Notes under the pieces: model-generated | Told to the model about the DNA's origin: nothing | Databases searched by the model: none | Seen by the model: the letters and a program-made list of their open reading frames with translations, nothing else | Translations under genes and position numbers: made by a program | Part shown: positions 1 through 64,000 of the stretch, in pieces | How positions within the stretch are numbered: position 1 is the stretch's first letter | Layout of the letters: each line of letters begins with the position of its first letter | Assembly (NCBI GenBank): GCA_963727495.1 | Contig: CAVSGQ010000014.1 | Location: forward strand, 351,051-415,050 | DNA from: an uncultured Actinomycetota bacterium | GTDB taxonomy: Bacteria; Actinomycetota; Actinomycetes; Mycobacteriales; Pseudonocardiaceae | Length of the DNA stretch: 64,000 nt | Direction of reading: 5' to 3'

Positions 1-217
1 ACGCCCAGCCCGTGCACGCCCTGCAGCGTCACCCCGCCGAACCGGTCCCGGTTGGCCACCGCCTCGGCCGCGCCGCACCGGCCCAGGTACGGCTGGACCC
101 GGCCGAGCGAGGACCGCGCGGCACGCACACGATCGGCCATGGTTCCTCCGACGCTCCGGACACCCCAACGGTAGACGAAACCCGCTGGTCGACGGCACAC
201 CTCGCGGGTGCCCGATC

Positions 218-1186
218 TCAGCCGGGCACGACGTCGATCACGACGTTGCCGACCTTCTGCCCGGTCTCGACGTAGCGGTAGGCGTCCACGATCCGGTCCA
301 GCGGGTAGTGCCGGTCGACGACCGGGCGGAACTCGCCGGACCCGATCAGCTTTCCGAGGCGGCGCACCATCTCCTGGTCGTGCCGGGGAAAGGGGAACGT
401 CACCCGCCGGCCGCGCAGCAGCGGCGTGACGAGCGGCAGCACCAGGTTCTGCGCCCCCGGCCCCAGCTCGGAGGACACGTACACCCCGCGCGGTCCCAGC
501 AGCCGCCGGCAGTGCCCGAACGTGCTCTTGCCGACCGCGTCGAACACCGCGTCGTAGGTCTGCTCGTCGTCGGCGAAGTCCCCGGCCGTGCGGTCGACGA
601 CCCGGTCCGCACCCAGCCCGCGCACGAGCTCCAGGTTCGCCGTGTCGCACACCGCGGTCACCGTGACGCCGATGCTCTTCAGCAGCTGGACCGCCGCCGA
701 CCCGATGGCGCCGGTCGCGCCGTACACGAGCACGTCCTGCCCGGCCCGCACGCGCGCGGTCCTGATGAACGCCAGCGCGTAGTGCGAGCCCTCGGTGCCG
801 GGCGCGGCGTCGGCGAAGTCCACACCGTCCGGCATCCTCGCGATCGAGCCGCTCTGGGGAACCGACAGGTACTCCGCGTGCGTGCCGAACGCACCCTCGT
901 TGTACCCGAAGACCCGGTCGCCGGCCGCGAACGCGGTGACGTCCGAGCCGACCGACTCCACCACGCCCGCGTACTCGGTGCCGAGTACCGTGCGCCGCGG
1001 CCGGGTCAGGCCGGTGATCGCCCGCACGACAAAGGGCCGGGCCGCTCGGTAGCCACAGTCGGTCCGGTTCACGGTCGTCGCGTGCACCTTGACGAGCACG
1101 TCGGTGTCCCCGACGCCGGGCTCGGCCACCTCGGTGACCTGGACCACATCCGGGGGGCCGTACCTCGTATGGACAGCTGCCTTCAT
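218..1186 (-). CDS. NAD(P)-dependent alcohol dehydrogenase / quinone oxidoreductase (MDR family)
   Basis: 322-aa ORF with GroES-like N-terminus (VLVKVHATTVNRTD, VLGTEYAGVV) and Rossmann motif VLVYGATGAIG. Confidence 0.9.
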   Translation of the reverse strand: MKAAVHTRYGPPDVVQVTEVAEPGVGDTDVLVKVHATTVNRTDCGYRAARPFVVRAITGLTRPRRTVLGTEYAGVVESVGSDVTAFAAGDRVFGYNEGAFGTHAEYLSVPQSGSIARMPDGVDFADAAPGTEGSHYALAFIRTARVRAGQDVLVYGATGAIGSAAVQLLKSIGVTVTAVCDTANLELVRGLGADRVVDRTAGDFADDEQTYDAVFDAVGKSTFGHCRRLLGPRGVYVSSELGPGAQNLVLPLVTPLLRGRRVTFPFPRHDQEMVRRLGKLIGSGEFRPVVDRHYPLDRIVDAYRYVETGQKVGNVVIDVVPG

Positions 1187-1334
1187 GCCGAGACCCTACC
1201 GGGTGGTCAGGTCATCACCTGATCGTCTGAACCGAGGTTGGCGGCGGTATCCCCGGCACCGGACCGGATCTCCTTCTGGGGTGGGGAAAGCCGGCCACCG
1301 CGGCCGGACATCTTCGAGTAAGGGGGACTATCCG

Positions 1335-1985
1335 ATGAATACCAAGGGACTGGTTGCTCGCGCGGTCGTGCTGGCCGTGAGTGCGGGCGTGTTCGCCTCC
1401 GTGGTCCCGGCGCAGGCCGCCGAGCCGGGTGCGGACGTGCCGCACGGGCGGGCGGTCCGGCAGGCGCCGGCGCGGGACCTCGGCGAGGCCGTGCGGCTGG
1501 TCGCGCCGCACGTGACCCGCGACGAGGACGGCACGTTCGTGGTGCACGCCTCCCCGGCGCTGGCGGCCGAGGTCGGCGCGCACCGGCTCGCGTCGATCGA
1601 GGCCTCGGTGCGGCGGGTCAACGCCATGATCACGAGTGGTGAGCTGGTGTCGGACACCGGCCTGGGGGTGCGCCTCGCCGACGGCGGCGCGTCGTTGCGG
1701 GGTGGTGTCAACAAGCTCAGCTTCCACTGGTGGGGCATCGAGCTGGACCTGAGCTCCTACTGGACGAACAAGCTCATCGGCGCGCTCAACGCGGGCGCGG
1801 GCGCGTCCGCCATCGCCGGTGTGCTGGCGGCGGCCGGGGTCATCTCCTCCGCGGCGGCCATCCCGGCCGGGGTGGCCTCCGGGATCCTGGTGATCGGCGC
1901 CGGGGTGATCCAGGTCTGCTCGAACTCGAACGGGGTCTCGCTGTACCTGACCTACACCGGCCTGCCGTGGTGCGGCGGGCAGTAG
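1335..1985 (+). CDS. Secreted hypothetical protein with hydrophobic Gly/Ala-rich C-terminal domain (bacteriocin-like)
   Basis: ATG at 1335 after an AAGGGGG RBS; signal peptide ending AQA; C-terminus has HWWG, a long hydrophobic stretch and two Cys. Confidence 0.65.
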   Translation: MNTKGLVARAVVLAVSAGVFASVVPAQAAEPGADVPHGRAVRQAPARDLGEAVRLVAPHVTRDEDGTFVVHASPALAAEVGAHRLASIEASVRRVNAMITSGELVSDTGLGVRLADGGASLRGGVNKLSFHWWGIELDLSSYWTNKLIGALNAGAGASAIAGVLAAAGVISSAAAIPAGVASGILVIGAGVIQVCSNSNGVSLYLTYTGLPWCGGQ

Positions 1986-2005
1986 GCCGTCCGGCGGGGA
2001 CGGCC
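1985..2005. terminator. GC hairpin between convergent genes
   Basis: GGCCGTCC-N5-GGACGGCC inverted repeat immediately after the stop at 1985. Confidence 0.35.
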
Positions 2006-2049
2006 GCGGGTCTCACCGGACGCTCCGGTGGGGCCCGCGGCCGGCGCCG

Positions 2050-2988
2050 TCACGGCAGCGGCGGGACCGCACCGTCGGCCGCGAGCCACTCCAGCGACTC
2101 GCGGATCGCCTCCAGCGAGCTGTAGCGCGGGCGGTAGTCCAGCAGGCGGGCGGCCTTCGCGATGCCGGCGTTGGGGCTGTGCGCGATGTGGTCCCAGGTC
2201 AGGTCGGCCCACTCCGGCGAGGTCGTGCGCCACTGCTCCCAGGGCTCGAACCGCAGCACCGCCTCGCGGCCGTACCAGGCGGCCACCGCCTCCGCGTAGC
2301 CGCGCAGGGTGAGCGCGGCCGGGGAGACGACGTGGAAGCTCTCCCCCAGCGACACGCTCCGGTTCGCCATCGCGGCGGTGAAGGACTGGGCCACGTCGTC
2401 GGCGTGCACGTGGTGCAGGGTCTCCATGCCCAGGTTGGGCAGCACCACCTCGGCGCCGGAGGCCAGCGCGTCGAAGACCTTCAGGTCCAGGTGGCCCGCC
2501 GGGTTGATCGGCCGCCAGCCCGGCCCGACGATGTGGCCCGGGTGCAGCACGGTCGCGGGGAAGCCGGTGCGCCGCGCCTCGGCGAGCAGCCAGCGCTCGA
2601 TCTCCGCCTTGGTGATCCCGTACTCGCCGAACGGGTGCCGTGGCGCGTCCTCGGTGGTGGGCACGACCGCCGACGGGCCGTGCACCCAGATCGTCCCGCA
2701 GTGCAGGAAGTGCTCGACCCGGCCGCGCAGCGCCTCGACCAGGTCCCGGGCGCTCGCCAGGTCGAAGCAGATCAGGTCGATCACCACGTCCGGCTCCAGG
2801 TCGCGGACCAGCGCGGGGAAGCCCGCGTCCGCGCGGTCCGCGACGACCGTGTCGACCGGCCCGATCGGCCGGTACGGCGTCGCCCGCCCCCTCGTCACCA
2901 CCGTGACCTGGTGCCCGGCCGCCGCCAGGCGCGGCACCAGGTAGCCGCCGATGTGTCCGGTACCGCCCACCACCACCACACGAGACAT
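2050..2988 (-). CDS. NAD-dependent epimerase/dehydratase (extended SDR)
   Basis: N-terminal GGTGHIG and catalytic YGITK (YxxxK). Confidence 0.9.
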   Translation of the reverse strand: MSRVVVVGGTGHIGGYLVPRLAAAGHQVTVVTRGRATPYRPIGPVDTVVADRADAGFPALVRDLEPDVVIDLICFDLASARDLVEALRGRVEHFLHCGTIWVHGPSAVVPTTEDAPRHPFGEYGITKAEIERWLLAEARRTGFPATVLHPGHIVGPGWRPINPAGHLDLKVFDALASGAEVVLPNLGMETLHHVHADDVAQSFTAAMANRSVSLGESFHVVSPAALTLRGYAEAVAAWYGREAVLRFEPWEQWRTTSPEWADLTWDHIAHSPNAGIAKAARLLDYRPRYSSLEAIRESLEWLAADGAVPPLP

Positions 2989-3014
2989 GCCGTGATCCTA
3001 CGAGCGGCCGCCGC

Positions 3015-3443
3015 TCAGTCGTGCGGCCGCATGATGCGGTGCGTGGAGAAGTCCTCCTCGTCGTAGCCCACGTCGTCGGCCCGGGGGCGCCGCGGCCACT
3101 CCGTCGACGGCGCCGCCGGCCGGGTGACCACCTCGAGCGCGGCCATGACCACCGGGTCGGCCGTGACCGCCGGGTCGGCGAGGGCCTCCTCCCGGGTGCG
3201 CCGGCCGGTCTCGACGTCCTCGATCGCCGCGCGCAGCACGGCCGGTGCGTCCGGTCCGGCCGCATAGGCCTTCAGCGCCCCGATCCCGTTGTCGCCCTCC
3301 GACCTCTCCTCGTCCGCCTCGGCCAGGCGGCGATCGGCGTCGGCGATCGCCCGGCCGGCCCTGTCGATGGCGTCGTGGAGGCCGTTCTCCGCGCGGATCA
3401 TCTCCGTGCTCTTCCAGTCCTCCGCGGAGATCCGAACGTCCAC
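3015..3443 (-). CDS. Hypothetical protein, co-transcribed partner of the WXG100-like gene
   Basis: 142-aa helical ORF starting 7 bp after the upstream stop; acidic tail DDVGYDEEDFSTHRIMR resembles small actinobacterial T7SS-linked proteins. Confidence 0.6.
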   Translation of the reverse strand: MDVRISAEDWKSTEMIRAENGLHDAIDRAGRAIADADRRLAEADEERSEGDNGIGALKAYAAGPDAPAVLRAAIEDVETGRRTREEALADPAVTADPVVMAALEVVTRPAAPSTEWPRRPRADDVGYDEEDFSTHRIMRPHD

Positions 3444-3449
3444 AGTGCA

Positions 3450-4698
3450 CTACCCGTTTTCCGAGACGGCCTTGTTGATGTTCTTGTCCAGGCCGGTGAG
3501 CTGCTTGTCGTACTCCTTGCTGGACTTCTCGTACTCCTTCTGCGCCTCGCTCATCGCCTTGTTGCCGGACCGGAACCCGTCCGCCACGTCGATCGCCTTG
3601 TGCGTCGAGTCGACGTCCGGGATCTGCCGGGCGGCGTTCATCACCTGCTTGAAGCCCTCGAAGTACTTCTGGATGGCCCCCACCATCTGCTGGATCGCCT
3701 CGTGCAGGTGCAGCACGCCGCTGGATGATGTTCTTGATCTCGATGACGTCGCCCCAGAACGGGATGTCCCTGCCCTCGAGCTTGAACCCGTGGTCGATCC
3801 ACCGGTAGGTGACGTTGAAGGCCTGCCGGGCGAACCCCCACGAGGTGAGGTACTTCATGGCCAGGTCGGTGATCTTCTTGAGGATCTTGTCCAGCAGCTC
3901 GGCGCACTTGTCCGCGGCCTTGATCGACTCCTTGGCGAGCGCCTCGAAGCCCTTCGCCATCCAGTTGCAGCTCTCCCGGGCGATGAGCAGCACGGGCGTC
4001 CACGCGAAGTCGACGTAGTTGCCGAACGCGTCCGCGGCCGCGCCCTGCGACCAGTGGTCCGAGGTGAGCTTCTTCGCGTTGGCGCTGAAGTTCGCCGAGG
4101 TGCTCCAGTACATCGACCCGGCGTGCTTCCAGGCCGCGCCGTTCGCGTTGATGCGGTTGAAGTCGCCCGTCAGCGGCAGGATCAGCTCGTCGTAGAGACC
4201 CTTTCCGTTGCGGCTGATGAAGTTCTCGTAGAACCAGTTGATGGCGTCGGTTCCCCAGTGGGTGCCCTCCATCACCTCGCTGAGCTTCTTGTGCTCCACC
4301 ACCGGTGGCTGCTGAACGACCGACTCGACGTCGGTGAAGTGTCCTTTCGGCCGGTACCTGGCGAAGGTTCCGGTCAACCCCTCGATGGACGACGACGTCA
4401 GGTTCTTCAGGTTCCGGGTGTTGTTCTCCTCGACGTTCGCGTACTGGTTGGCCGTGGCGAACAGTCCCCGGTAGGTCCCCTGCAGCTTCTGGTTCATCAG
4501 CGCGCCGGTCTGGCCGGCCAGGTTCGACAGCTGGTCCATGGCGGGCTGCAGCGGGTAGAGCAGCCCGGTGAAGCCGCTCTTGACGCACCCGTACTCACGC
4601 GCCTGGTTGGTCGACTCGTCGATGCTGATGCCGATGTTCAGGCGCAGGTAGTCGCCCAGCTCGCCGATGTACGGCGCGTCCGCCTCGATGTCCGACAT
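3450..4698 (-). CDS. Type VII secretion substrate-like protein (WXG100/EspC-like helical domains), one-base frameshift near 3718
   Basis: ATG 4698 with GGGAGG RBS; HWSQGAAADAF matches the WxG-AA-AF pattern. The span is 1249 bp (3n+1); removing one C in ATCATCCAGCGGC joins the two ORF halves (IISGVLHLHEAIQQ...). Confidence 0.65.
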
Positions 4699-4775
4699 CA
4701 GGTGCCTCCCCCGTTCTCGTGCCGCCACCCGCTATGACGAACGGTGGCAGGCGGGGTTCCCCGCCCGCGACCCCG

Positions 4776-4801
4776 TGCACGGCACTGCACGCAATTGCAC
4801 G
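4776..4801. promoter_or_regulatory. Triple TGCACG direct repeat with 10-bp period in a divergent intergenic region
   Basis: TGCACG at 4776, 4786 and 4796, plus one at 4851, between the T7SS-like cassette and the NB-ARC regulator. Confidence 0.45.
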
Positions 4802-4907
4802 GCCGCCCGCCCCTGTCCGGCGCGTTTCCGCACCGTCGCGAGTGCGGTCCTGCACGCCGCGGAACGCGCCCCCGATAGGTTGGGTGCGTCCGGAAGGAGC
4901 AGTGGCG

Positions 4908-7290
4908 ATGAACGCCGAGGGGCCGCCCGATCCCGCTACGGCCACGGACCCCGCCGGGTTCGTGGCGGTGCTCGAACCAGCTGCGGTTGTGGGCCGGGCA
5001 GCCGTCGCTGCGGCGGCTGGAGCGGCTCGGCGGTGACACGCGCGCCGCGGACGGGCGGCCGGTCAAGGCGCTGCCGGCCAGCACCACCTCGTACGTGCTG
5101 AGCGGCAAGGGCGGCACCCGGCTGCCGCGGATGATCTTCGTCGAGCGGTACGTCGCGAGCTGCCTGGCCGCGTGCGGCGAGCCGGTGCCGCGCGGCAGCC
5201 GCTACCTGCGGCGGTGGCTGGACGCCTGGCGCGCGCTGGCCGCGCCCGGGTCGACTCCCGACGTGGCGCCGACCGACGTGGCGGCGGCGGGCGAGGAGGA
5301 GGCGCTGCGCCAGCTGCCGATGGACATCGCCGAGTTCATCGGCCGCACCGCCGAGCTCGACCGGCTCCACGCGATGGCCACGACGGCGGCGGCCGGCACG
5401 GGGGCGCCGACCGTGGTGGCCATCGAGGGGATGGCCGGCGTCGGCAAGACCCGGCTCGCGGTGCGGGCCGCACACCAGCTCGTCGACCGCGGGCTGTTCG
5501 CCGACCTCCAGCTGTGGGCGGACCTGCACGGCTTCGACCCGGCCCGGCCGGCCGCCGACCCGGCCGCCGTGCTGGACACCTTCCTGCGCCTGCTCGGGGT
5601 GCCGGCCGAGCGGATCCCGCCCGACGCCGAGGGGCGCGCGGCGCTCTACCGCGACCGCCTCGCCGGGCGCGAGGCCGTGGTGCTGCTGGACAACGTCGCC
5701 GGGGCGGAGCAGGTCCGCCCGCTGTTGCCCGCCACCGCCGGCTGCCTGGTCCTGATGACCTCCCGGCGCAGCCTCGCCGCGGCCGACGGCGTCGAGACAC
5801 TGCGGCTGGAGGTGCTCACCCGGGACGAGGCCGTCGCGCTGCTCACCCGCGTCGCCGGCCCGGACCGGTTCCGCGACGATCCCGGGTCCGCCGCCCGGCT
5901 GGCCGAGCTGTGCGGCCACCTGCCTATCGCGCTCGGCGTCGCCGCCCGGCGGCTGCGCTCGCGTCCCGCGTGGACTCCCGCGCACCTCGTGGCCCGGCTG
6001 GACCGGATCGCGGTGCGCGGCGAACGGGTGCACGCGAGCTTCGCACTGTCCTACCGCGAGCTCGGCCCGGCCGCGCGGCGGATGTTCCGGCTGCTCGGCC
6101 TGCATCCGGGCGCGGACGCCACCGCCGGATCCGCGGCGGCGCTGGCGGGCGTCGCGGCCGACGAGGCCGAGGCGCTGCTCGACGTGCTGCTCGACGAGCA
6201 CCTCCTGCAGGAGACCACGCCGGACCGGTACCACCTCCACGACCTGCTGCGCGAGTACGCGATCGGGCGTGCCCACGCCGAGGAGCCGCCGCAGGAGCTG
6301 CGGGCGGCGGTGCACCGGACGCTGACCTGGTACCTGCACGCCGCGGACGCGGCCGTGCAGCTGCTCGCGCCCCACCGCAGGCGGAAGTTCCCCCTCGAGC
6401 CCGCGGCCCACCCGCCGCCGGCCCTCGGCGGCCACGAGCAGGCCCTCGCGTGGTGCGAGGCCGAGCACGCCACCCTCGTCGCGGCCGTGCACCTGGCGGC
6501 CGAGCACGGCATGCACGCGGTGGCCTGGCAGCTGCCGGCGGTGCTGCTGCACTACTTCTACCTGCGCAGCCACTGGGACGACTGGATCGGCACGCACACC
6601 GCCGGGCTCGCGGCCGCGCGAGCGCTGGGCGACCCGTACGGCCGCGCGCAGATCCTCAACGGTCTCGGCGTCGCGCACAGCGACCGGCGCCGGTTCCCCG
6701 AGGCCGTCGACTGCTACCGGCAGGCGCTGGACCTGTTCACCACCGTGGGCGACACGCACGGCCAGGCGTGGACCCGGAACAACCTCGGGGTGGCCCAGGT
6801 GGACCTCGGCCGGCTCACCGACGCCGTCGAGCAGTTCACCGGCGCGCTCGCCCTGCACCGCGCGAACGCCGAACCCGCGGGCGAGGCCATCTGCCTGAAC
6901 AACCTCGGCGACGCCCACCGCCGGCTCGGCGACCCGGAGCGGGCGGCGGGGTACCTGCGCGAGGCACTGGCCATCCAGGAGCGCACCGGCGACCGGTCCG
7001 GCCGCCGCTTCACCCTGCACACCCTGGCCGATCTGCACCGGGACCGGCACGACCACGAGCAGGCCGTCCGGTACTACGAGCGGACCGTGACGCTCAGCCG
7101 CGAGCTGGGCGACCAGTGGGGCGTGGCCCGCGCGCTCGACCACCTGGCGTCCACATTGGACGAGATGGGCCGGACCGGCGCCGCCCGGGACTGCCGGCGC
7201 GAGGCCCTGGACGTGCTCGTCGCGCTCGGGCGGCCCGAGGCCGAGGAGATCCGGGCACGGCTCACCACGCGGGCCGGGCCGGTCAGGTGA
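4908..7290 (+). CDS. XRE-like HTH / NB-ARC (STAND) / TPR regulator, one-base frameshift near 4973
   Basis: ATG 4908 with AAGGAG RBS; LRLWAGQPSLRRL HTH motif; Walker A GMAGVGKT; Walker B VVLLDN; YHLHDLLREYA; TPRs (NNLG repeats). The span is 3n+1. Confidence 0.85.
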
Positions 7291-8020
7291 TGTCGCGGCG
7301 CACGGTCGTGGTCAGCGCGACGAGCACGAGCACCGCGGTGTACCCGGCGAGCACGGCGGCGCCGCCCCACTGCGGCAGCAGGGCCGCGACCTTCGACGGC
7401 ATCAGGTCGACCGCCATCCCGGCCCGGTTGGGCAGCCAGCGGCCGAGGTCGCCGAGCAGGTTGGCCACCGTGGTCTCCACCAGCGCGATCCACACCAGGG
7501 CGACCGCGACCGCGCCGGTGAGGTTGCGGATCAGCGCGCCGAGGCTGACACCGATGGCCGCGTACGCGGCGTTGATCACCACGATCCCCGCGACGACGCG
7601 CCCCGCCTGCGCGCCGGCCAGATCGAGGGTGCCCTCGCGCACGGCCGTCCAGATGGCCGTGGTGGCCAGGCCCGTGACCGCGCTGAGGGCGCCGAGCCCG
7701 GCGCCGACCGCGGCGTAGGTGGCGAGCTTGGCGCCGATCACCCACCCGCGACCGGGGGTGGCCAGGTAGGTGTCGGTGATGCTGCGGTGCCGGTACTCCC
7801 CCGCGACCGCGGTGATGCCGAGGATCAGGCTGACCAGCGCCGAGGCGATGCCCGCGTGCGAGAGCAGCGTCCGCACGCCGTCGGCGGTGTCCAGGTCCGC
7901 GCCGGCGACGGCCAGGCCGGAGACACCGGCGACGATGACCGCCTGCTGGACGGCCACCATCAGCCACGGGCTGCGGATGGTGCGCAGCTTGGTCCATTCG
8001 TTGGTGATCAGGATGGTCAC
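7283..8020 (-). CDS. ABC-2 type transporter permease
   Basis: EWTKLRTIRS N-terminus, six hydrophobic segments, C-terminal RRDIT. Confidence 0.9.
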   Translation of the reverse strand: MTILITNEWTKLRTIRSPWLMVAVQQAVIVAGVSGLAVAGADLDTADGVRTLLSHAGIASALVSLILGITAVAGEYRHRSITDTYLATPGRGWVIGAKLATYAAVGAGLGALSAVTGLATTAIWTAVREGTLDLAGAQAGRVVAGIVVINAAYAAIGVSLGALIRNLTGAVAVALVWIALVETTVANLLGDLGRWLPNRAGMAVDLMPSKVAALLPQWGGAAVLAGYTAVLVLVALTTTVRRDIT

Positions 8021-8030
8021 CGGTCCTCCT

Positions 8031-8966
8031 TCAGCGGGCGCCGGCCGGGGCGGCGGGGTCGGAGCGGGTCAGGTCGAGGAACGTCTCCTCCAGCGACGCG
8101 CCGGTCTCGGACAGGGCCGCGAGCGCGATCCGCTCGTCGGCGGCCAGCCGGCCGACCTCCGCCGCGCCGGCGCCGCGGACCCGCAGCGTGGTGTCGCCGG
8201 TGACCGAGGCGTCCAGGCCGTGGCCGGCCAGCACCTCGCACAGCCGCCGCGCCGCACCGGGGTCGCCGGTGCGGACCGAGACCAGCCCCTCGCCCAGCTC
8301 GGCGAGCGGGCCCGCGAACCGCAGGCGCCCGCGGTCGACGATCACGACGTGCTCGGCGACCTGCGCGATCTCGCTGAGCACGTGGCTGGAGATCAGCACG
8401 GTGCGCCCGTCGGCGGCGAGGCCGCGCAGCAGGTCGCGCAGCCACGCCATGCCCTCGGGGTCGAGGCCGTTGGCCGGCTCGTCGAGGACGAGCACCCGCG
8501 GGTCGCCAAGCAGGGCGGCGGCGAGGCTGAGCCGCTGGCGCATGCCCAGCGAGTAGCCGCCCACCCGGCGGTCCGCGTCACCGGTGAGGCGCACCTGGTC
8601 GAGCACCTCGTCCACGCGCGAGCGGGGCACGCCGGCGACGGCGGCCTGGACGGCGAGGTGATCGCGGCCGCGGCGTCCGGGGTGGAAGCCGGTCGCCTCC
8701 AGGACCGCGCCGACGGTGCGCCGCGGCTCGGGCAGGTCGGCGTAGCGCCGGCCGCCGATCAGCGCCTCGCCGGCGGTGGGGCGCACCAGGCCCAGCAGCG
8801 TGCGCAGGGTCGTGGTCTTGCCGGCGCCGTTCGGGCCGAGGAAGCCGGTCACCCGGCCGGGCGGCACGTCGAAGGTCAGGTCCTCGACGGCGGTCACCTG
8901 CCCGAACCTCTTCGTGAGCCCCCGGACCGCCACCGAGGGGGTGGCCGCGGGCATCGCCGTGGGCAT
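8031..8966 (-). CDS. ABC transporter ATP-binding protein
   Basis: Own RBS (GAAGGAGA) and ATG at 8966; Walker A GPNGAGKTT, signature YSLGM, Walker B LVLDEP. Confidence 0.92.
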   Translation of the reverse strand: MPTAMPAATPSVAVRGLTKRFGQVTAVEDLTFDVPPGRVTGFLGPNGAGKTTTLRTLLGLVRPTAGEALIGGRRYADLPEPRRTVGAVLEATGFHPGRRGRDHLAVQAAVAGVPRSRVDEVLDQVRLTGDADRRVGGYSLGMRQRLSLAAALLGDPRVLVLDEPANGLDPEGMAWLRDLLRGLAADGRTVLISSHVLSEIAQVAEHVVIVDRGRLRFAGPLAELGEGLVSVRTGDPGAARRLCEVLAGHGLDASVTGDTTLRVRGAGAAEVGRLAADERIALAALSETGASLEETFLDLTRSDPAAPAGAR

Positions 8967-10394
8967 GGCGTTTCTCCTTCCGGTCGTGCTGGTAGCGGGT
9001 GGCGCCGGCTCGCCGGCCGGCAGCGTGACGCGCACGCGCAGCCCGCCGGGCGCGGTCGCGCCGACCCGGCCGCCGTGCGCGGCGACGATCTCGGCGACGA
9101 TGGCGAGGCCCAGCCCCGACCCCGCGCCGGTGCTGTGGCCGTCGACCCGGTAGAACCGGTCGAACAGCTGGGGCAGGGCGTGCCGCGGCACGCCGGGTCC
9201 GTCGTCGCCGACCTCGACGACCACGTCACCGGTGTCGCGGTCCCGGCGGGCGGTGAGGGTGGCGGTGGTGCCGGGCGGCGTGTGGGCGCAGACGTTGGCG
9301 AGCAGGTTGTCCAGCACGCGGCGCACCAGGTCGGGGTCGCCGTGCACGGCCAGGCCCGGTTCGACCTCGCCGGCCCAGGTGCGGGCCGGGTCGGTGGCCC
9401 GCGCGTCCTGGAGGCCCTCGGCGAGCAGAGCGCTCAGGTCCACGGTGCCGTTGCGGTCCGGCGGCCCCTGGTCGAGCCGGGCCAGCCGGAGCATGTCGTC
9501 GACGAGGGTGCTCATCCGCTGCGCGCTGACCCGGATGCGGCGCATCGCCTCGTCCACCTGCGCACGGGTGTCCAGCGCACCCTGCTCGTAGAGCTCGGCG
9601 TTGGCGCGCAGCGAGGTCAGCGGGGTGCGCAGCTCGTGGCTGGCGTCGGCGAAGAACCGGCGCATCCGCTCCTGGCCGGCCTGCTGCTCGCGCACCGACG
9701 AGTCGATGCGGGCCAGCATCCGGTTCAGCGCCCGGCCGAGCCGCCCGACCTCGGTGCCGGAGGTCTGCGGGGCGACCGGCCGGGTGAGGTCGCCCGCGGT
9801 GATCCGGTCCGCCTGCTCGGCCATCGCCTCCAGCGGCCGCAGGCCCCGGCGCAGCACCGCCCGTCCCCCCGCGGCCAGCACGAGCAGCGCGAGGATCGTG
9901 GCGACGGCGAGGATGAGCTGCAGCTTGTGCAGCGCGTCGGTGACCGAGCGCAGGTTGACGGCGGCCACCAGGATCCCCGTGCCGACGTCCACCGCGCGCA
10001 GCCGGAACGAGTCGACGCCACCGGTGCCGGGCACGGTGCGGATGTTCCCGGACCGGGCGAGCGCGGCCACGTCGTCCGGCAGCCGCGGGACCACGTCCGG
10101 CGGGGCGCCCAGCGCGGCGACCTTCCCGTCCGGGGTGACGAGCACCAGGTAGTAGTCGTTGGGCAGCACCCCCGGGAGCACCGGCGACGGCCCGGCGGCG
10201 CCGGCGGCCAGCTCGGGGCCGCGCCCCGCGTGCGTCGCCGCGACCTGGTCGAGGATCCCGTCGATGCGCCGGGTCTGCGACTCCCGCAGCGCGGTCACCG
10301 TCGCGAGGTCGAACGCGACGATCACCGCGGCGGCGACCAGGAGCAGGGCCAGCAGCAGGCGCGCCCGCAGGGTGACCGGCCGGCGGAGCCTCAC
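8967..10394 (-). CDS. HAMP-domain sensor histidine kinase (no stop codon; reads in frame into the ABC ATPase)
   Basis: GTG at 10394 overlaps the regulator stop (GTGA); two TM segments, HAMP, H-box DASHELRTPL, N-box NLLANV, G boxes DDGPG and GSGLGL. Confidence 0.88.
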
Positions 10395-19787: not shown

Positions 19788-21715
19788 GTCGAGTAGCCCA
19801 GGGGAATCTCACCCCTGGGCCCTCACAGAACCGTGCGTAACAGTCTCCCGTTACACGGCTCTTACCATCCAGTCGGCAGGAAACTCCGGGTCCACACCCA
19901 CTGGGCGAAAAGCCGCGGGTATCGCTCACACACGGCATACCACCATGCGCGAACCTTCTTGAATCCGTGGAGCCGCTTGTATTTCTTTCGAGCCCAGCGC
20001 ATCAAGTAGGTGTTGATGCGTCTGCACAAGACATAGAGCGCACTTCGATAGAATTTACCGTAGTACTGGAGCCAGCCCCGCACGATCGGGTTGATCCACC
20101 GCGCGATCTGGCCGAGTGTCCAGGTGCTGTGCCGGTGTAGTTTCCAGCTGCGGACCTCTCGGTTGATGGCTTTCATCGCGTCCTTGCTGATCGCGGGCAG
20201 GAACGAGGTGAACATCTCCCCGTGCTTGTCCCGCGCGCCTCGCGCCTGGAAGGTGTATCCGAGGAACGTGAACGACGTCTGCTCTGCTGAGCGGTTTCGT
20301 CGTCCGTCCTTGCAGTACACGACTTTCGTCTTCTCCGGGTGCAGCGTCAGCCCGACACTGTCCAGCCTTGCCCCGATCTTGTCTCGCAGCATCAGCGGCC
20401 TGCTTCTCACTGACGCAATGCACCACCGCGTCATCCACGTAGCGTTCGAACGTGACGGTCGGGAACTCCCGCGCCATCCACGCGTCGAACGCATAATGCA
20501 GAAACAGGTTTGCTAGTACCGGCGAGACCGCCGATCCCTGTGGGGTTCCACGGTCACGCGCCTGCAAGGTTCCGTCCGAGCGTTGCAGCGGTGCGGTAAG
20601 CCACCGCCGCACATACAACACCACCCAATCCGAGTCGGTGTTCGCCCGCACGGCCTTCACCATCAGTCGAATGATCAACGGTGTCGAAGAACTTCTGGAT
20701 ATCCAGATCAATCGCCCAGTCCGCCTTCCAGCACCGTCGCCGACATGTTCCACCGCGTCCAGCGCCGACTTTTTCGGGCGGTAGCCATACGAGTCGGGGT
20801 GGAACAAGGGTTCCACCCGTTTCTCCAACTCCATCGCCACCACCGTTTGCGCGACCCTGTCCGCGACGGTAGGCACGCCGAGTGTTCGGACTCCGCCACC
20901 GGCGCTTCGGTATCTCTACCGCTCTCACCGGCGGCGGGAAGTACGTCCCCGACGACATCCGATTCCACACCCGGTAAAGATTGTTCTTCAGGTCGGCCTC
21001 GAACCTCTCGATGGACACCCCATCCACTCCTGGCGCCCCTTTGTTAGCCCTGACTTTCTCCCACGCCTCATGCACCGCCCACTTCGAAATCTCAAACGAC
21101 TTTCCTGACAGCTTCGTCTGACTCACCCAGCTCCTCCCGAACAACGCCGGTTGACTACATGAACAGACCGGATAGTCCGACCCCTTCGCTCCACGGCCAT
21201 TACAGCCGCTTCATCGCTACTACAAGCCGGTCCGCCAGCACGTCCCGCATCGGTACTCAACGCCTCACAGTTTCCGCTGCCCGGCGCGCTCCCTCTCGCC
21301 ACCTCACTGGCGTCGGTATCGGGACATGCCTTCCCACGTTCCATGCGAAAGCCGCAGATCAGACTCACGTCGCCTCCATGCCGGACACCACCTGGCCAAC
21401 ACGTCGGGCACCCGCCAGGCTCATCCCGGAATGCTGAAAAGACACCCCGGTTTCGATGTCAGCTGTAAATTCAATAACGACACGTCAACAGCGATTCACT
21501 CACGTTCGTCTTCCTGATCCCCATCTGACGCCTCCTACGGCGCCTTTTCCTCGATCGCTCACCACGACGGTCTTCAGCCAACGCAGCATGAGGTGATTTG
21601 AAGCCTCTCCCCGAACAAGACGACTCCGAGAGGGCCAACAATCCTCCATCTCCCGCACAGCACCATTCCCGGCGACAATACCTACGTCACGCCGCCTCCC
21701 ATGTTCGTGGCACAC
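19788..21715 (-). mobile_element. Group II intron (self-splicing RNA with RT/maturase ORF, no endonuclease domain seen)
   Basis: 5' end GTGTG at 21715 and 3' end ...CTCGAC at 19788. Domains V/VI at 19788-19865. EBS1 (21436-21441) and EBS2 (21511-21516) are complementary to exon GAAAAG and TTCCTG. Removing the intron restores the orfA frame. Confidence 0.95.
19862..21126 (-). pseudogene. ltrA: Group II intron reverse transcriptase/maturase, frameshifted as assembled
   Basis: ANKGAPGVDG, PTVADRVAQ, SYGYRP, GTPQGSAVSPVLANLFLHY, YVDD and a maturase X domain (INPIVRGWLQYY), spread over three or more frames. Confidence 0.92.
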
Positions 21716-21791
21716 CTTTTCCCAGGAACTCGTTCCGCATCTTCAACTCGCGGTTCTCCCGCTCGAGCTCACGCAACCTGGCCCGCTCAGA

Positions 21792-23519
21792 CCCGATTCC
21801 GCGAGTAGTCGGTTGAGTTGATCTTATGGTTCGTGAGGTTGTCTGGTGGGGTGGGTTTCGTGGGCGTGGGCATGCCACAGGCCCGGGTGTGGCGCCGGGT
21901 TCGCGGGTCTCGGGGTTCCTGGGTCGGGGCTGGGGTGGCCGGGTGGTCAGGGCAGTGCGGGGAGTTTCCGGAGTCGGGCGAGGATCTCGGCGAGCAGGTG
22001 GTGACCGGGCGGTGGGTGCAGGATTGGTTGCCCTGATTGGAGAACGAGGCGGGCGGGGACGCGGATCAGCCGGTGGCGCAGGGTGGCGATCATGGCTTTG
22101 CCGTCGCGGGCGCCCCAGCCGGAGAGCTGTCCGGCTGGTCCGGGGGTGGCGGTGAGTTGGTGGAGCCAGGCGGCCATGCTGGCGGCCAGCAGCGCGCCCC
22201 ACATCCAGGCGGTGTTGACCTCGGGATAACCGGAGGGGAGGTGGCGGAGCGCGGCGCCGTGTTTGCTGTCGCGGAAGATGTTTTCGATGCTGGTGCGGTG
22301 TCGGTACCAGTGCTCAACTGGGCGGCTTTGTCCGGTGTGGACACGTCGGCCGGATCAACGAGGTTGGTGAGGATGAACGAGTAGCCGTAGATCGCGTCCG
22401 CGTCGGCCAACTCTTCGAGCGGGAGGGCGCGTTGGTCGGGGTGCAGGGTGCGGCGCCGCCGCGAGCGGGGATCGGCCGAGACCTGACAGATGTCGAGACG
22501 GACCCGGCGGATGAGCAGGAAGGTCTTGGCGGGCCACCAGACCGGCCGGTAGTCGGCGACGGCGACCTGCGCGCCGTCCATGTCGATCGCGTCGGTCCAG
22601 TCGTCCTCGGTGATGCCGTCGAGCAGCCGCCAGAGCGGGGCGATGCGTTTGGCGCCGATCGCGAACTCCACGTCGGCGAAGAACGCGACCCGGGCCAGCT
22701 CACCGGCGAAGTAGCCGGCGTCGGCCCGTAACCGCACCCGACCCGCTCTGGCCTGTTCGGGTAACGCCGCGAGCGCACGCCGGAACAGTTCGGCGGCGTG
22801 TGCGCGTGGATCATCGTTACCCGACACCAACTCGCGCGGCCAGCACGGTCTCGACCTCGGCCCAGGACGCCACGTGCGCACGTCCCACCCGCTGCCCCTC
22901 ATGGTTGAAGGCGACACCGCGTTTCTTGCGCCCGTAGACCTCCACGTCGCTGGCGTCGAGATCGATCGTCGCCGCAGCGCACAACCGTGTCCGCCGCACC
23001 GCGGGCACCCGCTCCAGCATCCGCTCGTCACCTGCGCGACCCCGGTCTCCACCGCCGTCCATTGTGGATCGGTGAACCTGCGCGCCAGCCCAGCGGCCGT
23101 GGTCGAGGACAACCCCGGCACCGGCGTGATCACCTGCCCCGCCACATCGGCACGCTGGCGGTCCAGACCCGACCAGGAAGTCCTCCCCGGCCATCTGCGC
23201 CGCGGCCAGACCCGACCAACACCTCACCAGCGCCGAACCCACGAGTCACGCTGCTTGATCGGCCCCACCGCCGCATCCAACGCCGAGATCACACCCAGCC
23301 GCTCCACCAACTCCGTGACCGCCGCCATCCCCGACACCGACGTCAACGACGGGTCCGGCGCGCCGACCCGCACCTCCGGCCGTCCACCACGTAAACTACC
23401 CACCCGATAGGTGTCCTCTCCCGGGACTGATCACGTCGTCGCAAACGTCATCATCCCAGGCCAGAGCGGCACCTATCACCATCTCAGCAGCGTGTCACCG
23501 CCTTACTCGCGGATACGGG
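21792..23519 (-). mobile_element. IS1380-family element with frameshifted transposase
   Basis: IRs CCCGATTCCGCGAGTA / TACTCGCGGATACGGG; 5-bp target duplication TCAGA; motifs IDLDASDVEVYG, LRADAGYF and FAIGAKR. Confidence 0.9.
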
Positions 23520-23770
23520 TCAGAAACCGACAGCGGCTCCTCCTCGACCGGATGCGCCTTACGATACGAAGCGACCCAATTCCCCAATGTTCCCGCGTTG
23601 ATCCCCAACTCCCGAGCGACCTGCGCGACCGGACGATTCCCCTCAATCACCATCTTGACCGCTTCGTCCCGAAACTCGGGAGAAAACTTCCTACGCCGTT
23701 CCGGCATCGATCATCCTCCATTCCAGACCGGACCTTATTAGGTCCACTGTCCGGAAAGTTGGAGGCGCGC

Positions 23771-25546
23771 CACAACGAGTGGGACGCTGCGGCTGGTGTG
23801 TCGCGGACGAAGGTGCTGTACTCCTTCGGCCGTGAGGACACCGTCGATGTTGAGGGCGTCCGCCGGTTGATCGGGGCGTTGACCCGGTTGCTGGACCCGG
23901 CTGACGCGTTGGCTGGTGGCGGTCCGGCCGGGTTGACCTTCACCGAGTCCCGACCGCTGGGTGGGGCGTTCGTGCTGGACGGGTTGTGGCGACGGTTGGG
24001 CATCGACGCGGCGATACGGCGGATGCTCGCCGGGCGCCGGCAGGGGGAGCGGGTCGAGCGGATCTTGTTCGCGTTGGTCGCCAACCGGGCGCTGGCGCCG
24101 TCCTCGAAGCTGGCCGCGACCCGCTGGATTGAGCACGACGTGGTGATCGACGGGCTGGACACCGTGGTCGATGAGGCCTGCTATCGGGCGATGGACTGGC
24201 TGATCGAGGTGGCCCCAGCGTTGTCGCGCGCGGTGTATGACAACGTCGCTGATCTGCTGAACCTGGAAGTGGACCTGCTGTTCTTCGATACCACCAGCAC
24301 CTACTTCGAACTCGACGAACCCGACGAGCCGGTCGACCGCGACGAACACGGCGCCCGCACCGACAACAACGACGACAGCCAGGACGGCGGCAACAGCGAC
24401 GGTAAGCCCGCTGGGTTTCGGACCTACGGCAAGTCCAAGGACTCCCGCCCGGATCTGCCGCAGGTCGTCATCGGGATGGCGGTGACCCGCGACGGTATCC
24501 CCGTCAGATGTTGGTGCTGGCCCGGCAACACCGGCGACTCGGCGTTGATCCGCCAAGTCAAGGACGACATGCGGGACTGGTCGTTGGGCCGGGTCGTGTG
24601 GGTCGCCGACCGCGGCTTCACCTCCGCGGCCAACCGCAGATACCTGCAGCGCGCCGGCGGGCACTACATCCTCGGGGAGAAGCTGCGCGGCGACTCCGAC
24701 GAGGCGAAGGCAGCGCTGGCCCGGCAAGGCCGCTACAAGACCGTCGCTGGGAACCTGCAAGTCAAGGAAGTCAATCTGGACAAGGATTTGGCCGACGATC
24801 GGTTCGTGATCTGCTTCAACCCCGAGGCCGCCCAACGCGACACCAAGGTCAGGCAACGGATGCTGGCCCAACTCGACGAGGCGATCGCCGGATCGGACAA
24901 GCTCTCCACCGACAAGCGCGCCGAGCTTCGCGGTGCGCTCTCCACCAAGCCCGGTCTCAAACGCTACCTACGCGTCACGCCAGGCGGACTGCTACGCATC
25001 GACCGCAAGGCCATCGAGCGTGAGACCAACCTCGACGGGAAGTTCCTGCTGCGCTGCTCGGATCCGAAACTGTCCAGTGAGGACATCGCCTTGGGCTACA
25101 AGCAACTGCTGGAGGTCGAACGCGGTTGGCGAGACATGAAGCAGATCATCGATCTGCGGCCGGTCTACCACCGCCGTGAGGAACGCATCCGGGCTCACGT
25201 CCTGCTGTGTTGGCTGGCGCTGCTGCTGATCCGGATCGCCGAGACCGCCACCGGACAGACCTGGCCCTCAATGCGCGACGAACTACAACGCCTGCACCTG
25301 GGCACCTTCACCGGCCCAGCCGGCACCTTCCAGCAACGAACCGAGATCACCCCCGCCCAACGCAAGATCCTCGCCGCCCTCGTCCTCGAGGAACCCCGCC
25401 GCGTCCACGAAGCAACTCCCGCAACACGCTGACCAGCACCAACACCACCGCCTAGTGACACGCCCCGTCACCGGGCAATCATGTATATCCCCAGGTCAAC
25501 CCACCAATTCACGGACTAGCCAACACCCTGATCTGTGGAACCCAGG
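23771..25546 (+). mobile_element. IS1634-family element copy 1 (5' end removed by the IS3 insertion; transposase frame open 23771-25432)
   Basis: LFFDTTSTYF, GKSKDSRPDLPQ, VWVADRGF and LRPVYHR motifs; right end GTGGAACCCAGG at 25546. N-terminal MYVKASTRK..QLA is missing relative to copy 2. Confidence 0.92.
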
Positions 25547-25861
25547 TTGAGGGCGAGCGAGGAATGCAACCCCGAAGTGAGTTCGACCAGCGAGCAGGTG
25601 CCTGATCCGGAGGTTGTGCCGAGGGCGCGGTCGCGGCGGTATTCCGCGTCGTACAGGGCGAGGATCCTGGCTGAGTACGAGGAGCTGGACGAGGCGGGTA
25701 AGGGTGGCTTGTTGCGGCGGGAGGGTCTGTACACGTCGTTGATCTCGGCGTGGCTTGACCAGCAGGACCGTGGTGCGCGGGAGGCGTTGGCCAAGCCGGC
25801 CGGGAGTCTGCAGCAAGGGCCGGGGGTGTGCGCACCAGCGGCCTGGCCTTCGATGCACTGA
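25546..25861 (+). pseudogene. IS3-family OrfA fragment
   Basis: PEVVPRARSRRYSASYRARILAEYEELDEAGKGGLLRREGLY. Confidence 0.75.
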
Positions 25862-26271
25862 CCGACAACACGTGAGGGCGCAGCGGGTGAACAGCTGCTG
25901 TGTCCAGTGGGCGACGATGAGCCGCCGCGGCGAGGACGTGGTCGTGCGGGCGGGTCCACGGACCCGCCCGCACGGCCTGCCCGGCCACGCTGGGCCGCCT
26001 GCTCAACACCGCCATGGAACCGTCCACACCCCGGGCCGTAACGGCACCATCGCCGCGTCGACGACAAGCGCGCCGCGTGCGTCAACCAGGTGATCTGGGC
26101 TCCGATCCTGCTCGTTCCAGACGAAGCCGCCGGCTTCCGACCCAAGATCGCTGGTGGAGCGGCGGGGCCATGGCCCGGTTGGCATCCCGGCAGTCACGCC
26201 GTGAACGGATATCAGCCGACATGGACGGTGTTCGGGCCAGCCGCTCGCGAATCGACTTGAGTACCGGTCAG

Positions 26272-26697
26272 TCAGACTCCGTCCCAGTCGCCGGGCACGA
26301 GATAGGCATCCGATGGCGGATTGGCGTTGATCAGCCTGCCGCCCGCATACGGACCATCAGCACCATGAATCTGCAACCCGCCCACCCGGGTCACCCACGC
26401 AACCGTGTCCGTGCCGTCGCCGTTCCAGTCACCGGCGACCAGCACCTCGTCGGCGTTCGGCGTGGCATGAATCAGCACGCCACCCGCATACGGACCATCG
26501 CTCGCATGAATCTGCAGACCACCCTGCCGGGTCACCCACGCCACCGTGTCATCACCGTCACCGTCCCAGTCGCCCGGCAGCAGATAAGCATCCGACGGCG
26601 GACTCGCGTTGATCAACCGACCGCCCGCATACGGACCATCGCTCGCGTGGATCTGCAGACCGCCCTGCCGGGTCACCCACGCGACGGTGTCGCTGCC
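26272..26697 (-). repeat. Three ~138-bp coding repeats (A-B-C units)
   Basis: DTVAWVTRxGGLQIHxxDGPYAGGxLIxAxPxxDxxLxxGDWxGDG units, DNA nearly identical to those in the upstream gene. Confidence 0.95.
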
Positions 26698-27291
26698 GCC
26701 GCTGCAGTTGCGGCTGGCGACGTTGCGCCACTCGCCGCCGGCGCCGGGACCGTAGGTCACGCCGTTGAACACGGCCGCGACCCGCTCGGCGCCCTCGAAA
26801 CCCCAGGAGGCGCTGCCGTCGCCGTTGCTGTCGAAGCCCTGCTCGTAATGCAGGTGAGGCACGCCGTTGGAGGTCGGCCCGGTGTGCCCCACCCGGCCGA
26901 TCAGCTGTCCCCGCACGACCAGTGTGCCGACCGACACGGCCCGGGACTGCAGGTGGAGGTAGGTGGTGAAGTAGCCGCCACCGTGATCGATCTGGATGAC
27001 GTTGCCGGCGTTGGCGTGCACAAAGGACTGGTTCACCCGCCCGGCTGCTGGCGCGACCACCGGCGAACCCTCGGTGTCGCTCTGCGGCTCACGCACCATG
27101 TCCAGTGCCGGTGCGTGGGTGGAGTCCCAGGTGTTCAGTCGCCATTGCTGTCCACAGGGGAAGGGCAGCTGGAACGCCGGTGCGGCCGAGGCGGAGCCCG
27201 CGGACGCGACCAGGCCGCCCGCGACGAGGATCGCCGCGGTGACGGCGCCTACCATCGATCTGGCCCTTCCGGAAAGACGTCTACTGTTCAT
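26272..27291 (-). CDS. Secreted M23 family peptidase with three C-terminal FG-GAP/VCBS-like repeats
   Basis: Signal peptide ending ASA; FQLPFPCG, HAPALD (HxxxD) and YLHL (HxH); GDWDGDG/GDWNGDG repeats. Confidence 0.88.
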   Translation of the reverse strand: MNSRRLSGRARSMVGAVTAAILVAGGLVASAGSASAAPAFQLPFPCGQQWRLNTWDSTHAPALDMVREPQSDTEGSPVVAPAAGRVNQSFVHANAGNVIQIDHGGGYFTTYLHLQSRAVSVGTLVVRGQLIGRVGHTGPTSNGVPHLHYEQGFDSNGDGSASWGFEGAERVAAVFNGVTYGPGAGGEWRNVASRNCSGGSDTVAWVTRQGGLQIHASDGPYAGGRLINASPPSDAYLLPGDWDGDGDDTVAWVTRQGGLQIHASDGPYAGGVLIHATPNADEVLVAGDWNGDGTDTVAWVTRVGGLQIHGADGPYAGGRLINANPPSDAYLVPGDWDGV

Positions 27292-27326
27292 CAGAGTTCC
27301 CTTTCTGACACGCAAGCGGGTCGAAG

Positions 27327-28030
27327 TCAGCTGCCGTCCCAGTCGCCGGCGATCAAGTAGGCATCGGATGCGGGGTTGGGGTCGATCAGGCGACCGCCGG
27401 CGTAGGGGCCGTCGCTTGCGTGGATTTGCAGGCCCCCTTGCCGGGTCACCCAGGCGACCGTGTCGTCGCCGTCACCGTCCCAGTCGCCGGGCACGAGATA
27501 GGCATCCGATGGCGGATTGGCGTTGATCAGCCTGCCGCCCGCATACGGACCATCAGCACCATGAATCTGCAACCCGCCCACCCGGGTCACCCACGCAACC
27601 GTGTCCGTGCCGTCGCCGTTCCAGTCACCGGCGACCAGCACCTCGTCGGCGTTCGGCGTGGCATGAATCAGCACGCCACCCGCATACGGACCATCGCTCG
27701 CATGAATCTGCAGACCACCCTGCCGGGTCACCCACGCCACCGTGTCATCACCGTCACCGTCCCAGTCGCCCGGCAGCAGATAAGCATCCGACGGCGGATT
27801 GGCGTTGATCAGCCTGCCGCCCGCATACGGACCATCAGCACCATGAATCTGCAACCCGCCCACCCGGGTCACCCACGCAACCGTGTCCGTGCCGTCGCCG
27901 TTCCAGTCACCGGCGACCAGCACCTCGTCGGCGTTCGGCGTGGCATGAATCAGCACGCCACCCGCATACGGACCATCGCTCGCATGAATCTGCAGACCAC
28001 CCTGCCGGGTCACCCACGCCACCGTGTCGC
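27327..28030 (-). repeat. Five ~138-bp coding repeats including a near-perfect 276-bp tandem duplication
   Basis: Segments ~27490-27765 and ~27766-28030 are nearly identical. Confidence 0.95.
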
Positions 28031-28652
28031 TGCCACTGCTCCACAATCTCGACACGAGAAGCTGTGCATCGTGCTCCTCCCGGCCGTACGCGTCCGGCAC
28101 CGCCGAGCGCTGGACGGCCTGGCAGATCGCGCCGATGGAGCCGCTCATCCAGGAGTTGTTCGGATAGATCCGCAGCATCGCGTTCAGGAACGCATTGGTC
28201 GCATACACCGGATCGGTGATCTGTGCGGGAGTCCCCCAGCCTTGTGACGGCCGCTGCTGGAACAGCCCCAGGCTGTCGTGGTCCACGGCCTCGGTGTAGT
28301 TGTGCAGGGTGCTCTCGGTGATCGCGGTCGTCGTCGCGATCACCGCCGCCCGCTGGTTCAGCCCCCGGCCTCGCACGGTGTTCACGATCGTCCGGGCGCA
28401 GGACACGTTGTATGCACTGACCTGCTGGCCCAGCCGAGGCCCGTTCATTTTCGGTCGGACACGGTCCGCGACCGCGGCATCGGCAGCCGTCGGTCCACCC
28501 TGGACACATTGACCAGTAGCGATCAATGCGCCGAGGGACGGCGGCACCGGAGCCCCGCCCGGCCCCGGAACCGCCGGGCCGGCGACGGCCGGTGCGGCGA
28601 AGACCGCTAACGCCGCTGCCGAGTTCAGAAGAATGAAAAGACGTCTCATCAC
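27327..28652 (-). CDS. Secreted lysozyme/lytic-transglycosylase-like protein with five FG-GAP/VCBS-like repeats
   Basis: Signal peptide; AITESTLHN...DHDSLGLFQQRPSQGWG motif typical of actinobacterial lysozyme-like domains; same repeats as the neighbouring gene. Confidence 0.75.
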   Translation of the reverse strand: MMRRLFILLNSAAALAVFAAPAVAGPAVPGPGGAPVPPSLGALIATGQCVQGGPTAADAAVADRVRPKMNGPRLGQQVSAYNVSCARTIVNTVRGRGLNQRAAVIATTTAITESTLHNYTEAVDHDSLGLFQQRPSQGWGTPAQITDPVYATNAFLNAMLRIYPNNSWMSGSIGAICQAVQRSAVPDAYGREEHDAQLLVSRLWSSGSDTVAWVTRQGGLQIHASDGPYAGGVLIHATPNADEVLVAGDWNGDGTDTVAWVTRVGGLQIHGADGPYAGGRLINANPPSDAYLLPGDWDGDGDDTVAWVTRQGGLQIHASDGPYAGGVLIHATPNADEVLVAGDWNGDGTDTVAWVTRVGGLQIHGADGPYAGGRLINANPPSDAYLVPGDWDGDGDDTVAWVTRQGGLQIHASDGPYAGGRLIDPNPASDAYLIAGDWDGS

Positions 28653-28666
28653 GGCTCGCCGCGGCT

Positions 28667-29062
28667 TCAGTTGTAGACGCTGGACGCGGACGGGCAGATG
28701 TTCAGCCAGTGCTGCGTGTCGTTGACGAGAGCTGTGTTGTGGTCCTGGATCGCGGTGCGATGAATGGCATTGACGTCCAGCCGCATCGCGTGTCCGGTGT
28801 TCGGGCCGACGATACCGTCGACCGAGAGGTTGCCCTTCCGCGACTGGTAGGTCTTCACGCCATTTCTGGTGCCGCTACCGAAGATGCTGTCCTCGGAACC
28901 GCCGATGCCGATTCCGAAGTACGTGTGCACGACGTGCTGGGCGCACCACACGGGCACCCCGCGGTCCCCGTAGTCGACGTCGGCAGATGCCGCCGACACG
29001 GACAGCCCGACTGCCGCGAACGCGGTGGCGGCCACGACGCCGATTCTCAGTGCGTTTCTCAT
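28667..29062 (-). CDS. Small secreted peptidoglycan-binding domain protein
   Basis: Signal peptide ending ASA; DSIFGSGTRNGVKTYQ...LSVDGIVGPNT (PG_binding_1 pattern). Confidence 0.8.
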   Translation of the reverse strand: MRNALRIGVVAATAFAAVGLSVSAASADVDYGDRGVPVWCAQHVVHTYFGIGIGGSEDSIFGSGTRNGVKTYQSRKGNLSVDGIVGPNTGHAMRLDVNAIHRTAIQDHNTALVNDTQHWLNICPSASSVYN

Positions 29063-29137
29063 GGTCGAGTTCCTCCCTGTTCGGTCGCCCCGATGCGGGC
29101 GTGTGCGCACTGTCTGGCACCCGATGGAGGCGTAGCT

Positions 29138-29161
29138 GGATTCCGACCGATCCCGAACGCC
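29138..29161. promoter_or_regulatory. Shared upstream motif, copy 1
   Basis: GGATTCCGACCGATCCCGAACGCC, 76 bp upstream of the peptidoglycan-protein cluster; matches 32758-32782. Confidence 0.5.
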
Positions 29162-29474
29162 CGGTGAAGGTCACTGACGCAGCCGCGAATCTCGTCGGCG
29201 TCTTGCATGCTGAGGTGGACGTCGAGGTCAAGGGCGGCGCTCACCGCGTCCACCGGCTGACCAGATCAGGGCACCCATCCGACAGGGCGCATGTGGTCGC
29301 GGTCGATCCGACGACGCGTTTGCTCTCATCGCCGCGGTTGCGGGCGGTGGCGTAGCGAGGTCCCAGCGGTCCTTTCCGGCGCCCAGAACAGGTCAACACC
29401 CGGCAGTCACGCCGGAACAGATGTCAGCCGTCATGGACGGACTGGTCTGGCGGGCGGGTGGGGGTGGGAATGGG

Positions 29475-30083
29475 TTATAGCCAGCCGCGCTCGTCGGCCA
29501 CTCGCAGGGCTTCTATCCGGTTGCGGGTGCCGGTCTTGGTGGTGGCGCCGGACAGGTAGTTCCGCACGGTGCCCTCGGCCAGGTACAGCCGAGAGGCGAT
29601 CTCGGCGACGGTGGCGCTGGAACGGACCGCGATGAGCACGTCACGTTCGCGGGCAGTGAGCGGCGACTGGCCTGCCGCCAGTGTGGCCGCGGCCAGCGCC
29701 GGATCCACCACCCGCTCGCCGGCCATCACCCGCCGGATTGCGTCAGCGAGTGTGTGAGCCGGGGCGTCCTTCACGACGAACCCGACGGCGCCTGTCTCCA
29801 TGGCTCGGCGTAGGTAGCCGGTACGGCCGAAGGTGGTCAGGACGACCACTTTGCAGTCGGGCACTTGCGCGGTGAGCACCGCAGCCGCCGCGAGGCCGTC
29901 CAACCCGGGCATGTCGATGTCCAGCAGCGCGACGTCCGGGCGGTGTTGCAGCGCCGCGCCGGTAACCTCGTCGCCGCGGCCGACCGACGCCACCACCTCG
30001 AAGTCCGGTTCGAGGTCGAGCAGGGCGCGCAGCGCCTGTCGGATCAGCTCCTGGTCGTCGGCGAGCAGCAGGCGGATCGTCAT
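29475..30083 (-). CDS. NarL/LuxR family response regulator (DesR-like)
   Basis: MTIRLLLADD, LLDIDMPGLDG, LTTFGRTGY and a LuxR HTH; ATGA overlap with the kinase. Confidence 0.93.
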   Translation of the reverse strand: MTIRLLLADDQELIRQALRALLDLEPDFEVVASVGRGDEVTGAALQHRPDVALLDIDMPGLDGLAAAAVLTAQVPDCKVVVLTTFGRTGYLRRAMETGAVGFVVKDAPAHTLADAIRRVMAGERVVDPALAAATLAAGQSPLTARERDVLIAVRSSATVAEIASRLYLAEGTVRNYLSGATTKTGTRNRIEALRVADERGWL

Positions 30084-31225
30084 GCTGACGCCTCCACCCG
30101 CAGTGACCAGCCGCAGGGCCGCGTGGGGCCGGCGGTCAGCACCGCACCGGCCGCGGTCACCCTGGCGCGCAGACCGTCCAGCCCGGATCCCGCACCGGCC
30201 GGACCGCCAACCCCGTCGTCGCGCACCTCCACGAAGGACGCGGCCAGCTCCACGGTGCACCGGCTGGCCCGCGCGTGCCGCACCACGTTCGTCAACCCTT
30301 CCCGGACAACCCAGCCGAACAGTTCCTGCCGCTCCGGCGGCACCCCGTCGTAGGCGGTGGGCAGGTCCGCGACGACCCCCGCCGCCCGCAGCAGCTCCCG
30401 GCCCCGGGCGAGCTCGCCGGCGAGTGTGACATCCCGGTACCCGGACACCGCAGCCCGCACGTCGGCCAGCGCCTGACGGGACAGCTGCTCCACCGATTCC
30501 ATCTCGGCCAGCGCCGCAGGAGGTGCGCCGACGGCCAACCTTCGAGCCAGGGTGCTCTTCACCGTGATGGCGGTGAGCGAGTGGCCAAGCAGGTCGTGCA
30601 GATCGCGGGCGATCCGGTTGCGTTCAGCCTCGGCGGACAGACTGGCCACCTCCGCCCTCGCCTCGCGCAGCTGCTGGTTGGCGGTAGCGGTGCGGCTGAA
30701 GGCGTGGACCAACAGCGCGGTGAACACCACGGCCACCGCGAAATACCAGTTCGGGCCGGTACTCCAGCCAGGCACCGTCATCGGCACCACGACACACGCG
30801 GTGGCGCCCAGAACCACCAGAGACGCCGCCGTCCGGGCCTCGACGCGCGCCGCTGCCGACGGCACGATCACCGCGGCAAGGATCAGCACGTTCTCGTGGG
30901 CCAGCGGCGCGACCAGCACGGCCAGCACCGTCATCACCGCCAGCAGCCACCAGTAGACCCGCCACCCCGATCGCATCGAGGCCACCACCATGGCCAGGTA
31001 GCAGGCAGAGATCGCCACCAACAGCACGTAGCCAACGACGAGGCCGGCGCCACGCGCGTACTGGGTGACACCCGCGGCCGCCAGGAACGGATAGCAGAGC
31101 ATGCCCAGTGAGAGCAGCAGCCGGCGCCGCTCGTCCAGGCCGCGCAGTTCCGCGGACGCCCGCCCGTCATCCACATCGGTGACCGTACCGCCAGCCGAGC
31201 GGACCTGCGCGGACGCTGTGATCAC
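30080..31225 (-). CDS. Membrane sensor histidine kinase (DesK-like, HisKA_3)
   Basis: Multiple TM segments, ERNRIARDLHDLLGHSL, REGLTNVVRH and DDGVG; GTGA overlap with the upstream gene. Confidence 0.92.
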   Translation of the reverse strand: MITASAQVRSAGGTVTDVDDGRASAELRGLDERRRLLLSLGMLCYPFLAAAGVTQYARGAGLVVGYVLLVAISACYLAMVVASMRSGWRVYWWLLAVMTVLAVLVAPLAHENVLILAAVIVPSAAARVEARTAASLVVLGATACVVVPMTVPGWSTGPNWYFAVAVVFTALLVHAFSRTATANQQLREARAEVASLSAEAERNRIARDLHDLLGHSLTAITVKSTLARRLAVGAPPAALAEMESVEQLSRQALADVRAAVSGYRDVTLAGELARGRELLRAAGVVADLPTAYDGVPPERQELFGWVVREGLTNVVRHARASRCTVELAASFVEVRDDGVGGPAGAGSGLDGLRARVTAAGAVLTAGPTRPCGWSLRVEASA

Positions 31226-31644
31226 CGGGCCGCGAAAGCGGTGCGCACGGACCGTGTGAGGGTCAGCAGGACAACGATGATCAGCAGCGCGCCGCACACC
31301 CCGTTCGCGATCTTGAACCAGACCGGAAAGGCGCCGGGAATCGATTCGATCACGACGATCGCCACCACCTGGGCCAGCGCGATGATCTGCACCCTGCGGT
31401 AGTTCCTCCGCGAGCCCCGGGCCATCGACACACCGATCGCGAAGGTGATCAGCGAGGCGACGGCGATGATCGAGCCGCGGATCCACACCGCATCGGTGAC
31501 CATGTCGGGGTCGCCGCTGAACACCACGATCGCCAACAGTGTCAACACGCTCACCGCCGCGTAGCCGCCGAGCAGCACCCGGGCGACGTTCAGCCTCTCG
31601 CGGATATCAGGGTCGGTCACGGTCGCGCTGGTCTGCTTCGTCAT
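31222..31644 (-). CDS. Small membrane protein (four TM) heading the two-component operon
   Basis: 140-aa hydrophobic ORF translationally coupled to the kinase. Confidence 0.8.
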   Translation of the reverse strand: MTKQTSATVTDPDIRERLNVARVLLGGYAAVSVLTLLAIVVFSGDPDMVTDAVWIRGSIIAVASLITFAIGVSMARGSRRNYRRVQIIALAQVVAIVVIESIPGAFPVWFKIANGVCGALLIIVVLLTLTRSVRTAFAAR

Positions 31645-31704
31645 GCCCTCAATGCTGATCGCCCCGCGTTCCCGCTGGTAGCGACGCTGCCCACCACCTC
31701 ATCG

Positions 31705-31716
31705 TGACATCTGTCA
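31705..31716. promoter_or_regulatory. TGACA-N2-TGTCA inverted repeat, candidate response-regulator operator
   Basis: TGACATCTGTCA about 60 bp upstream of the operon start. Confidence 0.45.
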
Positions 31717-31847
31717 GAAACTGGACATCCGACGGACCACGCTGCCGCGTACGCGCAGCCGGCGTGACGATTCCGCGCACCGCGCAGACCCTCCAACGCC
31801 TGTCCGCTCCTGCCCGACGTTCGCCGCGGTGCCGGTGTGGATCGACA

Positions 31848-32467
31848 TCAGCGTGGGCCCGGCGGCGGGAACCGGCGGATGGCCACGCCGACGAGCCGGT
31901 CCCGCGGCACGAACCCGTAGTGTCGCGAGTCCCAGCTCGTCGGCCGGTTGTCGCCGAGCACGACCACGTGCCCGGGCGACACCACGAGAACAACGGCTAT
32001 GTCGTCAGCGGCGATGACCAGCACCGCCCCGGTCACCCCCGCGAGCACAGCGACCGCGAGCTCGCGCGCGGACTGGAGGTGCCCCGGCGCTAGCGCGCCG
32101 CCGGCGGCCAGACCGGCAAGCAACAGGTTGCGGACCACGTGCCCAGGTCCGAGCGGCGCGGCCGACCTGCCGAAGCAGCGGCACGGCGCGCGCCGCCCAC
32201 GCCGCAGTGCCATCGCGACGGCACCGGTGAAGCGAGCAGTAGCCCGTCGGCCAGCACGAAGCCAACGGTCGCGGTGGCGGGCACGGCGAGGAGGACGGCG
32301 ACAGCGCTCTCCGCCGCCACCGTGACCCCGAGCGGGGCGAGCCACCGGTCCTCCACCCCGGCGCGGGCCGGCAGCGACCGCAGAAAACCGCGGAAGTCTC
32401 GCAGCTTCGACACCGAGGAGACGGCGAAGACGACGAGAAGCACGGCACAACTCCGGACGAACTCCAT
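31848..32467 (-). pseudogene. MauE/DoxX-family membrane protein fused by deletion to the C-terminus of an S26 signal peptidase
   Basis: VFAVSSVSKLR, CRCFG and HVVRNLLL (MauE), then VVVLGDNRPTSWDSRHYG (S26 box); frameshift near 32235. Confidence 0.8.
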
Positions 32468-32529
32468 GTCACGCTCCAGCAGGGCCGGGCGGCGCCTCAC
32501 GGACGCCGCCCGGCGCGATCGGGACCGCC

Positions 32530-32693
32530 TCAGCAGGGGCCATGTAGGTCCATTCGCAGCCGCCAATCGGGCGGCAGAACCGCCACCACAGGCCTGGGCG
32601 GCCCTGTGCGTTGCACAAGTCCTTGCCCTGACACGCGGAAGCAGTGGTGCTGGGCACGATCTTCACGAGCACGCGGTCAATGAATCGGCTCAT
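32530..32693 (-). CDS. Cys-rich secreted peptide precursor
   Basis: Leader MSRFIDRVLVKIVPSTTASA then core CQGKDLCNAQGRPGLWWRFCRPIGGCEWTYM. It ends at 32530 (..MGPC*) if one G is missing, otherwise it reads to 32469. Confidence 0.7.
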
Positions 32694-32757
32694 CGCTCTC
32701 CCTTCGCCCTTGTCGCGCCGAGCCTGCGCCGAAGGGTGAAAAAAGCGGCAGAGCGGC

Positions 32758-32782
32758 GGATCCCGACCGAAATCCGAACGCC
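32758..32782. promoter_or_regulatory. Shared upstream motif, copy 2
   Basis: GGATCCCGACCGAAATCCGAACGCC, 65 bp upstream of the peptide gene. Confidence 0.5.
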
Positions 32783-32790
32783 AGCGGGGT

Positions 32791-35700
32791 TCAGGACTCC
32801 GAAGGCGGCGTCGGAGGGTCGATGTTGTCGAGTAGGGTGCGGAGCTGGTTCGCCTCGGGCGCGCCGAGTTCGGTGTAGACGGTCAGAGCGAGCCGGTAGT
32901 GCTCGCGCGCACGGTCCGGATCGGCGAGCGCATGGTGGGCGTGGCCCAGCCCCGTATCGGCGCGGGCCAGCTGCTCGCGGACCCCGATGTCGGCGGCGAT
33001 CGCGCGGGCGGCACCGTGGTGGGCGAGGGCGTCAGCGGGGCACCCGGCCGCGAGCGCGGCCTCGCCGAGCCCGTTCCGCGCCCACGCCTCGCCGTGCCGG
33101 TAGCCGGTCTCGCGGAACAGGCGCAGCGCGTGCTGGTGGTGCTCGGCGGCCCGCCCGGGTTCGCCGAGCCGGGTGTGCAACAGTCCGAGACCGTCCAGGG
33201 CGTTGGCCTCACCGGTGCGGTTGCCGAGCTGCCGGAGATGGGTCAGGGCCTGGCGAAGGTGGTGGCCGGCCGGCTCGTACCAGCCCGCACGTGTCTCGAC
33301 GTCGGCCAGGTTGATCAGCGAGTATCCCTCGCTGTCCCGGTCACCGAGCCCACGAACCACGTCCAGCGCCTGCGCATAGTGCTCGGTGGCCGCCTCGTAG
33401 CGGCCCAGTCGCTTCTCGATGAAAGCGAGGTTGTTGAGCGAGCGGGCCTCCCCCGCCGGGTCGCCGGCCTTGCCGTACAGCCGCAAGGCTTGCGAGTAGT
33501 GCGCGGCGGCCGCGCCGTAGTGGCCCGTCTGCGCCTCGACGATGCCGAGATTGTTCACCGTGCGGGCTTCCCCGGCCGGGTCGCGGATCTGCCGGAACAG
33601 CTCAAGCGCCTGCCGGTAGTGCTCGGCCGCCGGCGCCGGCCGGCCGAGCCGCAGGTGCGCGGCGCCGAGGTCGGTCAGGGCGTGGGCCTGCCCCAACCGG
33701 TCGCCCGTTCTGCGGCCGGCGCGCAGGGCGTGGCCGTGCACGGCCATGGCGTCGGTGGGGTGGCCGCTGGTGAGGTAGCGGAACAGTGTGCGCGACAGCC
33801 GGACGGTGAGGTCGGGCCAACCGTGCGCTGCGGTGTGCCCGGCGATCGCGACCAGGGTGTGCCGTTCGGCGTCCAGCCAGGCGAGGGCGGTGTCCGGGTC
33901 GGCCAGGTCCGGCGCGGGGGCGGCGGCCGGTGCGATCTCGGGCCGGAGGTGGGCCTCGGCGGGATGCAGCGTGCTCATCGCGGCGGCGGCGGTCGCGAGA
34001 TAATGGTCGAACAGGCGAGTCAGCACGGCGTGCCGGTCCGCGGGGCGGTCTTCGTCGTGCGCGCGAATGGTGGCATACGCGCGGACGAGGTCGTGGAAGG
34101 TGTGCCGGCCTGGAATGCCTTGCTGCAGCAGGTGATCGCCGCACAGGTGGTTCAGGTGCGCTCGCGCCGTGTCGAGGTCGGTTCCGGCCAGCGCGGCGGC
34201 GGCGTAGGCGTCCACGTCGTGGCCGGGGTGCAGGGCGAGTAGTCGCAGCAGGCGGCGCCGGTCGGCGGGCAGGTGGTGATAGGACAGGTCCAGGGCGAGC
34301 TCGACGCCGGTGTCCAGGCGCCGGTCGCGGTGCCGTTCCTCGAGCCAGATGGCGTGGTCGGTCAGCGTCCAGCCGGGCTTGGCACGGATGTGCCCGGCCA
34401 CGAGCCCGAGCGCCAAGGGCAGATGGCCACACGCCTCGACGATCCGCGTCGGCGCCCCGGGGTCGTCACCTGCTGGGACCTCGCTTGCGGTGCGGGCCAG
34501 GAACGTCCGGCCCTCGTCCGTGGTGAACACGTCGATCGCCAGGCACGCCACCGGGTCGAGGTCACAGAGGCTGCGGCGGCTGGTCACCAGCACGGCGCAG
34601 CCCGCGGTGCCGGGGAGCAGCGGCCGGACCTGGTTTGCGTTCGCGGCGTTGTCGAGCACGATCAGCGCACTCATGCCGCCGACCCGGCGGCGGTAGAGCG
34701 CTGCCCGGGCGTCCAGGTCGTGCGGGATGCGGTGCCCGGCAACGCCCAGCAGGCGCAGGAAGGCGTCGAGGACGGCGGCCGGGTCGGCGGGCGGCTGTGC
34801 CGGATCGGGATGGAAGCCACGCAGGTTGACGAACAGGACGCGGTCGAACGGCCGTTCCCGGTCGAGCATGTGCGCGGCGTGAATCGCGAGCTGGGTCTTG
34901 CCGACCCCGGCCATGCCTTCGATCACGGAGATCACCGCGCGCGCGCCGGCCTGCTGAGCGCCGGCGAGGGCGCGGCGCAAGCGTTCCAGCTCGGGGGCGC
35001 GGCCGGTGAACGTCGCCAGGTCCGGCGGCAGCGTGTCCTGCACCCGGACCTGCCCTGCCGCGGCGCTCTCGCCGCCGATCACCTGCAGCGCCTGCCGCCA
35101 CTGCGCGACGTAGCCCACATCTGGATGAAGCGCCTGGACCACGGCGATGACGAGGTCCGTGCTCAGCCGCCGCCGGCCGAGCCGGAAGGAGTCGACCACG
35201 GTGGTCTTCCCCACCATCTCACCGGCGGACCGGCCCGCCATGGCCCAGGTCGCGTTGACGCGGTCCTTGATGGTCTCGTAGGACGGGCTGCCGGCCCAAA
35301 CCTTCAACGATCGCAACCGTTCGACCAATCCGTCCACAGTGGTCGCCTGACCCGGGTCGGGCGGCGGTGTGGGAGCCGGCCGCTCCGCACCGGTATGCGT
35401 GCCCCGGGGAATGAGCAGCCGCAGATGCTCCGCCGGGAGGGTGGACAGCAGCGCCGGGTCGGCCAACCATGCCTCCAGCGGCGCCCGCCTGCCGAGGACG
35501 CCCTGTGGCTGCTCGCTGTTCCACCGGCGCACCCAGTCGAGCAGCGCGGCCGTGAACGCCTCGTACGTCATCGGCGGCGAGCACTCGAAGCTGCTCCTCG
35601 CGGCGCGGGCCACCGCTCGCGCCTGCGTCAGCGGTGTGGCCACCACGTCCACGGCCAGGGCTCCGAGCGCGGCCCGGATCGCGGTGCGCAGCTCGTCGTC

Positions 35701-36366
35701 GCTCGGCTCGGTGTGGACCGCCAACGGCAGCCCGCCCGGCGGGCCGTAGGGTTCGGTCATGCTGATCGCCGCGCGAAGCGCGGCGAGGACCGGCTCACGG
35801 CCGGGCGGTCCCGGGCTGACCACGGTGCCGCACACCGCATGGCTCGCGCGGTCGACGAACCACGTGATCCACGGGCGGACCGGCCCCCCGCCGGTGCCGA
35901 CCTCGAGGGGTGCGGCCAGCCGGGCCGCCTCCCAGACGACGTTGCGGCACATCGCCGGCAGCCGCCGACCGCCCTCGCCGCGCAGCCGTGGCCGCACCGC
36001 CGGTGTCACGTCCCGGGCCAGTGCGCGCCGCAACGTCGCCATGCTCGGCGACGGCGGTCCGCCCGCCGCGGCGACGGCCGCCAGCTCCCGGTGCAGGGCA
36101 GAAACGTTGCCCCGCAAGTCCGCCAGCCGCCGCCGTATCGCGTCGTCGACGCGGAACCGGTCGCGGATCCCGGCGGTGACCTGCCCGGTGACACGGGCGC
36201 GGTTCAGCCACCGCCGCACGGTCCGCTCTGTCACGCCGACGCTCCCGGCCACCAGGCGCACCTGCGCCCGAGTCAGCCGCCCGGCCGTCTCGAGCTCCAG
36301 GAGCCGACGAACCGCGGCTTCGCGCCACCGCCGCGAAGCCGCCACCTCATTCGAAACCTCAGTCAC
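32791..36366 (-). CDS. Fusion of a degenerate TnsB/Mu-type transposase with XRE-HTH, NB-ARC and TPR domains
   Basis: Uninterrupted frame. N-terminal HTH and RPWITWFVD/PYGPPGGLP/WVRRWN transposase motifs, then LKVWAGSPSY HTH, GMAGVGKT, IVLDN, FHDLVRAYA and many TPRs. Likely start GTG 36366 after a TAGATT -10-like box. Confidence 0.8.
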   Translation of the reverse strand: MTEVSNEVAASRRWREAAVRRLLELETAGRLTRAQVRLVAGSVGVTERTVRRWLNRARVTGQVTAGIRDRFRVDDAIRRRLADLRGNVSALHRELAAVAAAGGPPSPSMATLRRALARDVTPAVRPRLRGEGGRRLPAMCRNVVWEAARLAAPLEVGTGGGPVRPWITWFVDRASHAVCGTVVSPGPPGREPVLAALRAAISMTEPYGPPGGLPLAVHTEPSDDELRTAIRAALGALAVDVVATPLTQARAVARAARSSFECSPPMTYEAFTAALLDWVRRWNSEQPQGVLGRRAPLEAWLADPALLSTLPAEHLRLLIPRGTHTGAERPAPTPPPDPGQATTVDGLVERLRSLKVWAGSPSYETIKDRVNATWAMAGRSAGEMVGKTTVVDSFRLGRRRLSTDLVIAVVQALHPDVGYVAQWRQALQVIGGESAAAGQVRVQDTLPPDLATFTGRAPELERLRRALAGAQQAGARAVISVIEGMAGVGKTQLAIHAAHMLDRERPFDRVLFVNLRGFHPDPAQPPADPAAVLDAFLRLLGVAGHRIPHDLDARAALYRRRVGGMSALIVLDNAANANQVRPLLPGTAGCAVLVTSRRSLCDLDPVACLAIDVFTTDEGRTFLARTASEVPAGDDPGAPTRIVEACGHLPLALGLVAGHIRAKPGWTLTDHAIWLEERHRDRRLDTGVELALDLSYHHLPADRRRLLRLLALHPGHDVDAYAAAALAGTDLDTARAHLNHLCGDHLLQQGIPGRHTFHDLVRAYATIRAHDEDRPADRHAVLTRLFDHYLATAAAAMSTLHPAEAHLRPEIAPAAAPAPDLADPDTALAWLDAERHTLVAIAGHTAAHGWPDLTVRLSRTLFRYLTSGHPTDAMAVHGHALRAGRRTGDRLGQAHALTDLGAAHLRLGRPAPAAEHYRQALELFRQIRDPAGEARTVNNLGIVEAQTGHYGAAAAHYSQALRLYGKAGDPAGEARSLNNLAFIEKRLGRYEAATEHYAQALDVVRGLGDRDSEGYSLINLADVETRAGWYEPAGHHLRQALTHLRQLGNRTGEANALDGLGLLHTRLGEPGRAAEHHQHALRLFRETGYRHGEAWARNGLGEAALAAGCPADALAHHGAARAIAADIGVREQLARADTGLGHAHHALADPDRAREHYRLALTVYTELGAPEANQLRTLLDNIDPPTPPSES

Positions 36367-36400
36367 GGTCGCCAGTGAATCTACCCCAGCACGGCCAGCG

Positions 36401-36455
36401 GACACGAGATGAGAAATCGGCGACACCTGCTGAGAACCCGATCAGATTGGGAGAA
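36401..36455. repeat. GACAC-N4-TGAGAA direct repeats (candidate transposon-end/TnsB sites)
   Basis: Copies at 36401-36415 and 36422-36436 (21-bp period), plus a degenerate third copy at 36440-36455. Confidence 0.55.
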
Positions 36456-36499
36456 GCGCCGCGACCGGGTCTCGCCCGACCGGGCGGCCACGACGCTCA

Positions 36500-37581
36500 A
36501 GGCACAGCCGTGCCGGTACCGCCGCAGCTCGCGGAGCTGCGCAAGGTGGCCGGCGAAACCGGCCTGGTGCTGCTTTCCCTGGGCGGCGACGACATCGGCT
36601 TCGCCGACATCGTCGCCGCCTGCGCGAAACCCCGGCAACTGCGACCCGTTCACCGCCGAGCTCACCGACCGGTTGGACTCCCTGGCCCGACGGCTACCCA
36701 ATGCCTACCGCGCCGTCGACGCCGTGGTGAACGGCCGCGACGCGCTCGCCGCCCGGGACGGCAGGGCCGCACCGATCATCGTGCTCGGCTACCCGTCCCT
36801 GGTCAGCATCCAGGACGTCGGCAAGTGCCCCTACCTGTCCCGCACCGACGCCGACCGCGGCGACCAACTCGTCCGCCGGCTCGACGGCGTGCTCGCCGAC
36901 GCCGCGACCGCGGCCCGCGAGGGTGGCGCACCGGTGTACTTCGCCGAAGACCTCCTGGACGCGTTCCGGCCGGACCACACGCTCTGCTCGCCGGACCGCT
37001 ACGTGGTGCCGATCAACCTGCTCGGCACCCTCGACGGCGCCACGAAACAGCAGATGATGCACCCCACCGAGCGCGGCTACCAGGCACTCACCGGCGCACT
37101 CGTGCGCTGGTCGAACCGCGAGCAGCCCGAGGTCGGCGCCCGCGGCGAGGCGGCGGCGGTCCGCATCGAGAACGTCGGTGAACCCGTCGCCGCCCGCAGC
37201 GACCACGTCCGCGGCGAGACGGTCAGCGTGCGTGCCGGCGGGTTCGCGCCGGGCAGCCCGGTGGTGCTGGACCTGCGCTCGCTGCCCCGCGCGCTGGCCA
37301 CCGGAATCGCCGCCCCGGACGACACCGTCGACCTCGTGGCCGTCCTCCCGTCCGACACCCCGACCGGCCGGCACGACCTCGTCGTGTCCGGAGTAGACGA
37401 TTCGCAAAGGCCGCACCGGGTGGCCACTACGATCGACATCCGCGGCACCACACATTGGTGGATGCACGGCCTGCTCGGCACGGCCGGCGCATGCGTCCTC
37501 TTCACCGGGGTGAGCCGGCTCAACCTCCAGCGCCTGCGCCGCACCACCGAACCCCGACAACCCCGGGCTGTTCGACGCTAG
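36500..37581 (+). pseudogene. SGNH/GDSL hydrolase, 5'-truncated and frameshifted, with C-terminal membrane anchor
   Basis: LLSLGGDDIGFADIVAAC, IIVLGYP and MHPTERGY (SGNH blocks III and V); the GDS block is absent. Confidence 0.75.
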
Positions 37582-37617
37582 ACTCGGCTGATCGATGGTG
37601 GCCGAACGGAGACTCGG

Positions 37618-38028
37618 TTGGCGGACTGGGGCGATCTTGTCGCCTATATCAAGATCAGCTATGACGTGATCCGGTTCGAACCAGACGAAGTTCGCATTCG
37701 GGTGTCGTTCGCCAAGGACGCGGAGGACATCCTCGGCCGGCGGCAGATCATGGTGGTCGCGCACGAGATCCTCGATCAGAAGGAGGACTGGGTGCAGATC
37801 GCCACGCCCTTCGCGCGGGTCGATCAAGTCGATCTGCGCGAGGTACTCACCGAGGTCGGAGATACGACCGTCGTCGGTGGGGTCGTGGTGATGGGTGACT
37901 ACCTCGTGCTGCGCCATTCCCTGCCACTGATCAATCTCGACATCAACGAGTTCACGGATCCGCTGGTTCTCGTCGCATCGGCGGCAGAGGACCTGGAACG
38001 CCGCTTCACCGGCCGCGACGAATACTGA
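37618..38028 (+). CDS. Conserved actinobacterial protein (YbjN/secretion-chaperone-like fold)
   Basis: WVQIATPF, LVLRHSLPLINLDINEF pattern; 136 aa. Confidence 0.65.
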   Translation: MADWGDLVAYIKISYDVIRFEPDEVRIRVSFAKDAEDILGRRQIMVVAHEILDQKEDWVQIATPFARVDQVDLREVLTEVGDTTVVGGVVVMGDYLVLRHSLPLINLDINEFTDPLVLVASAAEDLERRFTGRDEY

Positions 38029-38106
38029 TCACCACGACGAACGTCCCGGCGGGCACGTCTGGACCAGCGGCGCAGAATGCCACGTTTGGCGACGTCCTCG
38101 GAAGTG

Positions 38107-38257
38107 CATGAACGACCACGACCCCGCGGATGCCACCCTCCTGCTGCGGTTCCTGGCGCGCATCTCCGGCACCAGGTACGACGAGGAGGCCACCCGGGAT
38201 GCCCGGCGCCGCATCATCGCGTTCTTCGACACGCATCTGAGGGGGACTGCCGGCTGA
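38107..38257 (+). pseudogene. Dienelactone hydrolase C-terminal fragment
   Basis: NDHD...YDEEATRDARRRIIAFFDTHL. Confidence 0.55.
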
Positions 38258-38367
38258 GGACGCCCGGGGCCAACGGCCCTGTTCCGTCCGCGGTCGTCCC
38301 GGGCCAGGCTCGAGAGCGAGGGGCCACAGCGCCCGGGAAGGAGGACCGCGATGACCCACATCGCGGG

Positions 38368-40256
38368 GTAAGCATTCACGTGCTTGATCGTGGGCATGAC
38401 GTGTCCACGGTGGATGTGGTGATGTCCGTGGGCGGTGTCCGGGCTTCAGGCGGGTGCGGGGCGGGGTGGTCGCCACGGGTTTCCGAGGACAGCCCGGCGG
38501 AGCGCGGTCATGACGTTGATGCCCTGTTTGCGGGCGGTGTCGATGTAGCTGCGGATGTCGAGTCGGTCTTGGGTGACGGTTTCGCTGGTGAGTCGCCCGG
38601 AGATCTTCTGCTGGGTTTTGGTGGGTCGCAGGTCGCGTTCGCTGATGTTGTTGGTGGGCCAGATCCGGGTGTCGGTGGTGAAGCGCAGGACGTCGGCCTC
38701 GCGGGTACGGCAGAACTCCAGCAGCTCGCGTCCGGGGCGCTGCGCGGTGGAGTGGCGCGGCCCCGGCACCCGGGGCACCCGTGACAGACCGACCCGCACC
38801 GCGCGGCGAAACTCCAGGGACAGCTCGTCGCGGACCTGTTCGGCGATGGCGGGCAACCCGGCGTCACGGGCGGCATGCCAGGCGGTGATCAGGCCGCGCA
38901 GCGCACGCTGCGCTTGGGCGGGCCACTGCGCTTCGGGGTAGGTCTCGGCAGCGTCGGCGAAATCCCTGAGTAGGTGAGCTGCGCAGGCCTGATGCCCGGT
39001 GAGGGTGTCCCAGCGGGGGTGGAAGTAGTTGGCGTAGCGGTCATGCACCGCGATACCCGCAAACGAGGGGAGGATGCCGAATTCAGCGAACGAGTCCAGG
39101 TCCCGACCAGCCAGGTGGTAGGCGGTGGCATCCTCGGTCGACGCGGACAGCACGTACTTCTTGCTCCCTGCCGGCCCGCAGCGCAGCGTGGTCTCGTCGA
39201 AACCCACGACGTGCGCCAGCGCGATCAACGTCTTGATCGCGGCGACGACCTGCGCGACCGCGACCGCGCACCGAGTGAGCATGCCGTGCACGAACCCGTC
39301 CGACGGTCCGGTCCCACCGGTCAGGTCGGCGATCAACTGCACACACCGCTGCACCGGAACGTGTTGGTAGACCAACAGATAGACGGTCAGCGACTTCAGA
39401 TTCACCCCGTAGCTCGACGGTGCCGTCGACACCTCGTCCGGCAGTTGGCCGACGTGTTCGGCGCCGCAGCCGCAGCGGACCCGATACACATCGTGCTGCC
39501 ACACCGTGATCGCCACCTCGGGCAGGTCATGAACCTGATGGGAACGCTCGACACCCACATCGTGTGCCGCGGCCAGGTCCGCCCCGCATCCACAGCAACC
39601 ATGCGGACGGTGCGGCACCCACTCATCCGGCACGGCCACCCACGGCAGCGCGTTACCCCGGGCGCCTTTCTGCTTGCCCCGCTGGCGTCCAGAACCCTTC
39701 GCCCGCTTCGACGCCGGCATGCTCTTACCTGGAAGGTCATCAGCCGACGGCGGCATCGAGGAGTTCCCACTGTTACGCGAGACCTGACGCTCCAACCGCC
39801 GCACACGCTCCTCCAACGCGGCGTTCGCCTCACGCAACCCCACGATGAGCGCAATCATCTCCTCGCGCGACAACTCCTCCAACCCGGACACAGCCCAAGA
39901 TCCCCGTCCCACGCCGGTCGTAACCCGGACACCGCCGCAGGCAACGCGAACACCGCCCCCGCCGCCCCGCCCTGACCCGCACTCGCAGGATCAGGTCCCA
40001 CTGACCGTCCTCACCGGAGATCTCCCGAGAGGTCGACTCGACCACCGTGTCCTGGACCCCGAGCAGGTCCCGTAATAGTCTCGTAGGGCGCACGCCGTCC
40101 CATCCATGATCGTTCCTGTGCTTCGCAACTCAGAAACGTAGACGGTCGCACGGCGTGCGCCCTAATCGATCATGAAACCCCGCCCACCCCAACGGCAGAA
40201 GGTCCCAACTGTCACGCACCGACACGCACAAGATCAACCACCACGTGAATGCTTAC
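38368..40256 (-). mobile_element. IS66-family element copy 2 (transposase 38446-39891 identical to copy 1) carrying an extra ISL3 5' fragment
   Basis: Same IRs as copy 1; 8-bp TSD ATCGCGGG; 1889 bp versus 1602 bp for copy 1. Confidence 0.95.
39905..40195 (-). pseudogene. ISL3 transposase N-terminal fragment inside IS66 copy 2
   Basis: MRPTRLLRDLLGVQDTVVES...GRCSRCLRRCPGYD zinc-finger start. Confidence 0.7.
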
Positions 40257-40330
40257 ATCGCGGGAGCGGTCACCATCGACGCGCCGGTCGACGAGGTCTT
40301 CGACATGGTTGCGGACGAGCGCAACGAGCC

Positions 40331-41295
40331 GAAACAGCCCGATCTGACGGGCCCGTTCCAGCCGGATCCGCTGTTCGTCATTGGCCTTCGACATCAGTCG
40401 CCAGCGCCTCCCTTTCGGTCCTGAATAGACAGACCGCCGAAAGCTGCCAGACCAAGATCCATGCGTGGGAGAGGCGACTCGTGTTGCTAAACGATCATGG
40501 CCAGCCCGGCGCCAGCAGACGGCCACCCGACACCGAAACCGCGAGCAACCACGCAGGCACCTCGCCAACGTTCGAGCCGACACCCGACCACCGCGACCGC
40601 GCCGCCACACCTGCCCCGACGATCGCGGCGACCGCGTCGGCGAACACCGACCCCGTCACCGCCGGCACCACCGGATCCACCCCCACCTCCACCAGCAGCG
40701 CGGTGAACACCACCCGCACCGGATCCGCCCGGCCAGCGAAACACCGCAGCCAGCCACGCACCGTGTCCACCGGCCGCCCCACCACCGCAGCCACCGCCCG
40801 AACACCCGCTCCGGCCGCCTTCGCCGCCAACGCGGCACCGATCACCGTCACCACATCCGCCCGCCGCAACAGCGCGAACACCGGGAGCAGGACATGCGAC
40901 CGCCCGCACGAACCACACCGCGACCGCCGAGGCCGCACCACCACCGAGCCACCACCAACGGCACCGCCACCCCGCAGCACCCGCGACCGGGCCCACCCCC
41001 ACGGCCCCAACAAACCCCCACAATCCGGACACGCCAGCTCGCCTCGAACAAGCCTGTCCTCGACCCGGACAGCATCCACCCCTACCGTGAGCACAGCGCC
41101 TTCACCCGCGCGCGACACGGCCCTCCCGGGACACGCTCGGCCAGAGAGATACCGGGAGGGCCTTCGCATGCCCTCACCGGCACGGTGCCGCCGCCCACCA
41201 ACACCGCACCGTCACCAGCACGCACCAAGATCCGTCGGCACTCACAATGCCCGGAAACCGCCCCCCAACGTCGGAATCCCCAGCGCCGTTCAACA
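40331..41295 (-). mobile_element. Left part of a DUF6431 / DDE integrase / ExeA-type transposon
   Basis: End TGTTGAACGGCG at 41295. ORF 40495-41094 (CPDCGGLL..WGWAR..RRSRCGSCGRSHVLLP), then integrase start ...RLERARQIGLFR truncated near 40331. Confidence 0.7.
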
Positions 41296-41399
41296 CGGCC
41301 ACCACCCCACGCCGGCCAGCAACAACGCTTGCGCCAGCCCGACCAGCCTTGGTGACCACTACGACCCCACCCCGGCCAGTGCCGAAGGTCGATCCGCGA

Positions 41400-41857
41400 A
41401 CCCGACAAGGATCGGCACCAGCCCGACACAGTCCAGCGACGGCATCGGGCACTATCGGCGACCCTCGGCCTGGCCGCTGGTGATCATCGGCCTTGCCGCC
41501 GCCATCTCCGTGTGGTCCGGGTGGGTCGGCCTCGGCCACCTCGCCGGCTTCGGCACGATCCAACCCCTCCCCGGCCTCTGGGACGACCTCCGGATCAACA
41601 CAGCAGTCGCCTTGCCCATCTCCGTGGAGGCCTACGCCGCCTACGCCCTACGCTGCTGGCTCACCAACCACGACATCACCAGCCTCACCATCGGCGCCAA
41701 CGCCCAGATCGCCTACCACCTCATGACCGCCGCAGGACTCCACCACGCACCCTGGCCCGTCACCGTCGGCGTCGCCACCATCCCGGTCATCGTCCTCGGC
41801 CTCGCCACCGCACTCGCCAACCTCATCCGCAACCCCCAAGAAGGCAGTACGGCATGA
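41400..41857 (+). pseudogene. Integrative-element (AICE/plasmid) Spd-like membrane protein, copy 1 with 39-bp deletion
   Basis: WPLVIIGLAAAISVWSGWVGLG...LPISVEAYAAYALRCWL; a paralog lies at 61690-62124. Confidence 0.6.
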
Positions 41858-41978
41858 CCCGACAGGCTCAAACCGCTCAGGCGGCGGCCAGGTTCCACCC
41901 CCTGCGACACCGGCGAGCGGCTACGGCGGCGACAGAAGACCATGGTCTCCGCCACAACGGGCAGGCCGGCCCAAGAAG

Positions 41979-42314
41979 TCAAGCGCTCGGGCGTTCGTCG
42001 AGAAGGCGTCGCAGATGCTCCGTCGTGACCCGCATATCACGTTCCCAACGCTCCCGCGCCTCATCACCCTGTCCGCCAGCCTCATCCAATCTGGCGATCA
42101 CCCATTCCCGCACCAACACACTCGGCTCAACCCCACGAGCCCGCGCCACCCCGCGAAGCTGCTCGATCCGCTCCCCCGGCAACCGCAACCCATAAACCTG
42201 GGACCGACCCGGCACACGACGCCGATAATCCAACTCCACGTCACGCGTACTCTCCGCATGCTCAGCCTCGACCGCGAGCCTGTCGAACAACTCCTCGTCC
42301 CGCTCAGTCATCAC
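41979..42314 (-). CDS. Ribbon-helix-helix antitoxin (BrnA/CopG-like)
   Basis: SQVYGLRLPGERIEQLRGVARARGVEPSVLVREWV. Confidence 0.7.
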   Translation of the reverse strand: MMTERDEELFDRLAVEAEHAESTRDVELDYRRRVPGRSQVYGLRLPGERIEQLRGVARARGVEPSVLVREWVIARLDEAGGQGDEARERWERDMRVTTEHLRRLLDERPSA

Positions 42315-42323
42315 CGCACCTCC

Positions 42324-42689
42324 TCACCACTGCTCCTCACCACCGGCCGGGCCCGCATACGCATCACGCAACCGGCGCTGCGCCGGCCACGCAGTCGCAA
42401 CATGCCACAACCCACTCGGTGGATGTTCATCCGGCAACATCACCACCACCAGCAACCGACCAGCGGTAACCGAATACCCGACAACCCGAATCGCCTCACC
42501 ACTACGCGACTTCGGATCACGCGCAATCAGCGCGTGCGGATCCAACGCCGCCTCGACCGCCGCTACCGGCTCAACATCAACCGCACCGGGATACCGCAAC
42601 GACCGACGCAGATGCGCCGGGTCCGGCACATCAACCTCATAGATCGGCAACTCCGGCACCGGAACACCGTCGTACACCTCCTCCTGCAC
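42324..42689 (-). CDS. BrnT-like toxin
   Basis: EAALDP...DPKSRSGEAIRVVGYS...LLVVV...ATAWPA; probable leaderless start after a TATACA -10 box; lies upstream of the RHH gene. Confidence 0.6.
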   Translation of the reverse strand: MQEEVYDGVPVPELPIYEVDVPDPAHLRRSLRYPGAVDVEPVAAVEAALDPHALIARDPKSRSGEAIRVVGYSVTAGRLLVVVMLPDEHPPSGLWHVATAWPAQRRLRDAYAGPAGGEEQW

Positions 42690-42948
42690 ACCCTCGAGTG
42701 TATAACGCCGTTCAACAGTCCGCCAGCAAGTGGACAGCCAGTCTCGATCAACAGAGGGGTGCCGGCCAGCGCTACAACGGTGGCTGTACCAGGTACAAAC
42801 CCCCGGTGGCGGGTGAGTACCGGTGCGCCCTGGCGGGACGTGCAGTGGCATATGGGTCGGGCGGGTGAGTTGGGATGTCGGTGTGGACTCGACGATCGCC
42901 CGGGCGCATTGAGCATGCGGCGGGTGCACGGTACGACTATGAGGATGA

Positions 42949-44191
42949 TCAACGAATGGCTCTGATCAACCCCGACACAGGCCATGGCCGGCCGCGTGAG
43001 CGGCCGGCCATGGCCGCCGCGGCGCCGCCGTTCCGGCGCACCCGAAGGAAGACGATTGTGGCCACGCCGAGCGCGACGGTCAGGATCGCGGAGGCGGCGA
43101 TGGTGTGCTTGGCGCCGATCGTGCTGACGAGCGGACCGCCGACGAGGGTGCCGAGCGGGATGGACAGGTTGAGCATCGTCGAATTGGCGGCCAGCACCTG
43201 AGGCCTGTTCAGCTCGGTCGTGGACCGTTGGAGCAACGCCATGGAGGTGGAGGGGAACGGTGCCCAGGTCAGGCCGCCGAGACCGAAGGAGACCAGTGCG
43301 ACCACCGTGGGGAAGCCAAGACCGAGCGGCAGCAGGGCCAGCCCCCAGCCGATGACGGTGGCGATGGTGGTGAGCTGGATCGGCCAGCGTTGCAGATGGC
43401 CGGCGCCGAGTCCGCCGATGACCGCGCCGATGCCGAACGCGGTCCAGAACGCGGCCAATGTCGTGGCCGATCCGTCACCCGTCTCGGCGGTGAAGATCGG
43501 TAGCGCGACCCGCACCGGTCCGTACAGCAGGTAGAAGGTGAAACCGAGAATCAGCAGGCCGAGCAGGAGCGGGTTGCGAAACGTCGTCGCGAATCCGGTT
43601 GCCCGCTTGCCGGAGGGTTCGTTCGGCTCGAGCCGGGCGGTACGGGGGACCGCGAGCAGATAGGTGAGAGCGAGGACGGCGAACGTCGCCGCGTCGGCAG
43701 CGATGGCCAGCGGCGCGCCGCCGATGCTGATGACGACCGCGGCAATGCCTGGGCCGATCAGCGCGGCGAACTCGCTGAGGATGCCGATCAGCGCGTTGGC
43801 CGGCAGATGTTGCTCCTGGGGAAGGATCGCGGCCATGAGCGTGAACCGGCCCGCGTTCCCCCACGAACGCATCCACGAGGACAACGCGAGCAGAACGACG
43901 AACAACCAGATGTCAAGCAGCCCCACCAGCTGACACACCGGTATCGCGCCGAGCATGGTGGCGCGCAGGATCGCGTCCCAGCTCGCCATCTGGGCGCCGC
44001 TTCGACCACTCATGAACCAGTCGAGCAACAACGTGCCGAGCAGAGCCGGGCACGCTCGTCGCCGCCAGGGCGGCGACCCATGCGCCACGACTGTCCGCGG
44101 GCGCGAGCTGGATCGCCAGCCAGCTGACCGCGACGACGCTCATTCCGTCGCCGACGGAGGAGATCGCGAAACCGGGTAGCAGCCGTCGCAT
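42949..44191 (-). CDS. MFS transporter (macrolide-efflux/H+ antiporter-like), frameshift near 44065
   Basis: FAISSVGDGMSVVAVSWL start, about 12 TM segments, ANALI and PLGTLVGG motifs. Confidence 0.8.
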
Positions 44192-44299
44192 GACCGGATG
44201 GACGATGACCGGCCGGTACGGGGACGAACGAACCGGGAAACCGAGAGAATGGGCACGCGAAAACGTCTCCTGTCGTGGTGGTCGGGCCGGCTCAATCGG

Positions 44300-44640
44300 A
44301 CGCGCGCGGCGTGGCCGGCGCGGCATGCAGGCGCGCGGCGATGATCGGCCCGATTCGGGCCAGCGCGCCGGGCCGGTCATCTCACCATGAGTGCAGTCAA
44401 CGGCGTGCTCCTCCACTCGACCATCGACGTACGGCCGCCACATACCGCCCGACAGGCGGTATGTGACCGGATTGCGTTGTGCGGTGAAAACCAGCATGTC
44501 ACCCCGGAATCGTCCAGGCGCGTTCTTTCGCGCAAGGCGTACGTTGTTCGCCGTCACGTCGACAATTGCCGACAGCTGGTCCGGGCCGATGCCGGCCAGT
44601 GATCTTTCGGGCGATCGCCAGGGCTCTTGTTGGGTCCCGT
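44300..44640 (-). pseudogene. NRPS/PKS thioesterase C-terminal fragment
   Basis: RFRGDMLVFTA...WRPYVDGRVEEHAVDCTHGEM. Confidence 0.7.
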
Positions 44641-44642
44641 TC

Positions 44643-45280
44643 CGAGGAAGGTCTTGGCGGGCCACCACACGGGCCGGTAGTCCGCGACGGCGACCTGCGC
44701 GCCGTCCATGTCGATCGCGTCGGTCCAGTCGGTCTCGGTGATGCCGTCGAGCAGCCGCCAGAGCGGGGCGATGCGTTTGGCGCCGATCGCGAACTCCACG
44801 CCGGCGAAGAACGCAACCCGGGCCAGCTCACCGGCGAAATACCCGGCGTCGGCCCGTGACCCGCACCCGACCCGCTCTGGCCTGCTCGGGTAACTGAGCG
44901 AGCGCACGCCCGAACAGTTCGGCGGCGCTGGCGCGAGGATCATCGTTACCCGACACCAACTCGCCGGCTAGCACGGTCTCGACCTCGGCCCACGTGGCGA
45001 CGTGCGCACGTCCCACACGCTGCCCTTGATGGTTGAAGGCCACACCGCGTTTCTTGCGCCCGTAGACCTCCACGTCGCTGGCGTCGAGATCGATCGTCGC
45101 CGCAGCGCACAACCGGGTCTGCCGCACTGCGGGCACCCGCTCGAGCATCCGCTGCGTCACCTGCGCGATCCCGGTCTCCACTGCTGTCCATTGTGGGTCG
45201 GCGAACCTGCGGGCCAGTCCGGCGGCGGTGGTCGAGGACAACCCCGGCACCGGTGTGATCTCCTGCCCAGCAACATCGCC
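44643..45280 (-). pseudogene. IS1380 transposase internal fragment
   Basis: High identity to 22530-23150 (IDLDASDVEVYGRKKRG, ADAGYFAGEL). Confidence 0.9.
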
Positions 45281-45283
45281 ACG

Positions 45284-46051
45284 ATGGCGATCCACACCGA
45301 CCAGGGAAGCGTGACCACCGTTCGGCGGGTAGGGGACACCATCCGGCGTCCGGTCAGGGAATGGACGGCGGCGGTGCACGCGCTGCTCGAGCACCCGGGG
45401 GCAGCCGGATTCGGTAAGGCGCCGCGGGTACTGGGCATCGAGGGCGACGAGGAGGTGCTCTCGCTGCTCCGGGGAGAGCCCGCGTTCAAGCCGTGGCCCC
45501 CCGTACTGCGAGACTCCCGTGGACCGGCGGCGCTCGCGCGCTGGCTGCGGGACTACCACCAGGCCATCCGGGACTTCCGGCCGTCGGCTGGTGCGCGCTG
45601 GCATCTGTCCGAACAGGACTGGCAGCCGGGAATGGTGATCCGACATGGCGATCTCGGTCCGTGGAACTCCATTTGGGACGATGACAGCCTCACCGGCTTC
45701 ATCGACTGGGACTTCGCGGCGCCCGGGCAGGCGATGGACGACGTCGCACAGCTCGCCTGGTATGCGGTGCCGCTACGCCCCTTGGACCCCGAACGCGCCC
45801 CCTGGCTCACCGGTCTGCCGGTCCAGCGTGCCCGTCTCCAGGCCATCTGCACGGCCTACCCCGCGCAGCCGGACGCCGTGCTGGACGCCCTCGCCGGTCT
45901 CCAGGCACGCGAGGCCGACCGCATCCGTCGCGAGGGCACGCGCGGCGTCGAACCGTGGGCCGGCTTCCTCGCGCGGGGCGACGCGACCGAGATGGACGAG
46001 GAAGCGGCGTGGCTCCGGAAGAACCGCGCCGCGCTGCTCGGCACCGCATGA
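45284..46051 (+). CDS. Aminoglycoside phosphotransferase-like kinase
   Basis: VRRVGDTIRRP, IRHGDLGPWN and GFIDWDFA motifs; the N-terminus may be clipped by IS1380. Confidence 0.85.
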   Translation: MAIHTDQGSVTTVRRVGDTIRRPVREWTAAVHALLEHPGAAGFGKAPRVLGIEGDEEVLSLLRGEPAFKPWPPVLRDSRGPAALARWLRDYHQAIRDFRPSAGARWHLSEQDWQPGMVIRHGDLGPWNSIWDDDSLTGFIDWDFAAPGQAMDDVAQLAWYAVPLRPLDPERAPWLTGLPVQRARLQAICTAYPAQPDAVLDALAGLQAREADRIRREGTRGVEPWAGFLARGDATEMDEEAAWLRKNRAALLGTA

Positions 46052-46169
46052 GAACTCACGCAGGCAGCCCGCCCGTGATCGCGGATGCCGATCGCGCCCG
46101 CCACAGCGTGCGGCTCCGCCAGGACATGACCGCCGCGAGGACGTCGAGGACGGCAGCGAAGGCGTACGC

Positions 46170-46791
46170 CGGTAACCGTGCGACACCTGCTCTCACACAG
46201 CTCCGGCCTGGCCAAACCGCTGCCGATCCGGTGGGTCCGTCCCGCCGACTCACCAGCTCCCGACCAGCCCGCGTGCGTCGAAAGGCTGCGGGCCCGCCAC
46301 CGCCGCCTCAGGTTCCCTCCCGGCGAGCGAACCGCCTACTCCAACCTCGGCTACCTCGTGCTGGGCGAGGTCATCGCAGCGGTCACCGGGGACCGTTCGA
46401 CACCCACCTCCGGACCCGCGTGCTGTACCCACTCGGGATGACCCACACCAGCTTCGACTACGCCGCCACCGGCGACGAACGCCCGGCGACCGGCTACCAG
46501 CCACTGCCCACCCTGCTGGCCTCTCTGCTGACGCCCCTGATGCGCGCGATGCTGCCGGCCGGCGTCGTCGCCGGCAGACGCGGCCGCCACCTCGCCTACC
46601 ACCCGTTCCACGTCCTCGGCGCCGCCTACGGAGGGCTGGTCGGCGGCGTGGCCGACGCCGCCCGGCTGGCCATGCTCCACCTGGGCGACGGCACCCTGGA
46701 CGGCGTGCGGGTACTACCCGCCAACCTCACCGCCCAGATGCGACAGATCATCCCCCGCGGCGGTCCGCTGGACGTCGGCCTCGGCTGGTAG
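46170..46791 (+). pseudogene. Serine hydrolase (beta-lactamase family) fragment with frameshifts
   Basis: HLLSHSSGL, YSNLGYLVLGEVI, PLGMTHT and GLGW. Confidence 0.75.
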
Positions 46792-46795
46792 CGAG

Positions 46796-47150
46796 ATGGA
46801 TAGCCATTCACCGTTCGCCTGCCTGCTCGTCGGCCAGCCGACACTGCGCAGGCGGATCAAACTCGGCACCTTCGCCGCGCTCGACCAACGGATCACCCTG
46901 CGCTACGCGATGAACGGCATGACCGACAAGGAGACCGCCAGCTACATCGCCCACCACCTGACGTTGGCTGGACGATCGGACACGCCGTTCAGCGACGACG
47001 CCGTCGCGCTGATCCCACCAGGTCTCCTGCGGCCTGCCGCGAGCGGTGAACAACCTCGCCGTCCAAGCCCTCGTCGCCGCCTACGCGAGCAAGAAGGCAA
47101 TAGTCGACGAATCATCCGCCCGCGCCGCAGTCACCGAGGTAACGGCAGAA
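46796..47150 (+). pseudogene. ExeA/TniB-like ATPase C-terminal fragment
   Basis: PFACLLVGQPTLRRRIKLGTFAALDQRITLRY...YIAHHLTLAG...FSDDA. Confidence 0.8.
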
Positions 47151-47174
47151 TGAGCACCACCGCGACAACCTGAC

Positions 47175-48025
47175 GAACACGACGTTCGGCGGCGCTGGTG
47201 GTGTAGAAGTGGTCGGGTTTGACGGGTCGGAACAGCCGATACAGGGGCACGGTTCCGGGTTGTTGGGTGGTGGCCAGGTACCCGAGCGGTCCCTCGTCGA
47301 CGGCTCCGGTCGCTCCCTCACAGCCGGGGCCGACCGCCAGCACGTGCCAGCCGTGGCCCAGGAAGCAGCGATGTAGCGGGCTGAGTCGGGGACCTGCGTC
47401 CGTTGCCAGGTGGAAGGCGCTTGCTGTCTCGAGTCGCATGCGCGGTGCCTGGGTGATCTCCTGCTCGCTGACCGAGTAGAGATGCTGCAGGCTCTGCTCG
47501 TGGTAGCCGCGGTAGATGCCGCGCAGTATCGGCTCGGTGCGTGTCGTCGCCGGCTCGGTTGTCGGCGTAGCGGGCCGGTCGGGCCTGGTGGGACGGGCCA
47601 CGCTCCCGTGCTCCCGGGCGCCCGGCGGCTGGCCGCAGTGGTCGAGCGTGGTGTCGCACATGGCCTTGAACAGCTCCGGGTGCTCGCGCATGTCGAACAC
47701 TTTGACGCTGCCGAACTTGGTCGGGAAGAAGACCGGGAACATGTACCGGTAGCCGACGTGCTGGTCGCGGACCTGTTGCCGGATGACCGCGTGCCGGTCG
47801 CGGTCGCCGCGGTAGAACCGAGAGCTCTGGCTGTTCTTGTCGGTTGGGCTGTTGTCGATGTGCATGAGGAGCGGGGTGTGTTCGGCTTCGAGGTCGTGCG
47901 CCAGCTTCTTGGTGTAGTCCCGCCCGCCGCGGTCGGTGATCGTGAGGTAGTCGTTGTGCTTGGGGATCGGGATCTTCGCACCCCAGACGGTGCCGCCGAC
48001 GAACTGGCGCGGCTTGTGCTTCTAT
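47175..48025 (-). pseudogene. Fragment of an unknown protein with a C-terminal HFYT-type (DUF5648-like) repeat
   Basis: GPLGYLATTQQPGTVPLYRLF...DHFYTTSAAER; truncated at both ends, frameshift near 47870. Confidence 0.5.
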
Positions 48026-48029
48026 GACC

Positions 48030-48090
48030 GCTACTCGTGACCGGTCTCGGTGACCAGTACGGATTCCTCGAGGTGGGCGTAGCGAATGGC
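48030..48090 (-). pseudogene. M24 peptidase C-terminal remnant
   Basis: YAHLEESVLVTETGHE* resembles the last strand of Xaa-Pro peptidases. Confidence 0.4.
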
Positions 48091-48135
48091 GGCCGCCGTA
48101 CGTTCGCGTGTGGGAGCGTGTGTGAAAGCGACTGA

Positions 48136-49857
48136 CTACGCTGGCCGGTCTCCCGCTTCAACGGTCAACGTTCGGCTGTCCACGGCCGGCAGCATGCGTG
48201 CCGGGTCGCGGGTAACCGCGACGTCCACGACCGTCGGCCGGCCACGCTCGGCGATCGCTGACCGCAGTGCGTCGGCTAGCTGGACGGGACGATCGACTCG
48301 GATCCCTCGGCACCCGTATGCCTCCGCCACGCGGGCGTAGTCGAGGTCGGACAGGTCGCTCGACTCGTAGTGACCCTCCCCGTACACCGCGTGCTGCAGC
48401 GCCTTGACGTAGCCCGAGGCAGCGTTGTTCACGATCACGAGCACGAACTCCAGGCCCAGCCTTACCGCAGTTTCGAGCTCGCCGACCACCATGTTGAACC
48501 CGCCGTCGCCGGTGATGCCCACCACAGGTACGCCAGGACGACCCATGGCGCAGCCCATCGCTCCGGGGAGCCCGTAGCCGATGGAGGCGAAGCCTCGGTT
48601 GGGGACGAAGCCGCGGCCGGCCGCGCGGGTGTCGTGCAGCAGGCCCGTCCAGTGGCTGGCGAACCCTCCGTCGGCGACGACGACGGCGTCATTACGCAGC
48701 GTCCGACCGAGCTCGGCGAGCAGGCGCGCCATGTGTACGGGCGACTCCTCGGACTCGTACTTCGGACGCGCCTCGTCCAGCCACTCGTCCCGAAGCCGGG
48801 CGACGTCATTCCACAACTCGTCCCGGCCGGCGATGCCGCGGCACCGGATCGCCTCGGCCAGGTCCAGCAAGCCCTCCCGGGCGTCGCCCACCAACCCGGT
48901 GTGGACGGGGTGGTGGCGGCCGATCTCCTCGGCGAGGACGTCCAGGTGCACGACAGGGATCTCGGGACGAGGCAGGGTGTACCGCTTGGTCGCGATCTCG
49001 CCAAACTTGCACCCAACGGCCAGGATGGCGTCCGCCTCGTCGATGAGTTCGTTGGCGTAGCGGCTGTACCGCCCGAAGAGGCCGACCGAGCGGCGGTCTG
49101 TGCACGCGATGGCACCCTTGCCGCTCAACGTGTGCGCGACAGGAGCATCCAGCGCCTCGGCCAGTTCCGCGAGGGCCTGCCAGGCTTCGGAGAGGTGGAC
49201 CCCGCCGCCGGCCAGCACGATCGGGCGGCGGGCCTGGGCCAGCAGGTCCGCGGCCGCCTCGACTCCGTGCCGCGAGGGGCGTGAGCGCCTCGCGGGGACG
49301 CTCGCCACGTTCTCGTCGACCCACAGTTCGGACTCGTCGAAGTCGTGGACGTCGTGGGCGATGTCCTCGGGCATGCACAGCACCACCGGTCCGGGGCGCC
49401 CCGATGTCGCCGTTCCGAAGGCTCGCCTCACGAGCTCTGGGATGCGCGCGATCTCCTCGACGCGGAGGTACTCTTTGCACACGGGTGCGAGGATCTCCGC
49501 TTGGCGCGCTTCCTGGGTCATGTTCTTCCAGGAGTGCGCCCGATGCGTGTCGCCGACGAGCGCGATGATCGGCACGCCCGCGTTGTAGGACTCGGCCAGC
49601 GCCGTCACCAGGTTCGTCGCCCCCGGGCCCAGGGTGCCGTCACACAACCCGGGCCGACCAGTCATCCGCGCGTACGCGTCGGCCGCGAAAGCACCTGCGC
49701 GCTCATCGTTGATGAGGACGTGCCTGAGGCCGAGCTCGCGGGCCGCTTCGTAGAAGGGAAGCATCTGAAAGCCCCCCATGCCGAAGATCGGCCCCTCCGA
49801 GCCGTGCCGCACGACCATCTCGGCCACGGCGTGGCCACCCGACATTGACTTTTTCAC
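48136..49857 (-). CDS. Thiamine pyrophosphate-binding enzyme (acetolactate synthase large subunit-like)
   Basis: DERAGAFAADAYARMTG, GPGATN, SGRPGPV and TPP motif GDGG...NN. Confidence 0.92.
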   Translation of the reverse strand: MKKSMSGGHAVAEMVVRHGSEGPIFGMGGFQMLPFYEAARELGLRHVLINDERAGAFAADAYARMTGRPGLCDGTLGPGATNLVTALAESYNAGVPIIALVGDTHRAHSWKNMTQEARQAEILAPVCKEYLRVEEIARIPELVRRAFGTATSGRPGPVVLCMPEDIAHDVHDFDESELWVDENVASVPARRSRPSRHGVEAAADLLAQARRPIVLAGGGVHLSEAWQALAELAEALDAPVAHTLSGKGAIACTDRRSVGLFGRYSRYANELIDEADAILAVGCKFGEIATKRYTLPRPEIPVVHLDVLAEEIGRHHPVHTGLVGDAREGLLDLAEAIRCRGIAGRDELWNDVARLRDEWLDEARPKYESEESPVHMARLLAELGRTLRNDAVVVADGGFASHWTGLLHDTRAAGRGFVPNRGFASIGYGLPGAMGCAMGRPGVPVVGITGDGGFNMVVGELETAVRLGLEFVLVIVNNAASGYVKALQHAVYGEGHYESSDLSDLDYARVAEAYGCRGIRVDRPVQLADALRSAIAERGRPTVVDVAVTRDPARMLPAVDSRTLTVEAGDRPA

Positions 49858-49862
49858 AGTGA

Positions 49863-50735
49863 TCAGCTCCTCCCGGCCGGTGCCAAGGCCGGCCCTATCG
49901 ACGTCATGAGGTCTGTCAGCGCCATGCCGGTCCTGCCTCCGAGCCGGTGGCACTGCTGGTTCACGAACGAGACGGTGCCGTCGCAGAGGGTGGAGCAGCC
50001 GTCCCCGATCCGCGCCGTCGCCGCATCGACGGCGACCGCGGGCACTCCCCGAGCATCGAGCAGCCTGACCCGGGCCAGACCCGCCTCGTCCTTGCCGATG
50101 CCGGCGTCGTTGAACGCGGCGAACGCCACGTCCGCCTTGAGCGCCCGATTGGCTTCGCCGCCGGGGGCCGCGCCGTGCGATCCGAGACAGACGACGCGGC
50201 CGGCGTGGCTGTCCCGCACCTGCGAGGCCGAGTCGAGACAGACAACCACGAGCCCGGTCGCGAGCGAGATCAAGTGCTCGCCGTCCGCCCATTCCGCGTC
50301 CTGCGACACCTGGCTCGGCGCGCTCGCGCCCGTACGGGCCACCCCCGAAGCGGCAGCAAAGCGCTCCGCGGCGGTCCGGCAGTCGTCGCCCACGCCCACG
50401 CCTGCGGCCGCCGCGAGGTCGTTCCGACACGAGACAATCCCGTGCTCCCACGTCTCCGCGCCCTCCCCGATCCGCGCCGAGTCGGCAGACACGGCCCAGG
50501 CCGGGATGCGCACCCGGTCGAGCAGCTCGAGGCCTCGGACTCCCGCGTCATCGAGACCCCGTGAGGCGTCATTGAACGCGACGGCCGCCACCGCGTGGAC
50601 GGCCGCTCGTCGCGCCGAGAACAATCCGCCGTGGGATCCGGTGATCAATACCCGCCCCCGGTCGCCCGCACCCGCATCGGTAACCGAGTCCCGGATGACG
50701 ACCTGCGTCGGGCCAGCCTGGTGCGGGGAAGTCAT
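49863..50735 (-). CDS. Uncharacterised protein with two tandem copies of one domain
   Basis: Each half has DS...GSHG...FNDA..G...G...L...SARIG.G motifs. Confidence 0.8.
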   Translation of the reverse strand: MTSPHQAGPTQVVIRDSVTDAGAGDRGRVLITGSHGGLFSARRAAVHAVAAVAFNDASRGLDDAGVRGLELLDRVRIPAWAVSADSARIGEGAETWEHGIVSCRNDLAAAAGVGVGDDCRTAAERFAAASGVARTGASAPSQVSQDAEWADGEHLISLATGLVVVCLDSASQVRDSHAGRVVCLGSHGAAPGGEANRALKADVAFAAFNDAGIGKDEAGLARVRLLDARGVPAVAVDAATARIGDGCSTLCDGTVSFVNQQCHRLGGRTGMALTDLMTSIGPALAPAGRS

Positions 50736-50907
50736 CCGGTGCTACTCCTGACGTCGGCGAAGGAAAGCGAGGCGTCCGCCCTAAGTCGACCCAGGATCAT
50801 CGTACCACCTGTCGGACTGTAGTTTCGTTAGGCGGTATACTGCTCGAAAGTGGCGGGTTCGTGGGCGCCGCTAGGATTTGGGGCAGTCGACCAGCAAGGG
50901 GGCCGCG

Positions 50908-51720
50908 GTGGAGCCGATTCGCAGCGTCGCGCGGGCCGCCGCGATCGTGGAGGTCATCGCGCAGGGCGGTCCAGCCGGGGCTCGCCTCACCGACATCGTC
51001 GGGGGCACCGGACTGCAGAAGACGACCGCGCACCGACTGCTCGCGACGCTCGTTTCCCTGGGATGGGTCGAGCAGGACGCAGCGACGTCCGCCTTCCACC
51101 TGGCACTGCCGTTCGTCGGCTTCGGCACCGTCTCGCTGAACCGGCACGGACTGCTCGACATCGCCAACCCGAGGCTGACCCGCCTCTCGGAAGAGACTGG
51201 GGACACGGCGTACCTCTCCGTGCGGCGAGGTGTGGAAGCGTTGTGCGTCGACCGGGTCACCGGATCCTTCCCCATCCGTACTCTCACCCTCAAGGTGGGC
51301 GACAGGCGCCCACTCGGTGTGGGCTCCGGCTCGCTCGCACTGCTCGCCTGGTTGCCTGACGCCGAGGTGGAGCGGATCCTCGGACTGCCGAGACCGACCT
51401 CCCCCCTGACCCACACCCTCCCGTCGCTCACCGCGTTGCGGCGGTCCATACAGCAGGCCCGCCAACTGGGCTACGTCGTGAACCGTGGCGGCGTCGTCCC
51501 CGGTGCGGTCGGCGTGGCGGTGCCCGTCGCCGGCCCCGACAAGTCGCCGCTGGCCGCGCTCGGCGTCGCTGGCATCGAGAGCCGGCTGGACGACGACCGG
51601 ATCGCCCAGGTGGCCGAGCTCCTCCGGGAGGAGGCCGACCGCCTCGGCGCGGACCTGGCGCGCGTCGCGCCACATCTGACCGAGCCCACCATCCGGCACC
51701 TCCTGGCGGCCGAGGAGTAG
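50908..51720 (+). CDS. IclR family transcriptional regulator
   Basis: N-terminal HTH (LQKTTAHRLLATL), PLGVGSGSLALLA and an effector domain. Confidence 0.93.
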   Translation: MEPIRSVARAAAIVEVIAQGGPAGARLTDIVGGTGLQKTTAHRLLATLVSLGWVEQDAATSAFHLALPFVGFGTVSLNRHGLLDIANPRLTRLSEETGDTAYLSVRRGVEALCVDRVTGSFPIRTLTLKVGDRRPLGVGSGSLALLAWLPDAEVERILGLPRPTSPLTHTLPSLTALRRSIQQARQLGYVVNRGGVVPGAVGVAVPVAGPDKSPLAALGVAGIESRLDDDRIAQVAELLREEADRLGADLARVAPHLTEPTIRHLLAAEE

Positions 51721-51821
51721 CTCGAGTCCTCAACCGTGTCCTACCGGGTGGTACGTGCACCATCGAGCAGAACGGCGGGTTGGGCCGCGGCTGGCTCACT
51801 GGCATTGATCGAGGAGGCTTC

Positions 51822-52646
51822 GTGAGCACGGCAGACATCGCAGGCACTCTGCTTCAGGCCCTGGCCGGCCATCGTGTCGTCGACCTTGCCCACCCGCTCG
51901 ACGAGCGGATCCCCTTCTCGCCCAACGCCCCGGGCTTCCGTCGAACGTTGCTACGCCGGCATGGCGATGTCGTCTTGGACGACGAGGTGTCGTTCGCGAC
52001 GGACCTGGTGGTCACCGGGACCCACGTGGGCACACACATCGACGCCTTGGCGCACATCTCCCACCGCGACCGCCTGCACGGAGGAGCGCAGGCCTCGACC
52101 GAGCAGATCGGCGGCGGGTTCGATCACGGGGACGCCGCCCGGCTCCCCATCCTCGTCGGTCGCGGCGTGCTGCTCGACGTCGCCGCCAGCGAGGGTGTCG
52201 AGGTCGTCCCTGCGGACACGGCGATCGGTGCGGCCGAGCTCGCCGCTGCCGCCACCTGGGGCGGCGTCCAGGTGCGGTCGGGTGACATCGTCCTGATCCG
52301 CACCGGCTGGTCGGCGTACGTCGGCGACCGCGCTCGCTTCGTCGGCATGGCGGACGGGGCGCCCGGGGTGGACGAGGGCGGCGCAGAGTGGCTGGTCGAG
52401 CACGAGATCTGTGCTGTCGGTGGCGAGACGATCGCGTTCGAGCACATCCCGGCCGGCCGCGGGCACCAGCACATGCCGGTGCACCGGCGACTGCTCGTGG
52501 AGGCGGGCATCCCCATCATCGAGGTGATGCGACTCGACGACCTGGCAGGCGGTCCGAGCACCTTCGGGTTCGTCCTGGCGCCGCTGCGACTGACCGGCGC
52601 CACGGGATCGCCGACGCGGCCGTTCGCGTTGGTGCCCATGAGCTGA
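51822..52646 (+). CDS. Cyclase family (kynurenine formamidase-like) metal hydrolase
   Basis: HVGTHIDALAH, VLIRTGW, HRRLL and LRLTGATGSPTRP. Confidence 0.9.
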   Translation: MSTADIAGTLLQALAGHRVVDLAHPLDERIPFSPNAPGFRRTLLRRHGDVVLDDEVSFATDLVVTGTHVGTHIDALAHISHRDRLHGGAQASTEQIGGGFDHGDAARLPILVGRGVLLDVAASEGVEVVPADTAIGAAELAAAATWGGVQVRSGDIVLIRTGWSAYVGDRARFVGMADGAPGVDEGGAEWLVEHEICAVGGETIAFEHIPAGRGHQHMPVHRRLLVEAGIPIIEVMRLDDLAGGPSTFGFVLAPLRLTGATGSPTRPFALVPMS

Positions 52647-52655
52647 GGCGCGGCC

Positions 52656-53933
52656 TCACATCCGACTGGGGAGCCAGGTCGCCACGCCCGGGAAGAAGTA
52701 GACCAAGTAGATCAGCGCGAGCAGGGCCAAAAAGTACGGCACCACGCGCTTGGCCAGCGTCCCGAAGCCGATGTCGCCGACGCCGGAGACGACGAAGAGG
52801 TTGATGCCCACGGGCGGGGTGATCTGGCCCATCTCCATCGCCAGGACCGCGATGGCACCGAAGGCCAGTGGCTCCAGGCCGATGGCCTGGGCGACCGGGA
52901 AGAAGATCGGAACCGTCACGATCAGCATCGAAGTGGACTCCAGCACCATGCCCAGCACCACGTATACCACGATCATCAGGCTGAACGTGGCGATCGTCGG
53001 CAGCGACGAGTCGGCGAGGGCCTGCGAGACCATCGTGGGCACCCGCGCCAAGGTCAGCGCGTGCGTGAACAGCTCCCCGAACGTGATGAGCGCCAAGATC
53101 ATCGCCGAGCTGCCCAACGCGGCCGCCAGTGCGTTGCGCATCCGCGACCAGGAGAGGTTGCGATAGACCAGCGCACCGAGCGCCACCGTCAGCGCGACGG
53201 CGAGAGCGGCTGCCTCTGTTGCCGTCGTAGCCCCCGTGTAGATCGCCGCCACGACGACGCCCGGGATCACGAGCACGGGGAGGCTGGCGACCAGGGAGCG
53301 CAGCTTCGCCTTCAGGCTCACCTGTTCACCGGCGATGGCCGGACGCACGAAGACGAACAGCGCGGCAGTGAACACCACGACCGCGAGTAGGCCGGGCAGG
53401 ATCCCGGCGATGAAGAGCTGGCCGATCGACTGCTCGGTCAGGACCCCGAAGATGATCATGGCAATGCTCGGCGGGATCAAGATGCCCAGCGTCCCTCCCG
53501 CAGCGACGATCGCTCCCCCCTGACTGTCCTGGTAGCCCTGTCTACGCATTGCCGGCAGGGCTACCAACCCGACGGTGGCGGCTGTGGCGACGCTCGAGCC
53601 GCTGATCGCCGCGAAGACGGCGCACGTTGCGAGCACCGCGATCCCCAGCGCGTGCGGAACCCGCCCGACCAAGTCGGCGGCGAACGCGAACAGGTCCCGA
53701 CTGGCGCCGATCTCGTGCATGAGTGTCCCGGTCAGCACGAAGAGTGGCACCGCCACCAAGAGATAATTGGCCAGGCCGTCGTAGAGGAAGAACGAAATGT
53801 CCCCCAGGCGGTCCACGCCGCGGATCACCACGACACCGGTCGCCCCGGCGGCCCCCATCGCACCGAAGACCGGCATACCGAGGGCGACCAGCACGGCAAA
53901 CACGCCGAGCACGATCAGGGTCTCGACGATCAC
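52656..53933 (-). CDS. dctM: TRAP transporter large permease
   Basis: FAAISGSSVATA, GTLGILIPPSI and ITPPVG motifs. Confidence 0.95.
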   Translation of the reverse strand: MIVETLIVLGVFAVLVALGMPVFGAMGAAGATGVVVIRGVDRLGDISFFLYDGLANYLLVAVPLFVLTGTLMHEIGASRDLFAFAADLVGRVPHALGIAVLATCAVFAAISGSSVATAATVGLVALPAMRRQGYQDSQGGAIVAAGGTLGILIPPSIAMIIFGVLTEQSIGQLFIAGILPGLLAVVVFTAALFVFVRPAIAGEQVSLKAKLRSLVASLPVLVIPGVVVAAIYTGATTATEAAALAVALTVALGALVYRNLSWSRMRNALAAALGSSAMILALITFGELFTHALTLARVPTMVSQALADSSLPTIATFSLMIVVYVVLGMVLESTSMLIVTVPIFFPVAQAIGLEPLAFGAIAVLAMEMGQITPPVGINLFVVSGVGDIGFGTLAKRVVPYFLALLALIYLVYFFPGVATWLPSRM

Positions 53934-54466
53934 ACCTGCCCCCCTGCCTCGACGTCCTCAGCTGTCTGCTCCGGGGGTCTCACACCAGCCACGGTGTCCA
54001 GCACCTGCGCGAGCGCCGCGAGGGTCAGGAGCGCCAGCCCCAGGGCAAAGATCCCTTGCGGGAGGACCAACGGAGTCCGCAACAGCGTCCCGGAGGTCTG
54101 CCCACGCGCGTAGGAGTTCCACGCCATGGTGGCCGCCGTGGCCGCAGCCAGACCGGCGACGCAGGTGAGCAAGACGGCCACCGCCGTCTCGACTAGACGG
54201 CTGGCCGCCGGCCCGAGCCGACCGGCGGCGAGTGTGACCCGGAAGTGGTCGCCCCGCCGCAGCGCCCACGGGGCCGAGAGCACGGCGAGACCCAGGAGGA
54301 CGTAGGTGTTGATCTCGACGCCCCATTCCACGGGCTTCGACAGTGACCTGAACAGGGCATCGAGACCGACCAGCACTACCTGCAGGACGAGAAGGGAGCC
54401 GGCAACGATGGCCGCAGCACCCAACACGATGTCGATCCAGGTCGTGACCCTCCGGAGCACAGCCAT
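53930..54466 (-). CDS. dctQ: TRAP transporter small permease
   Basis: Four TM segments, GDHFRV motif, located between dctP and dctM. Confidence 0.9.
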   Translation of the reverse strand: MAVLRRVTTWIDIVLGAAAIVAGSLLVLQVVLVGLDALFRSLSKPVEWGVEINTYVLLGLAVLSAPWALRRGDHFRVTLAAGRLGPAASRLVETAVAVLLTCVAGLAAATAATMAWNSYARGQTSGTLLRTPLVLPQGIFALGLALLTLAALAQVLDTVAGVRPPEQTAEDVEAGGQV

Positions 54467-54484
54467 CCTTGTCGTTCCCACCTC

Positions 54485-55522
54485 TCAGCCGCCGGCCTGG
54501 TCGATGGCCGCGATGACCTTCTCGGAGAACTCGTCCGCGGCCTGGTCGGCGATGGGCGCGACGAACTCCTCCCACTCGGGGTATTCCGAGTCGTCCGGCT
54601 GCAGGTCGAAGACGGTCATGCCCAGATCCTCGTACTCGGCACCGAGCTTGGCGCGATCTTCGGCAATGGCGGCACGCGAGGCGGTCTCGGCCCTCTTGGC
54701 CGCCTCGGAGATGATCTCGCGCTGGTTGTCGGTGAGCCCGTCCCACCAGTCCTTGTTCACCACCCAGGCCGGCATCGAGGTCCCGAAGAACCCGGCTGGC
54801 ACCGTGGCCTGGGAAGCCACCTCGAAAAGCCGCTGGGACTTGATCCCCTGGAACCCGACGTGCGCGCCTTCCACAGATCCCCGCTGAAGAGCGGTGTAAA
54901 CCTCGGCGAAGGCGACCGAGGCCGGGCTACCTCCGGCCGCATTGACCAACTTCGCGCCGCCCTCGCTGTAGGTGCGCATGACCCGTCCCTTCAGGTCCGA
55001 GGGCACCCGGATTGGCTCGTCGGAGATGAGAGCGCCGGCTCCCAGCTGCGTCCACGCGAGGACAACTGCGCCGTAGTCCTCGTACTCGGCCTCCAGCACG
55101 CCCCCGAGTCCCTCCGGGTCGTCCATGGCGTCGTTGAGCTGCTCGAAGGACAAGGTCAGCGCCGGGCTGTCGAAGATCGCCGTGTCCTTGATCGCCCCGG
55201 ACCAGAGATTGGAGGTGGCCAGACCCATCGTGACGGTGCCTCGGGGGATGGCGGTGGCCATGTCGCCGTCCTCGGCAAGGGCTCCGGAGGGAACGTGCTC
55301 AACCGTGATGCCGCCGTCACTGAGCTCGGCGAGCGCGTCCTCAAACTCCGGGAGGAACGACGTGATGCTGATGTGGTCGGGACTGCCCCAGGTGGCCACC
55401 TCGATCTCCACCGTGTCGTCGGCTGCGTCGCCCCCTGAGCACGCTGCGGCGGTCAGTGCCAGCGTAGTTGCGAGGAGCGCCGCACCCACCCTTCGTGCCG
55501 GGACGTGTGCTGCTGCGGTCAT
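54485..55522 (-). CDS. dctP: TRAP transporter substrate-binding lipoprotein
   Basis: Lipobox LTAAAC, DLKGRVMR and EVYTALQRG. Confidence 0.92.
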   Translation of the reverse strand: MTAAAHVPARRVGAALLATTLALTAAACSGGDAADDTVEIEVATWGSPDHISITSFLPEFEDALAELSDGGITVEHVPSGALAEDGDMATAIPRGTVTMGLATSNLWSGAIKDTAIFDSPALTLSFEQLNDAMDDPEGLGGVLEAEYEDYGAVVLAWTQLGAGALISDEPIRVPSDLKGRVMRTYSEGGAKLVNAAGGSPASVAFAEVYTALQRGSVEGAHVGFQGIKSQRLFEVASQATVPAGFFGTSMPAWVVNKDWWDGLTDNQREIISEAAKRAETASRAAIAEDRAKLGAEYEDLGMTVFDLQPDDSEYPEWEEFVAPIADQAADEFSEKVIAAIDQAGG

Positions 55523-55668
55523 CTGCGTCTCCTATGGGTCAGCCGCGCCTGCACGCGGTCTCTCCAGCATGGGATGTGATCGGCACCATAGCATTCTGCG
55601 GTACGGTGTTCCATAGAGTGGTCCTTCATCTTTGGTTCCTCGCTGAACCCGCCCAGAACGGAGCCGCC

Positions 55669-56703
55669 GTGTCCTCGTCACGCACCCTGGTGCTGCAACG
55701 TCCCGAGCCAATGGCACTGGGCTGGCAGGACCGAGAGATCGGAGTACCGCGGCCGACCGAGGTCGTGCTCGAGGTGGCCCGCGCGGCTATCTGCGGGACT
55801 GATCTGCACGTGGCCACCTGGAACGAGTTCGCCTCCCGCCGGTACCGCCCTCCCCTCGCATTGGGCCACGAGCTGGTCGGGAGGATCGTCGACATGGGCG
55901 ACGACGTAAGCGACCTGGCCACCGGTGCACGCGTGACCCTGGAGACCCATCTGGCGTGCGGCGAGTGTGCGCAGTGCCGGGCCAGCCGCGGCCACACCTG
56001 CCTAGCGCTGCGGACCTTCACCGGGATGGATCGCGGCGCCTTCACCGAGCGGGTCGCCGTGCCGGCGCAGCTGGTCCGCACCGTTCCTGACGCCATCCCC
56101 GATCGCCACGCCTGCCTGCTCGAGCCGCTCGGGATCGCCGTACGCGCCGTGCAGTTGGCCTGCCAGGGCGTCGACCGGCTCCTGGTGTCCGGCGCTGGGC
56201 CCATCGGATTGCTCTGCGTCGCGGTCGCCCGCGATGCCGGCGTCGGGGAGGTCGTCGCCAGGGACCCCTCGCCCGAGCGGCGAGAACTTGCCCAATCCGC
56301 CGGCGCCACGCGGACCGCGGATCCGCTGACCTGCAGCACGGTCGACCCGGTGGACGCGGCCATCGACGCCAGCGGCAGTCCCGCAGCGCTGGCGAGCGCG
56401 CTCGATCTGATCCTCCCCGGCGGGACCCTCGTGCTGGCGGGCCTGCCAGCCGACGAGGTCGCCGTCGACCTCGCCCGACACGTCGTGCTGGGCGAGGTGT
56501 CGATCCAGGGGATCTACGGGCGAATCCTCGACGAAACCTGGGACCGAACTCGGGCGCTGGCACCCGGACTCGCCAATCGGCTCGATGCCATCGTGACCCA
56601 CGAATTCCCCCTCGACCGGGCGATCGAAGCATTCGAGGTCGCCCTGCGAGGGGACGCAGGCAAGGTCGAAGTCGTCGTCACCCACCCAGGCGGCACGATC
56701 TAA
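55669..56703 (+). CDS. Zn-dependent dehydrogenase (threonine dehydrogenase-like MDR)
   Basis: ICGTD, GHELVG, CGECAQC..C and GAGPIG. Confidence 0.9.
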   Translation: MSSSRTLVLQRPEPMALGWQDREIGVPRPTEVVLEVARAAICGTDLHVATWNEFASRRYRPPLALGHELVGRIVDMGDDVSDLATGARVTLETHLACGECAQCRASRGHTCLALRTFTGMDRGAFTERVAVPAQLVRTVPDAIPDRHACLLEPLGIAVRAVQLACQGVDRLLVSGAGPIGLLCVAVARDAGVGEVVARDPSPERRELAQSAGATRTADPLTCSTVDPVDAAIDASGSPAALASALDLILPGGTLVLAGLPADEVAVDLARHVVLGEVSIQGIYGRILDETWDRTRALAPGLANRLDAIVTHEFPLDRAIEAFEVALRGDAGKVEVVVTHPGGTI

Positions 56704-59070
56704 GCTTTTCGTTTGGGTGCATCTCTTCTGGAGTGACATGATCAGGTGGGGATGGTCTCGTTCCAGTAGCGTCCATTGTGGACGCGTTGTTGTTCCTGCC
56801 GTTGGTGGTAGGCCCAGTAGGCGTCGAAGTCGTCGTTGCTGGTGAGGGTGCGGAGGGTGAGGATGGCTTCGGCGCCGTCGAGTCCCCAGCGGGCACCGGT
56901 GATGTCCATCCGGTCCTTCACCAGGTGGCGGCAAGCTCCCTCGATGACACCGGTGGCGATGGGCCAGCCCGCGGCCAGCGCGGTGGGATAGTCCAGGTAC
57001 TTCTTCTTGTTGTGCAGGTAGGCCGCGGCGGTGTCGGCGTTGCGGCGTTGTTCCGGGGTCAGTCCTCGGCGGGTGGCGGTGCGTCGGATCGCGGCCGCGA
57101 CCAGGCCCGCGTTGCCGGAGAGGATCTCCAGGGCCTTGACGGCGACCCACGCCTCGGCTTCGGGGTCGCCTTCGGCGTGAAAGCACCACGCCGCTTTCCA
57201 GACGTACTCCAGGACGTGGACGAAGTCGACGATGACGGTGACCTCGACGCCACGTTCGCGGGCCTGGGCCGTGGTCCGGTCGATCTGATGGTTGTTGCCG
57301 TCGACCAGGGCGATCCAGGTGCGTTGACGGTCGGGGTCGCGGCGTTCGGCCTCGTCGAACACCGACGCGATGACCTGCCCGGTGTCGTCGGTGACACTGG
57401 CGGTGAGCCACTTGCCCCTGGTCAGCGGCCGCAGTGCCCGCCCGGTCGGGGGCGGGGCCCCGGGGGCGGTGATGATGTCGGCCGGGGTGCGGGGCGAGGG
57501 GACCACGTCGTAGACCGCGCCGACCTCGGCCATGCGTTTACGGTTGCGTTTCTCCCCTTTCGACAGCCGGGTCGACAGTTTCTGCGAGGTGGCGGCCTTG
57601 GCGGTCGCGGCTCGCAGCGCGTCGGCGCGCATCACGATGCCCTTGCCGTCATAGGACAACGCCAGCACGTCGCCGGCGGTGTCCGGGGGTGTGTCCCTGG
57701 TGCGGTAGAAGTCCTCGACGTCGAGCGCGGCACGCACGGTGAGTTCCTGGATCTGGCGTTTGCCCAGGCGTTGCCCGGTGGCGCGGTCGATCGCGGCGAC
57801 GGTCTGCTCGAACGAGCCCCGTCCTGCCTCCACCGCCGCCAGGCGCCGCAACCCGAACGAGTACTTCTCCGCCGGCAGGTTCAACATCGCGTCGGCCGGG
57901 TACAGGTTGGCCGAGAAGCGGGCGCGGTAAGCCAGCCGGGACACGTCGATGTCACCGAAGACCGTGGCGACACCGCGGACATGGCCACGTTCCAATCGGG
58001 TGTGGATCGTCCCGTCCGCCTCGGCCACCTCGTCCAGGCGTTCCTCCCGCGCGGCCCGCAGGTCCACGTGGTCCTGCAACAGTCGGCACAGCAGCTTCCG
58101 GCCCTCGACCTGAAGGCGGTCTTCCAGTTCCGAGTGCGTCAACCCCGCGGCCACCGGGCCGCCGAGGAAACTCACCAGCGCGTCGAAGCCCGCACGTGAT
58201 GCCTCGAACTCCGTGTTCACCGTAGGGGACGCCGCCCGCATCGACCTGGTCCTTCCGCCACGACCCCGGCCGGAAATCGCCGGACATCGGCAAAACTATC
58301 CGAAACAGACAGAATATCCTCGCATCTACCGATCAACACGCCGCATCACCAACATATTGAGTCACTCCAGAAGAGATGCACCCTATTCGTTTAACCCGTA
58401 GCTTCGTTGTTTGTGCTGGTCGTCGTATCTTTTGTGATCGTTTTGCCGACGTTGTGGCGGGTGGCGCGATGCTGGTTGCGGGAGCCGGGTGGGCGGCCTG
58501 GCCCGGGGTGGGACGGTTTTGGTGCGCTGGCCGGTAGCGCGGTCTTCGGGCGGAGGTTGCGAAACCCGCGGCGGACGCGGGCTGGGGTGAGCCGGCGTGG
58601 TTCGGTGACACAGAGGGTTTCTCCCAGGGGCGACGCAGATCGCCGGTGAGGTGGCGGGCGAGGCGGAGTTGGGTGTGCGCGGTGATGATGAGCCAGGTCC
58701 AGCGGTCACCCTGCTCGGCGGTGCGGACACGGGGTCGGGACCAGCCCAGGGTTTGTTTGAGGAACCGGAAGGTGTGCTCCAGATCGAAACGGCGCAGGAA
58801 CGTGCGCCACAATCGGTCCACATCAGACGGTGTCACGTGTGGGCGGGAGTGCCACAGCCATACCGGTTTCGGGTTCCGGTCGCCGGGCAGGTGATCCACG
58901 ATCAGGCGGATGATGCTGCCCTCGATGGTGGGCAGCGGGCCGTGGTCATCGGCCCATGCGGCGCGGTGGGTCAGCCGAGGGTGCAGACGGTTCCACGCGC
59001 ACGCCCGAACCGTGCCGTAGCGCGTGGTGCGCAGAGGGGTGTCGGTGACCGTGGACACAGAGGGGCGATC
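56700..59070 (-). pseudogene. IS701-like transposase 3' part, interrupted near its stop by ISKra4
   Basis: PKPVWLW, RRFDLEHTFRFLKQTLGW and LRRPWEK; removing ISKra4 restores the terminal GGTTAAACGAAAAGCTTAG. Confidence 0.8.
56715..58383 (-). mobile_element. ISKra4-family element, complete (transposase 56742-58241)
   Basis: Perfect 23-bp IRs GGGTGCATCTCTTCTGGAGTGAC; 9-bp flanks TTTTCGTTT / TATTCGTTT; motifs DGKGIVMR, DFVHVLEY and GVIEGACRHLVKDR. Confidence 0.93.
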
Positions 59071-59671
59071 GACGATGGCGGCGACGCGACAGCAGGTACG
59101 GGCGTACCCGCCATGACGACCATGGCACCGAACGCAACAGTGGCCAGCGCGCGAACAACCACCCTGGGCGGGCATCTCCGGGCAACGGAAGGCGTCTGCA
59201 TCTGACCCCCAAGTCCAGCCGAGACGCCCCAGGGCGCCACACCGAGACTCAAGCATCGCCGGACAACACCACACCCGAAACATCCACCAAACAGTCCCTA
59301 ACGCCGATTTCCACACAGCGGGATCGACCCTATGGCAGCCATGATCTTGTCGGCTCGATGACGCTTTGACCTGTGATGATGGGCCTCGCGGGGTTGTCTC
59401 CCGTTGCGCGGATCGGCTGCGTGGGCATGTGGGGTTGCCGATCTACCGAGCATCCGACCGTAGATTTGTGGCGAATAGGTTCGTTGCAGCGCAAGGGGAT
59501 CCGTCGTCGCCTGTCCAGCTGGCATCGTTGGACAAGATCGGATTTCCGGCGCCATGACAGCGAGATCACCCCTCATCATCGGGGGCCGGACCCTTGGCTG
59601 AGCTGCGCAGATGCAGATCTTGTGTGTTGTGATCTTGTTGTGCGGAAATCCGCGCTAACAAGAGATTCAGG

Positions 59672-64000: not shown

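Follow-up and report, generated by a model that had tools for sequence, protein, structure and literature searches.

Efforts to wake silent actinomycete gene clusters currently focus, among others, on AfsR-type NLR-like regulators. To our knowledge, the AfsR relatives that lack the SARP domain have no known target, and they carry mere annotations such as "tetratricopeptide repeat protein" or "ATP-binding protein". In Bacillus subtilis, GutR, which is composed of an N-terminal HTH, an NB-ARC-type NTPase and TPRs, activates the adjacent glucitol operon. MalT of E. coli is a signal-dependent STAND activator that binds, through its DNA-binding domains, to short repeated boxes immediately upstream of a -35-less promoter, and the pho boxes of the PhoB/OmpR regulators are head-to-tail repeats, spaced by about one helical turn, that replace the -35 element. 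The XRE/Cro-C1 fold is a compact arrangement of five helices, with the HTH made up of helices 2 and 3 and base reading done by helix 3.

AfsR and other large SARPs join a SARP domain (OmpR-type winged helix plus BTAD) to an NB-ARC/NOD and TPR part. SARP repeats have an 11-bp period, their 3′ repeat is separated from the -10 element by 8 bp, and the centre of the afs box is at -29.5 (PMC10936776). The F/Y-HD switch motif of AfsR-like proteins has been described (bioRxiv 10.64898/2026.09.02.748808). Since possession of AfsR's domains was a condition for inclusion in the 2026 survey of AfsR-like proteins, the family considered here would fall outside it. The window, i.e., the whole 64-kb stretch of DNA that was analysed, encodes a 1211-aa regulator and carries two copies of a 24-25-bp motif, both at most 3.7 kb from the regulator gene. 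We consider it probable (roughly 0.8), on comparative sequence evidence, that both motifs are operators of one promoter class and are read by the N-domain of this AfsR-related STAND regulator.

Motif copies and promoter geometry in the window

On the plus strand, site 1 is GGATTCCGACCGATCCCGAACGCC (29138-29161) and site 2 is GGATCCCGACCGAAATCCGAACGCC (32758-32782). The genes downstream of both lie on the minus strand, and in gene orientation the two motifs, which share one orientation, read GGCGTTCGGGATCGGTCGGAATCC and GGCGTTCGGATTTCGGTCGGGATCC, respectively. The gene-proximal end of site 1 is 76 nt from the ATG at 29062 of the gene for a 131-aa PG_binding_1 protein, and that of site 2 is 65 nt from the ATG at 32693 of a 74-aa ORF with four cysteines. 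The initial annotation had described two motifs in the same orientation at these distances, with a CCGACC/CCGAAC direct repeat at 10-11 bp; coordinates and distances check out, and the spacing amounts to 10 bp for site 1 and 11 bp for site 2. In the 64-kb window, a degenerate pattern fitting both sites has exactly two matches, sites 1 and 2, while dinucleotide-preserving shuffles (100 per pattern) gave a mean of 0.00 and a maximum of 0, and no third copy was found in the window at up to three or up to five mismatches. The two matching motifs are thus confirmed as real and non-random. Comparison of the upstream regions of sites 1 and 2 revealed no likeness outside the motif.

Read in the direction of the genes, the motif consists of a 10-bp half-site repeated directly in tandem, with the consensus CGTTCGGATT-CGGTCGGGAT. 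A set of 38 non-redundant family sites shows a -10 hexamer, nAnnnT, that begins 25 nt past the motif, with A at +27 in 30/38 sites and T at +31 in 31/38. A -35 consensus is absent across these 38 sites, and a search of the region for a sigma-70 consensus promoter detected none. Since the -10 lies at a fixed 25 nt, the repeat spans about -57 to -38, with its centre near -47.5, a predicted position that is that of an activator. Because of this promoter geometry, activation is preferred over repression, and we infer that the predicted regulator would activate rather than repress.

Site 1 is canonical. Its half-sites, CGTTCGGGAT-CGGTCGGAAT (core 29140-29159, minus strand), form a predicted regulator-binding site in the promoter of a peptidoglycan-related operon, at the position relative to the start just given. 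The -10 hexamer GACAGT (29109-29114, minus strand) lies exactly 25 nt past the core, the canonical family spacing, and is followed by a predicted TSS near 29102 and by the RBS GGGAGGAA. The promoter should drive an operon running from 29062 to 26272 on the minus strand, which comprises the genes for the secreted PG_binding_1 protein (28667-29062), a 441-aa secreted protein with 47-aa FG-GAP-like repeats (27327-28652) and a secreted M23 peptidase that carries the same 47-aa repeats (26272-27315). In an unrelated locus (L139), a PG_binding_1 homologue of 56% identity likewise lies downstream of the motif.

Site 2, CGTTCGGATT-T-CGGTCGGGAT (core 32760-32780, minus strand), starts 10 nt past the regulator stop codon and is the full 20-mer consensus apart from one T inserted between the half-sites. 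Its sole -10-like hexamer, CACCCT (32733-32738, minus strand), lies 21 nt from the motif versus the canonical 25, i.e., 4 nt too close, and the spacer is polymorphic, the C at 32747 being missing in a second assembly. The 74-aa ORF (32469-32693, minus strand; GC3 0.80) has a stop codon that ends one base ahead of the MauE start codon (TGAcATG), and no homologue of it was found in 5.8 billion proteins. The MauE gene (31848-32467, minus strand) is split by a frameshift near 32231-32234 and continues into an S26 signal peptidase fragment that retains the C-terminal 36 residues alone; both remnants are probably pseudogenes. Site 2 would drive the 74-aa ORF together with the MauE/S26 remnants and may be weak or defunct. 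What had been annotated as a Cys-rich peptide gene does have its four cysteines, but it is an orphan ORF with a frameshifted MauE and a truncated S26 gene downstream. The proposal of one regulon of secreted effectors is partly supported, by the shared cis-element and by mostly secreted targets, less so by the site 2 operon, since the Cys-peptide half of that regulon may be decaying.

It is conceivable, though less likely than not, that site 1 alone works as a promoter element, site 2 being a relic in decay before an operon that is itself dying. The inserted nucleotide, the misplaced -10-like hexamer and the spacer that differs between two assemblies would all fit such decay, as would the orphan ORF, the damaged MauE and S26 genes and the transposase part of the regulator, which has decayed too; however, apart from its insertion, site 2 shows no deviation from the 20-mer consensus, a closer fit than that of site 1, and the ORF has coding-like GC3 and sits directly before the MauE start. 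The location just past the regulator stop codon also argues against a relic, as it is a common layout in the family that recurs in L039, L067, L126, L130 and L205. A relic at site 2 would not conflict with the operator role proposed for site 1.

The regulator and its N-domain

The regulator (32791-36426, minus strand) is composed of a TnsB-like remnant, an XRE-like HTH, an NB-ARC domain and TPRs. Its translation contains a Walker A motif (GMAGVGKT), LIVLDNA and an FHD motif (in HTFHDLVRAYA), and Pfam detects NB-ARC at residues 494-683 and TPR_12 with E = 5e-35. The NB-ARC/TPR part matches the AfsR structures PDB 8k60 and 8jke (E = 6e-116), and the regulator matches the NCBIfam AfsR model (E = 7e-114). 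The alignment between the family profile and AfsR begins no earlier than AfsR residue 279, and a search of the regulator for a SARP domain gave 0 Trans_reg_C or BTAD matches. Judged by homology, the NB-ARC/TPR part is a known, AfsR-like transcriptional STAND scaffold. As in STAND activators, a single polypeptide, encoded beside the target promoter, combines a predicted DNA-binding domain with a STAND NTPase and with a repeat sensor.

The predicted DNA-binding domain is a family-specific N-domain (35041-35340, minus strand), a putative five-helix XRE-like HTH. Its AlphaFold model has five helices with a pLDDT of ~90 over residues 1-90, and its top Foldseek matches are all XRE/Cro HTH proteins (C.Esp1396I, ClgR, HipB), statistically weak at E ~1, with a probability of up to 0.9 and a TM to target of 0.67. 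No Pfam match to the N-domain was obtained even at E = 10. The third helix, GKTTVVDS (35188-35211), holds the residues that covary with the half-site, a covariation that favours the XRE-like assignment.

Compared with AfsR and the large SARPs, the NB-ARC/NOD and TPR part is homologous, the F/Y-HD switch is found in both, and in both, tandem direct repeats adjoin a promoter whose -35 is poor or missing. However, the present family carries a ~100-aa XRE-like HTH instead of the SARP domain, and its repeats, with a 10-bp period and an end 25 nt from the -10, depart from the SARP site rule. GutR and the present regulator have the same module order (HTH, STAND NTPase, TPR), yet no sequence relationship was found between the GutR HTH and that of the present family, and the site and ligand (glucitol) of GutR are unrelated to those of the family, which, unlike GutR, belongs to actinobacteria, comprises multiple paralogues and is linked with genes for secreted proteins and RiPPs. 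MalT likewise combines a STAND NTPase with repeated boxes before a -35-less promoter (binding being predicted here), but it differs in its C-terminal LuxR-type HTH, in having SUPR rather than TPR repeats, in its boxes and in its clade. PhoB/OmpR proteins differ in their winged helix, in their 11-bp period and in repeats that lie nearer the -10. Among NCBIfam models, the NB-ARC/TPR part is most similar to HaaT and the FxSxx-COOH system TPR protein (E = 1e-127 and 1e-30, respectively), both matches falling well short of the curated cut-offs. These two proteins are encoded beside radical-SAM RiPP clusters; the present family occurs near peptide natural-product genes too. NCBI names both as TPR proteins of a biosynthesis system, not as regulators. 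The window protein is not an equivalog (427 bits vs a cut-off of 1125), and the N-domain gave no alignment to the HaaT model.

Association and covariation of repeat and regulator

The same tandem repeat adjoins relatives of the regulator in many actinomycetes. The three further transposase-fusion homologues that are known (L003, L004 and L005) each have the motif before a neighbouring gene. A motif scan over 185,579 species genomes, for which counts cover the matches listed, returned mostly random matches; among the matches listed, seven are exact copies of the 20-mer consensus, and 5/7 (L039, L041, L067, L090, L106) lie 20-240 bp from the gene of a ~860-aa homologue without the transposase part, as does a one-mismatch site in L043. 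The sixth exact match, in Labedaea (L040), lies 43 bp past a ~860-aa homologue gene in a locus that mirrors the window layout, the site being located past the regulator stop and before a class III lanthipeptide cluster, and a second perfect site ~4.8 kb away precedes a ricin-lectin gene. In 80 metagenome loci (490 kb) picked by protein alone, there are 26 near-consensus sites (at most three mismatches), compared with 0 in reversed sequence and 0 in dinucleotide shuffles. In some family members with ample flanks, e.g., L147 and L128, no convincing site was found. The motif is always directed away from the regulator gene and into the adjacent gene, and most of the target genes encode secreted proteins, with RiPP or NRPS genes also represented. 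This distribution indicates that the motif is tied to the ~860-aa family core, which joins a novel XRE-like HTH to an AfsR-type NB-ARC and to TPRs, and not to the transposase remnant.

Altogether, the motifs would be upstream activating sites, and their readers would be the conserved ~100-aa XRE-like HTH domains of NB-ARC and TPR regulators. In the window, the reader would be the 1211-aa protein, whose HTH sits behind the degraded TnsB-like remnant. A signal sensed by the TPR/NOD module would switch on the NTPase, and two HTH domains would then occupy the two half-sites on one DNA face, from where they would recruit RNA polymerase, or adapt it, to the -35-less promoter. Direct binding, the nature of the signal and oligomerisation of the regulator are elements that we infer from sequence.

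That the regulator, bound to the repeat, instead represses or regulates itself, blocking the neighbour's promoter or its own divergent promoter, is improbable. In the commonest arrangement, the site is found between divergent genes, 96-232 bp ahead of the regulator gene, which would suit this reading, but it is the neighbour's -10 that is fixed relative to the motif, the regulator start lying at distances that differ by more than a factor of two. Proteins with an XRE-type HTH often act as repressors, and the motif ends where a -35 would be, so that occlusion is conceivable; yet neither a -35 consensus nor a sigma-70-type promoter is detectable at these sites. Moreover, head-to-tail repeats upstream of a -35-less promoter typify activators (PhoB, SARP, MalT), and AfsR, homologous in its scaffold, acts as an activator (PMC10936776).

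The preferred reading, in which the N-domain recognises the repeat, draws on the variation of the sites themselves, as both half-sites change together, following the third helix of the N-domain. KTTVVDCF is associated with GTTCGG/GGTCGG half-sites, KTTVVSCF with TTCCG/GTCCG (four loci), RTTVMDCF with GGCCGG, K.T(V/I)ADCF with CGTCCGGGAT (twice), STVA(Y/N)CF with CGTCCAAAT, RGTVVDCFK with CGTTTGG and RPTVVDCFK with TGTATGG; in helix shorthand, KTTVVD corresponds to TCGG, KTTVVS to TCCG and TVAD to TCCGG. An exception is L161, which pairs KTTVADCF with GTTCGG half-sites. In a ~40%-identical subfamily, the architecture is kept and the half-sites differ. Each of these classes may be a single clade, so that independent covariation events are few. 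A helix-based prediction held in an independent genome, that of Micromonospora sp. WMMD1128 (L206), which has an RP-type regulator and was chosen by protein alone: the site, GGTATGGGTT-TGTATGGGGT, lies 139 bp before the neighbour gene, and the A and T of the -10 are present.

That the motif has another reader, e.g., the NarL/LuxR-type response regulator (29475-30083) or a dedicated sigma factor, with the NB-ARC/TPR protein as a mere neighbour, is highly unlikely. Response regulator and histidine kinase genes do sit between sites 1 and 2, but homologues of this pair occur in 0 other motif-bearing loci and solely in motif-free loci, whereas dozens of loci have the NB-ARC/TPR gene beside the motif. 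Repeated heptamers can serve as sites for NarL-type regulators; the half-site variants, however, covary with the helix of the NB-ARC/TPR protein, and a 25-nt gap to the -10 is unlike the -35 of an ECF or sigma-70 promoter. The transposase-NB-ARC-TPR fusion had been put forward as the candidate activator, and the NB-ARC/TPR protein is by far the best candidate, but its transposase-type HTH was rejected as the DNA reader, since the motif accompanies ~860-aa relatives without it and the internal XRE-like helix covaries.

For the SARP-less family, the analysis yields a predicted DNA-binding domain, a proposed 20-bp operator whose promoter geometry is defined, and a tentative code linking amino acids to bases. 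Together these make targets predictable from sequence alone, among them many secreted proteins as well as class III lanthipeptide and NRPS genes. A route to constitutively active versions would be offered by the conserved FHD switch. In the window, the proposed recognition explains the common 24-bp box of two unrelated operons and pinpoints the relevant part of the transposase fusion. A more speculative and rather doubtful extension is that these proteins are a widespread class of hitherto undescribed actinomycete NLR-like transcription factors with a code by which helix-3 residues specify the 10-bp half-site, and that each, as a private sensor, responds to a specific biotic cue by turning on an adjacent, highly variable cluster for secreted effectors or peptide natural products. 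The cue could be a phage or a competitor, which would make them a transcriptional counterpart of Avs/NLR immunity, and the effectors would be cell-wall hydrolases, lectins, RTX or WXG100 proteins and lanthipeptides.

In one lineage, the sensor would have been captured behind a domesticated TnsB transposase, represented in the window by a TnsB/Mu-type remnant (35341-36426, minus strand) with an HTH and a degenerate RNase-H-like core. TnsB/Mu transposases bind repeated ~20-bp end sites, and the fusion N-terminus is TnsB-like, but the idea that the motifs are transposon-end sites of this transposase, or chance matches, can practically be discarded, as the motif accompanies relatives without the transposase part, its copies are direct, not inverted, and each is tied to a promoter and start codon, the window core is without its first catalytic Asp, and shuffles and controls exclude chance. 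Within the N-terminal 370 aa, the core is homologous to TnsB 7svw (E = 1e-5), and the residue equivalent to TnsB D205 (WQCDHT) is Ala in the window protein (WEAARL) and Asp in L003-L005 (WEADQL); the second Asp and the Glu fall outside the aligned stretch. Mu-transpos_C is present in L004 and L005 and deleted in the window protein and L003.

Two tandem-repeat sites and the genes behind them

The two motifs lie in actinomycete DNA of 69% G+C, and all genes surrounding them are on the - strand. Site 1 (29161 to 29138, -) reads GGCGTTCGGGATCGGTCGGAATCC in gene orientation and ends 76 nt from the ATG at 29062, and site 2 (32782 to 32758, -) reads GGCGTTCGGATTTCGGTCGGGATCC and ends 65 nt from the ATG at 32693; a sequence check bore out the positions that the initial annotation had claimed for both. 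Random occurrence of the motif does not account for the pair: the joint pattern matches two sites in the 64 kb while the shuffle expectation is none, and no third copy was found in the window at up to 3-5 mismatches. The likeness between the two upstream regions is restricted to the motif. A known RNA element was rejected, as an Rfam scan of 28000-34000 (E up to 1) returned two sub-threshold chance matches only, neither at the motifs. The locus is present in only four sequencing runs, all of metagenomic DNA.

Site 1 precedes the gene of a secreted 131-aa PG_binding_1 protein (28667-29062), and its gene set also comprises a secreted 441-aa protein with FG-GAP-like repeats (27327-28652) and a secreted M23 peptidase (26272-27315). 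The latter two adjacent genes have in common FG-GAP-like repeats of 141 nt (47 aa), at 26279-26719 and 27334-28056, and the 300-nt stretch 26279-26578 recurs at 27475-27774 with 100% identity, suggestive of a recent duplication or gene conversion between these neighbours. The 313 bp that separate site 1 from the stop of the response-regulator gene (29162-29474) hold no convincing ORF or Rfam match.

Site 2 starts 10 nt past the stop codon of the 1211-aa ORF (32791-36426, -) and is followed, in order, by a 74-aa four-Cys ORF, a frameshifted MauE gene, an S26 fragment, a 140-aa membrane protein and a histidine kinase/LuxR-type response regulator pair. The 74-aa ORF has no homologue among 5.8 billion proteins and thus offers no phylogenetic footprint. 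The MauE gene (31848-32566, -) is split over two frames near 32231-32234, the second of which, stop-free, continues into an S26 signal peptidase of which the last ~36 residues are present. This region is identical in L001, an independent assembly of this organism, and both MauE and the S26 fragment look like pseudogenes. Elsewhere in the window, the composition profile of 40000-43000 displays a GC skew of -0.21 to -0.27 and an AT skew of +0.20 to +0.34, unusually strong over ~3 kb.

A regulator family accompanied by the motif

The 1211-aa protein carries NB-ARC and TPR domains and matches AfsR from residue ~450 on (NCBIfam, PDB). Its first 370 residues weakly resemble transposases and are homologous to the TnsB catalytic core (PDB 7svw, E = 1e-5). 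Four proteins are known in which such a TnsB/Mu-like transposase (35341-36426, -, in the window) is fused in frame to the regulator, and identity in this part is 58-62%; the full fusion architecture is shared by only three other proteins, P0003 to P0005. TnsB D205, the first catalytic Asp, aligns with Ala in the window protein and with Asp in all three relatives (loci L003-L005), and Mu-transpos_C is kept in L004 and L005 and deleted in the window and L003. At the fusion junction, the complete N-terminus of ordinary regulators is preserved. From these losses and the intact N-terminus, the transposase part is judged a degraded passenger or accessory, and it is not the protein's link to the motif. 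The motifs were also considered as transposon ends, a hypothesis that was rejected.

The P0003-P0005 loci have unrelated neighbours, yet each harbors CGTTCGGATTCGGTCGGGAT or a two-mismatch variant, 65-120 bp before the neighbouring gene and pointing into it. One genome per species was scanned for the pattern, with a loosely defined spacer; the matches listed were mostly random and spread over all phyla. Among the matches listed were seven exact full 20-mers, five of them 20-240 bp from a ~860-aa regulator homologue (Actinoplanes twice, Rugosimonospora, Umezawaea and Micromonospora), as was a one-mismatch site in an uncultured actinomycete (L043); a sixth exact match, in Labedaea, lies 43 bp past the gene for such a homologue. 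The homologues at these loci cover the C-terminal 840 residues of the window regulator only, and its N-terminal 370 residues had no match at these loci.

When 80 metagenome loci were fetched by protein family alone, ignoring the motif, they contained 26 sites with at most three mismatches to the consensus, against none in control scans of reversed sequence and dinucleotide shuffles. The majority are arranged divergently from the regulator gene, 96-232 bp ahead of it; others are located 30-42 bp past its stop, and in every case the motif is directed away from the regulator gene. In one locus (L129, 4871-4932), two copies stand back to back on opposite strands, 22 bp apart; they apparently serve a divergent gene pair located 1.6 kb downstream of the regulator. 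The response regulator at 29475-30083 was rejected as the motif binder since it is not conserved at other motif loci.

The window encodes a second NB-ARC/TPR paralogue (4912-7290, +), 40% identical over NOD/TPR and beginning with another type of HTH (LRLWAGQPSLRRLERL...); a search of its vicinity for a similar tandem repeat found none. PADLOC returned one generic TPR match only.

Candidate reading domain and promoter geometry

The first ~100 residues of the family are highly conserved (35041-35340 in the window). This N-domain is found in 452 clusters at 50% identity and nearly always opens proteins of 800-900 aa. It has no Pfam match; its AlphaFold model is confident over residues 1-90, with five helices, and its nearest neighbours in the PDB are without exception HTH proteins of XRE/Cro type, with weak statistics.

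Motif variants alter in both half-sites together and are sorted by the third helix of the N-domain. The KTTVVDCF helix accompanies CGTTCGGATT-CGGTCGGGAT at many loci, KTTVVSCF accompanies CGTTCCGATT-CGGTCCGGAT (L141, L189, L144, L132), RTTVMDCF accompanies CGGCCGG twice (L166), K.T(V/I)ADCF accompanies CGTCCGGGAT twice (L138, L145, L176, L202), STVA(Y/N)CF accompanies CGTCCAAATT-CGTCCAGAAT (L131, L133, L172), RGTVVDCFK accompanies the half-site CGTTTGGGAT (L158, L167, L170) and RPTVVDCFK accompanies TGTATGGGAT (L142, L201). Position and -10 phasing are retained across all of these variants, and L161 is the one exception to the sorting. In a ~40%-identical subfamily, whose helix is TVYRCF, the units are of CGACCGRCAT type and the layout is unchanged. 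As a test of the helix classes, an RP-type regulator of a complete Micromonospora genome was chosen by its protein only; GGTATGGGTT-TGTATGGGGT was found there, 139 bp before the neighbour gene and with the -10 A and T present. The helix of the window regulator is KTTVVDSF, for which the code predicts TCGG-type sites, and both sites in the window belong to this type. With a probability of about four in five, the motifs would be operators read by the N-domain of an AfsR-related regulator.

Across 38 non-redundant sites, A occupies +27 nt past the motif in 30 and T occupies +31 in 31, and no other position upstream or downstream is comparably conserved. This pair corresponds to the A(-11) and T(-7) of a -10 hexamer that follows the motif by 25 nt, so that the repeat would span about -57 to -38. 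This distance led to rejection of an ECF-type -35/-10 reading. The 38 sites have no consensus at the -35 position, and a scan of 26000-33000 found neither sigma-70 consensus promoters nor intrinsic terminators. Where repeats in head-to-tail order adjoin a promoter that lacks a -35, an activator site is indicated, and it is from this arrangement that we infer activation.

Site 1 fits the family geometry exactly, with GACAGT at 29114 to 29109 and a good RBS; its transcription start is predicted near 29102. Site 2 is a misfit, with an extra T between the half-sites and, as its sole -10-like hexamer, CACCCT at 32738 to 32733, 4 nt too near the motif. The L001 assembly, 99.99% identical over 7.45 kb, differs from the window by a single-base (C) indel at 32747, in the spacer between site 2 and the hexamer, and lacks this base. 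The annotation's proposal of one regulon of secreted effectors, with the fusion protein as candidate activator, is supported as to the regulon and corrected on three points: the reading domain, the status of site 2, and activation, which is an inference.

Comparison with AfsR-type regulators and predicted targets

The window regulator and AfsR are alike in scaffold, but the SARP domain is replaced in the former. SARP sites follow a rule of 11-bp repeats placed 8 bp from the -10 (PMC10936776), from which the geometry of the window-family sites differs. A SARP-type site was rejected on these grounds: the domain is absent, and the repeat period and the distance are wrong. Functionally, GutR and MalT are analogous. 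A survey of AfsR-like regulators from 2026 made AfsR's own domains a requirement and would therefore miss this family. A literature search found the motif TTCGGATTCGGTCGG in no paper, and for NB-ARC/TPR/HTH regulators it returned SARP/AfsR work only.

Behind the motif stands a varied set of genes, most of them for secreted proteins. PG_binding_1 is found in the window and in L139 (homologue 56% identical); other motif-preceded genes encode ricin-type lectins, RTX calcium-binding repeat, FG-GAP, SH3b and fascin-like proteins, WXG100-like and YbaB-like proteins and an NRPS adenylation domain. The motif also precedes a class III lanthipeptide synthetase of RamC type, together with a 53-aa precursor and an ABC transporter. 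The Labedaea locus has a window-like two-site layout, with a perfect site past the regulator stop and a second ~4.8 kb off, before a lectin gene.

At the Labedaea locus, which belongs to a MAG of Labedaea sp. (L205, JBJMIG010000099.1, 8610-13563), a family member stands directly before a class III lanthipeptide cluster of a RamC-like synthetase, a 53-aa peptide (MTDIATLQ...TTSTICGAFTCNG...) and an ABC transporter, with a perfect copy of the putative operator between them; in the vicinity lie a large regulator of SARP type and a further NB-ARC/TPR gene. In two Actinoplanes genomes (L039, 2661-2900, and L067), the motif-preceded gene encodes an HTH protein of XRE type, 78-79 aa long, so that these loci suggest a regulatory cascade in place of a direct effector.

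Follow-up and report, generated by a model that had tools for sequence, protein, structure and literature searches.

A TnsB/MuA-family transposase N-terminus joined to an AfsR-like STAND protein in an actinomycete

Described systems related to the fused protein

The first HTH of TnsB and MuA reads repeats at transposon ends, and the Mu repressor shares the end/operator-binding domain of MuA. Mu repressor c and the truncated-transposase inhibitors are non-catalytic proteins that re-use the end/operator-binding domain of a transposase on transposon DNA. They are small and encoded by the element, whereas in the gene described here such a domain is carried by a host STAND protein of 1191 aa. For eukaryotes there is good documentation that DNA-binding domains of transposases become domesticated, in plant NLRs among other places. 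We know of no such description for bacterial STAND proteins, and a literature search returned no report of transposase-derived DNA-binding domains in these proteins. TnsB (of Tn7 and of type V-K and I-F CAST) and MuA have two N-terminal HTHs and an RNase H-like core, as does the first part of our protein, but the latter has lost the DDE triad, the Mu-transposase C-terminal domain and the tail, is fused to a STAND protein, and is adjoined neither by partner genes (AAA_22 ATPase, TniQ-like) nor by recognisable ends.

The remainder of the protein has relatives of a different kind. AfsR and the SARP-NB-ARC-TPR regulators of actinomycetes (8k60/8jke; PMC10936776) have a homologous NB-ARC and TPR body and the same order of parts: the head that binds DNA comes first, the ATPase switch lies in the middle and the TPR region ends the protein. 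The heads differ. The SARP of AfsR (an OmpR-type winged helix plus BTAD) is absent here, a Pfam search of the fused protein giving no Trans_reg_C or BTAD match, and the head begins with two transposase HTHs, continues with a dead DDE core and ends in a small PDPG-motif helical domain. Avs and bacterial NLR-related antiviral STAND NTPases (PMC13581612) also combine a C-terminal TPR-type sensor with a variable N-terminal module, but our protein is unmatched by the PADLOC Avs models, has no active effector and has its NB-ARC in the AfsR regulator branch. Plant BED-NLRs (PMC7761493) are NLRs into which a zinc-finger BED domain derived from a hAT transposase has been integrated. They resemble the present protein in having a transposase-origin DNA-binding domain N-terminal of an NB-ARC protein and in its recurrent integration, and differ in kingdom, in transposase superfamily and in the repeats (LRR there, TPR here); an immune role of the present protein would be hypothetical.

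The fused gene and its surroundings

The window, i.e. the whole stretch of 64,000 nucleotides that was analysed, contains the following features.

32791..36366, minus strand: fused ORF of 1191 aa (P0027), from GTG 36366; the frame is open up to GTG 36426
36440..37581, plus strand: divergent GDSL/SGNH-like hydrolase pseudogene, 5'-truncated and frameshifted, abutting the 5' end of the fused gene
36172..36324, minus strand: HTH1, transposase-derived, aa 35-85; all 10 of 10 strongly conserved family columns kept
35977..36171, minus strand: HTH2, transposase-derived, aa 86-150; also present in L009, L057 and P0006
35413..35976, minus strand: degenerate RNase H-like (DDE) core, aa 151-338; triad lost
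35365..35412, minus strand: junction linker of 16 aa (IPRGTHTGAERPAPTP); GC3 0.69, a non-coding-like composition
35062..35364, minus strand: native N-terminal helical domain of the NB-ARC family, aa 355-455; opens with the invariant PDPGxA, five-helix bundle model
34378..34947, minus strand: NB-ARC domain (PF00931), aa 494-683; Walker A 34894-34917, Walker B 34645-34665
32857..33777, minus strand: C-terminal TPR array, five TPR_12 stretches, presumed sensor

The initial annotation had described a single uninterrupted frame, and this was confirmed. The protein in the public library (P0027) has 1191 aa with the GTG 36366 start, in agreement with the annotated coordinates, and the same protein and DNA recur, together with both flanks, in an independent 7450-nt Logan contig, whose sole difference from the window is a 1-nt indel at window position 32747, outside the ORF. 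Counted from the first GTG, the ORF (32791..36426, minus strand) has 1211 codons without a stop. An open frame alone is weak evidence in DNA of 73% G+C; an alternative frame across the same 1 kb extends over 323 codons and meets a single stop, and there are ORFs of 447 and 701 aa in antisense. GC3 becomes coding-like only from about residue 35, thus the true start is probably the GTG at residue 21 or 28. A possible internal start is the TTG at residue 321, which has GGAGG upstream at 5-nt spacing; if it is used, the product would be an NB-ARC protein without any transposase HTH. The junction linker contains no ATG, GTG or TTG and the NB-ARC gene has lost its native start codon, therefore the invariant PDPGxA can be translated only from a start upstream of residue 355. 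Translation is predicted to begin upstream of the transposase part. Among sequencing runs, none matched a 1-kb junction query and one soil-metagenome run matched a 6-kb query, with the gene itself uncovered. Promoter and terminator scans returned zero sites and a search of the plasmid collection zero matches. The window gene is a real chimera of a TnsB/MuA-family transposase N-terminus and an AfsR-like STAND protein, in which the linker represents 16 formerly non-coding codons that join the end of the core in frame to the STAND N-terminus.

Sequence, profile and predicted fold agree with the TnsB/Mu-like identity proposed at first. Residues ~35-338 showed 40-53% identity (E down to 2e-80) to 500-580-aa transposases annotated with a 'Mu transposase C-terminal domain', and a profile built from that family found ShCAST TnsB (7svw) at E=3e-24, then Tn6677, Pse and Tn7 TnsB. 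For an AlphaFold model (pLDDT 80) the top Foldseek matches were TnsB, MuA, Tn7 TnsB and IstA. The model has two N-terminal helical domains (pLDDT about 90) and the RNase H-like fold for which structure prediction had been proposed as a check (strands 144-184 plus helices, with the TnsB, MuA and IstA cores as best Foldseek matches), although the confidence partly reflects the intact relatives in the alignment. In residues 35-150, which can be aligned to the transposase family, 24 of its 27 conserved columns are kept. All the transposase motifs quoted earlier are present in the protein, among them PWITWFVD (185-192), PYGPPGGLP (226-234) and PLEAW (316-320).

Loss of the three DDE positions, also claimed earlier, is borne out. 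The first Asp is replaced, the family motif WEaDH reading WEAAR (D168A, 35923-35925). The second Asp motif, vDrGkDF, has become VHTEPSDDE (35692-35718), with D240E, R241P, G242S and F245E. A segment of ~26 residues including KGtvE, which holds the KGxxE glutamate, is deleted after residue 267. In the profile alignment these positions map to TnsB D205, D287 and E321. The core has a further 7-aa deletion after aa 156, and homology ends at residue 338, so that the Mu-transposase C-terminal domain (PF09299, at about 346-400 in the relatives) and the tail are absent. With all three DDE positions lost and no C-terminal domain, this transposase part is unable to cut or join DNA. The core matches the remainder of the gene in its GC3, 0.93, and its indels add up to multiples of three. 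A compensated frameshift was ruled out as the origin of the scrambled second-Asp motif, the changes being in-frame point substitutions. The deletion in the Glu region may represent two indels, of 10 and 68 nt, separated by a short stretch that is out of frame, the alignment being weak there.

The earlier description of the remaining part as HTH-NB-ARC-TPR holds for the NB-ARC (PF00931), whose Walker A (GMAGVGKT, 504-511) and Walker B (LIVLDNA, 588-594) are both intact, and for the array of five TPR_12 stretches. The native N-terminal domain is probably an XRE/HTH_31-like DNA-binding domain, a label based solely on a confident five-helix model and one distant homologue matching HTH_31; a fold search with this model was uninformative because its flanks are of low confidence. 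For the epithet 'NLR-like', 'AfsR-like' is the better term, since AfsR is the closest solved structure of the C-terminal 850 aa (E=2e-73, homology over about 580 residues, AfsR 274-857) and known defence STAND models are unmatched: PADLOC returned only generic TPR models. Two NCBIfam models scored below their cut-offs, AfsR with 381.7 bits (equivalog cut-off 1430) and HaaT, the TPR protein of cyclophane RiPPs, with 427 bits (cut-off 1125); no RiPP maturase was recognised near the gene. No active N-terminal effector such as a nuclease or protease was found in the protein, the only enzyme-like module being the triad-less DDE core.

The surroundings are IS-rich and contain pseudogenes. The hydrolase pseudogene lies at the border of the rearrangement or insertion by which the transposase arrived. 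An upstream ORF of 390 aa was considered as a conserved transposase partner and ruled out; its tblastn matches were confined to the second contig of the window itself, and it is a truncated, frameshifted GDSL-like hydrolase. Neither partner genes of the transposon (AAA_22 ATPase, TniQ-like) nor recognisable defence genes lie near the window gene. A repeat search upstream of the gene gave only GC-rich noise, as did a comparison of the 400 nt upstream with all retrieved loci by blastn and a repeat search in the intact element L001; for a transposon family without defined ends the repeat result is a weak one. Intact elements carry other genes downstream, so an NB-ARC gene as their regular cargo or neighbour is unsupported; near L027 and L060 there are NB-ARC genes, which are distant paralogues. 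What the family does encode beside the transposase is an HTH1-HTH2-AAA_22 ATPase (L030:8544-9797, P0225, P0248). It resembles the fused protein in placing the same HTH pair (about 42-48% identity) before an oligomerising P-loop NTPase, and differs in that this ATPase is AAA_22 (TniB/TnsC-like), not NB-ARC, and is without TPR.

Related fusions and selection on the captured HTH

It had been considered that the fusion might be unique to this assembly. Five further loci were found in which a transposase N-terminus precedes an NB-ARC of the same subclade, giving six fused loci in total; the fusion is rare, not unique. The form retaining the core is a singleton cluster among ~15 billion proteins, and all five other loci are without the core. 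Two carry HTH1 only (L058/P0033 and P0017) and three carry HTH1 and HTH2 (L009, L057/P0205 and P0006), HTH1 being the sole transposase part common to six of six. Since relatives can retain only the first DNA-binding domain, HTH1 and not the dead core looks like the re-used part. In the complete chromosome of Actinoplanes sp. CA-142083, L009 is present as an intact ORF of 974 aa; its neighbours are ordinary TetR, MFS, ROK and ABC genes, and transposon genes are absent from the vicinity. The L009 junction has no native start and is shared with L057. Four of the six loci are damaged: L058 by an in-frame stop, L057 by a +1 frameshift and truncation, L002 by an IS cut and inversion, and L054 by a chimeric C-terminus. 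The reading frame is kept in five of the six fusions. P0006, P0017 and L058 have a Met at the usual native start position, directly before PDPG. Synteny of L002 and L009 through their upstream TetR genes was ruled out, the similarity being merely generic TetR_N.

The fused N-termini nest in at least two distinct clades of real transposases, suggesting that capture occurred more than once. An origin of the L009-type N-termini from the HTH-AAA_22 protein of the element was rejected by the tree: the HTH-AAA_22 N-termini form a separate clade, thus the fused proteins derive from transposases. In L007/P0043, the sister of the window protein in the NB-ARC tree, two XRE HTHs occupy the same N-terminal position, which indicates that N-terminal gain of DNA-binding domains recurs in this clade.

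A relative-rate test compared the window protein with the closest intact transposases, counting window-specific against sister-specific changes. HTH1 was not accelerated (3:7). HTH2 gave 8:0, and the core was accelerated (28:4 in residues 151-265 and 18:6 in 266-340), evolving 4-7 times faster than in its transposase relatives. Conserved family columns were kept at 30 of 43 positions in the core as against 10 of 10 in HTH1. Between L009 and L057 the captured HTHs had a dN/dS of 0.29 (100 codons, dS 0.40) and the native domain 0.12. Between the window and L058 the omega of HTH1 was about 0.22, these estimates coming from 46-100 codons and the window-L058 dS being near saturation. The captured HTH is under purifying selection, with an omega of 0.2-0.3 in two lineages. 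Amino acid identity between the window and L058 was nearly equal for HTH1 (71.7%), the native domain (72.2%) and NB-ARC (71.9%), which fits their co-divergence as one protein.

A proposed function and its alternatives

The reading we favour is that a STAND regulator gained a transposon-end-binding HTH, the dead core being a decaying in-frame spacer; we give it a probability of roughly 0.5. The TPR array would sense a ligand or protein, upon which the NB-ARC could exchange ADP for ATP and oligomerise, by analogy with AfsR and MalT. The clustered N-terminal HTHs are then predicted to bind DNA, the captured HTH contributing the sequence specificity of a transposon-end-binding domain. With this specificity, its likely targets would be repeats resembling TnsB sites, either in the cognate transposon family (for repression or immunity) or in relic copies wired to host genes. 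The core would be a drifting spacer that relatives have already deleted. The marks of a domesticated DNA-binding module can be recognised: catalysis is lost, the HTH is kept under purifying selection and L009 has a host-gene context, binding itself being predicted. The co-option as a DNA-binding module put forward in the initial annotation is supported by five other fused loci, one of them intact in a complete genome, and by the purifying selection on the captured HTH. Against the favoured reading stand the singleton status of the core-retaining form, the small number of fusions (six, of which four are damaged), the IS-rich surroundings with pseudogenes, the possible internal start at residue 321 and the fact that no repeats resembling transposon ends were found close to the gene.

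It is also conceivable, if rather unlikely, that the fusion is a neutral relic, in which a transposon landing or a deletion end came to lie upstream of an ordinary NB-ARC/TPR regulator and the remnant stayed in frame without function, the internal start being used. Long frames arise here by chance, as seen in the 323-codon and antisense examples, TTG 321 carries GGAGG at a distance of 5 nt, the native start may still serve in the three loci with a Met before PDPG, the core is decaying, and four of six fused loci are broken, with IS elements and pseudogenes nearby. However, the unaccelerated HTH1 beside a core at 28:4, the low omega of the captured HTHs in two lineages, the in-frame state of five of six fusions and core indels totalling multiples of three argue against a relic, as does L009, intact in a normal chromosomal setting with no native start at its junction. 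Moreover, a start at 321 would leave a leader of 35 residues, as compared to about 12 in unfused relatives.

An immune sensor against mobile elements, comparable to bacterial NLRs or Avs, is improbable. In such a device the HTH would tether the protein to cognate transposon ends, or the dead transposase would serve as bait (the integrated decoy or sensor of the initial annotation), and activation would block transposition or trigger a response. One NB-ARC subclade appears to have repeatedly captured N-termini from at least two transposase clades, and the HTH1-HTH2-AAA_22 protein of the transposon family suggests that this HTH module is built for working with an oligomerising NTPase at transposon DNA; plant BED-NLRs set a precedent for transposase-derived DNA-binding domains in NLRs (PMC7761493). 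The would-be bait, however, is unconserved, and its rapid change and its deletion in all five other loci, where only HTH1 with or without HTH2 is conserved, speak against the decoy. An enzymatic effector domain, a match to PADLOC defence STAND models and recognisable defence genes nearby are all missing, and the closest characterised relative is a transcription activator. It is doubtful that one AfsR-like STAND clade repeatedly and independently captured the TnsB-type end-binding HTH as a host surveillance or immunity device, placed on cognate transposon ends and blocking or reporting transposition when the TPR/NB-ARC switch fires. Were that so, the clade might be a bacterial counterpart of the plant BED-NLRs and the window gene a 'missing link' still with its dead core, a comparison for which we see little likelihood. 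An assembly chimera, with a junction near 35365-35412 that the organism lacks, is very improbable: the source appears to be a soil metagenome and the matched run does not cover the gene, but the separately built 7450-nt Logan contig reproduces the gene without a difference, and also both flanks, its one indel lying outside the ORF, and junctions of the same kind occur in related loci from other samples.

The small gene set resembles a series caught in the act, from the full dead core through HTH1+HTH2 to HTH1 only. Such a series would show a modular STAND regulator being fitted with a new head for DNA binding, seemingly on more than one occasion and from one and the same transposon family. If the fusion is only a relic, it would exemplify the origin of long chimeric ORFs in GC-rich genomes. 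Should recognition of transposon ends by the captured HTH persist, a signal-sensing ATPase would be linked to mobile-element DNA, and this would be relevant to how actinomycete chromosome arms control many transposons.

Architecture of the fused protein

The fused gene lies on the minus strand, within an uninterrupted frame (32791..36426) that extends over 1211 codons. Its product P0027 starts at GTG 36366 and is 1191 aa long, the coordinates being identical to those of the initial annotation. That annotation had described a catalytically dead TnsB/Mu-like transposase fused to an NLR-like protein, and it was borne out in every particular of the observed architecture, namely the ORF coordinates, the transposase homology, the loss of the DDE residues and the presence of NB-ARC and TPR. 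In the protein library P0027 is the sole member of its cluster. Its parts are as follows.

Features of the fused gene and of P0027
32791-36366, minus strand: fused gene
Residues 35-85: HTH1, transposase-derived
Residues 86-150: HTH2, transposase-derived
Residues 151-338: core (RNase H-like, DDE), transposase-derived
Residues 355-455: native N-terminal domain of the NB-ARC family
Residues 494-683: NB-ARC (Pfam)
Residues 504-511: Walker A, GMAGVGKT, intact
Residues 588-594: Walker B, LIVLDNA, intact
Reaching to about residue 1190: five TPR_12 (Pfam)

It was found that residues 35-338 are 40-53% identical to transposases of 500-580 aa from Streptomyces, Kitasatospora and metagenomes, in which PF09299 (Mu-transposase C) and rve are present. 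When the family is used as a profile, it matches ShCAST TnsB at E=3e-24 and then other TnsBs, and the best Foldseek matches to an AlphaFold model spanning residues 21-360 (pLDDT 80) are TnsB, MuA, Tn7 TnsB and IstA. When the profile is aligned to TnsB, the motifs WEaDH, vDrGkDF and KGtvE land on D205, D287 and E321, which we take to be the catalytic triad of that enzyme. Catalysis has been lost in the window: the first motif reads WEAAR, the second has become VHTEPSDDE by a series of in-frame point substitutions and the third falls in a deletion of ~26 residues, while a further 7 residues are deleted ahead of the first motif. Homology to the transposases stops at residue 338, so the entire transposase C-terminal domain is missing. 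A linker of 16 residues, with no possible start codon in it, runs directly into PPDPGQA; the NB-ARC gene has thus lost its native start.

Unfused relatives of the remaining part are proteins of 800-900 aa from Micromonosporaceae and Pseudonocardiaceae. They start ~10-15 residues ahead of an invariant PDPGxA, which opens a domain of ~95 residues modelled as a confident five-helix bundle. A fold search with this native domain was uninformative; one distant homologue has an HTH_31 match, and it is plausible that the domain folds as an HTH.

Related fusions and constraint on the captured domains

The fusion is not unique to this assembly. Protein and genome searches revealed five further loci, each joining the N-terminal part of a transposase from this family to a protein of the same NB-ARC subclade at its PDPG start, and the core is absent from all five.

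Other fused loci
L058/P0033: HTH1 kept; NB-ARC 70.6% identical to that of the window, closest of all; one in-frame stop
L009: HTH1 and HTH2 kept; the ORF (974 aa) is intact and lies in a complete chromosome, that of Actinoplanes sp. CA-142083; neighbours TetR, MFS, ROK and ABC genes
L057/P0205: HTH1 and HTH2 kept; junction as in L009; +1 frameshift and truncation
L054/P0006: HTH1 and HTH2 kept; C-terminus chimeric
L002/P0017: HTH1 kept; interrupted by an IS and an inversion

At L002 an inversion associated with an IS has broken the gene in two. Its truncated 5' part is followed by an IS256-family (Transposase_mut) fragment, and the C-terminal TPR end lies at 5673-6048 (minus strand), 2 kb upstream of and on the opposite strand to 8001-8846 (plus strand).

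In a relative-rate test the window was set against the intact transposases nearest to it (P0001, P0004 and P0003), with more distant family members as the outgroup. Window-specific against sister-specific changes numbered 3:7 in HTH1 and 8:0 in HTH2, and in the core 28:4 (residues 151-265) and 18:6 (residues 266-340). Strongly conserved columns had been lost at 13 of 43 positions in residues 151-265 and at 6 of 21 in residues 266-340, and at none of 10 in HTH1. By both measures HTH1 is as constrained as in working transposases and the core is relaxed. The captured HTHs are under selection, with dN/dS of 0.29 between L009 and L057 (100 codons, dS 0.40) and 0.12 for the native domain of the same pair. 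In the comparison of the window with L058, identity and omega are 71.7% and 0.22 for HTH1, 72.2% and 0.25 for the native domain, and 71.9% and 0.33 for NB-ARC, at a dS near saturation; the dN/dS estimates of both pairs are based on few codons. The second pattern is such as co-evolution as one protein would predict.

Surroundings of the gene and possible origin of the fusions

The region around the fused gene is rich in IS elements and also contains a pseudogene.

Neighbouring features in the window
36440-37581, plus strand: GDSL/SGNH-like hydrolase pseudogene, divergent, directly upstream of the fused gene
38446-39990, minus strand: IS66-family transposase (DDE_Tnp_IS66, DUF6444, zf-IS66)
23411-25432, plus strand: IS4-like transposase of 673 aa (DDE_Tnp_1)

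The pseudogene is frameshifted near 36620 and matches Lipase_GDSL_2 at profile positions 54-178 only (E=2e-4, read through the frameshift). Its 5' third is absent where the fused gene adjoins, and thus the transposase 5' end borders on a gene that either the insertion or a later deletion destroyed. The pseudogene and the two transposases mark the locus as prone to rearrangement, which fits both the origin of a chimera and the hypothesis of a neutral relic. The first 12 kb have a G+C of 0.71-0.77, which falls to 0.61-0.68 between 12000 and 32000; few ORFs there show a third-position G+C bias as strong as that of intact genes, as would fit acquired or decaying DNA. Immediately beyond the 3' end of the fused gene and in its orientation (30080-32693, minus) lie ORFs of 74 aa and 140 aa, a HisKA_3 sensor kinase, and a MauE-like membrane protein ORF that overlaps a signal-peptidase-I C-terminal fragment in a different frame. 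The overlap suggests another frameshifted gene, and no known system was recognised among these ORFs.

A neighbour-joining tree built on the NB-ARC/TPR part unites the window, L009 and L007 in one clade (85% bootstrap). The L007 protein (L007:9323-12583/P0043, Paractinoplanes rishiriensis), sister of the window's, has an N-terminal extension of ~175 aa with two XRE-type HTHs at the position held by the transposase part in the window. The fused sequences are not monophyletic in HTH1-HTH2 trees. The window falls in a clade with the intact transposases P0001, P0003 and P0004 (100%), and L009/L057 and P0006 fall in another (73%) with the transposase fragments P0139, P0208 and P0209, P0006 joining P0139/P0209 (88%) separately from L009. 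Read literally, these trees would mean that one NB-ARC subclade acquired N-termini from this transposon family on two or three separate occasions; gene conversion with resident transposons as donors would be an alternative to repeated capture. No NB-ARC gene of this kind adjoins the transposase in intact elements. The family encodes a protein of 417-450 aa just upstream of the transposase (L030:8544-9797, P0225, P0248; L027:8602-8937, L031:8613-8927), in which a paralogue of the transposase HTH1-HTH2 is joined to an AAA_22 (TniB/TnsC-like) ATPase. Thus the HTH1-HTH2 pair already works naturally ahead of an oligomerising P-loop NTPase, and it is unusual that an ATPase partner shares the transposase's own end-binding domains. 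Intact transposase copies (L020/L021, L025/L026, L030/L032) are found on linear chromosomes of Streptomyces and Kitasatospora within 10-35 kb of both termini, a position inside the terminal inverted repeats.

Possible function of the fused protein

The solved structure nearest to the C-terminal two thirds is AfsR, a transcription activator of Streptomyces (E=2e-73, covering AfsR residues 274-857). With a probability of about one half, P0027 is a functional AfsR-like STAND switch in which capture of a transposon-end-binding HTH has enlarged the DNA-binding head, and the dead core is an in-frame spacer in the course of loss. Unlike AfsR it lacks a SARP domain, and the NCBIfam AfsR and HaaT models match it far under their cut-offs. 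It holds a TnsB/MuA-like module and is no transposase, as the triad, the C-terminal domain, the partner genes and the ends are all absent.

The main rival, which we consider unlikely, is that the transposase part is a neutral relic and the regulator is translated from an internal start. A good GGAGG lies 5 nt ahead of a TTG at residue 321, and the locus is prone to rearrangement. The G+C of the window is high, as in actinobacteria (0.60-0.77; the origin is apparently a soil metagenome). GC3 of the fused ORF is ~0.9 from about residue 35 to the stop, with low stretches at residues 1-34 (0.62) and 339-354 (0.69). Openness of the ORF is weak evidence in this DNA because, over the same kilobase, a different frame stays open through 323 codons; the rates, the further fusions and the substitution patterns argue more strongly against an accident. 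It is improbable that P0027 is an integrated decoy, which the initial annotation had offered besides a DNA-binding module, or an immune sensor: a PADLOC scan of the protein returned generic TPR models only, with no specific defence match, and it is not a recognised Avs. An assembly artefact at the junction is hardly credible, as an identical fused gene with both flanks is present on a separately assembled Logan contig of 7450 nt, the only independent support for contiguity of the junction. The contig and the window differ by one 1-nt indel outside the ORF, at 32747, where the window has an extra C in CTGC(C)GCTTTTTT, 44 nt beyond the stop codon and adjoining a T-run.

A full-text literature search turned up no account of bacterial fusions between transposases and STAND proteins. 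One of the nearest conceptual parallels is the Mu repressor/MuA pair. The other is provided by plant BED-NLRs (PMC7761493).

If P0027 is an AfsR-like switch, the TPR array would sense, ATP would drive oligomerisation and the clustered N-termini would bind DNA, by analogy with AfsR, MalT and STAND biology. More speculatively, the targets may be repeats like TnsB sites, and the outcome would be control of the cognate transposon.
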